From the NCBI RefSeq assembly GCF_000143415.4, contig NW_003314268.1, positions 2,186,494-2,250,493 of the forward strand: a stretch of 64,000 bases of DNA. The letters run 5' to 3'. This document shows positions 1-64,000 of this stretch, piece by piece. Positions within the stretch are counted from its first letter, which is position 1. Every line of letters starts with the position of its first letter. Below the pieces are notes generated by a model that saw nothing but the letters and a program-made list of their open reading frames with translations, was not told the DNA's origin and made no database searches. Made by a program: the position numbers and the translations under genes. Source of the stretch: Selaginella moellendorffii. Its lineage: Eukaryota; Plantae; Lycopodiophyta.

Positions 1-3000
1 TTGCCAAGTCCTCTCACTCGACAAGTTTATGATCATACATGGACTCCTCCATGCTTGGCTCCATAGGCCACCCCTTTTGAAGTTAGCACCTTCAACTAGG
101 GGATTTATTCCCCTGACTTGCCACTCTCGTTTAGTAAATCTTCCGACCAATGTAACATGGTTTCATGCATAAGCGTGAAAGTCCTTTGACCAATGACTTT
201 TGTTCAAGTCATCCCTTTAAACACTCGGGAACTACTTCTCCAACCTTGATAGCATTGCCTTATGGCAAGCTTCAAGACCACACTTCTGCTATGCCACTCT
301 GATTTCGCACGTTTTATGAACCATTTACACTTGGCTTTCTAGGTACTATGCTACCTAGAATTGTCTTTGGGAACCTTGAAGGAACTCTGTCCCTTAACTT
401 GTTAAGGCCTCTCCTTTCACAAGCTTTCTAATGGTCATACAGTCTAGCATGGATAATTCCATGCTTTAGACTCTTCATGGCAATACAGTTGCTAGTAAGA
501 ACATGCTCAAGCGCCCACTTGATTCTTCACTCCCAACTGACATAATCACCCTTGGTTATGCTCTTCCATTCTTATGGTTTGGTTCTATCCCCTTACTACT
601 TGCTTTTGGCCTCATATATTTCCTTTGGTTATTCACCTTTAAACTAGGAGGATAGCTTTGCACTTTCTACCATGCCTTAGCAAGTATTCTTGGGGATGAA
701 CCTACCTAATAGCCTAGGGAGTGGTTCCTCAATCTGGGTATGCTCACCTTATAATCCCACACACTAGGATTAACGTTGTTACATATGGGCCTTTATATGC
801 CCATCACTAGCCTTGCTAAAATTCCATTTTTGGCTTTGTCCAATTTAGAGTAGACGAACTTCTCCAGTCTTTGCAACTTTTTGTCCATCATTCGCTAGGA
901 ACTTAGTCCCTTGGGCCTTATTTATTGCCTTCACGACATCAAACACCACCTCCTGGTGTTCTAGAGTGTTTGGGTGTCCCAATAATAACCTCCTTGATAA
1001 TGAGTATTCCCTTTTACAACATTAATTTATTATATTGGCACATAAGCAATTTATTGCCCCATAAGGGTATATTTAACTTCCTTATGCCATTAAGAAGCCT
1101 TGGGTAGTTACCTGCTACCAGTTTAACCAATTATTTTGCACCTTTTGCTTAGTTGCTTCATAGTTGTCAAGTCCTACAACTCATTGCTAATGCGTCCACA
1201 CCTCCATCATTATCTGGGTCACCACAGTCCAATTGCATGCCTTCCAACTTAGGCTATGCCATTCCCATTTCTATTAGGATTCCTTTGGGAAGGGGTTTTC
1301 GTGAACCTGCCAACTCACCTTAAAGCATCACACCTTGGCACATTTGGTGTCTCCACAACATCAGCTCCACAAGCCTACCTTTATGACACTTCTTACTTGT
1401 GTTTAGATCCTTGTCAAGACCAATACAGTTCTTTCTCATGCCAACGATCCATTAGCACTGCACCATAGAGTTTACTCACAACTTTGTGTCAAAGTTGTTT
1501 TCTTCTGGGAATACCTTCCCCCAAACTTTAGTATGGCACATTCCACCATTGATGAGATACTCACTATTCTCATACTTAGATCCTATGATCCTCCCCAACT
1601 TTCATGGGGCACAACACCCCTCAGTCCAAATGCTTTTAGCAATCCCTTAGGACCATTCTTTGACTCTACTTGAGTCATCTAGCATTTTTGGACTTTCAAA
1701 TCCAATGACCCATAAGTTCCTATTCGAGGTGTTAGCTCACTAGAATACAACTTCTTGTATTCATGTCCTACTCACAAGGACCATCTTTGCAAGTGTCACT
1801 CCAACACTTAATGTTGTTCCTTAGGGGCAGCCTTTGCCCCCTTTGGACTACTTGTTCATGTGCTGCGAATACCAACTCATCCTGTAAGTACACCCCCAAC
1901 TCTTTGGGTTGTTCCAGCATTTATCAAGAGTAGCCTCGACTACCATTTCAAAGACTTGTGTCCTCTTCTGTATTTGACCTTCCATGGTCATTAATTCTTG
2001 TCTCAAATTCATGAGCACTAACCTCAACCATATGAGGATAATCTTGTGACTCCTTTATTGTTTTGGAGTTTTTATCTTTCCCGTGATCTTAACTATAGTT
2101 GTTTATCACAACTACATTAGCTAGTTTGCTGAGTCAAACGTTCATCTGGATCACATCCTCAACTCTTTGAGGAAAACCTTATACTGTTCCCAAAATCCCG
2201 AAGTCGTTCCATTATTGGCCCTTTTTCATCCACCACCTCACCTACCAGTTCACACATGAACTGTAGTGGAGAGCCATGTCTTCCTGACCTGCTACTCCTC
2301 ACGGATAGGCCCACTCCTAAGACCTTCTGATGCCAACACCAGTGGTGATATACTTGAGCACCAATAAAAGTCAGACTAAGGAATAGCTTTGATACCAAAT
2401 TGTAAGCGACTAAATTTTCCATTCTACTTTAGTCACTTAACCACACGTCCAACCACTTGGAAGAGTCTTATTCACAACCTCCTTAATATAAAGAACCGAC
2501 TCCCCGAGATGCCGTGGGTTAAAGGATCCCCAAAAGCATGACCAAAATGACAAAGAGTTCATCGGATGGGACCAAGTCAAAGATCGAGTCCAAGACCGAC
2601 TTTGAGATAGAGTCTGGGATCGAGTCCGAGGCTGAATAGGAGACCGAGTTCAAGACAGAATCCGAGATCCAAATCGGGTCCGAGATCGAGTCCGAGGTCG
2701 AGTCCGAAGTCGAGTCCGAGATCAGGTCCGAGATCAAGTCTGAGACCGAGTCCGAAGTCGGGTCCGAGATCGAGTCCGAGATCGAATCTGAGACTAAATC
2801 CAAATACTAATACGGGTCAAGGGGTGAAAGCCCAAAGCGTGCATCTCCCAGAGGGGGGGGTGCAGGGGGTTCCAAAAGTATAGTAGGGATAGTGAGGTCC
2901 AGGAACTAGTCTTGAAGGAACTCTCCAGTGGTGCTTCCAAACTGACTTGAGGTTGAGATTGGGGCCGAGGGGCCTTGAGTGGGAATGAGCATGGGCTTGG

Positions 3001-3367
3001 GTGGTGTGGGAGGGGCCACCCAGGGAAGTGCTCAAGAGCAGCTCCCACTCCCGATAGGGAAACCGACTGTGGTGCTCCCGGCTCATGTGGAGTGGTGCCC
3101 CACTTGAGTACCTTGTGGCTCATTAGTCCTCGCCGTTCCTAGGGGCTTGGGCCTTCCCTTCGGGATGGAAGTGGGGGGGTAGAGATACCCATATTGGGCT
3201 GTTAGGCCACGGTGTTTTGCCCCGATGTCCCGAAGTAAGTGTTGCACCCAAGGCTTGGGATTTAGAGGGTCCCATGATCAAATCTTGTTGTACCAAGGGG
3301 TGTTAGGAACCTGGAGGCTTGGTGTGCTTGGCTGCTTGTGCTTGCGGGGAGTGTAGCCGAACCTTAA

Positions 3368-5083
3368 TGTGAGACACAAAATCCCTAGGCCCCAAAGTGG
3401 AGCTAGAAGGGTGCCACGTGGTAGTGGCCAAAGCGAGAGCCAAACGAGCGTAACACGTTTGGACCAAAAGCTCCGACTTGAAAAGTCAAGAGCGGGAGTG
3501 GAACTCCCAACAAAGTGCTCGAGGAATGAGCACGAAGCGAGCAAAAGGCGAGGCTCCAAAAAGGGACCCAAAAGGACCAACACATGACACGTGGGAGTGT
3601 CCGAGATGGACTCGAGTTGGAGTCCGAAGTGGAGTCCGAGATGGACCCAAGTTGGAGTCCGAAATGGAGTCCGAGATGGACCCGAGATGGAGTCCGAGAT
3701 GGAGTCCGAAGTGGAGTCCGAGGTGGACCCGAGATGGACCCGAGTTGGAGTCCGAAGTGGAGTCCGAGATGGAGTCCGAGATGGAGTCCGAGGTGGACCC
3801 GAGATGGACCCAAGTTGGAGTCCGAAGTGGAGTCCGAGATGGACCCGAGATGGAGTCCGAGATGGAGTCCGAGGTGGACCCGAGATGGACCCGAAATAGA
3901 GTCCGAGATGGAGTCCGAGATGGAGTCCGAGATGGAGTCCGAGACCGGGACCGAGACCGGGACCGAGACCGAGACCGGGACCGAGATCGGGACCGAGACC
4001 GAGGCCGAGACTGAGCCCGAGCCCCAGTCCGAGTCCGAATCCGAGTCCGAGTCTGAGTCCGAGTCCGAGTCCGAGTCCGGAGCCTGAGAGGGTGAAAGCC
4101 CAAAGCGTTTGTCTCCCAGACCCTGGGGGGTTTGGTGAGCTCCAAAAGTATAGTAGGGGGAGGACTGCAGTGGAGCCAGTTTGGCCAGGAAAGGCCAGTT
4201 TGGCCCAGGAAGGCCAGACCCAGTGTTGGGTGATGAACTGACCACTGGGAAGTCCAAGACTAGAGTGAATACGGACCGACAAGCGGGGTAGCTTGGTGAA
4301 GTGTTCAAGAGCCGGCTCTAGTTCCCCCGGGAGATCGACTGGCCGATGCTCCCAGTCCAAGTGTGGGTGGCACTACCTACTTGGATACCAGGCGTGGCTC
4401 AACGGAACCTCGCTCTAAGCCCATGGCTAGAGCACCTAAAGACGATAGGTGGGGAGAGTACCCAGGTGGCTCGCATAAAGCCACGGTGTTCCGAAGTGTT
4501 GTCCCAAAGGCCCAGACTGTGGAAAGGAAGAGGAGCAGTCCTCTGGGGTAGTGACCAAGGACACAGTCATGTGGTGAGGAAGTCCCAGAGGACCGTGGGA
4601 CTTAGGGGTCGGGCCTGTGGGCCTCGATCCAGTGGCAGTGTTGGTAAACACGGCCAGGGGCAGAAAGGGACTTGGTAGGAACTGACAAAGGGACTTTGGG
4701 GAAGGCGACTCCTCAGGTCTGTGGGCATCCTAAGGATGCTAAGGAGTGGATCTAGGATGACCACTCATGAACAGATGGCCCAGTCTTGGAGAGACGGGAT
4801 GGTGATGCAAGTGGTATTGGACCACTAGTGCAGCAAAGGTGAATGGGCATGGCCTTAGCGTAACGGGCCGAGATGTCAGTGGTACCTTTGGGTGTCGGTC
4901 TTCGGACCGGACACGTGGAGCACTTGGACCAGGTGCAAGTGTTGAGTGGCATGGATGCCATTCTTGGGGCTAGCAAGTCCCAAGTCATGAATTGGACTAA
5001 TGGAGGTTGTGAATGAGACTCCTCCAAATGGTCGGAGGTGTGGTTAAGTGACTAAAGTAGAATGGAAAATTTAGTCGCTTACA
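3368..5083 (+). repeat. 5' LTR of A2 (1716 bp)
   Basis: TGTGAGAC...GCTTACA; differs from the 3' LTR by about 6 substitutions plus 59 bp of repeat units (by eye). Confidence 0.95.
3596..4080. repeat. U3 minisatellite: 12/11-bp units (ATGGAGTCCGAG / ATGGACCCGAG) followed by 6-bp units (GAGACC/GGGACC/GAGTCC)
   Basis: Directly visible. Homologous arrays at about 9365-9907, 12040-12505 (minus) and 18890-19100 (minus); a related GAGATCGAGTCC array at about 2580-2795. Confidence 0.95.
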
Positions 5084-5086
5084 ATT

Positions 5087-5098
5087 TGGTATCGGAGC
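5087..5098 (+). other. Primer binding site (initiator tRNA-Met type)
   Basis: TGGTATCGGAGC 3 nt after the LTR end; the canonical plant PBS is TGGTATCAGAGC. Confidence 0.9.
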
Positions 5099-8000
5099 TG
5101 TTCCTTAGTCCGACTTTTATTGGTGCTCAAGTATATCACCACTAGTGTTGGCATCGGAAGGTCCGAGGAGTGGGCCTGTCCTTGAGGAGTAGCAAGTCGG
5201 GAAGACATGGCTCTCCATTACAGTTCATGTGTGAACTTGTAGACGAGGTGGTGAATAGAAAAGGGCCAATAATGGAACGACTTTGGGATCTTGGGAACAG
5301 TGCAAGGTTTTCCTCATTGAGTTGAGGATGTGATCCGGATGAGCATTTGTCTCAGCAAATTGGCTAAGGTTGTTGTGGTAAACAACTAAAGTTGGGATCA
5401 CGGGAAAGATAAAGACTCCAAAGCAATAAAGGAGTCACAAGATTTTCCTCATATAGTTGAGGTTGGTGCTCATGAAGGTGAGACTAGAAGTAATGACCGT
5501 GGGAGGTCAAATACGGAAGAGGACTCAAGTCCTTGAAAAGGTAGCCGGGGCTACCTCTAATAAATGCTGGAACAACCCCAGGAGTTGGGGGTGTATTAAG
5601 TGGATGAGTTGGTGTTCTCATCACATGGACAAGTAGTCCTAAGGGGCAAAGGTTGCCCCCAGAGAACAAAATCAAGTGTCGGAGTAACACTTGTGAAAAT
5701 AGTCCTTTTGAGTAGGACAGGAATGCAAGAAGTGTATTCCAGTGAGCTAGTGCCTCACAAGTAGGACCTTATGGGTCTGTGGATTAACCAAGTCCAAAAC
5801 TGCTGGATGACTCAAGTAGAGTCAACGGATGGTCCTAAAAGGACGGATGGAAGCATTTGGACTGAGGTGTGTTGTACCCCACAAAGGATAGGGGGGGATC
5901 ATAGGATCCAAGGATGAGAACAGAGGGTATCTCATCAATGGCAGAATGTGCCATGCTAAAGTTATGGGAAAGGTGTTCCCAGAAGAAAACAACTTTGACA
6001 TAAAGTTGTGTGTGACCTCTATGGTGCAGTGCTAACGGATGGTTGGCATAAGAAAGAGCGGTGTTGGTCTTGGCAAAGACTTAGACACGAAGGGGAAATG
6101 TCATAGAGGTAGGCTCGTGGAGCCGATGGTGTGGAGACACCAAATGTGCCAAGGTGTGATACCTTGAGGCTATGTTGGTGGGTTCATGAGAACCCCTTGC
6201 CAAAGGAATCCCAATGGAAATGGGGATAGCATAGCCTAAGTTGCAGAGCATGCAGTTGGAGTGTGGTGACCCAGATAATGATGGAGGTGTGAAAGCACCA
6301 AGCAATGAGTTGTAGGACTTGACAACTATGAGGCAACTAAGCAAGAGGTGCAAAATAACTGGTTAAACGGGTAGAAGGTAGCTACCCAAGACTTCTTAAT
6401 AGCATAAGGAAGTTGGATATACCCTTACGGGGGATAAGTTGCTTGTGTTGCGATATAGTAAGTCAATGTCATAAAAGGAAATACTCATTGTCAAGAAAGC
6501 CATCATTGGGACACCCGGACACTCTAGAACACCAGAAGGTGGTGTTTGATGTCGCGAGGGCAATGGATAAAGCCCAAGGGACTAAGTCCCTAGCGAATGA
6601 TGGATAGAAGGTGCTATCCAAATGTCCAAAGTTGCGGAGACAGGAGAGGACTGTCTACCCGAGTTGGACAAAGCCAAAAATGGAATTTTGGCAAGGCTAG
6701 TGATGGGCATGTAAAGGCCCACAAGCAACAATGTAATCCCAGTGTGTGGGATTATAAGGTGAGCATACCCGGATTGAGGAACCACTCCCTGGGCTATTGG
6801 GTAGGTTCATCCCTAAGAATACTTGCTAAGGCATGATAGAAATTGCAAAGCTATCCTCCTGGTCTGGAGGAGAATGACCGAAGGAAAGGTGTGAAGCCAA
6901 AGGCAAGTAGTATTGGGATGGAACTGAACCATAGAAATCAAAGGGCATATCCAACAGTGGTTATGGATGTTGGGAGTGGAGAATCAAGAGGGTGCTCGAG
7001 GATGTTGTTGCTAGCAACCGTGATGCCATGGAGAGTCTAAAATATGGAATTGTCCATGTTAGACTATATGGCAACTATAAAGCTTGCGAAAGGGGAGGCC
7101 TTAGCAAGCTGAGGGACAGAGTTCCTTCAAGGTTCCCAAAGACGATTCTAGGTAGCGTAGTACCTAGAAAGGCTAAGTGTAAATGGTTCATGGAACGCGC
7201 GAAATCAGAGTGGCGCAGCAGAAGCGTGGTCTTGAAGCTTGCCATGAGGCAAGGTTATCAAGGTTAGGGAAGTAGTTCCCGAGTGTTCAAAGAGAGGGCT
7301 TTGAACGAAAGTCGATGGTCAAGGACTTTCATGCTTATGCAGGAACCATGTTACAATGGTCGGAGGACTTGCCAAGTGAGATTGGCACGTCGGGGGAACA
7401 AAGACCCTAGTTGAAGGTGATAACTTCAAAAAGGGTGGGCCATGGGGCCGAGCATGGAGGAGTCCATGCATGATCACAGACATGTCAAGTGAGAGGACTT
7501 GGCAGTGTGGAGGAACCAGGTTCCTAAGCTGTGATCTGTAGCGCGCTTTAAAAAATAGGTTGGTGCACCGGCGTGGGGAGTCACGCTAGGCATCTAGTGT
7601 GATGCCGTCCGTAGATGCATATACGGAGGTTGGGTTCGAGTCCCGACCCTCTAGTGCTTGGGTTCGAGTCCCAAATCACTAGGGCGTGGTGATGGTTTGG
7701 AATATGAGGACACTCATATTTCGGTGGTCATGGACTCTCAGTGGGGAGACTGGTTTGGGCACACCGCCAAGCGAGGGATGCCTCGGAGTCGTGATGCACG
7801 GTTAGATTGCTTAGTGTGAAAGCTCAGCATATCTAACTTGAACACTTTGGTGCAAGTGGCACCAAGGTCGTGGTGAGTGAGATGGGGACACCTAATCTCA
7901 GTTACTATGAACCCTTGGCCGTAAGGGCTAGCTTGGGTGCACCGCCAAGTGTGGGGGATGCCCCCGGGGTTATAGTCAACAACTTGGAGGTCTAGAAAAC

Positions 8001-9122
8001 CAAGTACCTCTTGGCAACTCTGTTAAGGTGCCAAGGTGAGATCACTAGGTGATCTTATGGCCAGATAAGGACAAGGTCCTTGGTTGGCTAAGGAATGAAG
8101 TTCCTGGTTCAAAATGTTGAAATTGAACTGTTTAAGGTGGTGTGGCTTGGTCGTGATAACCAAGTGGGAAGAGCACCTAAGGGAAATAAACTATGTCCGT
8201 GTGATGGCATAGTGAGTCCGAGGAAAGTAGTCTCTATAAAAGACCCATGGGAGGGTCACGAAGTTGGGCCGTGGATAGAGCCCATAGCAGAAGATGCTAA
8301 AGAGACGTACTAGAGGTGAACATCCTTCGGACTTGGCAAAGAAAAGTCTTTGCTATGGAACCGAAACAATACCTCAAGGAGGGAGGTAGAGATTCGATGT
8401 TGCTTAGTGCAACAATCAACGGATAGGAGCAGAAGATGAGTGGCCAAGATAGGGCCACGGAATCCCTTGGAAGGAATCCAAGTGACAAAGTTAGGCGAGG
8501 AACACTAATGTGTTGGACGCTAACAAGTTGCGGGGAAGGAAGTGTGTTTCCAAGGAGGGATTCCGAAATGCTCCGAGTTGGCGAAAGTGGAAGCTCCAAG
8601 GGAGGGAGCGGTAAGGTAGCCAAATGATAGGGCCATGAACAGCCCTAGCACAAAGCATGATAACTGGAACTTTGGCACGAAATAGAAGAGAGGATGATGG
8701 TGCCCTCGAGTAGAGAACTTCCTAGGATGGGAAGTGGAGTTGCACAAAAGGTGCAAGGCAAGGTGTCGGAGACACCTAGGAAATTGACTCCAAGAAGTCA
8801 AAAATTCAAAGTTCCAAAGTGCAAAGGTTATATCGATGGAAATTGAGACTACTCGAGAAGGAGTAGTGGGATTGACTTAGAGAAGGGTCTCTAAGAGGTT
8901 TAGCGAGAACTAAACCAATAAAAGGATGAACCATTACATGTGGTCCAATCAGTCTCTAAATTGGAGAGACTACGCTCCTTAAAGGATGGATAAGGCATGG
9001 TGAGCCTTTGATGTCAAACCATAGACAAAGATTGGCTAGGTGCCAAGAATGGAAATGGTAACACGTGTGGGTGTTACTTTATGAAAGGGTTTACCGTTCG
9101 ATGAGGACATCGAACTTCGTCT

Positions 9123-9136
9123 ATGGGTGGTGGAGT
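9123..9136 (+). other. Polypurine tract
   Basis: ATGGGTGGTGGAGT immediately before the 3' LTR. Confidence 0.75.
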
Positions 9137-10911
9137 TGTGAGACACAAAATCCCTAGGCCCCAAAGTGGAGCTAGAAGGGTGCCACGTGGTAGTGGCCAA
9201 AGCGAGAGCCAAACGAGCGTAACACGTTTGGACCAAAAGCTCCGACTTGAAAAGTCAAGAGCGGGAGTGGAACTCCCAACGAAGTGCTCGAGGAATGAGC
9301 ACGAAGCGAGCAAAAGGCGAGGCTCCAAAAAGGGACCCAAAAGGACCAACACATGACACGTGGGAGTGTCCGAGATGGACTCGAGTTGGAGTCCGAAGTG
9401 GAGTCCGAGATGGACCCAAGTTGGAGTCCGAAATGGAGTCCGAGATGGACCCGAGATGGAGTCCGAGATGGAGTCCGAAGTGGAGTCCGAGGTGGACCCG
9501 AGATGGACCCGAGTTGGAGTCCGAAGTGGAGTCCGAGATGGAGTCCGAGATGGAGTCCGAGGTGGACCCGAGATGGACCCAAGTTGGAGTCCGAAGTGGA
9601 GTCCGAGATGGACCCGAGATGGAGTCCGAGATGGAGTCCGAGGTGGACCCGAGATGGACCCGAAATAGAGTCCGAGATGGAGTCCGAGATGGACCCGAGA
9701 TGGAGTCCGAGATGGAGTCCGAGATGGAGTCCGAGATGGAGTCCGAGATGGAGTCCGAGACCGGGACCGAGACCGGGACCGAGACCGAGACCGGGACCGA
9801 GATCGGGACCGAGACCGAGGCCGAGACTGAGCCCGAGCCCGAGTCCGAGTCCGAATCCGAGTCCGAGTCTGAGTCCGAGTCCGAGTCCGAGTCCGAGTCC
9901 GAGTCCGGAGCCTGAGAGGGTGAAAGCCCAAAGCGTTCGTCTCCCAGACCCTGGGGGGTTTGGTGAGCTCCAAAAGTATAGTAGGGGGAGGACTGCAGTG
10001 GAGCCAGTTTGGCCAGGAAAGGCCAGTTTGGCCCAGGAAGGCCAGACCCAGTGTTGGGTGATGAACTGACCACTGGGAAGTCCAAGACTAGAGTGAATAC
10101 GGACCGACAAGCGGGGTAGCTTGGTGAAGTGTTCAAGAGCCGGCTCTAGTTCCCCCGGGAGATCGACTGGCCGATGCTCCCAGTCCAAGTGTGGGTGGCA
10201 CTACCTACTTGGATACCAGGCGTGGCTCAACGGAACCTCGCTCTAAGCCCATGGCTAGAGCACCTAAAGACGATAGGTGGGGAGAGTACCCAGGTGGCTC
10301 GCGTAAAGCCACGGTGTTCCGAAGTGTTGTCCCAAAGGCCCAGACTGTGGAAAGGAAGAGGAGCAGTCCTCTGGGGTAGTGACCAAGGACACAGTCATGT
10401 GGTGAGGAAGTCCCAGAGGACCGTGGGACTTAGGGGTCGGGCCTGTGGGCCTCGATCCAGTGGCAGTGTTGGTAAACACGGCCAGGGGCAGAAAGGGACT
10501 TGGTAGGAACTGACAAAGGGACTTTGGGGAAGGCGACTCCTCAGGTCTGTGGGCATCCTAAGGATGCTAAGGAGTGGATCTAGGATGACCACTCGTGAAC
10601 AGATGGCCCAGTCTTGGAGAGACGGGATGGTGATGCAAGTGGTATTGGACCACTAGTGCAGCAAAGGTGAATGGGCATGGCCTTAGCGTAACGGGCCGAG
10701 ATGTCAGTGGTACCTTTGGGTGTCGGTCTTCGGACCGGACACGTGGAGCACTTGGACCAGGTGCAAGTGTTGAGTGGCATGGATGCCATTCTTGGGGCTA
10801 GCAAGTCCCAAGTCCTGAATTGGACTAATGGAGGTTGTGAATGAGACTCCTCCAAATGGTCGGAGGTGTGGTTAAGTGACTAAAGTAGAATGGAAAATTT
10901 AGTCGCTTACA
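9137..10911 (+). repeat. 3' LTR of A2 (1775 bp)
   Basis: Direct repeat of 3368-5083, preceded by the PPT and followed by the TSD. Confidence 0.95.
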
Positions 10912-12688
10912 CTTAAGTCCAGTCTAATCTGGGGAGGGGGATTGGGAGAGATTTGGGAATCCGTGGATGGAAGGCTAACGCTCTGTTGCTCATGCAGTGA
11001 GTAGCTAAAACTAAGTAGGACCAAGGAGGAGCTGGTACAATAGGCGGGAACCTTGGTGAGGGAACTTAGCACAAGCCAAGGCAGTGTTGGTCAGATAGAC
11101 GAGGTAAGCTGGCAAATTGGAAAGGAAAAATTTGTGGCTTACACTTAAGTCTAATTCAAGACTTGGGACTTGCTAGCCCCAAGAATGGCATCTATGCCAC
11201 TCATCCCTTGCACTTGGTCCAAGTGCTCCACGTGTCCGGTCCCAAGACCAACACCCAAAGGTACCATTGACATATCGGCCCATTATGCTAAGGCCATACC
11301 CATTCACCTTTGCCGCACTAGTGATCCAATACCACTTGCATCACAATCCCGTCTCTCCAAGACTGGGCCATCCGTACACGAGTGGTCATCCCAGATCCAC
11401 TCCTTAGCATCCTTAGGATGCCCACAGACATAGGGAATAACCTTCCCCAAAATCCCTTTGTCAGTTCCTACCAAGTCCCTTTTCCATCCATGGCCATGTT
11501 TGCCAACACTACCACTAGATCAAAGCCTGCAGGCCCGGCCACTGAGTTCCATTGTCCTCTGGGACTTCCTCATCATGTGACTGTATCCTTAGTCACTACA
11601 CTAGAGGGTTGCTCCTCCTCCTTTCCCCCATTTGGGACTTTGGGACAACATTTCGGAACACCGTGGCCCTACGCGAGCCCCGTGGGTACTCTCCCCACCT
11701 TCCACCCTTAGGTGCTCTAGCTATGGGCTTAGAGCGAGGTTCCGTTAAGCCACACAAGGTATCCAAGTAGGTAGTGCCACCCACACTTGGACTAGGAGCA
11801 TCGGCCATTCAATCTCCCGGGGGAGCTAGAGCCGGCTCTTGAACACTTCACCAAGCTACTCTGCTTGACAGTCCGTATTCACTCTAGCCTTGAACCTCCC
11901 AATGGTTATCCTGTCACCCAACACCTGGGTACAACCTTCCTGGGCCAAACTGGCTCCACTAGAGTCCTCCCCCTACTATACTTTTGGAGCTCACCAAACC
12001 CCCCAAGGTCTGGGAGACAAACGCTTTGGGCTTTCACCCTCAGACTCAAACTCGAACTCGGACTCAGACTTGGACTCGGACTTGGCCTCGGACTCGGCCT
12101 CGGTCTCGGTCTCGGTCCCGGTCTCGGTCTCGTCTTGGTCCCTGTCCCGGTCCCAGTCCCGGTCTCGGTCTCGGTCTCGGTCTTGACTTCAGACTCCGTC
12201 TTGGGTCCTTCTCAGACTCCATCTTGGATTCCATCTCGGGTCCATCTCAAACTCCATCTTGGGTCCATCTCGGACTCCATCTCAAACTCCATCTTGGTCC
12301 ATCTCAGACTCTATCTCGGGTCCATCTCGGACTCCATCTTGGGTCCATCTCGGACTCCATCTTGGACTCCATCTCGGGTCCACCTCGGACTCCATTTTGG
12401 GTCCATCTCAGGTCCATCTCGGACTTCATCTCGGACTCCATCTCGGGTCCATCTCGAGCTCCATCTCGAACTCCATCTCGAGTCCATCTCGGTCCATCTC
12501 GGACTCTTTTATTGCCCAATTCATGCTCGTTCCTTGAGCACTCCGATGGGAGCTCCACTCCCGCTTTTAACCTTTCATGTCGGAGCCTTTTAGTCCAAAC
12601 GTGTTACGCTCGCTTGGCTTTCGCTTTGGCCACTACCACGTGGCATCCTTTCGGCTCCACTTTGCGGCTTAGGGATTTGTGTCTCACA

Positions 12689-15525
12689 CTTGCCTTCACA
12701 AGACACAAACACTAAACTCATGTCCTCAAGTTATATACTTGTTCAACATGAACGTAACATCCCAAGTACGAGATATAGGTTCATGGACAAGTATGATCTA
12801 AATGACTACTTGAATCCAACTTAGCCGCAATAAGCTCACCAACATGTTTAGCCATTAGCTCTTAGCATGCCTTGAAGAGGCTAACTTGCATGATCAATAC
12901 TTAGTCAAAACTAAAGTGAAGACCATGAGATAGACTCATATTGGTACACAACCTCCTCATAGACAAAGCTATAGCACGAGTACCAACATCTCAATTACAA
13001 ATAATTAAGTTGAACATCATTATCCTCAGCCAAGGTGCAAGGCTACCAAGACCAAGTTAAGATCAGTGAGAGCTCACTACTCTCATAGAGTTTTAGCGAA
13101 ATGCAAGGTGCAATCTGCCACTAAGTAGAACGCTATAAAAGAAAGGCACAAGGGTCACCTTTCTTAGAAAAAGTGCAATGGCCATTTTTCTACACCAACT
13201 CCAGACTCTATCCAACTCAATTGCCTTAACCCCAAAAGTTAACATCCTTTTTGGGTTGCATCATACAAATTACCTACTAAGGTCTAAGCTAACCGAAGTT
13301 AACTCCAACCCTTTCACTAGTTTGTACTAGTTTATGAAAACATAATGGTTTTCGAGCAAAGTGATCAAGAGATCAGCCATTGGAAAAGTCTAAGAAATTT
13401 TGTGGAAAATTTTCCATCCTAGAGAAAGAATGACTCTCAGTCTAAGAATACAAATTCTTAATACTCAACCAACTTCCACAACTTCATATAAATTCACCTC
13501 AACACAAATTCTCATGACTTAATAGCATGCTTAAACATCAAATATCATGCCCATATTACCGACATCCAACATCAACATCCGCAAAATGCAAAGTGAACAT
13601 CCAAGGCTTAATCACAAAGACCACATCTTTGGATATCCACATTGCACTAACACTTTTTTTCAACCACTTTTAAGATCCATTGTGAAGCCAAAACATTAAC
13701 AAGAAAAATGATATGGAAAATCAAGTTCTAGGGAAAAATTCCTCATCACTCAAAATGATAATGCCACTTCCACTAACATAAATGCTAATGATAGCAATAC
13801 CTCAACTACACACTTTCTCCATCTAATAATCTACTCTAAGTGCTAACAGATCAATTGACAAGCCATAGCAAGTGAATGCTATAACCTTTTCCAACACCTC
13901 AATAGGCAAACTCAAGGACATAAGATACCAACTTAAGCTTAGTATATCATAAATCACTATTGCGAATTTAGTCAAAACTACTACAATGCTACTACGTGCA
14001 AGTAGACTAGCTTCACTATCAACCACTTTAGGGTTGATCATTGTTTAACCAAGCAACTTCGTAAACACATTGCTTATTATCATATAAATATGATATAAGT
14101 ATCACAATGACTTGATCATCAATTGAGCAACACCACGAGTAATGCCCATGTCACTACTACAAAGGTTTATATGAGTATCAAGTGTCAACTCGACTCAACA
14201 AAATGCAACATAAATGCCACACCCTATCGATAGAGATTTATAACACTTAACACCACTAACTTTTGTTCACCTCTACCCAAGGAACTAATGTGAAGTCTTA
14301 GCACCCAAACATATACTCACTCGGATCATCGTTTTCATCTCTACATATGCAATGAGACTAGTTGCCCAATTTCATTGGATAGTACTCACCGTGACGTATC
14401 TTCTAATACCAAATGTAGCGCACATGGTTTTGACACTTTATCCTATGGTGATTTACCATAGGATAACACCACGAAGCAAAACCTAAACCCTCTTTATGCC
14501 ATGTGACACATGCCACGTGTCCAAGGACAGTGGTGCGGAACCCGAGTTTCAAGGCCTTGGGCAAGGTACGGAGCCAAACTCCTAAGCATAGAGCCAAGGA
14601 GTGGTGGAACGGAACCACGAAGCAACTCTCGAGCATACAACCCAAGGAGCGAAGGGATAGGAGCATAGAGTGACTTGGAACAGTCCTAGAGCAACCAGTA
14701 TCCCAATGCTAGGACTAGCACGCAAAACGGAGCTAAACAGAGTTTAGCATTATTTCGGCATACCGGTGGCCTAACGCAAGTATATGGGTACTCCACCAGC
14801 TAGCATGGTGTGGAACTTGGGCTTAGACCCAAGCCGAACGCAAAACAAAGACATGCAAGCGGGAGCTAGATTATACCTCAGGTTGGTCGGCCATGCCTGA
14901 CCTATACACTATCTATACTATACATTTGGAACCCCCTATAGCCCCCTCCCTTGAGGAACATATGCTTTGGGCTTTCACCCCAAGCCTCCCTTACTACCAG
15001 AAGTTAATCTCTGGGACAAGCTTGAAACACCCTCACTATCATGTCCCTAGATTGTGGATTTGGACACGAGATGAACACCATTGTGTTCAAGACAATCTCT
15101 ACATTCCTTAAATATGCCAAATGAGCAAATCTGGACATTTTTTATAAATAGCATTTAAGACCGAATGGTATTAACACAAAAGGCATGATAGTGAGGGTGT
15201 TTGGTAAACACGGTAAGCTATCATCTAGAGAATATTAAGGGACCAATCTCAATATCCCAGGGGTTCTTGATACTAACAAGTGCAAGCTAATGACATAAGT
15301 TTCTCAAACTAGGCTGAGTATGCTCAGCAAGAAACACATATGGTTCCTACCTTATGTTTATCCAATCTAAGTCCATGTTCATTAACAAGTTTCTCAACTA
15401 GCTCAAGTGGGAACTAATAACGGGTCTAGCAATACCGATCTTCTGCCGTCGTGGCAATAAGGAAAGAGTGTCCGTAAGGACTAGTCAATAAGTAACTTTT
15501 GATACCTGAAGTCATATTCGCTACA
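12689..15525 (-). mobile_element. 5' part of a second LTR retroelement family (B): 5' LTR 14414-15525, PBS and non-coding internal remnant
   Basis: LTR bounded by inverted termini TGTAGCG...CGCTACA. PBS-like TGGTATTAGA on the minus strand at 14402-14411. Shared LTR motif at about 14912-14982. Family-A sequence resumes at 15526. Confidence 0.75.
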
Positions 15526-18500
15526 CACCTTTTTTGAAGTCAACACCTTCAATTAGGGTTTTTATTCCCCCCGACTTACCAATCTCGTTTAACATGTCAC
15601 CTGACTAATGTAACATGGTTTCATGCGTAAGCGTGAAAGTCCTTAACCATCGACTTTTGTTCAAAACCATCTCTTTAAACACTCAAGGACTACTTCCCCA
15701 CTTTGATAGCCTTGCTTCATGGCAAATTTCAAGACTATGCTTTTGTTGCACCATTTTGATTTCGCACATTTTATGAACCAATTACATTTGTCTTTCTAGG
15801 TATTAAACTCCCTAGAATTATCTTTGGGAACCTCGAAGGGACTTTGTCCCTTAGCTTGCTAATGCTTCTCCTTTTGTAAGCTATGTAATTATCATATGGT
15901 TTAATATGGATAATTTCATACTTTAAACTCTCCATAGCATTATAATTGGTAATAGCAATATGTTCGAGCACCCATTTGATTTTCCACTCTTAACTTGCAT
16001 AACCACATTTGGTTATACCCTTTGATTCCTATGATTTGGTTTTATCCCTTTACTACTTTGCTTTTTTGCCTTTTGTGTTCCCTTAGTTATTCTCCCCCCA
16101 ACTAAGAGGTTAGTTTTGCACTCTCTACCATGCTTTAGCAAGTATTTTTAAGGATAAACCTACTCAACAACTTAGAGAGTGGTTCTTCAATCTGGATATA
16201 CTTATCGTGTAATCCCACATACCGAGATTAATATCATTACGCATGGGCCTCTTTATACTTATTGCTAGCCATGCTAAAATCCCTTTTTAGCTTTGTCCAA
16301 TTCGGATAGATAAACTTCTCCCATCTTTGCAACTTTGGATATTGGATAACATATTTTATCCATTATTCAATAAAAATTTAGTCCCTTGGGCCTTATCTAA
16401 TGCCTTTATGATACCAAACACCACTTCTTGGTGTTTTAGAGTGTTTATGTATCCCAATAATGACCTTCTTTAACAATAAACATTTCCTTTTATGACATTA
16501 ACTTATTATATCTCAATTTAAGCAATTAGTCTCTTGTAGGGTATATTTAAACTCCTTAGCACAATAAGAAGTCTTGGGTAATTAACTTTTACCCATCCAA
16601 TCAATTATTTTGCACCTTTTGCTTAGTTGCCTCATAGTTATTAAATCTTATAACTTATTGTTGGTGTTTCCACAACTCCCTCATTATTTAAGTCACCACA
16701 CTATAATTGTATGCTTTCTAACTTAAGCTATGGTATTCCCATTTTCATTGGGATTCCTTTGGCAATTTATAAACCCACTAACTTGATCTTAAGGCATCAC
16801 ACTTTAACACATTTGGTGTCTTCACACCATCAGCTCTATGAGCTTACTCTTATGACACTTTCCACTTGTGTTTAAGTCTTTGTTAAAACTAAAGTAGTTA
16901 TTTCTCATACTAACTATTAGTTAGCACTACACTATGGTGTTCACACACAACTCTGTGCAAAAGTTGCTTTCTTCCGGAAACACCTTTCTCACGACTTTAT
17001 ATGGCACATTCCGCCATCAATGAGATACACTCTATTCTCACACTTGGATCTTATGATCCTCCCCATCTTTCATAGGATACAACACACCTCAATCCAAATG
17101 CTTCTACCAATCCTCTAGGACCATTCCTTGATTCCACTTGAGTTATCCAGCTTTTTGGACTTTGTTAATTCGATGACCCATAAGGTCCTACCTCTTGGCT
17201 ATTTTGAGGTGCCAGTTCACTAGAATACATTTTTTTGTATCCATGTCCTACTCCCAAGAACCATCTTTGCAAGTGTTACTCTGACACTTGATCATTTTCT
17301 GTTTCCTATGAGCTACCTTTGCCCCTTAGGACTATCCATCCATATGATGAGAATACCAACTCATCCTCTCAGTATACCCCAAACTTTTTAGATTTGTTCC
17401 AGCATTTATAAAAGGTAACCCCGGTTACCATTTCAAGGACTCATATCCTCATCTGTATTTAACCTCCTATGATCATTAATTCTGGTATCAAATTCATGAG
17501 CACAAATCTCAATTATATGAAGATAATCTTATGACTCCTTTATTATTTTGGAATCTCTTTCCCGTGATCCCAATTATAGTTTTTTACCACAATTACATTA
17601 TCCAATTTACTAAGTTCAATGCTCATTTGGGTCACATCCTTAACTCTCTAAGGAAAACCTTATACTATTCCCAAGATCCCAAAGTCATTCATTTATTGGC
17701 CCTTTTTTATCCACCACATTGCTTACAAGTTCATACATAAATTGTAGTGGATAGCCATGTCCTCCTGACTTGCTACTCCTCAAGGATAGGCCCACTCCTA
17801 GAACTTTCCGATGCCAACACAAGTGATGATATACTTAACCACCAATAAAAGTCAGACTAATGAACAGCTTCAATACCAAATTGTAAGCGACTAAATATTT
17901 TAATCACTTAACCACACCTCTAACCACTTGAAGGAGTCTTCACTCATAACCCTTATAAGTCCTACTCCAGATTTAGGGGCTTTCTAGCCCTGGCATCCCG
18001 ACGCCGGCCGCCGCACCTGAATGGCATCTATGCCACTTAGTCTTTGCACTTAGTTCAAGTGCTCCACATATCCGATCCTATGATTGACACCCAAAGGTAC
18101 CATTAACATATTGGCCTGTTATTCTAAGGCCATGCTCATTCACCCTTATCACATTAGTAGTCCAAAACTATCACAGTCTTGTTTTTCAAAGACTGTGTCA
18201 TCTGTCCATGAGTGGTCATCCCTTGACCACACTTTAGCACCCTTAGGATGCCCATAGACATGAGGAACCCCCTTCCCCAATGTCCTTTTTTCCATCCCCA
18301 CCAAGTCCCTCTTCATCCATGGCTATGCTCACCAACATTGCTACTAGGTCAAGGCCCAAAGGCTTGACCACTAAGTCCCACTGTTCTTGGGACTTCTTCA
18401 TTCTGTAATCATATCCTTGGTCACTACACTAGAGGATTGCTCCTCTTCCTTTCCACAGTTTGGGGCTTTGGGATGACATTTCAAAACACCAGGGCCCTAT

Positions 18501-19100
18501 GCTAGCCTTGTGGGACTCTCCCTACCTTTTGCCTTTAGGTGCTTTAGCCATATGGCTAGAGCAAGGTTTTGATGAGCCACGCTAGGTATCCAAATAGGTA
18601 GTGCCACCCACACTTGGATTGGGAGCATCGACCATTTGATCTCTAGAGGGAGCTAGAGTTAGCTCTTGAACACTTCACCAAGCTACCCCATTTATTTGTT
18701 TATATTCACTCTAGCCTTGGGCTCTTTAGTGGTTATATCATCACCTACTATATAGGTATAGCTTTTCTTGGTTACACTGGCCTTTTCTAGCTAAATTGGC
18801 TTCACTAAACTCCTCCCCCTACTATATTTTTGGAGTTCACCAAACCCCTTAGGGTCTGGGAGATGAACGCTTTGGGCTTTCACCTTCGGACTGAGACTCG
18901 GACTCGGACTTAAACTCGGACTCAGACTCAGACTCAAACTTGGACTCGGACTCAGACTCAGGCTCAGATTTGGGCTCAGTCTTAGTCTCAATGTTAGTCT
19001 CGGCCTCAGCCTCGGTCTAGGTCTTGGTCTCAGTCTCGGTCTTGGCCTTGACATCGGACTCCATCTCGGGTCCTTGGACTCTATCTCGAGTCCATCTTGA
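15526..19100 (-). mobile_element. Oldest, most decayed family A copy (A3): internal region, PBS and truncated 5' LTR
   Basis: Collinear with 66-2480 and 11150-12300. Degenerate PBS at 17867-17878; LTR from 17882, broken off inside the minisatellite; many C>T and G>A changes. Confidence 0.88.
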
Positions 19101-22100
19101 GTGACATTGTTCTACATGTAGATGTTGGATATGAGGAGCTGGTGCTCATAGGATTGAGGGTGTATTGGACTTTTGTTTTATAGTGCAACAGACTTAGAGT
19201 TCAACTTTAAATTTAAATATGCTACATTCCTTATCACTAACCCTTGTTGCATTTTTTCCCCACCATTTCAATTCTCTTCACACTTGCCTTTTCTCTATGA
19301 TTTTTCACTGTTATAAGTGATTTCTTTGCACTACCATAAACTTCCTCACTACTTTTTTACTTCCCCTCTTAGAAAAAGAAAAAAGTGTTTATTAAATTGA
19401 TAAGTCTAAGTTATATAATGGGGTTCTAAACCAACATGTATTTCTTTCACACTAGTTATCTTATTTCCCACATTTTTCTTTTCCCTCTATTAATATATTG
19501 ATGTAAATCTTAAATTTCTAAACCTCTCCTCAATTAAAACTCCAACCCATACCTGTATTATTGCACAATACCATATGTTAGCAACTTCTTATAAGCTCCT
19601 AAATTTAAAATTCCCAAAAGGTTCTAATATTATTCAAACCCAAAGACGTTTAACCCCAAATATCCTATAATGATTGGGGTGCACTATTATTTATGGGCCC
19701 TTTCCTTTTATATTTGAACCTTTATAAATTGTCTCTTAAATTGTTCCCTTTGGTTGTTTATTCTTGTTTTTAGATTTATTACTTATGAAGAGTCCTTACT
19801 TATTGCCCTCCTTCCTATATTCTTCCCTAATTTTCCCTACTATTGTTATTGCTCATTTTTTTAATTCTAATCATGTCTTTCCATAGTTTACCCACACTTC
19901 CACCTTTCTAGATTCTACTTAATTTGCAGTAGCTAATCTAAGATTATCAATTAAGCATCATATAAGTGTTGTATCATTATTTCCCATATTTTTCTCCTTT
20001 GGCTATGTATTTCCATTTTTCACTATTAATTCATCCCTAAAGAATTGCATCTTCATTATTGATGTTAATGGTTTTTTTTCATTTAAACATTTCAATCTCA
20101 ATCTGAATTTTCTATTGCCTACACTATTTACCTTCTCAATTTTAGTAGCCCTAGCCCCCCCAATCTTGCATACTCTTAACAATTTCTCCTGTTTAAAACT
20201 ATGATCTTTTTGCCCCAAGCCCAAATATTTTTCTTGAAATTTTAGGATGAATCAAGAGAAGGAATTATTGACATGTGGTGTTCTATTATAAGGTGGGCAA
20301 AAATATTAAAAACTAAAAGTATGACAAAGCTTTAAATGATGAGACACCAAGATATTTAAGATTTATATCAATATAATTTACATCATTGATAAAGGAAAAA
20401 ATAAATGTTGGAAAAGGTACAACTAGTGGGGAAGAGACACACACTCTAGAACCCCACTATATAACCTTGACTTTTTTATTTGATGAGTACTTTTTTTTTT
20501 CTCAAAACGGAATACAATAAAGTAGTGAAAAAGAATGTGTTAGTATAAAAAAATCATTCACAAAGATAAGAAATCAAACAAGGGCAATAAAAATAAAAGT
20601 GGTAGTGGAGAAAAAAGCAATAAAGTTTGTGGCTAAGAAATAATGATTCAGAGGGAAAAAAAGACAACAATTGAGGGTAAGATTTGCATAGATCAAAGCA
20701 AAACCAAACACATAAATTTGAGGTATATGGAAAAAGGTCAAATTCTATATTTATCTTTTCTAAAATCTAAAATAAATATATTTATACCAAAGTCAATAGC
20801 AATGATGAGTATTATAGAAGAACGAGTCATAGAGTTCATTTGACTAAACTCATTTTAAGGAAGTGTAAGTGGGAGATATTTCATTGGTGAATATGGAAAA
20901 TCAAGATTAAACAAAATTTAGAGAGGATGAAAGATTTCAAAAATTATTTAGCAAGTTTTGGGTAAAAGATTTGGTTAACTCTCCAACAAAAGGCAAATCA
21001 AAGATTGCAATAAAGGATAAAAGAAATGAATAATCTGAAAAAGAAGTGTGTAGATAGTATGGAAGTCTTCAGTCGAAAATAAAAGGAGGGTCAAACAAAA
21101 TTATTCTTTACAAAGGGGTCTTTAATGTTTTAAAATTTTTTAGGAAGAAAATGAGAGAAGAAATGAGCTAGATGGTAGAAGAGGAGTAAAAGGATTGATA
21201 AGAAAGAAAATAATGTTATAAATTGATAGAGAAAAATGTATGGCCAAACAAAAATAAAAAAAGACATACTAAAAAGTTGATGATTAAAGTTATAGTGGTC
21301 CGAGTTTATGAAAAACCAATTAGGTATAATGGGATAAAATTATTTATGGTTGATAAGAGCAAAAAATAGTGGCTAGACAAGATAAAGAGTAAAAATAAAG
21401 CCTTTTTATCAAAGTTAATCCTAGAAGAACAAGTCTAGAAATAAAAATATCATTAATAGGGAAACAAGGGTTAAAGACAATGTACCCAATTGTGATGTTT
21501 AAATATTCCAAAGTATCTATGTGTCAAGATGCACTAATAGTCCCATTTAGCTTATATGGGTCAAGATTGAAAAAATACTACCACTTAAAAAGCTGATAAA
21601 GATGCCATATTTGCCAACAAATGATATTCTTGAAGTGGATCTAGAAGAATTTATAAAAGAACTCAATAAGTTCCAAGCTAAGAGAGTAAAAGAAACAATT
21701 TATATAATCATTAAAAAGGTTGTACCAATAGGCTTTAGACTTCATATGTGTGGCATTAGCATATCATGACATGATAGTGATAGTGACATTAAAGGATATT
21801 AAATATTTGAGGGAGAAATATTATAATATTATGATCAAGGATGAAAGGGCATGGTATAAACTCTGTAGAGTGGATGCTTATGTATAGCTCAAGTTTTAAA
21901 TGTTCTTCCACACATTCTAAATAACTTTATGCCATAAAAAATTTAAAATGTTATTGAGTTACACAGGGTTGATGTGGCATTAGTGAAAGACAAGATCTTA
22001 GTGGCAATCTAAAAGTTATTTACAATACTCATTTGAATGGAAAAAATGCTAATTATAATAAAAGTTGATATATACCACTCACAAACCATATGTCTAAGTG

Positions 22101-22960
22101 GTATGAACCCCAAAGGACAATTCCCCCTTGCAAAGTCCTTTATCCTTGAGAGTGCAATTAAGATGTTTAATCTATAACATCATGAGGTATTTGTTCTAGG
22201 ATTGCCTCTTGTCTATTTTAGGATTGCTTATTATCTATTCTAGCATTGGAGGTGGACCATGCAATTCCTCTCCTTTCTCTTCCTTAAACTTTCTTTTTAT
22301 TAGCTTTTATTCTTTTACACATGATAATCTCAACTTCTCATGTTTTACCATTATCATTTGTTCTTCCCCATCTTCCTTTTTAGCTTTAATTTATGGATTG
22401 TTGCAATGCTTCATATAACTTTTATAGAGTATTAGAATTTGATCAGAGCTAAAAAAGAGAATTTGAGGAAACTATTGATATCAAAGTGGTAAAATTGTCA
22501 TAAGTTTGTCATCAAGAGAAGGGGAGATAACAAAAATGCTAAATAATAAAGAGGAAAAAAATGAATTTAGGTTAAGCACTCTAAATATAATTACCTAAAA
22601 TTATAGGGGTTCTGGAAACTAATCTAGTCAAATTCCAAACAAATTTAGAAACTTAGTTTGAGTATGGGTCTATGCTAATCAAGATGCCTATCCATGTGTA
22701 TAGTAGGTTTTGAGTTTAAATATTATGAATAAATATTTAGAGTTTGATTTCTGCCATAGATAATAGTGGTGTATATACTCCTTAGTAAATATAAAAAATA
22801 TATAAAATATATGATAGTTGTAAGAAAAATATAATTAACAATTTTATTTATTAAATTTATATTATTATATTTTTTTTCTTGCTTAAGTAAACCTAGATAA
22901 GGATAACAGTGGATATACTTAGAATATGCTTGGATATTCTAGGATATTCTACCATCTAAT

Positions 22961-22988
22961 GGTTTAGGGTTTAGGGTTTAGGGTTTAG
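22961..22988 (+). repeat. Interstitial telomere-type repeat (TTTAGGG)3+
   Basis: GG TTTAGGG TTTAGGG TTTAGGG TTTAG. Confidence 0.85.
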
Positions 22989-23155
22989 ATCTAGCTTTTG
23001 CATTGTCTAGATCTAGTTTTTCCCATTTCCTTTCTTTTGTTCTTTCCTTTCAGGATTTTGGTTTAGATCTAGCTTTTTGTATTGTCTAGATCTACCATTT
23101 CCTTCTAGCTTTTTGTCATTTCTCTTCTTTTGCTCTTTCTTTTTCATTCGTCTCC

Positions 23156-26100
23156 ATGGCAGATCAGCAATCTCCTCCTTTGACTCTGGAGTAGCAGTTG
23201 GTACAATTGCTTGATGCTATGCGCTTACAATTGAACAGCCAAACTTAGTTGATGGCAACATTCACGGCACATGGTACAACTCCTCCTGCTCTTGGTGCCA
23301 ATCCTCGCGTTCGGCTAGAGTTCTTTCGCGGGAATCCTGGGGATGATGTGTACCATTGGTTCGGTCACTTTACGGTGATTGCCACATATCATTCTTGGGA
23401 TGATGCTTGATATTTGCTTGAGTTTCCCACATGTCTCCAAGGGACGGCGTTGCAGTGGTACAACGGTTTGGGAGCAGCCACTCGTGGGGATTGGAGTGTT
23501 CTTCCAGATGTCTTCAAACGCACCTTCGGACATGCCGATGACTGTGATGATGCTTTCCAACAATTGCATCGTCTTCGCCAAAGGCCATCTGAGTCAGTGA
23601 TGTAATTTGGTGTTCGTTTCCAAAGTCTTTTGCTTCGTGCGGAGCCAAATATGTCAGAGCGGATCAAGCTAAGAATGTTGTGTCTAGCACTTCGTCAAGA
23701 TCTTGTCGGACTTGTGCATGCACTTGCTCCCACCACTCTTGACGATGCTCTTCGCTTGGCACAACGTTATGAGACGTCGCCTCTTCCACTTCTCGCTGCA
23801 CGTCCTTCAGCTCCACTTCATGTGGGTGATGGTCCTGTTCCAATGGAGGTTGATGCTACTGCTACTCAAGTCCAAGGTCAAGGGCGAGGACGTGGTCGTG
23901 GCCATGATGTTCGCTGTTGGGCATGTGATGAAGTTGGTCATACTTATCGGCGTTGTCGGCGTTTTCCAGATTGGCAACCTCCATTTCCTGGGTGGAGACC
24001 TTGGCGTTAGCAATGTCCTGCTGGTGCTGCTACAATGGAAGTTTGGACACCGAGATACATCCGGGAAACGAGGAGTCGCGCGAGTAACGAAGGGACTTTG
24101 CGCGAATAAGTCAGTGACCCCTCCATCTTTCTTTCGGGAGTATCATCAAGGGGTTCACTCAGCACCAGTTCATCCAATGTTTACTTTCCAAGCTCGTCTT
24201 TATAACAAGAGGTCTCCTATTATTCTCTTCGTGTTGGTTGATACAGGTTCGAGTTTATCTTCTATTGCTCGACCTGTTGCCACATGTTGTCGTCTACACT
24301 TGCGTCATGCGGCGGAACCAGTTTTCATTCTTTATGGCAACGGCCATACATATGCATGAGCACAGGATGAGGCAGACCTGGTTGTGCGTGTGGGCGATCT
24401 CGAGCTTGAGTTGTAGTCGTTGCGGGTGGTGCCGAGTCAAGCTTTTGACCTCATTCTTGGTATGGATTGGTTGCAACGCAATCATGCCAAGTGTGACTTT
24501 GAGGCTTCTCCCCCTTGTCTCATACTTCCTTACGTTTCATCCATTCCTCTCACTTCCGTACCTCTTCGTCCCTCTACTTCTACCTCTGCTTCCATTACTT
24601 TTGTTTCCCCACTATTTCCTCCTATGTTTCCATCTTGTTCTGCTCTTCCCTTTTCCAATCCTTTCGACGATCTTTGTGTTGCAGCAATTGACCGGCTCAC
24701 TGATCTCTTTGACTTTGACCTATTGTCTAGAGCCAGGATTGCCACACGTCATCCGATTCCAACTAGAAATGCTCGTCCAATCAAGGTTCCTGTTCGTCGT
24801 CGGTCACCAAAGGAGATCAAGATTTTACTTGCAAATGTCAAGGAGATGTTGGAGAAGAGTGTTATTCAGAAATCGCGGAGTCCTTGGGCATGTGAACCTC
24901 ATCTTGTGACGAAGCCTAATGGGAGTATTTGTTTCTGCATCGACTATCGTCCATTAAATGACGTAACGATCCCGGATGTGTACTCTCTTCCTCACACTGC
25001 TGATCTCTTGGATCGTCTGGGGCAAAGTCGTTGGTTCACTAAGCTAGATCTTGCTTCTGGGTACTGGCAAGTACCAATGGCCAAAGAAGATATTCCTAAA
25101 ACTGTTTTTCGTAGACCATTTGGCTTGTATGAGTTCTTGGTGATGCCATTTGGTTTGAACAATGCTTTAGCAACTTTTCAACGGATGATGGACAAGGTTC
25201 TTTGCGATATGCCGAAGGTGACTGCTGACTTTATTGATGATGTCTTGATTCACTCGGAGGGGATGTGGGAGGAGCACGTTCGTGATGTTTGTAAAGTGTT
25301 GGATTGGCTATGCAATGTTGGTTTAAAGCTGAAGTGGTCGAAGTGCGTGTTTGGATCCAAGAACACAATTTATCTTGGGTACTATATTTCTCGTGAGGGT
25401 TTGCAAGTTGATCCTGACAAACTTATGGCTGTTCTGAAGTTCTATACTCCAAAGTGTGTGAATGATGTGCAGCGCTTCTTGGGCAAGGTGCAGTATCTCG
25501 GGTGTTTTGTGGATCATCTTTCTAATCGCACTACACCATTGCGAGCGTTGCTGAAGTCATCAACGTCATCTTTCATTTGGTCTCCGGATTGTGAGCGAGC
25601 GTTCAGGGATCTCAAAGAGTTATTGACAACTCCTCCGGTTTTGGCATATCTTGACTACACTTGACCTTTTATTTTGCGCATGGATGCTTTTGACATAGGT
25701 CTTGGAGGTGTATTAATGCAAAAGAGCTTGAGTGTGCCTGGTCAGCGCCATCCCACTGTATATATAAGCCGTACATTACAACCAGCGGAGATGAACTACT
25801 CCACGACAGAGGAGTGTTTAGCAGCAGTTTGGGGTTTCGAGAAACTTCATGCATATCTATATGGTTCTCGGACATTATTTGAAGGTGACCATGCTGTTGT
25901 TACTTCGTTATTAAAGCGGAAGAACCTAGTTGGTCATACTGCTCGGTGGGTTTTGAAGCTTTAGATATATGATTTTGATGTTGTTCACCGCCCAGGGAGT
26001 TTTATGGCTGATGCTAATGCCCTTTCTCGAGCTCCTCTTCCTTCTTCACTCTCTTCTCATGTTTTTTATGAGCCTGTTGTTCCAGCATTTGTGGATTTTC

Positions 26101-27732
26101 TAGATGAGGATTTTGTGCCATCGGCGGTTACTATACTTGACGTTTAGTGTCCACAAGGTGCAGAGCAAGATCTACCTTCGCTTGATGAAATTTGTGAGAC
26201 TCAAAAGATTGAGCCATGGATTCGAAGGCTTCGAGATGGGTTTGAGAATCCTGCATCACTTGCTGATGACTTGCCTTTCCAGCATTTACATTCTCAATAT
26301 CATCTTAAAGATGGCCTTCTTTATTTTGTGGGGACAGATCCTGATGATCATTTACAACTGGTGGTGCCTTCTATCTTTATTCCGCGGTTTCTCCATGCCT
26401 ACCATGATTCTCCTGTTCTAGGTGGGCATATGGGACATCGTCGTGTAATCGAGAAGCTACGCAAGTTTTTCTATTGGCCGGATATGCGATGTGATATTAT
26501 CCGGTATGTGCGTAGTTGCGTTTGGTGCCAAGCTCGTAATACTCCCCCTCGGGCTCCAGAAGGACGGTTGGAGTCAATTGCAGTTTCCCGTCTGTTTGAG
26601 TTGGTGGCGTTTGATCTTATGGGACCTTTTCCACAGTCGACTGTTGGCAATGAGTATGTTATTATTGCTTCTGACTACTTAACTCGTTGGGTGGAAGTTG
26701 GTGCTCTTGCTAGCGCATCTACAATTGCTATTGGATACTTCCTCCTCAATCGAGTGGTGTTCCAGCATTCTTGTCTAGAGCGGATTCTTTCGGATAATGG
26801 TCCCGCATTTATGGCTGAGGCATTTCATGTTTTGACGTCTCGGTTGGGGATTTGCCACACTTTCACGAGTGCTTATCATCCACAATCAGACGGTCTGGTG
26901 GAACGGCTCTTTCAGACGTTCAAAGGGATGATCGCGAAGTATGTGAACTTTCAGCATTCGGATTGGGATAGTTATTTGCCATCTCTTCGGTATGTATATG
27001 TCACTAGGGTGCAGAGTTTTGTTGGTGTTTCACCATATAAACTCCTATATGGTCATGATCCAATATTACTAACGGAGCTGGATTTACCTTCGCAATTGCC
27101 ACGAGCTGCGGATGCTAGGTCATGGGATCAATATTCTTCCACTTGTCCGAGCGGAGTCTGCCGAACACTTAGGCCGCGTATAAGTGGGACAACAATGGCG
27201 TTACAACTCCCATCATCGTCCACCTGCAAAGTACAAAGTGGATGATTTGGTGTTAGTTCGTTTTCCCCATCTTATGGTACGTGGTTTATCTAAAGGGCTC
27301 CTTGCATAGTGGAAAGGACCGTATCGAGTGTTACGGCAAGTTGGACCACAAGTTTATGAGGTTTAGCATGACGTCTAGCAGGCTGATCCTCCAGAGATTG
27401 TGCATGTGCAGCAGTTGAAACGCTTCATACAAAGGGATCAGGAGCGGTTAATACCATCTACAAATCCGCCGATGCCTCCTCCTGATGTTCCTCCAGATCC
27501 CGGCCCATCTACAAGAGAACCTTGAGTGTCTTCCATTATTCCGAGAGGAGGGGATGATGTGAGGGCCAAGTGTATGGCTACGATGCCGTATATTAATATT
27601 AGTGTAGTGGGATTTTAGTAGCCGTCAGATTGGTTTCAATCCGGACCACTCGCTCCTGTATATAAGCTAGGGTTTTTGGGCTAATGGATACACACATTTC
27701 TGTATTCCCTTTCCATATTCCATGCACTCACA
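23156..27732 (+). mobile_element. Decayed Ty3/gypsy LTR retrotransposon (gag-PR-RT-RNaseH-INT, 3' LTR present, 5' LTR missing)
   Basis: gag from ATG 23156 with CCHC knuckle CWACDEVGHTYRRC; protease LVDTGS and LILGMDWL; RT motifs CIDYRPLN, LDLASGYWQ, MPFGL, FIDD; RNase H DA(F)DIGLGGVL; integrase HHCC, DDE and WKGPY motif; several in-frame stops; PPT GAGAGGAGGGGA at 27543-27554. Confidence 0.95.
27558..27732 (+). repeat. Short 3' LTR (175 bp) of the gypsy element
   Basis: Follows the PPT; inverted termini TGTGAG...CTCACA; contains TATATAA. Confidence 0.75.
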
Positions 27733-28746
27733 ACACTTTCTAGTATATTGTATTTTATTTTATCATTTAATGGTTGATATGTAATAAGATCAGTCTTGTA
27801 TTTATAAATTATTAACATGCATATAATTATAAATATTTATTTGATAAATTAGATAATAAGTAGGAATAACACTAGTATTAAACAAACTAAGCAGTACTAC
27901 ATGCAATGCATAGCAAATTTTTTAATTTTTTAGAAAAACTTTTATAATTAATCAAATTAATTTAATTTAATCTAAAATATTCTTTATAATATTTAATTTT
28001 CATATAAACTTTTATATTCTTGGTAGATCTGTAAGAAAACATTTTATATCGTACAGTGGATACTTCCTTTTATAAACCTTTATAAACTTCTCACCAAACT
28101 AGTATGAGTTTAACTAAATAACCATATATTTATAATCTAAATTAATTTATAAAGATGAATATGTATATATATATATCATAAATAATATAAATAAAATATA
28201 TAAACTAAACCCTAAAAAATTATAATGGGAGTTTTATAGTTGTATTTATATTTTCTATAATAATTATTTATAAAACTAAAGGAAGTATAAATAATTTTAG
28301 TAAGTTATATGGTTTTAGCTAACAAATTTGTAGATTCATATAGCATGTTTATTGTATTCTATATAAACCATATTATAAAATAATTTAATTTTCTTTTATA
28401 TTTAAGTTTATTTTTATATTTTTTTATCTGTTACTTGACTTGATTTTCATCAGAAACTTTTATATTAAAAACATAAGAGAAACTATTTAATATAATTAGA
28501 CATAAATAATTCAAAATTAAAAAGATAAATAAGTAAGTTAATTCTTTGACTAGAAGATATTTAAAATATTTTGAACTAGCAAATAAAAGAACATGATAAC
28601 ACAACTATAAAATGTTACATTCATCGAGGGACTTCATGAAGGTAACAAGGCTGTTAGTCTCAATGTTGTCATCCAAAACACCCCAAAACATAGTTGTTGG
28701 TAGGAGTAAAATTTAATTGATATGCACATATTAACTAAATAAATTT

Positions 28747-28792
<46 letters not shown>

Positions 28793-28797
28793 ATATA

Positions 28798-28830
<33 letters not shown>

Positions 28831-28859
28831 ATGTATATATGTATATATGTATATATATA
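28747..28859. repeat. (TA)n / (TATG) microsatellite
   Basis: Directly visible. Confidence 0.95.
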
Positions 28860-29105
28860 GTCTCAAATAAATATTCTGCAACAAATTTCTATTAAATAAT
28901 ATTCTGGAGAATCTATTTCCAATAATATAATCAATCTATTTTTAAAATTTATAAAATTGTTAGCTTTTTAATTGATGTGGCACAATTATGTGGCACTGAT
29001 GTGGCACTGATATGTCACAAAACACACTCTTGGCGCAAGTGCACGGTGGTGAAGCGTGCGCCACTTTTCCTATTTAATTTATGCCGGGGTTAGCTCCACC
29101 CATCC

Positions 29106-31339
29106 ATGGATTCACTACGGAACATTCTCGCTCCCCCCTCCTCCGCCTCCGCCTCCGACGAAGAGGGAATCAAGAATCAAGTTCTAATCCCACGGGTAGG
29201 TTTTTTTCCCTCTCTTTGTATCGTGGTCTTCATCGTTCCTCGTTCCTCGCGTGCGCAGCAAAAGGGAGCTTTCCGGAAGCTCCTGGCGTTTTTGGGCCCC
29301 GGTTTCTTGGTGTGCATTGCTTACATTGATCCCGCTAATTGTACGTGTGCTCTTGCTTTTCCTCAAACCCCGGTTTCTTATTTACCATTTCCTTCCAGTT
29401 GAAAGCGATCTCCAATCTGGAGCACAGTACAGATATGAGGTTTTTTTCTTTGTTTGATTCGTTCACACCATCTTCTCTCAGCTCTTGTGGGTTGTGCTCT
29501 TTGCGTCCGTGGCTGGATTGATCATTCAATCGCTCGCTGCCAACTTGGGAGTCGTAACTGGTAAGGAGCAAACTTTGCGATTGCGAGATCATTTCTTTTT
29601 TTATATCAGGGAGGCATCTAGCGGAGCACTGCAGGACTGAGTACCCGCGGCTAGTGAAATACGTGCTATGGATTCTAGCCGAGGTGACGATCATCGCATC
29701 GGACATTCCCGAAGGTCTGGCGCATTGTTTTTCATCGCAACACGTAAAAACTCTTGTTCTTGGACTCTTGGCAGTGATCGGCACCGCATTCGCATTGAAC
29801 ATGCTTTTCAGCATACCGCTTTGGATCGGAGTTCTTCTCACCGGAGTGAGCACGCTGCTTTTGCTTGCGTTGCAACAATATGGAGTACGTGATGTTTTTC
29901 TTCCGTTTTTTTCTGGTTTTCTAAACTTTGTGAGAGCACTCCAGGTCAGGAAGCTGGAGTTCGTGGTGGCTCTCTTTGTTTTTGTCATGGTCGGCTGCTT
30001 CTTTGCGGAGCTGGGCTATGCCAAGCCGGAAGCTAGTGAAGTGCTCAAGGGGTTTATACCGAGATTGAGCGGCCACGGCGCAACTGGAATCGCAATCTCT
30101 TTGCTCGGCGCGATGATCATGCCGTAAGCTCGATCAATGATCGTGCTTCTTCCAACGCTCTAACTTCTTTTCTTTGTGTGACAGGCATAACCTTTACCTC
30201 CATTCGGCGCTGGTACTAACTCGAAAAATCCATCGATCGGAGGAAGCTATCAAGGCAAGATGGAGAATTTTTTCTTTTGCTCTTGCTAAGCTTTTATCTA
30301 TGGATTCACAGGAAGGATGTAGATACTACCTTTTGGAGTGTGGATTCGCCATCTTCCTCTCCTTCCTTATCAACGTCTGTGTCATCTCTGTAAGCGCGAC
30401 GGTGTGCTTCAGGCCGGATCTCTCTCCAGAAGACAGAGACAAGTGCTCCGACTTGGACCTCAACCAGGCCTCCTTTTTGCTTCGCGTAAGTCACGAAAGC
30501 TTCCATTTTTCTCTTTTGTAAGCTCGGGTTCTTCCTTCCCTATAGAACGTTCTCGGGCAATGGAGCAAAGTCATATTCGCAGTGGCGCTCCTGGCATCTG
30601 GAGAGAGCTCCACCATCACGGGGACTTACGCGGGGCAGTACGTGATGCAAGGCTTCCTCAACCTCCGGCTCAAACCATGGATGAGAAACTTGCTCACTCG
30701 CAGCGTTGCCATTGTTCCCAGCTTGGTGGTCGCTCTTATCGGAGGCTCCCGGAGCGCTGGACAACTGATCATAGTTTGCTCGGTAAGAAATCCAAAGAAA
30801 AGAAGAAACCATCCATTCTAACTCGTATCAACTTCCAGATGATCCTATCGTTCGTGCTGCCATTCGTGCTAATTCCACTCCTGCGTTTCACAGGCAGCAA
30901 GCTCAAAATGGGAGCACACGTAAACTCTCTCGGGGTATAACTGGTTCTTGTTTGATATCTTTGCTTGTGTTGCTAAGATCATCGTCTTGGGCAGATCATG
31001 ATCGTCACTGGTTTCATCGGTGGCTGCGTGATGACTGTCAATGTCTACTTCCTCGTCTCGGCTTTCGTGAAGTGGCTGATATCGAGCCACACTCTCCTGG
31101 CGGGGCGTGTTATTCTCGGCATGATCGTCTTCTCCCTGACGCTGCTATATCTCCTCTTCATCGCTTATCTCAGCTTGCGGCCCCTCTCGGACACAGCGTG
31201 CTTCCCAGACCCGGCCGAGACGAAGGACCTCGAGAGCGAGGTGCTGGAGGATGAAAAGGCGGCCGCGCAAGTCTTGAACCGGACAGACATCTTGAAAATG
31301 CAGCTCCCGGGGGATGTGCTCGCGGAAGACTCCGAGTGA
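29106..31339 (+). CDS. NRAMP: NRAMP metal transporter, NRAMP1/6-type, multi-exon
   Basis: [42 protein letters not shown] and [17 protein letters not shown] motifs across exons with about 55-nt introns. Confidence 0.95.
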
Positions 31340-31346
31340 AGATCAA

Positions 31347-32737
31347 TCATCTCATGCTTCCGCCCTCTAGGACGTCGATCATGTTGTACAGCCGCTTCTC
31401 TGACTTCTCTTGGATCTGAAAGCGGGGGAAAATCTCACTTTTAACAGGAAGGCAAGGAAAATGACAGAGAACTTTGCACCTTCTTAGATAGGAACAAGAC
31501 GGCATCAACTGTTCCCTGAGCGTAGATACTTCGGCCACAAACATTGTGCTTGAATTCAAAGAAAACACTGCAAAAGAGATCAATCAAAAGAATTTTTTTT
31601 TTCTCTGCTCTTGAACGTAATGAGAGATAACTTACGTGCCATCTGGTGATATAATTTTGTAGGTGTGAAATGCATGGCCATTAAGATGCTGCTCCGGTAC
31701 TCCCATTCTCGTCATTTGCTCCTTCGGATCCCTCACGAGCTCCACCTGGAAAATCATCAAGGAACGCAATGTACAATATAAACTCGTACGAATAATTCTT
31801 CCAACCTGCTCGTCCTTAAAGTCTAACCCCAGCTTGCGAAGACTGGAAATGACTGCTAAAGCAGTGCCCGAAACATCAGCTTTGGTAGATTGATGGGACT
31901 CAGTCACCTGATTGATTGTTCAAGTCAGTCAGTACCACATTCCCCAACTTTTGCGTACCTGGAGAGTATATCCCGAGAAAGCTCCAGGGAATTGCTTAGC
32001 CATAATCTCCATTGCTGCTACGAAAGCGACGACCTGAGAAAAGAGAAACTAAACCTCCAAACGATCAAAAGAACAAGAACAAGTCCACCTGTTTCCCCAT
32101 CTGTGGCGCAATGATAGAGTAAGTTCCCGATTTTCTTGCTACATCCAAGAGCTTCTCGCGATCGCCCCCCGTTGTTCCCATCACAAAAGGGAGCCCCTGC
32201 TTGCAGTAAAACTCCGCATTGTCTAGAAGACAACCCAGTAAGAACGAGAGAAAAACACGAGAGGAGGGATTCCTTCCTTACCATTTACAGCGGCAGGAAG
32301 AGTGTAATCGACAACGATGACATTGGGATACTCCGTGATCACCTCCTTGACAACATCCTCTCTCTCGGACACTTCCCGGACGTCCACCTCCACATTCCCA
32401 ATCACGACTCTCTTGCCTCCTCTCCCCGGCCCTGTCAAGCTCAGCGGCACCAATCTCAGCCCAGCCGCCACCGCGGCCTCCGCCACAGCCTGCCCGACCT
32501 TGCCTGTGCAATCGTTCACCTGGAAATGGATATTTCACCCCGGAATCCCACACAAAGAGAGATGCCACTCACCATCACCGGCGCCGCGGCAAGGACAGGA
32601 CTCTCTAGATTCCTGCCAGGCATCTCCACGGAGAGCCGCGCCGAGCACCTGGATCTCGCACACCTGCGCTTCCTGGATTCCGCATTGGTGAGCGGCGCGA
32701 TCGGGCGAGCGCCGGGGCGGAGAAGAAGCGCGCACAT
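31347..32737 (-). CDS. DAPB: 4-hydroxy-tetrahydrodipicolinate reductase, plastid-type, multi-exon
   Basis: Transit-like N-terminus; VNDCTGKVG, PFVMGTTGGDR, ESHQSTKADVSGTA, HNVCGRSIYAQG; C-terminus YNMIDVLEGGSMR. Confidence 0.93.
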
Positions 32738-32883
32738 TCTAGCTAGCCCTAGCGATCGAGAGAGCGAGAGAATAAACCCCGGACCCAGGGTGTCCTTAGC
32801 AAAGCCCGGTCACATATAAAAGGCCCCCCTTGATAAGCTTAGCCTCATCCTTTGGCTGCTAGGGCTTGGCGCTGGGCGCGACG

Positions 32884-34220
32884 ATGTCGCATTTTGGGCG
32901 ATCGGGGCCGCCGGACATCCGCGATACGTACTCGCTCCTCGTCCTCAACATCACCTTCCGTGAGTGATTTCTTCCTCTTCGCTCCTCCCAGCGCGCGCTC
33001 TCTCGCGCGCTAGAATCTGCATTGGATTTCTAGGGTTTCACGGCCCGTGTTGCAGGGACCAGCGCCGACGATTTGTTTCCTTTGTTTGATAGATATGGAA
33101 AAGTGGTTGATATTTTTATCCCAAGAGACCGGAGGTAAAGCTCGCAAATGTTGGCCTTCTTCCAGACAGTGCCCTTGATTTTTTCTTTTCTTTTCTTCCT
33201 TCGTGCTTTCCAGAACCGGGGACTCGAGGGGATTTGCTTTCGTTCGTTACAAGCACGCTGACGAAGCTCAAAAGGCAATTGAGAGGCTTGATGGTATGCT
33301 TCCATACTTTGTCTTGTAGTTCTTTGTTAAATTCTCGTGCTTGGTTACTTCGCAGGTAAGAATGTAGATGGAAGAAATATTGTTGTCCAATTTGCGAAAT
33401 ACGGCAGGAACGATGAGTCAATGTGAGTGAAGAGCTCGGATGCTCTTGGTGGTTTTTTTATTCTCTCTTTCTTTTCTTTTCTGCAGCCACCGTGGAAAAA
33501 TAACTTCGTCCAGTCCAATCTGGCGCAGCCGGTCCAGGAGCCGGAGTCCTCGGAGAGGAAGGTAAGAAACTTTCGGACATTGAAAATTTTTCGTTGGATA
33601 GATGGAGACTCAATTCTTATCTCGTTGATTGTAGAAGGGATTATGACGACTACCGAGAGAGAGATAGAGACCGAAGGCGTAGCCGTAGTCGCGAAAGATA
33701 CGAACGCGAGAGATACCGCGGGCGTGACAGTAGAGATTACCGGAGGCGGAGCTTTAGCCGCAGCCGAAGCCGCAGTAGAAGTAGAGGCCGTGGCCACGAC
33801 TATCCCCGAGACAATCGTGACGGCGGCCGCGATGGCCGCGATGCTCGTGATGGTCGTGATGGCCGCGAGGGGCGAAGACGATCCCGGAGTAAATCACCCG
33901 AGAGGCAAGCGTCTCCAGTCATTGAAAGGTGGTGGCTTTGAACACTAAGCGCTTTTTTTCCCTTGCTAATTCTTGCTTTTGTTTTGCAGGAGCCCGTCGC
34001 CTCAGCCTCGTCGTAGCGCTTCTCCAGCTCCCAGGAGCCCATCGCCGGTGCGAAACTTGGGCCGTCGCAGCGTCTCTCCGAGAGCAAGTCCATCGCCGGA
34101 TGCGAAAAGTCCCGTGAATGGCCGCCATTCTTCTCCTAATTCAGAGCCTGAGGTTTGCATCTTCTGATCAAAAGCTTGCACCGATCACCAACAATTTCGG
34201 TTCCATCGCAGGAATCCTAA
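32884..34220 (+). CDS. SC35: Serine/arginine-rich splicing factor SC35
   Basis: MSHFGRSGPPDIRDTYSLLVLNITFR, RNP1 RGFAFVRY and an RS domain; spliced GT-AG exons. Confidence 0.95.
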
Positions 34221-35272
34221 TAAGCGAGCGGTGGCATGCGCCTTTGGAGTACCTTGTTAGAGCTATCCGGGGGTGGACAGTCTTAGTAGTACTCATGGAA
34301 GCTGTCCGAGGGACATCTAGCTGAGTGGAGGTGGCACCTCAGCTGGTTCGTCTTTACGTTGCATTTTTTTTTCTTCTTCTCTTGCTCTCTTTCTCACTCT
34401 TCTCTCTCGCTCTCTCCCTCTTTTCTTTCTTTCCATCACTATGATGTATGTTTCTCGCTTATTGGTATGGGAAGGCTGTTGTTGTATGTTTGTCTTGCAT
34501 CTGTGGAGTGCTTTGCCTGTGTGCAGTCATGCTAACGAAATGCTTCTGTGCTTCGTCCACTTTTAGGGGGGTTTTGGTAGTGCTGAGTGGGGTCGTGCCA
34601 AAGTTGCTGCTGCTACTGCCGCTATTGCCGCTGCTGCCGCTACTGCTGCCTCGGAAAAAAAAGGAAAAAACGACTCTAGGAGGATCGCTGGTGCGCGTAA
34701 AAATGGTGCCGTTGTTGGCGACGCTGTGTTCGTGACTGTTTGCTAAGCTGATACCCCAGGGCAGTAATGATCTCCTTTTTTTTTTCTAGTTTTCCATATC
34801 TTCTTCTTTGGAACTAATCCTTTGATTGTTTTGCTGACTTATCTCTTTAAGCGGGTGTTTTAGCAGGAAAGACGCATCAGCTCAGCTCAGCCATTAGCGA
34901 CTATGATAAAACAGAAAGAACAAAGAAAAAAAAAGTAACAAAGATGAAAGAGATGACACCCTCTGATGATGAGAGCCAAACAAAGCTTTTGGAAAAGTTT
35001 TCCTTCGGGTCCCAACACTCTTGACTTTGGCGATAATAGACTATAGTTTTTCGCCGCGCTAGTTTCCAGGGTCAGAGCTCTCCAACAGGCAAGCTGTGGC
35101 TAATCCGCGACTCTTTGAGATCCTCTGGTGTGGCGCCTTTTGTCCTTCGATGGTCCGATTTGGCCAATGGTTGACTGGTGCGTGTGGGAGATATAATCTC
35201 TGGGGATTCTCATCTTGATTGTTCTATCGTCGCCTTCGATTGGGGTGGACGCCAAAGTAGCAAGCATCCAAG

Positions 35273-35970
35273 ATGGCTGTTTTCGATTGCGTGCTGCTCG
35301 TGTCGATTGCTTTCCTCGCTTTGGCGCGATCCGTCCATGGCGGTGTTTCCTTCGCGAGCTTGCCGAGGAGCTTGGTCGTGACGGTGGCGATGAACGAGCA
35401 AGGGCGCTTCTTAAACTGTAAGTAGAGAGCTCTTCTTTTTTCTTCGTGGTGTTCTTCGCTTACCTTGGTGGATTTCTACTCCGATCAGCCGTGGAATCCG
35501 GAAAGGACCGACTCCTGATCAACTGGTCCGTGAATTCCTCTGTCCCAGCTCCCACAAACTTCAAGAACATCAAGCTCAAGCTCTGCTACGCGCCGCCCAG
35601 CCAGCAAAACCGCGGCTGGAGGAAGAGCACCGATGATCTCAAGAAGGACAAGACGTGCCAATTCGACATCGCGACCCAGTCCTACGCGGGCGCCGCTGGA
35701 AACTCCACCGAGTGGCTCATCTCCAAGGACACCCCGGGAGCGCTCTACTTCGTGCGAGCTTACGCGATCAACTCGACCGGGAGCCAAGTCGCGTACGGGC
35801 AGAGCACGAACGCGGCCAAGACGGAGAACATCTTCACCGTGATCCCAATCACCGGCCGCCCCAAATCGCTCTACATTGCCACCGCTTGCTTCTCCCTCTT
35901 CTCCGTGGGATCGCTCGCGATCTTCTTCACGATCGAGAGGAAGCTCGCCGCTGCCAAGAAGGGGAAATAG
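35273..35970 (+). CDS. NAR2: High-affinity nitrate transporter accessory protein NAR2/NRT3, 2 exons
   Basis: Signal peptide MAVFDCVLLVSIAFLALA; KLKLCYAPPSQQNRGWRK...KDKTCQF; YFVRAYA...VAYGQ; C-terminal TM segment. Confidence 0.92.
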
Positions 35971-36325
35971 ATCGATTTGTCCGGATCAAAAGGAAACTTT
36001 GTAATGAATTTGCGAGAGCTAATCTTTGGAAAAAAAACGCGACTTTCTTTCTCTTTCCACGATTGCGAAACTCCACACGTTTTTTCTTGTGTCGCAAGTC
36101 AACGCTCTAGATTCAATCTAGCGCACACGTGGACAAAAGAATATTCTTGAGCATCGTCTGGGTTTGAAAATTTGAAATTAAGGAACATGCCCGGCGCTCG
36201 AGTTATGCCCGACTTGAAGCACAAGGAATTGAGAAATCACGGCTAGAAATTCCCATACGCGCTTCAAGAACAAGGGAAGGGCTCACGCTTCCCAGATCTC
36301 CAATCGCGCCAGCGACGGCGACACA

Positions 36326-36676
36326 ATGCTGCTCAGGTTCTTGCTCCTCCTAGCTCTGATCATTCTGGTGTTCGCGCCCAGCCGCAGCGATGGGCAAGCG
36401 GCGCCGCCGAGGACGAGAAGGAACTGCAACTCCAATCCGTTGGTGTGCTTGAATCCCAGGAACAGGCCTGCGGGGCCGATTTGCTGCAACAGGCGATGCG
36501 TCGACATCTTGGGCGATCCGGCGCACTGCGGGCGGTGCTTCAATCGGTGTGGGTTTGGATTCAGCTGCTGCAGGGGGCGGTGCGTGGATCTGGATCGCAG
36601 CAGGAGGAACTGCGGCATTTGTGGGAACGTCTGCCGCCGACCGCTGCGCTGCGATTTTGGCATCTGTGGCTACTGA
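36326..36676 (+). CDS. STIG1-family secreted cysteine-rich peptide
   Basis: Signal peptide followed by the STIG1 Cys pattern CC..RCVD...D..HCG.C...C..G..CC.G.CVDL....NCG.CG..C....C.FG.CGY. Confidence 0.9.
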   Translation: MLLRFLLLLALIILVFAPSRSDGQAAPPRTRRNCNSNPLVCLNPRNRPAGPICCNRRCVDILGDPAHCGRCFNRCGFGFSCCRGRCVDLDRSRRNCGICGNVCRRPLRCDFGICGY

Positions 36677-37224
36677 ATCAGATTATCGCCACATAGTTCG
36701 TCCATCAATCGATAGATACTATAGAAGTCTCTATAAATATTCGTGGAAAGAGGTATTCATTCTCTCCCTGATTTGTTCGATCTATCAGGAAATAGGATCC
36801 TATTGAAGAAATAACACCAACGCATGAAGAGCACAGCGACCAAAAGTCCCGATTTGTTCCGAGAGGGTTTAGACGAGATTGTTAATAGGCTGTGGAAAAT
36901 AACGCGATCTAGCTTTGAATGGCTTTGAATCACGGTTTCCTTCGAATAGCTAACTTTCAAAGTTCAACATAGAGTAGTTTTTACGTCATGCAGTCTATGA
37001 GATGATTTGTCTGCCCACTTCCTTAGATTCCAGCGAATTCTAAGCAAAGTACTACCGTGCTGTCATTGACTGGAGACTCTTAAAAGTTTTTAAAATCATA
37101 GTAGCTAACTATTTCGAGCCCGGACCACATTTCGAGCTCACCAGCTCAAAATGAGAATCAAAGTCAATGTAATGTCAATGAAAGTCATGGCTTTGCACCC
37201 GAGTGGAAAAAGAAACAAAAACTT

Positions 37225-38592
37225 TCACTGAATTCTGAGCTGCTGTTGTTGTTGCTGTTGCTGCTGCTTGGCTTTTGCAGAGAAAGTGTTCTCTTTTGCC
37301 CGTGCCATATGCTCAATCCTCTGCTGCGAGGCTGTCTGCCTCGTGTCTTGCCCGTCCCTGATCACCGTTAGCCATTCCCCTTGCTGCTGCTGTTGCTCAT
37401 TGCTAGCTTGAGCTCCACCGCCGCCGATTGAGAACCTCCTCATCCGCTCCGCGAGAGAAGTAGCAGTAGAAGCAGTGGATGGCGCTGGCGCAGCGCTACT
37501 ACTACTGCTGCCAACGCCGCTCTTCTTGGAAGTGGCGATGGAGGAAGAAGACGAGGACGCTTGAGGCGATTGCATGTCGGACGAGAAGCTCACGCTCTGC
37601 TTCTTGATGGCGGGCTTGAGAGATGGCTTGGGCGTGCGGAGCTCCGGCGTGTCCTCATCGATGGTTTTCAGCGGCTGAGGAGGCGGACTCTCCGCCGTCG
37701 ATTCCCTGGGCTCTACATGATGAGGGCCGTCGAGCCCAAACTGGGCGGGATATGGCGGGGGTGTCGCCGGGGACGACGACGCCGTGGAGGGCGACGTCGA
37801 CTGCTCGGCGCAAACTGGGCAATTCATGGTGGAGAAGAAGCGCGGCTTGTCCTGGATGCAGTCGATGTGGCAGGAGTGATTGCAATCCCAGGGCGCCACC
37901 GCCTCGTCCTCGACGATCACGTCGTGGCCACAGATCGCGCAGGCGTTGGCGCCGGCGGCGGTGGTGGCGGCGGGGGATCCCTGCGGCGCCAGGAAGAGCT
38001 GGCGGTGGGAGAGATGCGCGGGGCGGACGCACTGGACGAGGAAGCGCGGCGCGCCGCTGGGCGAGGATTCCATGGCCTCGGCGGCGAGAATGGACGCGTT
38101 TGCGTCGCCCGGTGGGAGCGAGTAGTGGATGAATCCCTGCTGGTCCATGGAGGTGGCCATCTTGTGGAGGTGCGTGGCCAGGAGCTGCTTGGGGACGTTG
38201 ACGAGGAGGCCCGCCTCGCGCACCCAAACCCTAACCCCCCGCGTGGACAGTCGCCTCACTTCGCCCAGGAGCCACTTGTGGCGATTGCAGCGCACCGCCA
38301 CCATCTCGCCCTTGGCGTACTGGATCGAGAGCGGCGAGGGCAAGGGGAGACACGATCCCCCCGCGCCCCGGGGTGTGGAGTTGGCGGAGAAGGAGGGATT
38401 GGGAGAGGAGGAGGCGGAGCTCATGGATGATGATCCCGGGGGCGTTTGCTGCTGCTGCGATGGGGCGAGCGAATCCCATCGGGGGCTTGTGGGGCTCTCG
38501 GGTTGGGAGAGGTAGCGATCCAAGCTGCTGGGCGCGTAGTCCTTCTTCTGGCTCTCCAGCCAGTCGGCGATGTCTACCCGCTTGGTGCCCAT
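37225..38592 (-). CDS. Intronless RING-H2 finger protein with a putative Tudor/SH3-like N-terminal barrel and low-complexity S/Q tracts
   Basis: 455-aa ORF. CAIC...CNHSCHIDC...CPVC fits C3H2C3 spacing; QYAKGEMVAVR...WLLGEVRRL...VRVWV resembles a Tudor/Agenet fold. Confidence 0.75.
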   Translation of the reverse strand: MGTKRVDIADWLESQKKDYAPSSLDRYLSQPESPTSPRWDSLAPSQQQQTPPGSSSMSSASSSPNPSFSANSTPRGAGGSCLPLPSPLSIQYAKGEMVAVRCNRHKWLLGEVRRLSTRGVRVWVREAGLLVNVPKQLLATHLHKMATSMDQQGFIHYSLPPGDANASILAAEAMESSPSGAPRFLVQCVRPAHLSHRQLFLAPQGSPAATTAAGANACAICGHDVIVEDEAVAPWDCNHSCHIDCIQDKPRFFSTMNCPVCAEQSTSPSTASSSPATPPPYPAQFGLDGPHHVEPRESTAESPPPQPLKTIDEDTPELRTPKPSLKPAIKKQSVSFSSDMQSPQASSSSSSIATSKKSGVGSSSSSAAPAPSTASTATSLAERMRRFSIGGGGAQASNEQQQQQGEWLTVIRDGQDTRQTASQQRIEHMARAKENTFSAKAKQQQQQQQQQLRIQ

Positions 38593-38695
38593 TTGGGGGA
38601 GAAAAATCGCCCAGCCCTACAACAATATAACGGAATGCCCCTTCACATTCCGGGGAAGCGCGAAAGTTCGAATATGCCAGAAGCATCCATAGCCA

Positions 38696-38741
38696 GACAC
38701 GTGTCGGGCTTGAGAACGCGCCACGGACCCTCACACGTGGC
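38696..38741. promoter_or_regulatory. Paired ABRE/G-box elements in a short divergent promoter
   Basis: GACACGTGTC at 38696-38705 and CACACGTGGC at 38732-38741. Confidence 0.65.
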
Positions 38742-38834
38742 ATCTAGTTTGCTTGTTCTCCGCGGAGTGAAAAAGAAGAGCATCGCAAGAAGCAACCTAG
38801 GGATTGTGTTTCTTTGTGACTAGAATCGATCGCG

Positions 38835-39190
38835 ATGAAGCAAGCACCGGGGCAGGACAAGGGGGTTTCCGTGGGGGAGGGCCTCAAGAACGCGGGCGCG
38901 ACGATGCAGGAGAACTTGGAGAAGGCGGGAGCAACGATCTCAGCGCAGGTTAGGGTTTTTTTCTTTTCTCGCTTTGAGTTTGATCCCGGGATTGCAATGC
39001 GCGATGTATGCAGGCCGAGAAGATGAAAGGGGCAGGGGACGAAGAGGCGGGCATCGCCGCGGATTTGAGCAAGGACACGCGCCAGGCCGCCGCCGCCGAC
39101 CGAGCTGAGGCCAAGAAGGCGCAGCACCACGAAGAAGCTAAGAATCCAGACGACCATCCAGCTCCATTCACCAAGACACCGTTTGTCTAG
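38835..39190 (+). CDS. Small hydrophilic LEA-like protein (group 4 / LEA_1-like), 2 exons
   Basis: MKQAPG...NLEKAGATISAQ|AEKMKGAGDEEAGIAADLSKDTRQAAAADRAEAKKAQHH; A/K/E-rich, no Cys or Trp; ABREs upstream. Confidence 0.7.
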
Positions 39191-40405
39191 AAACCCTTCA
39201 AAGAAAATAGTTCTTGTCATGTATGATCCACATCGGTCAAATAACCATTGTGAACGCCGCTCATGTGATAACCTTCTTGAAGAGCCGCTAAGCTACATGC
39301 TGTGCAAGATCAGATCCATAGGAAATATGCTAACTATATAGGGTATAGATGGCTGTAGGATGCTAAATCTAAAACTTGCCCTTCAATGGATAATCGTTAA
39401 GAGATTCAAATTGCACTCCATTACCAAACTTTGAAAGCCTACTATTGTTATTAAAGGAAACGTGGGTATTCAAATTTTGATAAGGTTTTTAATTTGCATC
39501 TATTGTATTCATATGTGTTCAATTAAGCATTGCAAGACCCTCAAAAACATATATTCTCTTTGACTTGCTGACTTCACACCCAACCAAGCAGCCAATTCAC
39601 ATAAGCAGGAAAGCTTTCCTTTCTTACTGCCACAGTAGGCAAGGTTGAATTCTTGTCTCCACGTATATTCAACTGTTTACAGGGTTTTATAGTGCCCACC
39701 AAGAAGCATGAGACAGAGTACAACACCAGCATCTCTATACTGAAAACCTTCAGCCTCATCAAAGAGACAATAGGGTGCGGGTGCCGATAGTGCATTTGTC
39801 CCTACACAGTGTGAAGGGAAGAATCTAGTTGTAAGGCTTGGATTGCCAGGAGCGCGCTGGACCCCATATGAAGTCCCCCATCATGATGAGAAGGGGATGA
39901 TTTCCAAAGATACGCTACTCTAGTATTGGCCTCAGCCTCAGCCTCTCTGGTAACTCGACTGATCAATGCGTTCCACGAAAGTCAAGTAGTTATTGATCCA
40001 GCACACTGTTCAATCCTATTTTGATATAAAAGGTGGCAGCCATTAAAAAAGGTTATTTTTGTGGGACAGGGACATGTTGCGTCTCAACAGAGCTCTCTAT
40101 TTGGTGGATCAATGTGGAAATCGTCAAGTCCACACATCTGGATCGAGCATCAAGCGACAACGCTGTGAAAGGTGGCAAGTCATACGGTCTCGCGGCACTA
40201 TATTACCGAGGATCTCGTTGGACTCCTCCCCTCAATCTCGAGGAAAACGCAAGCATTTCACTGTCAAAGGGACCATATAGACAAATCTATCAAATTGCCT
40301 TTAGAAAAAATGTATACAGATTTAGGGCATATAAACAAAATTTTAACATAAAATAAGAAAAGCCCTAAACGGGTGAATTATTTACGGACACTCTGTTTTA
40401 GGGTT

Positions 40406-41432
40406 CTAGTAGAGGCGCTCTGGAGAGCCAGCAACCACATCCTTGTACAAGCTGCGACCTTCACCGCCCTCCACATCTTCGCGGTGCTTGGCACTGCCCT
40501 CCAGGAATGGCTCGCCTGATTCGCCGCGCATGCGGTTAAGGCTCTCCTGCGCGCCACCTCTCAGAAATTCGCCGCCATGGCCAGGACCTTCGCGCTCCAG
40601 GCGCTGCAGCGTTGAGATCCTCATCAGGTTGACAATTCCGCCCAGAACAAGCAGCGCCGCGCCCAGGATCGCAAACCAGGTCGCATTGCTCTGCGAGAAG
40701 ACAGAAAAATTTAGGGTTATAAAATTGAAAAGAATCGAGTCCATTACCTGGAGCCTCCTCTCCACCGTCTTGGGCCAGTATGGCAATCCGATCACTCCTC
40801 CACACAGCAGTAGCGTGCTAGCGATGACGAAGCACACAGTGACCCCCCGCTCGTAGGCCTGGACGCCCAAGCTCGCGCGCTCGTAGAGCTGGAAGATGTT
40901 GTGGATCGATGCGAGCAGCCACAATGCCGGCCCCGCGATGAGCATTCTCAATCCGTGGACCGCGAGGGTGTTCCTGGTGTGATGCGAGTACCTCCCCTTG
41001 GCAGTCTGCACGATCGATCGATCCAGGGGATCCAGAGATTCAAACCCAGAGACTGGAATTTTTTGTGCTTACCAGGAGCAAGAAGAGCAGGCCCAAGAAC
41101 ACGAGGAACGACCCCAGCGCGGTGACGACGGGCACGGCGATCTCGACCAGGATGTACTGCGGATCCACCTTGAGCAGCTCCAGTTTGAAATCCACGCCGG
41201 CGAGGTGGGCGTAGAGATCATGCAAATTGACGAGGAAGATGAGGATGGATCCCGTGAGGGCGAGGATCAATCCGAGCTTGCTGTTCTCGTGGCTAGGGAG
41301 CTGGAAGATCAAGCCGGCAAGGATAAGCACCGCGCCAAGAACATAGATGAATCCATTGATCCCCTCGAGGAGCTCGCGGTAGCCGCCAGGGGCGTAGAGC
41401 CGCGCTGTGCGCGAGGAGACGAGCTTCACCAT
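40406..41432 (-). CDS. Conserved plant multi-pass membrane protein of unknown function, 3 exons
   Basis: MVKLVSSRTARLY...VNLHDLYAHLAGVDF...LVEIAVP, HNIFQLYERA, LRGGAQE; several TM helices; ACGT-box cluster upstream. Confidence 0.8.
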
Positions 41433-41916
41433 GGCGAGAGCGCTCCTTCCCTAGATCGATCGACCAAGGAGTTTTAGGAATGGGAGAGAGAGAGAGACCT
41501 GGCGCAAGGAATCAAGAATATGGAGCTCTTATAGCTGGGAAGGGATGAAGATGAGGGGAGGATAGATGTGATTTTGCTTTGGCAAGGGTAACAAGGGAAT
41601 CTGGGAGGTGCGGGCGCTGAGCAACTGCCAAGTGTGCGTTTGCATGGCGAGCGTGGCACGTCATAATCCACGGCTGCTAATGGGACACCATTATTATGTT
41701 CATGCATATCCGAGCACGTGACTTGACGTGGCTGCCACCTGGTCCTTGCGCTACTGACGTGGAATGCGTTTCGTGCTGCCAGCTGTCCCTGCCGGATATT
41801 TCCTGGGTGCGTTTGGGCCACAAAATGTAGAACTAATAAGCGGTCTAGAAGCTTCTCATGGATGCCACTTTAGGGTTTAACTGTGATTTGGGGGTTTTGG
41901 AAGCAGCCGGATAGCA

Positions 41917-44358
41917 ATGCCGAGCCCGGTGAAGAAGGTGAGCGCTGGATTGATGGAGATCCAGGGTACGAGGAAGCTCGGTGTACGTATGTGGGGGTAT
42001 TTGCCGGCATCGTCGCCGCAGAGATCACCGATCGTCGTTCCCACCAAGGTGTCGCCGGCGAGCCCCGACGATGGGTGGAGGGCAGTGTGTAGTGGAGGTT
42101 GTGGTTTTGCTCTAGCTCTCTCAGGTAGGAACAGAAAAGAAACAGTCGCAAGAATGCAGATGGAATGAAGATGGGTATGCAGCCGCTTGAGTGAGTGAGT
42201 TCTTTCCCTTCGTGTTACAAGCCTCTCTTTCTTTTTTGCCGTGGGTCTCGTTGTTTTCTCGAGCTTATCCGCTCGATCGATCTCACAGTTTTTCTGTTTG
42301 TTCTGTGCCTTGTTTTTAAGTTGCAGACTCGGTGAAGTTGCTGCTTTGAAGACCAACAAAAAAAGAGAAAAAAACACTGTAACCATCCAGTTTTAGCCCA
42401 TTGCCTGCCTGTTTATTGCATTTTCCAAATGCCTCCTTTAGCAGACATCCTTTTCCTTTTGTATTGATGCTCTTCGTTTTTCTCGGTGACAGTTTTGCAG
42501 ATGCCAGAGCTTATCTTCTTCAGTAAAAAACAATAAAATTCTAACTTTGTGTTGTGGCTTTTGTTGTTTCTTCCTTTGATGGATCCTAACACAACAGAGA
42601 GTGGAAAATTGCATACTTGGGGCTCGACTGATGATCTTGGGCAGTGTTACCATATTTCCGGAAAACACCAGGTATATTATATTCTGCCAACTTAACTTTG
42701 TTTACCTGCAACTTCTGTGTTCAGGAGCATCCGGAACCTTTCCCATTACAAACACCGCCAGCGATTTTTGCAGCTGCAGGCTGGGCCCATTGCGCTGTTG
42801 TGACAGGTTAGTGGAGGTTTGAGCATCGGGAAAAAACCGATCTTTTCGTTTCAGAGACTGGCGAAGTGTATACGTGGGGATGGAAGGAATGCGTTCCAAG
42901 TGACAAAAACTGTGTGGAGCAGGGTGTTTCGGGAGATCCTTACGACTATCAAGGACGAACCGAAGAGTTAAAACACGTGGAACCCGACTTGGACTCGAGT
43001 CCCGGGCACTCCCCAGAGGCGCTTCGTAGGCTGAAACGGGCTGGACCCGACCACAATTCTCCAGAGAAACACCGACTAGGATCAAGCAGTAGCAGAGTAC
43101 AGAGTCCTCGCAGTGCTCTAAAGGTCAATGACAAAGTTGATTCCAGCAAGAAACGCAAAGTCAGCACGGATGAAGCTGGCTCTCCTGACAGTTCTGGAGC
43201 TGGTGTCGACGAAGCGGTGGTAGCACCTCTGTGCTGTGTTCCAATGCCTGCCAAAGTTATTCTTGTCGCAACGGGAGGGCGACATACTTTGTCACTTACA
43301 GGCAAGCTTTTCCGGGGCTTTTACTTTCTTTCGTTCACTCTGTCGCTCTCATAAGTGTTTTGTTTCGGATTTTAGACACTGGCCAGGTATGGAGCTGGGG
43401 ATATGGAGGCGAAGGTCAGCTGGGCCTGGGTACTCGCATGCGCACGGTCTCGTCACCGCAGCCAATACCGCTGGAGCCGTCAACTTACTGGCTGAGAAAA
43501 GGCAACAGGGCTGGTGCAGTAAAGCCACCGGGTAGTTATATAGTTGGAATTGCTTGTGGTGGGCGGCACAGTGCAATCTTAACAGGTTACAAGCTTGACG
43601 ATATCTACAATTCTGAAAGTTAGTCTGAAAGTTTTTTGCTGTAGATGGTGGAGCTGTTCTGACTTTCGGATGGGGACTCTACGGCCAGGTAACGTTTTAG
43701 CTGTTTTACTTGTCGTGTCCTGAAGAAAAGTCCTGTGTTTCAGTGTGGGCAAGGCAGCACAGAAGACGAGCTCAGCCCAAACTACGTGTCTTCTCTCGGT
43801 GGTCTCCACGTTACAGCGATCGCATCTGGGCTTTGGCACACACTGTGCATCACAGATACTGGGGAGGTGTACGCTTTTGGTGGGAATCAGTTCGGACAAC
43901 TCGGCGTTGGGGGCGATCACTCGGAGGTGGTGAAAACTCTTGATCAAAAAATCTTGAAGCTTAACCACTGTTGTTTGCAGACGCTCCCTAAGCTTGTAGA
44001 GGCCGCGGTGCTGGAGGACGAGTGTGCAAAGTCAGTGTCCTGCGGTGCTCGACACAGCGCAATAACCACAGGTACTGAGCTTCACAAAAATCCGCATTTC
44101 CAACCAGAAGTCGGTTTTTTTGTTCTTTTGAGCAGAAAAGGGGAAGGTTTTTTGCTGGGGATGGAACAAGTATGGCCAGGTAAGTTGCTGTATTCTCTTT
44201 TTGCTTGCAAAGCCCTCTTGATGATTTTGGAAACTTGGCAGCTAGGACTTGGCGACACGGGCGACCGTGATACTCCTCATGAAGTTCCGCTCGAGCACCG
44301 GGCAGTAAACGTAGCGTGTGGGTGGTGGCATACTCTCGCTCTCACAGACCAACCGTGA
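41917..44358 (+). CDS. RCC1-repeat protein (TCF1-like), multi-exon
   Basis: MWGYLP, WGYGGEGQLGLG, IACGGRHS, ASGLWHT, FGGNQFGQLG and VACGWWHT repeats. Confidence 0.9.
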
Positions 44359-44474
44359 TCGATCAAGGAGTGTTTAGCTTGATTGTAATTATTGTTTCAT
44401 TTTTTACTTAATTAATTGACTGGCATTGAGTTTAACTGTAGTTTTAAAATAGGTTGTGACCTAGATTTCTGGCA

Positions 44475-45893
44475 ATGGCTGTGGCCCGGGCGCCCGCGAA
44501 GGTGATCCTGTGTGGGGAGCATGCCGTCGTCCACGGATCCACTGGCGTGGCCGCCGCCATTGGGATCTACACGCACGCACGGATCGAGAGAGGTAAGGCG
44601 CGAGCTCTGGCGCTGGCTGCTCGTCTGATCCCTCATCGCCCAGAGCAGGAGACTCCCCCAGCTTTCTTCTCGTGCTGCCTGATCTCAATGTGACGCTGGA
44701 GTGGTCGCTGGATTTCATCCGGCAGGAGCTGGGGATTTCGGCGCTGGAGGAAGTGGATCCCATGGCTGTGCGGCAGGATCTCGCAGGGAAACTGGCGGCA
44801 TTGCTGGAGAAGCGAGGGACTGGTGGGAATTGTGAGCTTCCTCCCGAGTTTTCTGGTGGAAAACTAGCAGGAGTGGTGGCTGTTTTGTTCCTCTACGTCT
44901 CCATCGTCGGGTAAGAAGGAAAGATGGTTTTTTCTTCTCTTTGACAGGTTCTTCCAGGTTGAAGCCGGTGGTCTTGACGATCGACTCGGAGATTCCCATG
45001 TCTTGCGGGCTTGGATCCTCGGCAGCTCTAGCAGTCTCAGTGGCTGCCTCGCTCCTGGCTTTCGCTCGTCCCCAAAGGGATGGGAAGCTTGCTGGGAGCA
45101 ATTGGATCGGCGTTTGCGAGGACGATGCACGGCTCATCAGCAGCTGGGCTTTCGAGGCAGAGAAGATCATCCATGGAAATCCATCCGGGATCGACAATAC
45201 AGTGTGTACTTTCGGTAGTTCTTGCGTTTCTTTTCTTCGTTTACACAAGATCATGATCTTGGCAGGAAACGTTGTCAAGATGAAGAATGACAAGAGAGAA
45301 GTGCTCACAAACCTGGCCTCGCTGCAAATGCTTATCACGAACACCAAAGTTCCCAGAGACACCAAGAAATTGGTGAGCGGCGTTCGTCAGCTCAAGGAGA
45401 AGCACCCCAAGGTCATGTCTGGCATCTTTGATGTTATCGATTCCATCTCGGAAGACTTTCTCGGGATCCTCCAGTCACAGCCCGCGACTGTAAGCAAGAC
45501 TTTCGTGTCTCCCCAGCGGAGAATTCACTCGTTTACGTGCTTCGCAGGATCAGTCCCAGCAGGAAAAGCTGGAGGAGCTCGTCGTTTTGAACCAAGGTCT
45601 TCTTGGAACGATTGGAGTGAGTCATGCGTCCATTGAGAAGATTTGCAAGATCACAGCCAAGTACGGCTTGAAATCCAAGCTCACCGGAGGAGGAGGTGGC
45701 GGCTGCGTGATCACTTTACTTCCAAGAGGTAGAAAGCTTTTCTCAAATCTTCTTTATGTTCTCCTAACTCTCGCTCGCTCTTGCAGGACTGTCTCCAAAG
45801 GTCTTGGAACAAGTGAGCGACGATCTAAACAGCTCTGGGTTTGAATGCTTACAAGCAGAAGTTGGTGTTCAAGGAGTCCAGATTTTGCAATAG
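44475..45893 (+). CDS. MVK: Mevalonate kinase
   Basis: APAKVILCGEHAVVHG, GLGSSAA, EKIIHGNPSGIDN and SKLTGGGGGGC GHMP motifs. Confidence 0.95.
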
Positions 45894-45912
45894 CATCGAA
45901 GGTTTGCTCGAT

Positions 45913-47943
45913 TCAAGACTGGTTTTTCTCCCTGAAGCACTTGGTACATTCGCACGCGAAGCCGTAGTCCGACAGCATTGCTTGTCTCTCGGTGTACGAT
46001 AAATCTTCCTCCTCGATGTATGAGGTGAAAATCTGAAAACCATTTTGAGTGAAAACAAGAAAGAAAGATTTGATTCACCTGTTCTCCTTTCATGATCTTC
46101 CTCGTCGCAATTATCACAGCATTGCCATTTATGTCCTGAAAAACAGTCGAGTCAACTGTGCTCTATCCTCACTACAAAACAGACCTCATCTCGCTTAAAA
46201 GCCTTCGCATTCGGCTCGCAAGAGTGGTTTATGCAGCTGTGCAATGCGAAAAACCCAGAACCTGGAAGTACATTCAAATTCCACGAATAGTTCTGGACGT
46301 TAAACCCACCTTGGCAGAAGGAAGCGTACTTCTCGCCCAAAGCCTCAAACAGTGGTCGAGTAATTTGTTCTGTTTGTTCCTGTGATTCAAAGACTAGGCA
46401 CTTGTCCATCCATGTTATCTTCTAGTTACCTTGAGAGCTGGCTCAAGATCTTGAATGTAGAGAAAATAGTTTTCAACGGGTGAGGCGACGACGACATCTC
46501 TGGAAAAAGCCGTGTGACTCGAGATTCTCAACGACAGAGATGGCTTACAGGTTGTTTAGCTCGAACATGCCGATGATGCTCCCATAAATCTCCAAAGAAA
46601 AAACTGGTGGTGTCAAAGAAAACGCCAAAAGAAGCAAAGGTTTAGGATACGAGGTGCAAACTCCGGCTCCCCCAGCGCAGCTTTGAGCTGGCTCAAGGAC
46701 TAGAAAAAACATGAACATGTTAGTGTACATAATCGTTATGCTTTGGAACTTACTGCTTCCGCTAATTCCTTGATTTGGCTCCTGAAAGATGCTTCTTCTA
46801 AAGGATCAACGTCGTCTGGAAGAGCCACGGCTTCCCACCACCTGAACTTGGCGAAATTAAACTCTTACGAAGCGAAAAGCGTACTTACAGACGCTTTTCT
46901 CCCATGGCAAATGGTTTCCACGCCTCAAGGAGTGCATTTCGGTCTGTAACTCCACTGCTTTCAGAGAGCTTTTTCGTGCGAAGCATAACCTTCGCAATCA
47001 ACTGCACAGAGAACGTAAAACATAGTCGCAAAACAAAGAAACAAGCGAAGGCTACCTTGCTGGCCAAATGGAAAATGTCATTGGTTTCTGGAGAGGATGA
47101 AAGTCAGGACGAGTAGAGAACAGCAGTTTACCATCAGCAAATTCTTTGAAAAGAACAAGCTCGTCCCTGTGTTGTGAAACACCATCGCAAAGCAACGAGT
47201 GGTGATCATGCCAGGCCCTTTGTGCACACGATTTGCTACTCGCAAAAGGAAGCAAGCAAGAGTTATGAGAAGGAAGTCGCAGCGCATTCACAAACTAACC
47301 TGCAGTAAATCTCCGAGCATCCACCGGAGCACTTGACTACCTCCGGTAGCAAAAACTTGTCTCCATGAGGAAGAGAGAAACCATCACCTTTTAGAAGAGC
47401 TAACGCTTCCTCCGAAGAAACACCATGCCGGTGATGGTCTTCTTCTTCATCTTCTTCTTCGTGATAGCAGCACGACTGAGTCTCTGGAGCTTCAAGTTTG
47501 CGTTGTATTTGGAGCTGGATGGAACCGACGTAGCGAAAGCAAAAGCCACACACAACCGCATCGTTCTGTCCATGAATGAACAAGAACAAGAACAAGAACT
47601 CGTAAAGCAAAACAATTCCAATCAAATACCTTGTTATGGCTGTGCTGTGCAGCAAAGAGAGGTTCTTCGATCAAGATCACCTCTTCCGCGTCAAAATCTC
47701 TCTCGGCAAAGAGGCCTGCAAGATCTCCAAATCTAGAATTCGCGAGAGAAAAGCACAGCGATACCTTTCCCCATCGTCGCGGTAGATTTCACGCGCAATG
47801 CGGCACCGGTCAGCTGAGAATAATACTCCTGATCCATCAAATCGTGTCAATCCACAGCGCTTTGTCAGGACCGAGCCTCGAGTTACCTCCATTTGCTTCC
47901 AAGGAGGAGAAACGAGCAGCGCGCCACCGTCCTCCATAGCCAT
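45913..47943 (-). CDS. ATXR2: SET/MYND histone-lysine methyltransferase, ATXR2/SMYD5-like, multi-exon
   Basis: VCGFCFRYVGS, EIYGSIIGMFELNNL, SCINHSCEPNA and post-SET YGFACECTKC. Confidence 0.9.
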
Positions 47944-47997
47944 GGGCGATAAACCCTAACAAAAACCTCCGCATTGGAATTAGGGCATCCTTGCCAA

Positions 47998-49662
47998 ATG
48001 GCTCAGCAGAGGCGCCGGCACAGCAGCAGTGAGCGCCAGGCTCGTAGACCCGGCTCCAATGCTCTTGAGAAGGCTGGAGATTCCCAGCAAAGCACTGGAT
48101 CGCGGCTCAAGCACGGCATTTTGGCCTTGGTGCTTGTTTTCTTCTTCTTAGCGTGGTATTTCCATTATTCTAGAGATCCACTCGCTAGTTCTTTGGGAGG
48201 AGGTGAGGATCTGTCCTACAGAGATATCTTGAAGGTATGCTAGATCGATTTCTCCATGTTTTCTTCATCCATCGCTTTGCTTTTCTCCTTTTTCCTCAGG
48301 CAGCATCGCGAGCTCCGCGTCTTGGAGCTAAGAGAAAGCTGAATGGTACTGTTCTCGCCTATGTCACGCCATGGTTAGTTCGTGTTTGATTGTTCTTCTT
48401 TCTTTCTTCTCATGGATGATCTTTTGTCGCAGGAATTCCAAAGGATATGATATGGCAAAAAAATTCCGGCACAAGCTCACTCACGTTTCTCCTGTGTGGT
48501 ATCAGCTAAGAAGGTAGGCTTTGCTCCTCACTGTTGTGTAAGTTGATTGTTCTGTAAATTCTGTAGAGATGACAAAGGCATGAGTTTAGCTGGCAAGCAT
48601 GATGTGGATCAAGGATGGATTTCCGAAGTGCGAAAGCAGGGATTTCCACTGGTATGATCTTATAGTTTTTATGTGTATCTATCAAGTTTTTGGTCTTGTG
48701 ATTCTTATGATAGTTACTTCTTTCAGTGACCATTTCGCGCAGATTGTTCCGCGTGTGGTGCTTGAAGGCTGGTCCTTAGACAGCATGCTTGTGAGTGCAG
48801 ACGAGAAGCAAAAGGCAATCAAGCTAATCCTCGAAGAGTGCAAGTACGTGAGTCTTTCATCTTTTTCTTTTTTGTGATTTTCTCTTAGGGAGCAAGCTTA
48901 CGATGGCATCGTGCTGGAAGCGTGGAATTCCTGGGCTTCTTACAGAATACTCGAGAACCATCGTTTACGTGAAAAGGTTTGTAAGAAACAATTTCAAGAA
49001 CATTGTCTGACAACAAGAAATCTACAGGCTCTAGCATTTATCCGAGAACTTGGCTCGTCCTTACACAAGCTCAACGCTGCTAGCGCTACCCGTCCATTGC
49101 AACTCGTGCTCGTTATACCACCCGAGCGTGGAGGAGGCCCGGAAGAATTCACGCGAGGGGACCTCCATTCTTTGCAGCACGCCGTCGATGGCTTCTCGCT
49201 CATGACTTACGATTTCTCAAACGCCTATCGTCCAGGCCCGAACGCACCGCTTCCCTGGATACGCTCCTGCCTCCACTCTTTACTCGCAGGGAAATCCAAC
49301 GAGGTCTCTTCCAAGATCCTGATGGGAATAAACTTCTATGGAAACGACTACGTTCTTCCGCGAGGTATGCTAGAGCTTCTTGCTCGAAACACTTTCTTAA
49401 CGCTAGTTTCATTCTAGGTGGTGGAGCTATTGTTGGCGACCAATTCTTGGAGCTTCTGAAAGAGTACACTCCCAAGCTCATATGGGATTCGATGAACCGA
49501 GAGCATTACTTTGATTACTCCAAGGATCAAAACAAGCACAGGGTCTACTTCCCCACTGCCAAGAGCGTTACTTCGAGGCTAGAAGAAAGTGTTTCCGCCG
49601 GTGTTGGAGTTTCTATATGGGAGATTGGCCAAGGCTTGGAGCATTTCTTCGACCTCTTGTAA
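47998..49662 (+). CDS. CHID1: Chitinase domain-containing protein 1 (GH18-like, SI-CLP type)
   Basis: N-terminal TM; [63 protein letters not shown]. Confidence 0.92.
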
Positions 49663-49729
49663 AAATGTCTTGCGTGGCATCATTAAAAATCCAAACCATC
49701 TGAGGAATCACGATGCAACAGTTGTCTAG

Positions 49730-50014
49730 ATCTTGTCAACTATAGCCATGGCCGCGGACGCAATTCCACTCACCCAGAAGCGTTCCAGCCGGAGCGTTTT
49801 CTCAGCTCCAGCAGCGCTATCCCTGCCACCTCGATTTCATTCCATTCTCGTCTGGTAGGAGAGTTTGTCCTGACTATCCACTGGCGATGAGATCGTTTTC
49901 CGTGTGGCCAGTTTGCTCCAGGCATGGGCGGGATCGACATGGAGGAGTCCACGGCAAGTATGGCGATGAAGCTCAATGCCGCCTTGCTTGTAAACCCGGC
50001 TCGATCAAAATATG
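49730..50014 (+). pseudogene. Degraded duplicate of the 3' end of the neighbouring P450
   Basis: Aligns to about 51505-51830 (FQPERFL, DFIPFSSGRRVC) with several deletions and frameshifts. Confidence 0.88.
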
Positions 50015-50274
50015 ACAGCGCAATAAATTGAGAAACGGAGATTCCTAGCGCTCGATCAATTTGTTAACCCTACTTTTCATTCTAGGTGGTCTTCTGACTT
50101 TAAGGATCAACACAAAAAAAGTTAAATTAAATTTAAATTAAAAATTTAAACCATGTGGGCTGCTACTGCGAGTTTTTTATGGGAGCATGCATAACACGGG
50201 GCCATGCGGCGGAGACGGCAAGGTGCCTTGCGAACCCCGCCCACCGGGGTCTTCGTTGTCAAGTTCTCTACAAT

Positions 50275-51842
50275 ATGGCCATGGCCGTGGAGATCCAGAC
50301 CTTTGAAGCGATGGACTTAGGTGTGGCTTTGTTCGTCCTGGGCATCAGCTGGATCACACTATCACTCCTCATAGGGAGAATTCGATCGTCGCAACAACGG
50401 CGCCTCCCTCCAGGTCCATTCTCTTTCCCCATTTTTGGAGCGCTCTTCTCCCTCGAGGAGCCACTCCACCAGCACTTTGCAAAGATCAGCAAGAAGTATG
50501 GGCCGATCGTCTACCTCAAGATCGGAATGGCCCCGTTCGTGGTGGTGAACAACAACGAAATGGCCGCACAGGTTCTTAAGACCCACGATCTCGAGTTTGC
50601 AAGCCGGCCGGACGACGAGTTCTTTCGGATCGTCAGCCACAACTGGAACGGTCTCATCCTCGGGCCTTTAGGTGACAAGTGGAAAACCATGAGGAGGATT
50701 TGCAGCACACACCTGTTTAGCAACAGTATGCTCAAGGCAAGCACAGGATTCCGGGAGTCGGAGATGAAGCATACAGTCAAGTCCATTTTCCAGCAATCCG
50801 AGACAATGATCAATTTGAAAGAGGTTTTCAGTAGTCTCTTGTCGAATTCGCTATGCCTGGTTCTTTTTAGCGAGCGGGGGCTGGAGGTCATGGATCTCAG
50901 CCAGAAGATAGCATCTCTAAGCTTGCACCTGAACATCGGTGCCCTGCTTCCGGCACTTGACGGGCTGGATCTCCATGGAATCTACAAGAAACTCAACAGG
51001 GAGCTCATGCCTCGCCTGAAGCTCTTGGTGGAAGATCAAGTCGACAAGCATCGACGCAGAAAAGATCAAGCTGGGGACGGGTTCGCCCCTCGAGACTTCA
51101 CTGACGTTCTTATATCTCTCGAGGACAAGGATAAATTGCCAGACATTTCCATTTTGGCACTGCTCGTGGTAAGTTTTACCAGCATCGTGATATTGGTTTT
51201 TTTCACTTCTTGCGACAGGACCTGGTTGTTGCAGGGTTGGAAACTTCACTAGTGACGCTCGAGTGGACAATGGCGGAGCTCATAAACCATCCCCGAGTCG
51301 TGTCCAAGGCTCAAGACGAACTGGACAGCGTTGTAGGGAGAGCTCGCGCGGTGCAAGAGTCCGATCTTCCAAACCTTCCATACATCGATGCCATTGTCAA
51401 GGAATCACTGCGTCTCCACCCGGCGGCCCCACTGGGAGTTCCTCACAAGAATCTCAAGCCCGTCAACCTGGGCGGCTACACCATCCCCGCCGGCTGCAAG
51501 GTTCTCGTCAACATATGGGCCATCGGACGCGATCCCGCTCGCTGGTCCGACCCAGGAACGTTCCAGCCGGAGCGTCTTCTCGGCTCCAGCAGCGCCATCA
51601 ACGGGCAGAACTTTGATTTCATCCCATTCTCATCGGGCAGGAGAGTATGTGCCGGCTATCCACTGGCGATGAGATCGATCGCGTTTTACGTGGCCAGTTT
51701 GCTCCAGGCATTTAATTGGCGTCCTGCTACCCCGGGCGGGATCGACATGGAAGAGCGCACGAGAAGTACAACGATGAAGCTCAATGCTGACTTGCTCGTG
51801 AACGCGTCCATCAGGCTCGATCAAAATATAATTTGCAGCTGA
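50275..51842 (+). CDS. Cytochrome P450, CYP71 clan (A-type), one intron at 51169-51218
   Basis: LPPGP hinge, AGLETS I-helix, KESLRLHP, PERL and heme motif PFSSGRRVCAG. Confidence 0.95.
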
Positions 51843-51931
51843 GCTATAGGCATGTGATGAAACTGTTTAGCGTTGAGATCGCGCGTTAAAATATAACTAT
51901 TTATTATTTAAGTTCTTTATTATTAATATAA

Positions 51932-51947
51932 GCAGGACTAGCTCAGA

Positions 51948-51980
<33 letters not shown>

Positions 51981-52005
51981 AGAGGTTCGAATCCTCTGTC
52001 CAGCG
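51932..52005 (+). tRNA. tRNA-Asn (GTT)
   Basis: Cloverleaf with A-box TAGCTCAGAAGG, anticodon arm TGTGG-CTGTTAA-CCACA and T-arm AGAGG-TTCGAAT-CCTCT; one A:A mismatch at pair 3:70. Confidence 0.9.
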
Positions 52006-52106
52006 TAAGAGTACTAAGCTTTAATTAAAACTATGTAACTAAAATTATAATAATTGAATAATAATTAAGCTTTGCACTAAGATAATATCAAATTTAAGTT
52101 TGAGAT

Positions 52107-52824
52107 TTACTTTCCAGCGATGGCCTCTTTGATCGATCGGGTCACCGACGAAATGCCACTGGCTTCCTTCGATCCATCTTGTCCTTCTCGAGATTTATCC
52201 ACATCACTGGCATTCTCATCGAAATGATCTCTAGCAGCATCGTATTTGTCCTTGAGCTCCTCCTTGGCTTCGTTGATCGCGGTGTAGCTGTCTGCTCCCT
52301 CATCCGGTGCGTCCTTCTTGTCGCTCGCATTTTTCCTCGCGTCCTCAAACCTCTTCTGGACGGACTTCTTCGCCTCCTCGATCGCGTCGTATGTTCTATC
52401 CCCGCTCTGGAAGACTCTTTCACGAGCTTCGTCCGAGCTGCGATTCAGATCCTCCAGGATCTAAGAATGGGACAGGAGAAATCGGGAGGTCTTGTAGAGA
52501 AACTCACCTCTTGCCAAGCTGGTCAGAGATCGACGATCCATCCTTAGCTTGGAGTTGCTCCTCACTCTTGCCCTGCGAGATTTCGCCACTTGAGAAGAGG
52601 GAAAGACAACCTTTTCATACCGCGATTCCCTTGTTCTTGCCCGGCTCGCCGTGACGAGCAACATGCTGCGCTAAGAAATTCCCCATATTTTCCTGAGCCT
52701 GCCCTCTGTAGCGAGCGATCGTATCAAACTCCGACTCCTGGCCACCAGCATTTTCCTCATTCTGATTTGCCGCATCGCGAACGACTGCGTCAAGCCCCGA
52801 TTCACCTTCTTGCGCTCTCGCCAT
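52107..52824 (-). CDS. Hydrophilic LEA-like protein, 3 exons (mostly missed by the ORF track)
   Basis: MARAQEGESG...KGIA|GKSEEQLQAK...LGK|SSDEARERVFQSGDRTYDAIEEAKKSVQKRFEDAR...INEAKEELKDKYDAARD...IKEAIAGK*, joined by GT-AG junctions in compatible phase. ABRE- and CE3-like motifs at 52881-52945. Confidence 0.7.
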
Positions 52825-52963
52825 TGCTCTGCCCTGCCGAAGAACCCTAAAACCTTTAAACACCAATAGGTGGACCAATACACGTGTCACCACGTGGTCG
52901 TTGGAGAGAACGACACGTTACAACGCTACAGCCTTACACGCGTGAAACTAAGACCACATTTAC

Positions 52964-53075
52964 TTTCGTTGAGATCGCATTTATCACAAGCAACTTTGTG
53001 AACTCATCACAAGCTCCTTTTTCGTTGAGATCGCATTTATCACAAGCCACTCTGTGATCTCATCACAAGCTCCTT
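52964..53075. repeat. Tandem duplication, 2 x 56 bp
   Basis: TTTCGTTGAGATCGCATTTATCACAAGC...CATCACAAGCTCCTT repeated at 52964 and 53020. Confidence 0.9.
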
Positions 53076-53107
53076 GCATGCTTCACGCTCAAAATCCCAC
53101 CTTTTGT

Positions 53108-56100
53108 CTACGACCATACCAAGGGCTGCAACCAGACTTTGCCCGATGGGAGAACCAGCTCCAGTTCACTAGGCAACTCCCGTTCTTGTTGGATGGTGCA
53201 TGCGAAGCAAACCCTGGGAAGCCTTTCACCGTCAAGCTCATATGCCAAGTAGCTACCAAGTGCATTCCCAACCGCCTTCAAAACTTTGGGATGCAAGCAA
53301 TCCGTCGGCAGGAGGGGCAATCCCACCCAAACAGCTGCTTTGATATTCCCAGCCTCGTTGGGGTTGAAGTCTTGCTGGAAAGGCTGGAAGAGGATCACGC
53401 GATCTTCGTACTGCGCAAACCGCCTCTCCAGCAACTTCTGAACATCCAGCGAGTTTGCGAATGCCAGCTCGAAGAAACCGTTTGCCAGGAAACGAGCACC
53501 AACATACGAGTGCACGTTCCAGCTCGTACAGGCCAGGTTTTTGAGGACCTCCTCAGTGATGACGTCTCCGCTGCATGAGCCCAGCACCAGATGATCCTCC
53601 AATCCTCGCTTGAATAATTGCAGTTTCATGTCTCGCAAATCGACCCTCCGCACATGACCAGGATCGTAGCCGTTTGCATCCTTTGCCAGCTTCTGATATT
53701 CTAGATCTTCATCTATACTCGTTTCGTCTATGAATCCTGCTAACCAGTCTAGGAAATTGTTGAATGAAGGAAAGGAGGCACTGTGCTGGTTGGTTGTCGA
53801 TGTCGTTTTAGAATTACTCGGATCCAAGACAGTAGCAGATTCATGTTGGTCGGTATTCGTCTCTGAAGTGTTCTCAGCTGCTTTCCCAGTTTCTGGCTTC
53901 TCCTTTATCGGTTCTTTGTCTGCTTCGTGCTCATGCCCCATTTCCGCTTCATTCAGAGCAGATATGGTCTGAACGTTGGCTCCGATGAGATTAACGTTTC
54001 TGGTTTTCAACAGGCCGAACACCTCGTCCGTCAAGGTTATGAAGTCGCAGTCCGTGAGGTCCATTTTTCGGAGCTGTGGTGCTGCAGCCAAAACCTTGGG
54101 CAGTTCTCGAATGGGAATTCCTCGCATAGATATCTCTTCCAAGCTGATGAAGTAGTCACCACTTAAATCAACCCATGGTAACGCTCTCAGTTGCATGCAT
54201 TGCTTCAATTCCAGCTTCCTCAGCCTTGGAAGCAGTCCTATACTCGCAGGTAAGCCAGATATTTGCGTGTTGTTCAAAACCAGCTCCTCCAAGTATGAAA
54301 AATATCTCAACGCTTCCTCGTCAGGGAGCTCTTTCAATCCGGCACAGCCTCTCAGGTTCAAGTGGACAAGGTTGGGCAGCGCCTTGGGATGTATATCCAA
54401 GCGTTGCAGGCGCTCACAAAACGCCAGTTTGAGGATACGAAGACGAGGAAGTGCCCCTGGTTGCAATTCTGGAAATGCTTCTAGTCTTCCGCATCCCGTC
54501 ATGAAAAGCTCTTGTAACGAAGGAAATGCACCTGAACTTCCGAAAGCCTCTGGTAGAGATTGCAAGGACAAGCAGCCTTCAAGATCCAGCTTTTGAAGCC
54601 ATTGTAACTCCTGCAGATCTGAAGGAAGTTGCGACAACGACGTGCAGCCACGAAGGTCGAGAGCAAGCAGTCCCAAGAACGACTTGGCGAGATAGTCCGG
54701 TAGCTTCAGGAGTGATCTGCAAGTGTTGACATCGAGAACCTCTAGAGCGGCCAGGGACTGGAGCTCGTCTGGAATGACTGAAAGTTTTTCGAAGTAAAGG
54801 CTGAGATGTACCAGCCTGGTTGAAGAGATAGCAGGGAAGCGTTCTGCAGTTCGGCTGCTGATCCATAACCTGGTCAACATTTGTAAGGCTGCTAGATTCT
54901 TTAGGCCTTGTACTGGAAGTTCGGATGTTACGCAGCTGCAAGGACTGTGCCGGTTTTGGTCCCAGATATCCCCACACCCTCTTGCGTTGAGATAACGCAA
55001 GTTGACGAGATTCGATACTTTGTGCACTGGAAAGCTCTCCAATTGACAATTTTGCATGTTCAGATGTTCTAACTTCGCCAGCCAAAGAGTCCGGCACAGA
55101 TCGGATGCTGCTATAACTAATGTCGAGGACGACCAGCTCTTTGAGCTTCCCAATCTCCATGGGAAGAGATATTAAGCCCGTCCTGCTCAGGTCCAGTACA
55201 CGGAGCTTTTTAAAGCTCCACAGAAACCGCCCGGTAAGATGTTTCAGCTGAATGTTGTTGCTAAGGAGTAGCACTTCCACATCCGGAGCCCGAGTTCCAA
55301 GCTTATCGACGTTCTCCACCTGATTTCCTATCAAAGAAAGCTTCTTAGCGTTGAACTTCTCTTGGCCAGTACCTTTGCATAGTCCTGCAGGAAACTCCCT
55401 TCCAGACAGAAACAGGCACGCATACTCAGTGGCCTTCTTCTGGTTTTCCAATATGTAAATCGCCATATCCCGAAGCACATCGTGTATTTTGCAACTCAAG
55501 AACTTCGTGTTCTGGCTATGTGTCCAACCTACTTCCAGATCCACGAGTGAGCGTCCTATAAGCTGGCCCAGAATGTAATAAGCCTCAACCTGAGGATCTT
55601 CATCGTCTTTGTATCCTATCAAGCCATCACCAATCCAATACCCAATGAGCTGCTCCACCTCTATAACTGCATCCTCAGGAAAGGCTGCGAAGTAGAGAAA
55701 GCACTCTTGCAGTGCTCTGCCTCGGGCTTTGTCAATCATATCGAGTTCGTCATAGCTAAGCTTGAGTCTGTGATACACCTGGTTCTCTTGTTCCTCGTTC
55801 AAAACCTCGGCATTCTTCAACTTGCGTAATGTAGAATCCCAGTCGCCTAGCTGCTGCTTGCCTGCCATGCTTCCACCAATGACTTTGAGAGCTAAAGGCA
55901 GTCCTTTGCACTCAGAGACCACTTGCTTTACTCTTTCGGCAAGTATTGGTTCCATGTCGTGTTCTAGCTGTTGCCGGTCTTGTCCCGGAAATGCACAGCC
56001 ACAGAAGAGATTCCAACTATGCTCATCCGAAAGCAGTTTCACTTCGATGACCGTTGATGGCACCTTGTCAAAGACACTGTTGTTCCGGGAAGTCACCAGA

Positions 56101-57131
56101 ATTTTGCTGCCTGGAGCATCCACCACATCAAACCACTGCAGCACATTTCCATCCCACACATCGTCCAAGATCAACAACACTTTGCTGTTCTTCAAGCAGT
56201 TGATGAGGGTTTTCCTGCCAGCTTCCTCGGATGAAAAGAGCTGCTCCCCACGGCCGATGTGTTTGCGTAATCTACTTTGCAACCTGGCAATGTTGGGATT
56301 TCGTGCAACCGTGAGCCAATATACCTTTCCTCCAAAGTGATTGTTCACCGATAAACTGTTAGTGACAGTTTGTGTCAACAGCGTCTTTCCTGAACCTCCC
56401 TTGCCCCAAACACCAACCCATCGTCCTGTGCCATCTCGAAGGACTGCTTCAAGTCGGCTACTCAATTCCTCCAGTCCAAACACCAGCTTCGGAATCGGCT
56501 GAAGTTCTGTAGTTGGCTCGTCGACCACGTCTAAACCAGCCGAGTGACTCGTTGCTTCATTCGTTATCTCAAAAATCGCACGATCTTTGCTATAACTCTC
56601 AGACTGTGTGCATCCACAGGTCTTTGCCGAAAGTGAAACGTATCTGTAATTGTCTTGAAGCAACCGTAGTACCTCACTGCATTGTGTGACAACCTTGGCA
56701 GACAGGGCCACGTTCCAAGTACTGGCAGCCTCGTGAAGTTCCTTTATCTTGATCAGAATACTCATGATTCTGCGCGAGAGCCTGTACCTGCAGAACAATG
56801 CACTGATCAATTGATGCGTTACTCAGAAGAAAGAAGAATGCATCTTACTTGACGAAAACGTTGAAGGAATGCACGCTCCTGCACTCGATGATCACTGCCT
56901 GCGCATCTTCTAGGCAGGCCCGAAGGCTTGCAAGCCAGGTGTCAGCAACATTCTTGAGCTGCGGATTGTTCCCAAGGCTCCCCAGTTCAGACACGACCGG
57001 CTTGACACAAGAATCCACCATTTTTGCTAATTGCATACAGTATTCCCGGCACATCACAACCTTTGCCGCTTCTACTATCGCCAGGTGCACTATCTCTGCA
57101 ATGAGCGCCGAGACAAAGCCTGGATCCACCA
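53108..57131 (-). CDS. NLR immune receptor: RPW8-like/4-helix N-terminus, NB-ARC, LRR and C-terminal DUF4283-like domain; frameshift near 55080 (possible pseudogene)
   Basis: P-loop GKGGSGKT, LLILDDVW, GSKILVTSR, CKGLPLAL, CFLYFAAFPED, IHD; LRRs continue across two overlapping frames; one intron at about 56788-56847. Confidence 0.88.
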
Positions 57132-58486
57132 TGATTCTTTCTCGTGGCCTAAGATCTATCTCTAGGCGTCTCACCTGATCATTCGCTCCTGAGGCGAGGG
57201 CGGTCAGACCCGTGGACGAGAGTGGCGAGATGATTGACAGGATGTTCGGAATCCATCTGACCCCTCACGCAAGCGATTCAAGATTTTTTGAGGCCTTCTA
57301 AAATCAGAATATGTGACTTTGGGAGGAGCCCGATGGAAAACCGTGCTCAAGGTGTCATACAACACATCTTTCATAAATCAATTTTATGGGCATTAAATCT
57401 TTATTGTCAACCACAACCATGTGGATACGTACTCTAACTCCATAGAATATGCTTTTGTTGACATTACAACCTTGACCTTCCAACAACTTGCATTTGAATT
57501 ATGTTTATATGTGAGCTATGGCGTGCAATTCGTAAAAGGGTGGATTTTACAACGGTGGATTTCACTCACACCACGTGTATGCTTGCTATTGGTCCACGTG
57601 TATTATGAGTGTATAAAAAACACAGGCATAGAATATTTTTCAATCCTTATGCCCCAGATGGGGCATCAATAGCAATGACCCATGCTATGTATGGAATGGA
57701 GCCATTCATGGCCCATAGACCCATTCATCCCATGCATTCGAGCAAGTTGTTAATGTTGCAAACCAAATGGACAATCGACTAAATTGCATACCATACTACC
57801 TTATCTAGAGCACTATGTTCTCACGTCTTGCTCTTGGCACTCATGGCAAGAGTTTATCTTTCGTTGCAATGCATTTACAAATTGCACGCCTTTTTTAACA
57901 TAGTGTCATAGCAAGCGTAAGTGAACTCCATCTAGAATTTGGGAGTATGGCAGCCTTGATCGTCATCAACAGCCATCGCCGTGTCCTCCCCACATTGCCG
58001 ACCGCCGCTATGCTGCTCGCAATCATCGATGCTCCCATTGTTACCCGCTGCAGCGTCTAGGCAATCGTTGAATCCTCTTACTTCCTCTGTCTTGCATTGT
58101 GATTCTTGAGGTGCATTCACCATGGATGCGAAGAACTCCTGGGCTCTCATAGCTGGAAAATGTTGGAAATTGAGTCACACCTGGGCACACCTCTTTTAAC
58201 ATAGTGTTCATAACAAACGTAAGTGAACTCCATCTAGCTCCATTGCAAAGCCATGGATATATACTATCTGGAGTCATGTCTTTAATGGATCCCATTGAGT
58301 TTATCTTTTGTTGCAATTGATTTCCAGTGTAGCTCTTTCAACACTTGAGTTTTGTACCATGATGCTTAGAAGATTTGCATATGACTCAAAAGTAGGTTGA
58401 AGTCTAACCAATTCGATGAATTGGTGGGGCTCATACTTCAATTGTGTACTATGCAAAGGTGCATAGTGTTGATGTTTAGACGTAAA

Positions 58487-58750
58487 GTTCTCTCAAGAGG
58501 AGCATGCTAAAGGAAATTTGAGAATGTGGAAGTTGCAATTGCATGCAGTAACATTCAGGATAACAATAGACACTTTCAACATTTTCCAATTATAATTGTT
58601 TCAAATTGGACCTGGAGTTCTCTCAAGAGGAGCATGCTGAAGGAGATTTGAGAATATGGAAGTTGCAATTGCATGTAGTAACATTTAAGTGAGAAGAGCA
58701 ATGACAATGGACACTTACAATATTTTCCAATCATAATCGTTTCAAATTTT
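58487..58750. repeat. Diverged tandem duplication, about 130 bp x 2
   Basis: AGTTCTCTCAAGAGGAGCATGCT...GGAAGTTGCAATTGCATG..GTAACATT at about 58487 and 58616. Confidence 0.85.
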
Positions 58751-58776
58751 GAAATTTGTAAAAAGGGTTTCCAAGC

Positions 58777-59367
58777 ATGGGGCAAAACTATCCAATGTAT
58801 GCCGTGCGTTGCGGCCGAAGAACTGGAGTTTTCAAGGATTGGAAGCTCGTGCTCACTTTGGTAAGAGTAGATTTGTAATAGTTTCCTATATGGTGTAACC
58901 CTTTTGCAATGTTTAAGGTTTCTGGGTTTCCTCTTGGCATGGCAAACTGGAGAGGATTTTATGACTTCTTTGAGGCACAACAATGAATCCAACAGGGGAC
59001 AGGACCGAGGATTCTATATGATGCCTCCTCCTCTCAAGGCTCGACAATCCCTTTGACAAGGCAGCCCAAGACTACTTCTAATCTTGTGCCAATCACCGAG
59101 GGGAAAGGTCCTGTTGAAGAAAGTGACAGCGAGGGATATGTTATTGCTCGAGATGCAAGCAAGGACGAGTTCACAGACCTAGAGGGTGATTTTGGTTCTA
59201 CCAAATAGGTTGAGAGTTCCTCAAGCGAGGATGGGCATCATGTAGCACCCAAGCTCGATAGTTTTGACCCAGAACCTAAATTGGGAGCTGCTTTGGAAGC
59301 TATAGTGATTACCCTTGGTGAGACAAGCATAAGCCAAAAGGGTACCAAGGGCCGCAAGTGCCTATAA
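58777..59367 (+). pseudogene. RNase H1 N-terminal hybrid-binding (Cauli_VI-like) domain gene with an acidic tail and two premature stops
   Basis: Exon 58777-58860 MGQNYPMYAVRCGRRTGVFKDWKLVLTL, intron 58861-58917, exon VSGFPLGMANWRGFYDFFEAQQ*IQ; stops at 58984 and 59206. Confidence 0.7.
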
Positions 59368-59507
59368 TGGGCATTTGTGGAATATTTTGAATATTCTTAC
59401 CTTTAACTTCGCCAATGAACTGGAAAGAGTCTCTTTCAAAGTGTGAAACATATTTGAAGACAATTATCTATTTTTATTGTGAAAGTGTCTACATTACTTC
59501 GACAACA

Positions 59508-62500
59508 TCAGCCTAATCCATACAAGCTCTCTGGATTTTGGAGTGCCCGGTGGATCTTGTGTTTGGTCCACTCCTTTGACGGGTATGTTAAAGGGAAGAA
59601 AACTTCTCGTGTGCATGTGGAGAACCTGGGAAATCGAGTAGATGATGTACTCTGTCTCTCAACTTGGATCCAAATAGGCTCTCCCGGTCGGAACTCTAGA
59701 GAATCAACCGCAAAGTGATGGAACTTGGATAACTCTTTTGGGCTCATATCTATAAAATGTTCAAACATACAAGAGTTTTAGTTGTTTGTGAAAGTAAATA
59801 GTTACCTCGAATGATGTCCACAATCCAGCTGCGGAAGTTCTCTCCAAAGTCCTGATCAAAGATCAGGCAGTTGATGAACTCCGCAGGAGGAATGATCGTC
59901 CTTACCCGGAAGACCTGTAACAAAGCATCTGTCCCAATGAGTGAAAGCCCACCTAGCAATGTTGGACTCTTGTAAGGCCTTTGACGAGCTTCCATGCGCA
60001 TTGAGTGTTGGAAGCCATCTCGGAGTAAGTCTCCCACTACATTTGGCTCGATGAATAGGTAATGCCAAACCACCGCAGCCACGCATGCCTCCACAGCTTG
60101 CTCATAACCTTCACCAAGTTCGGTGAGTCTAGACTCAAGCACTGCATTGTAGTCAGTAATTGCAAGGTTCTCTAGGATGGAATCCACAGACTTGCGCCGA
60201 TCGCCCTCCTCCTTTAGGCTTGATATACCTCGCAATTGGTTGAGTGCATTCCAGATATGCGGCCCGCATGCCTTGAGGTCCATCTCATATAGTCCTCCTC
60301 GGGCAAGTCGTCGATCATCCTCGTTTAGAACCTCTCCAGCTGCAATTGCCAATGTTGCAATTGTACACCCGCGAGAAACCTGTGCATTACATTCGAACGC
60401 TTGGAATAGCAACCATCCCACAAAGATAGCCTGTGCATATAAAAGTGAGGAGCATATAAAACTTGTGCTTTAAACTTAACTTACCACATCCCGCTCTTCT
60501 TGTCGCAACGTCCTAGAATGCACTGGCATCCTAGGATGCCAATATGTGGCTCTTTCTCTAAGCACAAACAGCCCACGCGTCTGTAACACAAAATTACTCT
60601 AGTGAGCCAAGTGAAAATTAGACTTACCGATCCTGGAATCTGGCGAACAGCCTCTCTAATGGCTTTTGCATGTGGCCCACCCGCATCTATTGTGGATTCC
60701 TCCCACACCAAAGCTCCTCCAATCTCAGACGCATAGACCACTTTGTAATTTGGTGTGCGGAGATTAGTATTGAAGGCGAATTGGAAACAACTGAATTCAT
60801 TGTTTGGTGCAATCTAGAAGGACAAGTGAGGTAACTCCAATTCATAGGCAATCCATTGCTTACCAGAATGCAAGACGGCCTCAAACGTGTACGAGCAAGT
60901 CTGTATGGCCGAAGCATGGCCTTCTCGATGCAAAAACAAGAGAATTTACAATACAGTGTTTCAGTAGTGTCAAATAGTTCTTTCAATTGTTGTGCAGCCG
61001 CCCAATTCCTACATAGGTCCCTGCACAAACCATAAGATGGTACTAAGTGCTAAGAAATAGATACACGTACCTCTTCTCAATGAACCATGCTATTGTGGAC
61101 TCAAGAATTGAAGGAGGCACATTAATACTTACTTGAGCAAGGAGCTGTTGGATTGTGTTGTCACAAAACACATCCTTATACTGTGCTTCTGAAAGGCCAA
61201 GCTTAAGGAGAAGACTCTCCCAATCTTGCCAATGAGGCATGGCTTGGTTGAAAAGCACGTGCCGCAGAAATATTTCACCGCCAGCCCAATGGAATTCAGG
61301 GTGTCTAGCAATAGCGTCTAGCATCTCCTCGTCACTTGTGCTCTCCACGGCAAAGCAACCAAGAAGCTTGTGTTTCAGCCACTGCACCTGTGAGAGAACT
61401 TCAGCATCCCCCTGTGCCCTCACCTCAAGGGTTGTGGTGGCATCCTGTAAGGCAGAAACCTCCTCAATCTGCAGCATGATGAAGTTGGCACTATCCTGAG
61501 TGGTTAACTGAACAGCTTCATTAAATGCATTGGTGGCATCAATCCATCTTTGTTGATGCTCCAACAATCTACATGCAAACATTAGTTCAATTTTGAATAG
61601 CACAATTTTCAATTATCTTACTCTACTGTAGAAAAGTTGTCAAGCAACTCCATAAGCGTAAACGGAGTGGAGCTACTTCCCTCTAGAAAGGGGGGTGGAG
61701 GCACACCATGGTCTTCAAGGCCTCCGCCATCACTGTCATACACTACCATTGGCCTATCTGCACTCAGAAATTAGAAAATGAAGAAAATATTCATTTATGT
61801 TAATGCTTCTTACCAGCCGCATGGCCTGGAGCCACTATCTCTGGTGACAAGGATGTCTCCAAAGATCCTTGGTGCGGTTCATCCCCACCATCACCTTGTT
61901 CTTCGACTCCGCTAATGTCCATGTTGTCTTGTGTGGGGAGAGTTTCTTCTGGTAATGGAAGAATGTCCTCTTCATCCGCAGAGTCTTCTTCTTCATTATT
62001 CTCGCAAGGGTTTGGTTCCTGTGTGGCTGGCCTTGGATCATCATTTGCAGTCAAGGTATTTGTAGCAGTTACAACTGCAAAGACCACAACATATATTTGT
62101 GAGGAGGGAACTTAAAAAAAAAATGACTTACGTTCACGAACATCCTTCTCCTCGAGTGCTCGGGCCTGTTTTTGATAACTTAGCCAATGTTTGTCAGTAA
62201 GATGCTCCATAACATTGTATAAATATATAACTGTTGCCCGATTGCCATTGGCCTTGTTTGCTATAGCTCCCCATGATGTTTGAGGAGGTCAATAGCAAGG
62301 CCGGATAGAGCTGAGGCCAAATTTTGTAGACTCGGCATGGGCCTCACCACCATTGGACTGCCTTGCACACCGGACAAATGCTCCTGGGTTGGTCATGGAT
62401 GAAGGTTGGATTCCTGAGGCTTGGAGTGATAGTAGAATCGCATGTTGTGCTGTGCCAGGCTGGAAAGGAATATTGGAGTATAAGCCACCCCATATGAGAC

Positions 62501-63611
62501 ACTCTGGGAGGTCCACTGCCAGCTTGTTAAGTTCCGTCACCTTCACAGATGGCTCTCTTTTCCACCCATATAAGTGTACATGCCAAGTTTTTGGGATTGC
62601 AATCCACTTGGTGACAAGAACTGTGGTGAACGGCCGGGGGATCATGGGTGTTATAGACGACATCCCACCAATGACTTTAGATCGACTGCCACGACGTCCA
62701 CGACAACAACATAAGGACTGCCAATTGTTATTGGCATAGGTGTGCACTGCAGCCACAAGCAGTGAGAGAGTCTAGCACAGTGAAACAAAAATGAGTTAAA
62801 CAAATCCAAAGAAGAAAAAAAAGAAGAGTGCATGGGGTCATGTTATACCTGTGGCTCACATGGCAGCCCGCCTTGAGGGTCAGCTTGAACATATCTGGAT
62901 GTCGAAGCTCCACTAGATGATGATGTCGATCCTTGGGAGTAGTTGTGGAATGCTGATGGGGAACTATAAGCTCGTTGGTGTGGAGGCATTGTCAACTCAC
63001 CCTACGCAGAAAAACACATGGAAAAAAAAAATGGGTACAAATGAAAAACTTACCGAGCTAGACCGCTTATTGCTTCAGGAGGTAGATGGCCAGGTACTGG
63101 CACTTGTACCGGTAGATGGAGTTGCGAGAGTAGTAGCGGTTGGTGGAGTTGCGGGGCTGGTAGTAGTGGCACTATATGGGATTCCGTGAGCACGTCCTCT
63201 AGTTGGTGTTGGTGTTGGTGGCAGCGTTCCAGATTGGACAACACCGTGGGCATGAGGTGTCCAGACTTGCTCATTTCGAATGCTCGGGCTGCTACTTTCC
63301 AAGGAAGGTGAGGAGAATAAAACATGCTGGAGGTTCTGCATATGTTGCAATGTATGCAATGTTAGGCGGCGCTCTGCTTGCTCAAATGCAGTCGGGAGCT
63401 GTGGATGGGATGCTGTTGGAGTTGATGTCCCTGCTACGGAGCTTGGAAAATCAAGTGGCTGGCATGTGTCTCGCAGGACTATTGGCTGTACCGATTGCGG
63501 AACATCAAGTGCTTGGCTGCGTGCTCGCGAGGTGTTTCCATAGTGTCTACTGCTGTGGACATGCGGCGTTCTTGCTTCGAGCCTAGAAACCACAAAGGAT
63601 TGGTTATGCAA
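59508..63611 (-). CDS. Highly divergent HECT-type E3 ubiquitin ligase, multi-exon; 5' extent uncertain and possibly disrupted
   Basis: N-lobe-like YKVVY...EESTIDAGGP; C-lobe-like MSPKELSKFHHFAVDS...RFPRFSTCTREVFFPLTYPSKEWTKHKIHRAL...YGLG with a Cys at the catalytic position. In-frame stops in upstream exons around 62260-62290. Confidence 0.6.
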
Positions 63612-64000
63612 ACCTGATCGAGGAGAAGCTACCCACCATCACAGCTGTGGTGCTCTCGCTTGGGCGGTGGTCTTGCGATCGGGGGAGTGTGCACTAGAAG
63701 CCTTGCCTCCGGTTAGATGACACGAATCGATTGGAAGAACGAACGAACCATCGACAAAATCATGTCATAAAATGAAATCGCCCCGTATCCAAGGCACAAT
63801 TAATATGGGTGGGACTTGGTGAAAACCCTAATCCCAAACGTGGGAACCCTAAAATTGAACAAATCAAAAATTGAATTTAAATTTGAAATGTACACTAAAG
63901 AACACTCAATTTTCTCCGAGTATGGCCAAGTATAATTTTTCCAAAGCTCGTCGCTTCACTGGTGTTGCTGTAGGCAAGGCACTCTCGATGTACAGTGAAA

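Follow-up and report, generated by a model that had tools for sequence, protein, structure and literature searches.

LTR elements that encode no proteins, LARDs and TRIMs among them, compete for the proteins of a helper, and the usual account of how they do so, by retaining PBS, PPT and packaging signal, is backed by scant structural detail. LARD LTRs are about 4.5 kb long, and in the rice Dasheng/RIRE2 system a large non-coding LTR element is amplified by a related autonomous family; to our knowledge, no hairpin architecture has been reported for Dasheng, nor has a regular string of 5–9 bp purine-loop hairpins along the whole RNA been described for LARDs. The LARDs of grasses, such as barley Sukkula (Kalendar et al. 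2004, cited in PMC7215508), have LTRs, PBS, PPT and a non-coding multi-kb interior said to specify conserved RNA secondary structures, with several conserved copies and presumed mobilization in trans. TRIMs, including Cassandra and Helenus (the latter reported from Selaginella moellendorffii), are likewise non-autonomous LTR elements with PBS, PPT and 5-bp duplications, but they stay below ~1 kb, and their short LTRs contain 5S or tRNA sequences resembling pol III promoters (PMC7215508, PMC10886601). Among packaged RNAs, the HIV-1 psi stem-loops, the MMTV purine loop and the Ty1 5' domain are short stem-loops with unpaired purines, recognized by Gag/NC and confined to 100–400 nt of the 5' leader (PMC8096270, PMC5454406); in MMTV, single-stranded purines adjoining helices are determinants of both Gag binding and packaging (PMC8096270).

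The element analyzed here has a lycophyte host and spans 7.5 kb of the + strand (3368–10911) in a window of 64,000 nt, the whole stretch of DNA that was analyzed (Table 1). With paired TG...CA LTRs and a 5-bp duplication, PBS and PPT, a non-coding interior and several copies (three in the window), it fits the LARD class of elements over 4 kb, though its LTRs are 1.7 kb rather than ~4.5 kb long and its likeness to Triticeae LARDs is one of description. By analogy with plant LTR elements, we take the PBS to be of the tRNA-iMet type; it is kept in both older copies and is thus present in all three, and the PPT-like tract is imperfect, with 2 T among its 11 nt. Six substitutions separate the LTRs over 1716 aligned bases (0.35% difference, 99.65% identity), and their alignment also revealed 47- and 12-nt indels and unequal copy number of the U3 arrays. 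At this identity the copy is young, which, together with the CTTAA duplication on both sides, bears out the original prediction that the element moved recently. That prediction had also treated 4160–9136 as one interior stretch, whereas the LTR extends to 5083 and 4160–5083 is the R-U5 of the 5' LTR. The RNA start was proposed to lie immediately 3' of the TATA-like box.

The three copies that had been predicted are in fact one full element and two partial, older ones, accompanied by an LTR, presumed solo, that belongs to a related family. The interior of BD part 1 runs off the window start, and the two parts of BD are split by nested insertions, both breaking at the young-copy equivalent of 4998. 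The young element inserted into solo LTR E, which itself lies within BD, likewise with a CTTAA duplication; E is 65–72% similar to the young LTR over the repeat and TATA region and shares its ...GCTTACA end.

Table 1. Features of the element and its older relatives in the window of Selaginella moellendorffii scaffold GL377572.1
Feature	Position	Strand	Basis or remark
Left CTTAA target-site duplication	3363..3367	.	read from sequence
Right CTTAA target-site duplication	10912..10916	.	pentamer matches 3363..3367
5' LTR, 1716 bp, TG...CA termini	3368..5083	+	self-BLAST vs 9137-10911
U3 tandem arrays, 12-mer x ~30, then 6-mer x ~30	3599..4079	+	Tandem Repeats Finder
TATA-like box, putative	4149..4156	+	from sequence; presumed function
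PBS TGGTATCGGAGC	5086..5097	+	1 mismatch to usual plant tRNA-iMet PBS
Non-coding interior, 4,053 nt, 99 non-overlapping perfect hairpins	5084..9136	+	
G-rich polypurine-like tract (PPT)	9125..9135	+	2 bases 5' of 3' LTR; from sequence
3' LTR, 1775 bp	9137..10911	+	self-BLAST and LTR alignment
Older copy BD part 1: last 86 bp of 5' LTR, PBS, 2.4 kb interior	2..2485	-	86% identical to young copy
Older copy BD part 2: remainder of 5' LTR	11148..12688	-	self-BLAST, breakpoint comparison
Oldest copy C: partial 5' LTR, PBS, 2.4 kb interior	15526..19097	-	79% identical to young copy
Solo LTR E (related family), left and right parts	2486..3362 and 10917-11143	+	presumed solo status

We detected no coding remnant in the interior, as had been claimed. 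The longest stop-free stretch on its sense strand is 110 aa, and each sense frame holds 68–81 stop codons in 1350 codons. In a profile search for gag/pol relics, Pfam at E ≤ 1 gave no match on either strand for the 20 longest pieces uninterrupted by stops (pieces of at least 54 aa), and tblastn found no similarity between the interior and ORFs of at least 100 aa from 20–64 kb of the window, including the gypsy gag-pol. A decayed gag-pol that no longer shows its coding signal is therefore scarcely credible as the origin of the interior: stop counts, Pfam and tblastn yielded nothing in its support, and the near-identity of the LTRs marks the copy as young. No Rfam family was matched by the interior or the LTRs. 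A retrozyme was ruled out by an Rfam scan (E ≤ 1), which gave no hammerhead ribozyme in the LTRs and whose sole match was a sub-threshold SCARNA18, and TRIM, Cassandra or Helenus identity by the 7.5 kb length, the 1.7-kb LTRs and the lack of Rfam or ARAGORN matches in the LTRs. Taken together, the data support a LARD-type LTR element that is non-coding and inserted recently.

The RNA of this element is dense in short hairpins, which we counted as perfect inverted repeats with loops of 3–13 nt and compared with 200 dinucleotide shuffles. Over 4160–9136 we found 144 hairpins with stems of at least 5 bp (40.0 ± 6.6 in shuffles), 75 with at least 6 (10.0 ± 2.9; z 22), 27 with at least 7 (2.6) and 8 with at least 8 (0.5), giving excesses of z = 16–22. 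Every hairpin listed in the original prediction was recovered at its position. The non-overlapping interior hairpins reach 24.4/kb against 6.6/kb in shuffles, about four times chance, with stems of 5–9 bp and loops mostly of 4–7 nt, and successive hairpins start a median of 31 nt apart. Control regions were at chance level, both in the gypsy at 23156–27557 (7 hairpins vs 9.3 expected) and at 40000–44053 (8 vs 9.4); the hairpin chain is thus specific to the element family and far beyond chance. Density is also high in R-U5 (20.6/kb) and in the non-repeat U3 (3368–3598; 21.6/kb), so the excess reaches beyond the region originally marked. As predicted, the chain is not a tandem repeat, with neither a unit nor a periodicity detected by Tandem Repeats Finder and a periodicity check, and the linkers are purine-rich (62%, against 70% in the loops). 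Sense-strand loops are composed of A.33, C.08, G.37 and T.22.

Folding z-scores in 120-nt windows gave the same picture, with a mean of −2.33 on the + strand of the interior (59% of windows below −2), −2.69 on the − strand and −1.88 in R-U5, and with −6.99 for the 401-nt segment at 7140–7540, whereas the remainder of the window, the coding gypsy included, was at chance (1-kb bins across 20–64 kb average about 0). Local pairing is 5–12 times chance, and long-range pairing 1.2–1.3 times. In every copy the two strands have equal fold z-scores, and the case for strand specificity is therefore one of base composition. Perfect Watson–Crick stems that fold equally on either strand could also act as DNA, either in single-stranded cDNA during its synthesis by reverse transcriptase or, in chromatin, as cruciforms or sites of protein binding. 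However, the ~100 differing palindromes have no motif in common, and the skew between purines and pyrimidines in loops and linkers suggests that a single-stranded sense molecule is involved, making a DNA-level role very unlikely; we know of no such palindrome mechanism for LTR elements.

Comparison of the copies revealed that hairpin excess declines with copy age: densities fall from 24.4/kb in the young copy to 16.3 in BD and 13.1 in C (6.6–9.1 in shuffles), although both older copies remain above expectation for stems of at least 6 bp (23 vs 5.6 in BD, 20 vs 6.7 in C). Predicted hairpins fall in the same alignment columns in all three copies, whose interiors align at 79–86% identity over 2.35 kb. 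By inspection of the alignment, in which copies differ by up to 21%, no hairpin owes its origin to an indel; the hairpins are older than the split of the copies.

Evidence on selection comes from three copies only and from small counts. Along the branch that leads to the young copy, 18 of 566 stem sites changed as against 142 of 1755 others, or ~3% divergence at stems and 8% elsewhere, which is 2.5–3 times fewer stem changes. This contrast held for GC-to-AT substitutions, the subset free of ascertainment artefact (1/268 in stems vs 29/732, p=0.0013), and in R-U5 (3/160 vs 41/639, p=0.02), while the branches to older copies B and C revealed no difference in rate between stem and non-stem sites. 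For the lineage then still transposing, purifying selection on stems is thus supported, though thinly. Compensatory double substitutions did not exceed independent C>T/G>A decay (3 vs 5.0 and 13 vs 13.9 expected), the bias toward G:U-preserving changes in the interior (57:31) was reversed in R-U5 (10:19), and a ddG contrast between branches disappeared after control for the mutation spectrum. The proposal that the RNA is selected for local structure is therefore partly supported, by conserved hairpin positions and the scarcity of stem changes on the young-copy branch, while among three copies the compensatory changes, at the neutral level, and the inconsistent G:U bias neither bear it out nor clearly refute it. 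Compared with the conserved structure described for LARDs (PMC7215508), this element has conserved hairpin positions, stems constrained on the active lineage and, among three copies, covariation no higher than neutral.

These results bear on whether the hairpins do anything at all. They could be a functionless by-product, either of small inverted duplications that arose when reverse transcriptase snapped back or switched templates and that built up in an interior free of constraint, or of a captured hairpin-rich sequence still undecayed in the young copy. Such an origin would agree with the lack of excess compensatory change, the equal signal on both strands, the loss of hairpins at a neutral rate in dead copies and the vanished ddG contrast. 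Nevertheless, we consider it unlikely, given the spared stems on the young-copy branch, the age of the hairpins relative to the copy split and the one-strand depletion of C in loops, which strand-blind duplication does not predict. The hairpin chain looks like a maintained feature of the element RNA.

We tentatively favor, at somewhat under even confidence, a helper-dependent LARD-type parasite with a selected hairpin-string RNA architecture that exploits helper proteins, most likely through Gag/NC packaging. The genomic RNA (R-U5, interior, U3-R) would form a string of ~25 short independent stem-loops per kb, separated by purine-rich, C-poor loops and linkers that could not pair with one another. 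The sense RNA would carry this architecture as a cis-acting property, and its many short helices beside exposed G and A may offer the sites favored by retroviral Gag/nucleocapsid, so that the RNA would compete with helper RNA for binding, packaging and chaperoning, and would perhaps also be more stable. Loops that are 70% purine and 8% C fit the packaging-signal trait of stem-loops exposing unpaired purines, making a Gag/NC packaging role a plausible candidate function. The known retroviral and Ty signals are local to the 5' leader rather than genome-long, which counts against packaging; here, as read from sequence, the motif type recurs ~100 times along an RNA of more than 5 kb. Mobilization in trans is proposed, as it is for LARDs (PMC7215508). 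A search of the window found no autonomous partner sharing the LTR or PBS region, in contrast to the helper pairing of Dasheng/RIRE2.

The same architecture may instead have been selected mainly for protection, with dense local pairing in an untranslated RNA of 5–6 kb conferring nuclease resistance and poor access for small-RNA-guided cleavage while forming no Dicer-length helix. Hairpins that span the whole RNA including U3, unlike a leader-only signal, stems of just 5–9 bp and an RNA without an ORF to load ribosomes would all suit this role. Perfect inverted repeats in the RNA reach 12 bp at most; helices kept too short for Dicer are compatible with this, but the maximum is the same as in shuffles (10–16) and so gives no evidence that longer helices were avoided. 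Additionally, S. moellendorffii has no prominent 24-nt siRNA class and lacks phased or secondary siRNAs (PMC5569507), so the presumed pressure would be weaker. We regard a mainly protective role as rather improbable, though a serious contender.

Within the packaging reading that we prefer, a more specific version is possible but on balance doubtful: that ~100 insulated 5–9 bp stem-loops with exposed purines form a multivalent decoy for helper Gag/nucleocapsid without any Dicer-length duplex, which would be a principle on which the RNAs of parasitic retroelements are designed. If so, the same principle could be sought in LARDs and other non-autonomous elements. The Selaginella element is an unusually clean case in which to approach how protein-less elements compete, being young, in a small sequenced genome and with a very strong computational structure signal over its whole RNA, and its hairpin units are simple enough for mutation. 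If a string of hairpins does win packaging or stability, the hairpin-density statistic could be used to survey non-autonomous elements elsewhere; if the hairpins are instead a mutational by-product, they would be a striking record of the errors that reverse transcriptase makes.

Self-comparison of the window revealed a complete, forward-strand LTR element, here called A, whose LTRs begin with TG and end with CA; its parts are listed in the table together with the other copies of its family. The originally predicted region, 4160–9136, holds the whole interior, but its first part, 4160–5083, is the R-U5 portion of the 5' LTR. The sequence TGGTATCGGAGC sits three bases past the 5' LTR and has one mismatch relative to the usual primer-binding site (PBS) for plant tRNA-iMet; from plant LTR elements generally, we take it to be a PBS of this type, and the putative site was found in 3/3 copies. 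Between the two LTRs there are 6 substitutions over 1716 aligned bases (0.35%) as well as 47- and 12-nt indels, so the insertion is young, as had been proposed from the near-identical LTRs and intact target-site duplication. Both indels fall where U3, the upstream part of the LTR, carries tandem copies of a 12-nt unit, indicating that array length changes faster than point mutation builds up. In these U3 arrays (3599–4079 and 9368–9907) the 12-mer GTCCGAGATGGA occurs some 30 times and then gives way to GAGACC, also repeated some 30 times; their antisense yields a spurious 360-aa low-complexity ORF.

Features of the element family and counts of perfect hairpins (stem at least 6 bp, loop 3–13 nt) against dinucleotide shuffles
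Feature	Position	Strand	Hairpins	Shuffles	Remark
5' LTR of A	3368–5083	+			window self-comparison
3' LTR of A	9137–10911	+			window self-comparison
Interior of A	5084–9136	+	63	7.7±2.9	4,053 nt
Target-site duplication CTTAA of A	3363–3367 and 10912–10916				flanks both LTRs
G-rich polypurine-like tract of A	9125–9135	+			upstream of 3' LTR
Halves of older copy BD	2–2485 and 11148–12688	−			both break at A-equivalent position 4998
Copy C	19097–15526	−			third, still older copy
Originally predicted region	4160–9136		75	10.0±2.9	
Coding gypsy element	23156–27557		7	9.3	
Control	40000–44053		8	9.4	

Element A is inserted in E, a putative solo LTR of about 1.1 kb from a related family (2486–3362 plus 10917–11143), which is in turn inserted in BD, an older, reverse-strand element of A's own family. 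The three copies that had been counted in the window amount to one full element (A) and two partial, older copies (BD and C), besides the solo LTR E of the related family. Over 2.35 kb of interior, identity is 86% between A and BD, 79% between A and C, and 80% between BD and C. Hairpin density falls with copy age, from 24.4/kb in A to 16.3 in BD and 13.1 in C (shuffles 6.6–9.1), and in two segments the hairpins predicted by RNAalifold coincide, column for column, in 3/3 copies; the hairpin string is a family trait. Both nested insertions, A into E and E into BD, lie at one 9-mer, CCTTAAGTC, in identical orientation, and both are flanked by a CTTAA duplication; the two LTR positions are not homologous (3363–3367/10912–10916 for A and 2481–2485/11144–11148 for E). 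With two cases, the shared 9-mer hints at sequence-specific integration by the integrase of the helper, the autonomous element supplying proteins. The stretch between BD and C (12689–15525) has 14.5 hairpins/kb against 8.0/kb in shuffles, is T-rich on the reverse strand and lacks similarity to the 3' half of A's interior; either another hairpin-rich interior or an element of unrelated origin may lie here.

We found no coding remnant in A, in agreement with the original prediction. Its sense interior frames carry 68–81 stop codons per 1350 codons, and Pfam searches at E≤1 with 20 stop-free pieces, the longest 10 of each strand, gave no credible match: 19/20 gave nothing, and the remaining antisense piece gave two sub-threshold matches at chance level. 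In tblastn, none of the ORFs of at least 100 aa from 20–64 kb of the window, including the gypsy reverse transcriptase and integrase, matched A better than E 0.1. Stops, Pfam and tblastn thus rule against a decayed gag-pol, and we regard decayed coding sequence as a highly improbable reading of the interior. The sole Rfam match at E≤1 was a sub-threshold SCARNA18 hit in R, and ARAGORN found no tRNA in A, so neither a known RNA family nor a tRNA makes up its content; these negatives, with the size of A, also exclude TRIM, Cassandra, Helenus and retrozyme elements. A is a non-coding, young LTR element of the helper-dependent type, and by structure it is a LARD (large non-autonomous, non-coding LTR retrotransposon), an assignment that agrees with its LTRs and target-site duplication, its PBS and polypurine-like tract, its multi-kb non-coding interior and the presence of several copies. 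To our knowledge, what is new relative to known LARDs is the lycophyte host and a regular, quantified string along the whole RNA, with about 25 hairpins/kb and purine loops. Within the interior, a 28-nt unit repeated twice at 7630–7689 carries GGTTCGAGTCCC, which resembles a tRNA T-arm, though ARAGORN finds no tRNA there; it could be a fragment of a SINE or Helenus-like element, or chance.

The predicted chain of hairpins stands out clearly from shuffled sequence, whereas the gypsy element is at chance, and every hairpin example originally listed was recovered in our inventory. The interior holds 99 non-overlapping hairpins, with stems of 5/6/7/8/9 bp numbering 37/37/18/6/1, loops chiefly of 4–7 nt and a median spacing of 31 nt. 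In 120-nt windows, mean MFE z was −2.33 for the interior sense strand, −2.69 for the antisense and −1.88 for R-U5; across the window, fold z lay between −1 and −4 over the initial 19 kb, which contains the family copies, and was about 0 over 20–64 kb. The fold of 7140–7540 reached z = −6.99, with 0/100 shuffles folding as well. Inverted k-mers no more than 13 nt apart occur at 5–12 times chance and those more than 50 nt apart at 1.2–1.3 times, so complementarity in A RNA is local. Composition is strand-asymmetric, with base frequencies of A.33, C.08, G.37, T.22 in loops and of A.32, C.15, G.31, T.22 in linkers. The RNA of A is a succession of short hairpins, each of them local, with spacers rich in purines and poor in C insulating them from one another. 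As originally stated, it is not a tandem repeat; we detected no hidden tandem or periodic unit in the interior. Multiple internal polypurine tracts were also rejected, with 20 tracts of at least 9 purines in A against 21.8 expected. Elsewhere in the window, 28001–29000 (19% GC, TA-rich simple sequence) has 65 short palindromes/kb against 15 in shuffles, a composition effect unrelated to the hairpin element.

Among four tests, stem constraint by branch is the sole positive evidence for selection on structure. In the compensatory test, with stems defined in A and independent substitution at non-stem rates as the expectation, double changes restoring Watson–Crick pairs numbered 3 against 5.0 expected between A and BD and 13 against 13.9 between A and C, nearly all of them GC to AT, a direction that methyl-cytosine decay would produce. 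The three-copy comparison thus shows no covariation, in a test with almost no power because the only copies are the three in the window. Sense-strand transitions in the interior kept rather than broke G:U pairing at 57:31 (A–C) and 29:20 (A–BD), a ratio that persists at internal stem positions, with p=0.08 when polarised; R-U5 shows the opposite (10:19, A–C). Sense and antisense fold z did not differ in any copy. A ddG test, in which changes on the A branch appeared stabilising and older ones destabilising, was dropped since the mutation spectrum (AT>GC versus GC>AT) explains it.

For the branch test, differences were polarised by majority state on a three-copy star tree with stems defined on the internal node. 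On the young A branch, 18/566 stem sites had changed against 142/1755 elsewhere (p=2e-5), a gap that is partly artefact because parallel decay in BD and C mis-assigns the node state and drops such sites from the stem class. The artefact-free GC-to-AT subset gives 1/268 against 29/732 (p=0.0013; small counts), and R-U5 gives 3/160 against 41/639 (p=0.02), with no difference on the old branches. Stem and other sites likewise did not differ on the BD (6.0% vs 6.3%) and C (12.5% vs 13.1%) branches. Because almost no time has passed since A inserted, its branch records evolution during transposition, and constraint confined to this branch would be expected if the hairpins contribute to transposition and, after insertion, decay neutrally. 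The hairpin string is probably under constraint. That it is instead a neutral mutational or historical by-product is unlikely: besides the A-branch constraint, no hairpin births by indel are seen in alignments of copies up to 21% diverged, and the C depletion of loops is on one strand. A DNA-level role for the palindromes is very unlikely. In the three-copy alignment of 5040–7440, A-private differences are mostly G (68) or C (25) where BD and C have A/T, and 35/93 lie in CG or CNG context, which suggests parallel methyl-cytosine decay of BD and C at the same sites, misleading three-taxon polarisation.

Searches for further copies covered several sources. Two scans of metagenome DNA with conserved 23- and 26-nt family patterns gave 0 matches, an interior ORF of A used in a word-indexed protein search gave nothing, and none of seven ATG ORFs of A had an exact counterpart in the collection searched. 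HMMER with the 360-aa LTR antisense ORF against all libraries returned low-complexity matches only (residues 50–240, best E 1.5e-10). No copy is present in three P450 loci from gene-dense S. moellendorffii regions (65 kb). The window lies on scaffold GL377572.1, where a 455-aa ORF (37228–38592, reverse strand) equals an NCBI protein exactly, and GL377601.1, the other haplotype, runs collinearly with 48.5–28.2 kb of the window at 96–98% identity. This is lycophyte and not human DNA, and A is not a virus infecting animals, people or crops. The allelic locus on GL377601.1 (L004) stops in a gypsy LTR short of the A site. In L004, the counterpart of the gypsy LTR region (22967–23853) lies at 20483–21368, is 89% identical and is inverted with respect to the collinear DNA around it, so transposon content differs between haplotypes. 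The window P450 is 95–96% identical to a paralogue elsewhere on GL377572.1: 49416–52010 matches 9159–11734 of locus L001 (2.30 Mb) at 96% over about 2.5 kb with unrelated flanks, indicating a recent local duplication. A resistance-type NB-ARC/LRR gene carrying a DUF4283 domain at its C terminus (53108–56810, reverse strand) spans two overlapping ORFs (frameshift or intron), and its best named relatives, from Marchantia, Sphagnum and Calypogeia, are just 40–44% identical.

The hairpin string might protect the RNA or help it avoid silencing, a role that we consider possible though doubtful. The non-repeat U3 is also hairpin-rich (21.6/kb), so the excess extends beyond the interior to the whole genomic RNA, matching a global property. 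However, the longest perfect inverted repeat in A is 12 bp, equal to shuffles, which rejects the idea that helix length is deliberately capped: the helices are not shorter than chance allows. In S. moellendorffii, 24-nt siRNAs also fail to form a prominent class, and phased or secondary siRNAs are not seen (PMC5569507), which counts against silencing avoidance. Short helices with unpaired purines are recognition targets of retroviral Gag (PMC8096270) and likewise in Ty1 (PMC5454406). By analogy, we tentatively suggest Gag/nucleocapsid recruitment and packaging as the likeliest role of the string among the readings considered, in which many short helices presenting purines would benefit a parasite RNA that uses Gag/nucleocapsid.

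What the first reader, a model, noticed from the sequence alone, without database searches (positions are those of the whole stretch)
53108..53790. NLR with an integrated LINE-ORF1-like (DUF4283) domain
Seen: after the LRRs and an acidic linker, the same ORF continues with NGFFELAF...DVQKLL...VILFQPFQQDFNP...AVWVGLPLLP..CLHPKVLKAVGNALG...D...PRVCF...LPSELEL...WLQPLVW. This is the pattern of the RRM-like DUF4283 region of plant L1 ORF1 proteins. It stops just before the usual zinc knuckle, and no RT follows. Established: integrated domains in NLRs act as effector baits. Inference: a domesticated retrotransposon RNA-binding domain used as a sensor or decoy on an RPW8-like receptor, a class that in seed plants acts as helpers; it might conceivably sense retroelement or viral RNPs.
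Basis: partly seen in the sequence, partly recalled or inferred. Interest (0 to 1): 0.75.

Follow-up and report, generated by a model that had tools for sequence, protein, structure and literature searches.

The report
Spikemoss immune receptor with LINE-derived domain
A Selaginella moellendorffii NLR immune-receptor gene ends in a transcribed, still-foldable RNA-binding-type domain taken from the first protein of a LINE retrotransposon; the copy in this window is disabled by a 5-base deletion, and the other haplotype's copy is intact.

Summary
On the minus strand, the last 227 codons (53791-53111) of an NLR gene match Pfam DUF4283 (E 9e-15, 55 bits against a cut-off of 27). The ORF stops where relatives continue into a CCHC zinc knuckle, and no RT follows. 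The nearest relatives (26-37% identity) include ORF1 proteins of complete L1-type LINEs. AlphaFold models show one canonical RRM followed by a degenerate RRM-like half.

The gene has two exons: an RPW8-like coiled coil, a 61-nt intron, then NB-ARC, winged helix, LRRs, an acidic linker and DUF4283. Spliced RNA contigs from three studies run unbroken across the LRR-DUF4283 junction.

It separates the NB-ARC frame from the LRR-DUF4283 frame. The other haplotype (GL377601.1) and three of four RNA data sets carry the intact form, which encodes 1322 aa.

Between haplotypes, dN/dS is 0.33 for the domain and 0.37 for the whole gene, so the domain is not decaying neutrally. The closest NLR relative ends right after its LRRs.

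DUF4283 is already listed as an NLR integrated domain in angiosperm surveys, and RefSeq already models this protein. A bait or sensor role is inferred, not shown. Other readers of this scan noted the same fusion on other pieces of this genome.

The parts
57133..57339 (-). 5' UTR; transcript contigs begin between 57289 and 57339
   Evidence: Contig ends lie at 57289 (followed by adapter sequence), 57323, 57332 and 57339 in four runs.
56849..57132 (-). Exon 1: ATG at 57132, RPW8-like / CC four-helix-bundle N-terminal domain (aa 1-95; the last codon is completed by the first base of exon 2)
   Evidence: Pfam RPW8 E 1.7e-5, 24.9 bits, below the cut-off of 30.4. A profile built with homologues hits the NRG1.1 and ADR1 CC-R domains in the PDB at E 2e-6 to 1e-5. 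All 20 homologue N-termini match Pfam RPW8.
56788..56848 (-). Intron, 61 nt, GT..AG
   Evidence: Contigs of X1, X6 and X10 skip it (joint 56784>56846, cut +3).
53108..56787 (-). Exon 2: NB-ARC, winged helix, LRRs, linker, DUF4283, stop. It is broken in this window by a 5-bp deletion and intact in the other haplotype.
55746..56438 (-). NB-ARC domain (P-loop GKGGSGKT, LLILDDVW, GLPLAL; the IHD motif lies further on)
   Evidence: Pfam NB-ARC E 7.5e-44.
55461..55682 (-). Winged-helix domain (WH_DRP) carrying the MHD-type motif IHD
   Evidence: Pfam PF23559 E 6.6e-10. IHDVL is at aa 529.
53960..55346 (-). Leucine-rich repeat region
   Evidence: Pfam LRR_4, LRR_14 and LRR_8. It is collinear with the LRRs of P0106 at 42% identity.
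55081..55082 (-). Site of the 5-bp deletion (frameshift) in the window allele. Other alleles have CCTGC on the + strand here, which reads ...SVPDSLGRLAKLEHL...
   Evidence: Contigs of X4, X6 and X10 carry the insertion and X1 does not. Haplotype locus L007 carries it. The frame is restored to 1322 aa. The spacing matches homologue P0106.
53792..53959 (-). Acidic, Ser/Thr/Asn-rich linker after the last LRR
   Evidence: Translation: about 13 D/E against 5 K in the first 58 residues. The closest homologue, P0106, ends at this point.
53111..53791 (-). LINE-ORF1-derived segment (last 227 aa); Pfam DUF4283 core at 53213-53548
   Evidence: Pfam E 8.9e-15. There are 103 distant relatives at 21-37% identity. 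Some alignments reach back to residue 9-24 of the segment.
53372..53596 (-). First half of the domain: canonical RRM fold (beta-alpha-beta-beta-alpha-beta), with the RNP1-like motif NGFFELAF
   Evidence: AF2 model with pLDDT 84-93 here. VIA-align gives Z 9-10.4 and rmsd 1.6-2.0 A over 70-75 residues against RRMs such as U2AF65, TDP-43 and CFIm68.
53111..53365 (-). Second half of the domain: degenerate RRM-like beta-alpha-beta4 unit carrying VWVGLPLLP and VGNALG
   Evidence: AF2 model of this part alone has pLDDT 90.5. In a search of 48,161 chains nearly all of the top 50 are RRMs, but Z is only 5-6.2.
52984..53107 (-). 3' UTR with a 56-bp tandem duplication (52964-53075); transcript contigs end at 52984-53003
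   Evidence: It carries indel differences between haplotypes.

Best explanation
This is a real, transcribed NLR immune-receptor gene of Selaginella moellendorffii. Its architecture is an RPW8-like coiled coil, NB-ARC, winged helix, LRRs, an acidic linker, and a C-terminal integrated domain. That domain descends from the ORF1 protein of an L1-type LINE retrotransposon (Pfam DUF4283). It folds as an RRM followed by a degenerate RRM-like half. It has lost the zinc knuckle and all of ORF2.

Shown: the domain match, the fold, the LINE context of the nearest relatives, splicing and transcription across the junction, an intact 1322-aa allele on the other haplotype, a 5-bp frameshift allele in this window, and fewer amino-acid changes than neutral decay predicts.

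Inferred: the domain is an exapted integrated domain that works as the receptor's bait or sensor. An effector, or another ligand that normally engages RRM or ORF1-type proteins, would bind or modify it. That would release the LRR/NB-ARC lock and allow nucleotide exchange and oligomerisation. The N-terminal four-helix bundle would then act as the membrane-permeabilising executioner. No partner NLR is needed on this reading, because none lies in the window. The window allele is a natural, still-transcribed null or truncated allele. Such alleles are common at NLR loci.
For: - Domain and boundaries: Pfam DUF4283 E 6e-14 to 9e-15 in the window and E 3.5e-13 in the intact allele. The ORF ends at the family's last conserved position, just before the knuckle.
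- LINE origin: the second-best relative, P0002, is directly followed by an ORF2 with Exo_endo_phos, RVT_1 and zf-RVT. P0003 carries DUF4283 plus zf-CCHC_4, with RVT_1, zf-RVT and RVT_3 downstream. The literature calls DUF4283 the dominant ORF1p domain of plant L1 elements (PMC5203782, PMC11288735).
- Fold: the first half is an RRM at Z 9-10.4, and the second half is RRM-like at Z 5-6.
- Transcription: the 61-nt intron is spliced out in contigs of three runs. Contigs X1 52984-54401, X4 53132-54687 and X6 53003-53995 cross from the 3' UTR through DUF4283 and the linker into the LRRs.
- Intactness: in L007, exon 2 is one 1227-codon ORF, giving 1322 aa in total. The NB-ARC motifs are present.
- Constraint: between haplotypes the last 227 codons have 6 synonymous and 7 non-synonymous changes, dN/dS 0.33, p 0.05. 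Adding the contig variants gives 11 synonymous and 9 non-synonymous, p 0.002. The whole gene has dN/dS 0.37, p 9e-5. The segment is at most 37% identical to any known relative yet is still open and folds confidently.
- Addition to an older receptor: the closest NLR, P0106 (45% identity in NB-ARC, 42% in LRR), stops right after the last LRR. None of the 120 best NB-ARC homologues carries PF14111.
Against: - Nothing here shows that the domain binds anything. The bait role rests on analogy with HMA and WRKY integrated domains.
- Constraint within the Pfam core alone is unresolved (1 synonymous and 3 non-synonymous changes), and the two-haplotype test is borderline (p 0.05).
- The family's GPW motif is not kept, and the RNP1/RNP2 aromatic residues are only partly present.
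- One haplotype of the sequenced plant carries a null allele, so the gene is dispensable at least in heterozygotes.
- No orthologue carrying the fusion was found in any other species, so its age is unknown.
- Surveys often treat transposon domains on NLRs as passengers (PMC4759884).
Confidence: 0.55

Rival explanations
1. Passenger extension. A LINE ORF1 fragment became part of the last exon by chance and is tolerated. The receptor recognises its ligand through the LRRs, and the domain has no sensing role. At most it has a structural or stability role.
For: - Transposon-derived domains are found fused to NLRs across plants without known function (PMC4759884).
- The closest relative works without the extension.
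- The GPW motif is lost, and the canonical RNA-contact aromatic residues are only partly kept.
- The Pfam core has 3 non-synonymous changes against 1 synonymous.
- A null allele segregates.
Against: - The ORF stays open for 227 codons although it is at most 37% identical to any relative.
- It folds confidently, with pLDDT 81 for the whole segment and 90.5 for the second half.
- Non-synonymous changes are fewer than neutral expectation (dN/dS 0.33; pooled p 0.002).
- The truncation lies exactly at a domain boundary.
Confidence: 0.3
2. Direct nucleic-acid or RNP sensor. The ORF1-derived RRM module still binds RNA, so the receptor detects retroelement or viral RNA or ribonucleoprotein.
For: - The first half is a well-formed RRM with an RNP1-like GFFxxxF motif.
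- Type I LINE ORF1 proteins bind their own RNA; this rests on general knowledge and was not tested here.
Against: - The zinc knuckle that accompanies the domain in LINEs is gone.
- The RNP2 position and the second RNP1 position are not aromatic.
- No plant NLR is known to sense RNA directly (own knowledge).
Confidence: 0.08
3. The locus is dying. Both alleles are on the way to pseudogenisation, and the transcripts are residual.
For: - The reference haplotype has a frameshift that would truncate the product at 830 aa, yet it is still transcribed (X1).
- S. moellendorffii has very few NLRs (PMC5039405).
Against: - The second haplotype and three of four RNA data sets carry the intact frame.
- The NB-ARC motifs are intact.
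- Whole-gene dN/dS is 0.37, p 9e-5.
- The spacing of the intact form matches the homologue, so the deletion is the derived and probably young state.
Confidence: 0.07

Closest known systems
Angiosperm NLR-IDs carrying DUF4283 (Fragaria vesca, Malus domestica and Medicago truncatula in Sarris et al. 2016, PMC4759884; rice and Zea luxurians in PMC10257044)
   Same: An NB-ARC-LRR receptor with a Pfam DUF4283 domain in the same protein. The domain is retrotransposon-associated and its role is unknown.
   Different: The angiosperm cases are catalogue entries from predicted proteomes, and no transcript, fold or selection analysis is cited for them. This one is in a lycophyte with under 20 NLRs and sits on an RPW8-like/CC N-terminal class. 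It has RNA support, two sequenced alleles (one null), and no detectable relation to those fusions beyond the domain family.
ORF1 protein of plant L1-type LINEs (DUF4283 + zf-CCHC_4; e.g. poplar Celine ORF1, PMC11288735; survey in PMC5203782)
   Same: The same domain family, matched over its full length. The nearest relatives are ORF1 proteins with an endonuclease/RT ORF2 right behind them.
   Different: There is no zinc knuckle, ORF2, poly(A) or target-site duplication, and identity is only 26-37%. The segment is the 5' part of an element, whereas ordinary dead LINE copies keep the 3' part. It is embedded in a host exon.
CC-MAEPL (CC Cbl-N/OG6) NLRs of non-flowering plants, e.g. MpCNL1 and CrCNL1 (Chia et al. 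2024, PMC11218826)
   Same: The best NB-ARC homologues are Marchantia Mp3g09170/09180/09210, MpNBS-LRR5/6, Sphagnum NLRs and Ceratopteris KP509_01G123500, at 35-41% identity. The N-terminus MVDPGF... aligns with MADPGF, MVEP and MAE in those proteins.
   Different: That paper reports finding no integrated domains in CC-MAEPL NLRs and takes this as a sign that they act as singletons or helpers. This receptor carries one. Membership by their MAEPL HMM could not be tested here.
Seed-plant RNL helpers ADR1 and NRG1
   Same: The N-terminal profile hits the CC-R domains of NRG1.1, ADR1-L2 and ADR1 (E 2e-6 to 1e-5). ADR1-L2 is the second-best solved NB-ARC match (E 4.9e-41).
   Different: ZAR1 scores nearly as well (E 2.5e-37). 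The receptor has an integrated domain and highly polymorphic LRRs, which are sensor-like features. An EDS1-dependent helper role is not testable here.
Integrated-decoy NLRs RGA5/Pik-1 (HMA) and RRS1 (WRKY)
   Same: A non-canonical domain is fused to an NLR. These are the paradigm for how an integrated domain can bait effectors (as summarised in PMC4759884 and PMC11218826).
   Different: Those receptors work with a genetically linked helper NLR and have known effector ligands. Here no second NLR lies in the 64-kb window and no ligand is known.

Membership tests
Pfam DUF4283 (PF14111) | Score above the curated gathering threshold over most of the model | tested here: met
   52.2, 54.9 and 49.8 bits against 27.2, covering profile positions 5-116 of 124.
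Pfam DUF4283 (PF14111) | Family motifs: W in the first helix, GFFxxxF, GPW, VWVRLPxLP, IGxxxG | tested here: inconclusive
   W, GFFELAF, VWVGLPLLP and VGNALG are kept. GPW is replaced (RRFAQYEDR) and the W of LxxxxW is F.
Plant L1 LINE ORF1 protein (type I) | CCHC zinc knuckle (zf-CCHC_4) after the DUF4283 region | tested here: not met
   The ORF stops at the last DUF4283 position, whereas relatives continue into CFxCGxxGH. No knuckle remnant lies downstream.
Plant L1 LINE ORF1 protein (type I) | An ORF2 with endonuclease and reverse transcriptase follows on the same strand | tested here: not met
   Nothing of the kind lies downstream; the next gene is a 199-aa host gene. Relatives P0002 and P0003 do have one.
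Plant NLR (NB-ARC-LRR) | NB-ARC with P-loop, Walker B, GLPL and MHD-type motifs, followed by LRRs | tested here: met
   NB-ARC E 7.5e-44, WH_DRP and several LRR families. GKGGSGKT, LLILDDVW, GLPLAL and IHD are present.
NLR with integrated domain (NLR-ID) | A non-canonical domain in the same reading frame and the same transcript as NB-ARC-LRR | tested here: met
   Met in the intact allele (one 1227-codon exon) and in RNA contigs across the junction. In the window allele the frame is broken at 55081/55082.
NLR with integrated domain (NLR-ID) | The domain acts as bait: it binds or is modified by an effector and this activates the receptor | not testable with these tools
   This needs binding and cell-death assays.
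Paired sensor/helper NLR | A second NLR gene next to it, usually head to head | tested here: not met
   The NB-ARC query finds only this gene in the 64-kb window. The annotated neighbours are a 199-aa gene, a P450, and a 747-aa-plus gene with no Pfam hit on record.
RNL (ADR1/NRG1-type CC-R NLR) | RPW8-type N-terminal domain | tested here: inconclusive
   Exon 1 alone gives Pfam RPW8 E 1.7e-5, but 24.9 bits is below the cut-off of 30.4. A profile with homologues hits NRG1.1 and ADR1 CC-R at E 2e-6, against E 0.09 for ZAR1. The joined exon 1+2 protein was not searched.
RNL (ADR1/NRG1-type CC-R NLR) | The NB-ARC groups with the RNL clade | tested here: inconclusive
   PDB matches are ADR1-L2 4.9e-41, ZAR1 2.5e-37, ADR1 5.3e-34 and NRG1.1 1.2e-23. 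No tree was built.
CC-MAEPL NLR (Chia et al. 2024) | N-terminal MAEPL motif scored with the authors' HMM | not testable with these tools
   The HMM is not available here. By eye, MVDPGFVSALIAEIV aligns with MADPGF, MVEP and MAE of bryophyte relatives, with a 4-residue gap in helix 1.

The most novel reading that the evidence does not exclude
The ORF1-derived tandem RRM module is a working sensor. It is a bait for effectors that target RRM or ORF1-type proteins, or a direct detector of retroelement or viral RNA or RNP. It would turn an executioner-type (RPW8-like / CC-MAEPL) NLR into a self-contained sensor in a plant with fewer than 20 NLRs. The intact and null alleles, and the highly diverged LRR-ID half, would be kept by balancing selection. 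This would be the first functional integrated domain on that NLR class and the first domesticated LINE ORF1 domain in plant immunity.
Probability: 0.2. Interest if true: 0.75.

Novelty: new member of a known kind. Interest (0 to 1): 0.5.

Why it matters
- Transposon-derived domains on NLRs are usually dismissed as annotation noise. This case has splicing evidence, transcription across the junction, a confident fold, two natural alleles and signs of constraint. That makes it a usable test of whether a LINE ORF1 domain can be exapted by an immune receptor.
- It corrects two published statements, both probably made because the v1.0 gene model was incomplete. One is that S. moellendorffii has no RPW8-domain gene (PMC5039405). 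The other is that NLRs of the CC-MAEPL lineage carry no integrated domains (PMC11218826).
- It gives a structural reading of DUF4283, whose function is still listed as unknown: an RRM plus a degenerate RRM-like half. This fits plant L1 ORF1 proteins into the RRM plus zinc-knuckle 'type I' scheme.
- The natural 5-bp null allele is a ready-made control for genetics.

Tried and rejected
- Intron instead of frameshift at 55081: rejected. The two frames overlap without room for an intron. Contigs and the other haplotype show a plain 5-bp indel.
- Close relatives of the domain: an exhaustive phmmer search of 1.84 billion representatives gave nothing below E 1e-10. A word-based search of the domain region within 375-1192-aa proteins gave nothing. 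So no donor LINE and no orthologous fusion were found. The 50%-identity clustering and the length limits mean this is not proof of absence. The RefSeq models (1321 and 1327 aa) fell just outside the 1300-aa ceiling.
- A first attempt to reach the allele through the P450 neighbour landed on a paralogous P450 region without the NLR (L004). The right loci came from cluster members P0232 and P0231.
- A sequence profile of the domain against the PDB gave no significant hit. Exon 1 alone against the PDB gave none.
- The supplements of Chia et al. as held contain no 'DUF4283', but the file is cut, so this is inconclusive.
- The search of earlier findings by sequence returned nothing.
- Left out by rule: the joined exon 1 + exon 2 protein (1322 aa) was built only inside scripts, to count length and codon changes. 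It was not sent to any search or fold tool. Searches were done exon by exon, by reference.
Full report
**Where and what.** The finding lies on the minus strand. Two long ORFs overlap there. ORF 56810-54579 (743 aa) holds an NB-ARC domain (Pfam E 7.5e-44), a winged helix and the first LRRs. ORF 55153-53108 (681 aa) holds the remaining LRRs, an acidic Ser/Thr-rich stretch and a C-terminal match to Pfam DUF4283. That match scores E 6.1e-14 and 52.2 bits against a cut-off of 27.2. The last 227 aa alone score E 8.9e-15. Upstream, an ATG at 57132 opens a 95-codon exon that ends at a GT. After 61 nt, an AG leads in phase into the NB-ARC ORF.

**Organism.** I checked this. The neighbouring P450 (50275-51839) is 100% identical to RefSeq XP_024527264.1 of that species. 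The window is part of scaffold GL377572.1 of GCA_000143415.2.

**Transcription and gene model.** Logan contigs of four runs from four studies were laid on 52600-57400.
- The runs are only guessed to be RNA. However, contigs in three of them skip exactly the predicted 61-nt GT..AG intron, and contigs stop at 52984-53003 and 57289-57339, one of them with adapter sequence. So they are transcripts.
- Contigs X1 52984-54401, X4 53132-54687 and X6 53003-53995 run without a joint from the 3' UTR through DUF4283 and the linker into the LRRs.
- No single contig spans the whole gene, but overlapping contigs tile it.

**The frameshift.** The two ORFs cannot be joined by an intron. From the LRR periodicity I expected about five bases to be missing between ...SVPDSL and LAKLEHL....
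- Contigs of X4, X6 and X10 carry five extra bases at 55081/55082, and X1 has the window's form.
- With these bases, exon 2 is one frame, the junction reads SVPDSLGRLAKLEHLNMQNC, and the product has 1322 aa. The window allele would stop after 830 aa.
- Through the P450 neighbours I fetched the other haplotype (scaffold GL377601.1, locus L007). It carries the five bases, its exon 2 is a single 1227-codon ORF, and Pfam finds NB-ARC, WH, LRRs and DUF4283 (E 3.5e-13) in that one ORF.
- The spacing of the intact form matches the closest homologue (SLPSSIAKLIKLERLN). So the deletion is the derived state.
- Public gene calls exist for both alleles. The window's is 1321 aa with no Pfam hit on record. 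The other haplotype's is 1327 aa and lists PF14111 as a weak hit. The RNA contigs support a 61-nt intron and 1322 aa. I did not resolve the 5-residue difference from the public model.

**What the C-terminal domain is.**
- Relatives: an exhaustive phmmer search of 1.84 billion cluster representatives gave 103 hits, none better than E 7.7e-9 and 21-37% identity. The named hits are seed-plant proteins from Cryptomeria, Turnera and Ipomoea. All ten hits scanned are DUF4283 proteins, and five of them also match zf-CCHC_4.
- LINE context: the second-best hit, P0002, is followed with a 4-nt overlap by an ORF carrying Exo_endo_phos, RVT_1 and zf-RVT, which makes a complete L1-type LINE. The third-best, P0003, has RVT_1, zf-RVT and RVT_3 downstream. 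This agrees with the literature. DUF4283 is the dominant ORF1p domain of plant L1 elements and is tied to zf-CCHC_4 (PMC5203782). It is also the ORF1 domain of poplar Celine (PMC11288735). Its function is unknown.
- Boundaries: in a 58-sequence alignment the Selaginella segment covers the family from end to end. It stops at the last conserved position, where relatives go on into the zinc knuckle. W, GFFxxxF, VWVxLPxLP and IGxxxG are kept, and GPW is not. No other DUF4283, knuckle or RT remnant is present in the 64 kb.

**Fold.** An AlphaFold2 model of the 227 aa built with this alignment has a mean pLDDT of 81, and 84-95 from residue 60 onwards.
- Foldseek's best PDB matches are all tandem-RRM proteins such as U2AF65, PABP, hnRNP A2/B1 and HuR (E 5e-5 to 1e-3, low TM).
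- VIA-align places residues 66-140 on canonical RRMs with Z 9-10.4 and rmsd 1.6-2.0 A over 70-75 residues, covering whole RRM domains.
- The second half was modelled alone (pLDDT 90.5, beta-alpha-beta4). In an unbiased search of 48,161 chains it again finds almost only RRMs, but at Z 5-6.2, which is middling by the tool's own notes.
- So DUF4283 here is an RRM plus a degenerate RRM-like half. NGFFELAF sits where RNP1 would be, but only one of its two stacking positions is aromatic.
- No solved structure is a sequence relative.

**Decay or maintenance.** Comparing the window allele with L007 by Nei-Gojobori gives these values:

| Region | Synonymous | Non-synonymous | dN/dS |
|---|---|---|---|
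| Whole gene | 27.5 | 34.5 | 0.37 |
| LRRs | 17.5 | 21.5 | 0.37 |
| Last 227 codons | 6 | 7 | 0.33 |
| Pfam core | 1 | 3 | no power |

- A binomial test against the share of non-synonymous sites gives p 0.05 for the domain segment, and p 9e-5 for the whole gene.
- Adding variants seen in RNA contigs gives 11 synonymous and 9 non-synonymous changes and p 0.002. That contig list is partial and mixes samples.
- The segment is still open and foldable although it is at most 37% identical to any relative. Together these points argue against a neutrally decaying insertion, with modest strength.

**An addition to an older receptor.** The best NB-ARC homologue is P0106, a complete Logan transcript of unknown species. 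It is 45% identical, RPW8-positive, and collinear through the LRRs at 42%. It ends just after the last LRR, where the Selaginella protein goes on for another 285 aa. None of the 120 best homologues lists PF14111.

**Class of the receptor.**
- Exon 1 alone matches Pfam RPW8 below threshold (E 1.7e-5, 24.9 bits against 30.4).
- A profile of exon 1 with 19 homologous N-termini hits the CC-R domains of NRG1.1, ADR1-L2 and ADR1 (E 2e-6 to 1.4e-5), then MLKL. ZAR1 comes only at E 0.09. All 20 N-termini match RPW8.
- The NB-ARC is about equally close to ADR1-L2 and ZAR1.
- The best homologues are bryophyte, fern and other non-seed-plant NLRs. They include the Marchantia Mp3g091xx cluster and Ceratopteris 01G123500, which Chia et al. 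2024 treat as CC-MAEPL NLRs. The N-terminus MVDPGF... aligns with their MADPGF, MVEP and MAE.
- That paper states that no integrated domains were found in CC-MAEPL NLRs. Its NLRtracker table for S. moellendorffii v1.0 lists no RPW8-NLR and no NLR with a transposon domain. Zhong and Cheng 2016 state that RPW8 is absent from this species. Both probably reflect incomplete gene models.
- No second NLR lies in the window.

**What is known already.** DUF4283 appears among NLR integrated domains in Fragaria, Malus and Medicago (PMC4759884), and in rice and Zea luxurians (PMC10257044). Other first readers of this scan noted an NLR with in-frame DUF4283 on other pieces of this genome. At least one of these is very likely the L007 allele. 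The kind is therefore known. The lineage, the receptor class and the supporting evidence are new.

**Mechanism.**
- Shown: the architecture, expression, fold, origin, allelic state and moderate constraint.
- Inferred: the domain serves as bait or sensor, and its perturbation releases the NB-ARC switch, so that the N-terminal four-helix bundle executes cell death. This follows the resistosome model established for CC and CC-R NLRs.
- The main rival is a tolerated passenger domain. Direct RNA sensing and whole-locus decay are less likely.

**Unexplained.** Haplotype divergence jumps from 0.44% (9 differences in 2047 nt of CC plus NB-ARC) to 2.8% (55 in 1972 nt) at the start of the LRRs, which is also the frameshift site. 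Synonymous divergence differs about tenfold, so relaxed constraint after the frameshift cannot be the cause.

Noticed in passing
window 53108-57132 compared with L007 12866-16895: Divergence between the two haplotypes changes abruptly inside the gene. It is 0.44% across the CC and NB-ARC part and 2.8% from the first LRRs to the stop. Synonymous divergence is about tenfold higher in the 3' half. This could reflect old LRR-ID haplotypes joined to a recently shared 5' half by recombination, or balancing selection.
   Followed up: partly
L007 392-11646 compared with window about 44000-51850 (L006 4192-11568): The other haplotype has a tandem duplication of the block GHMP kinase - SET - GH18 - P450 directly beside the NLR. 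The window haplotype has one copy. The NLR neighbourhood is therefore structurally polymorphic.
   Followed up: partly
window 52964-53075: A 56-bp tandem duplication (2 copies, 94% alike) lies in the 3' UTR of the NLR. It has indel differences between haplotypes and RNA contigs (inserts at 53057 and 53088; deletions at 52973-52988 and 53012-53017 in L007).
   Followed up: partly
window about 52107-52824, minus strand: A small annotated gene (199 aa, no Pfam hit on record) starts about 150 nt beyond the NLR's transcript end. Its exon at 52620-52830 sits in contigs of much higher depth than the NLR, and a splice-like loose end lies at 52620.
   Followed up: no
window 3599-3944, 9368-9907 and 12189-12506: Three arrays of a 12-bp minisatellite (GTCCGAGATGGA, 20-34 copies each) are present, the third in inverse orientation. 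They lie in a region of strong purine skew (2-10 kb) and are open in several frames.
   Followed up: no
L004 (GL377572.1 2304894-2326451): A paralogous copy of the P450 and its upstream region lies elsewhere on the same scaffold, beside Dicer-like, PPR, RRM and terpene-synthase genes. It is 96% identical over 1.8 kb and has no NLR next to it.
   Followed up: partly
window 56849-57132: The RPW8-like first exon contradicts the published statement that S. moellendorffii has no RPW8-domain gene (PMC5039405). The v1.0 NLRtracker table of PMC11218826 also lists no RPW8-NLR for the species.
   Followed up: partly
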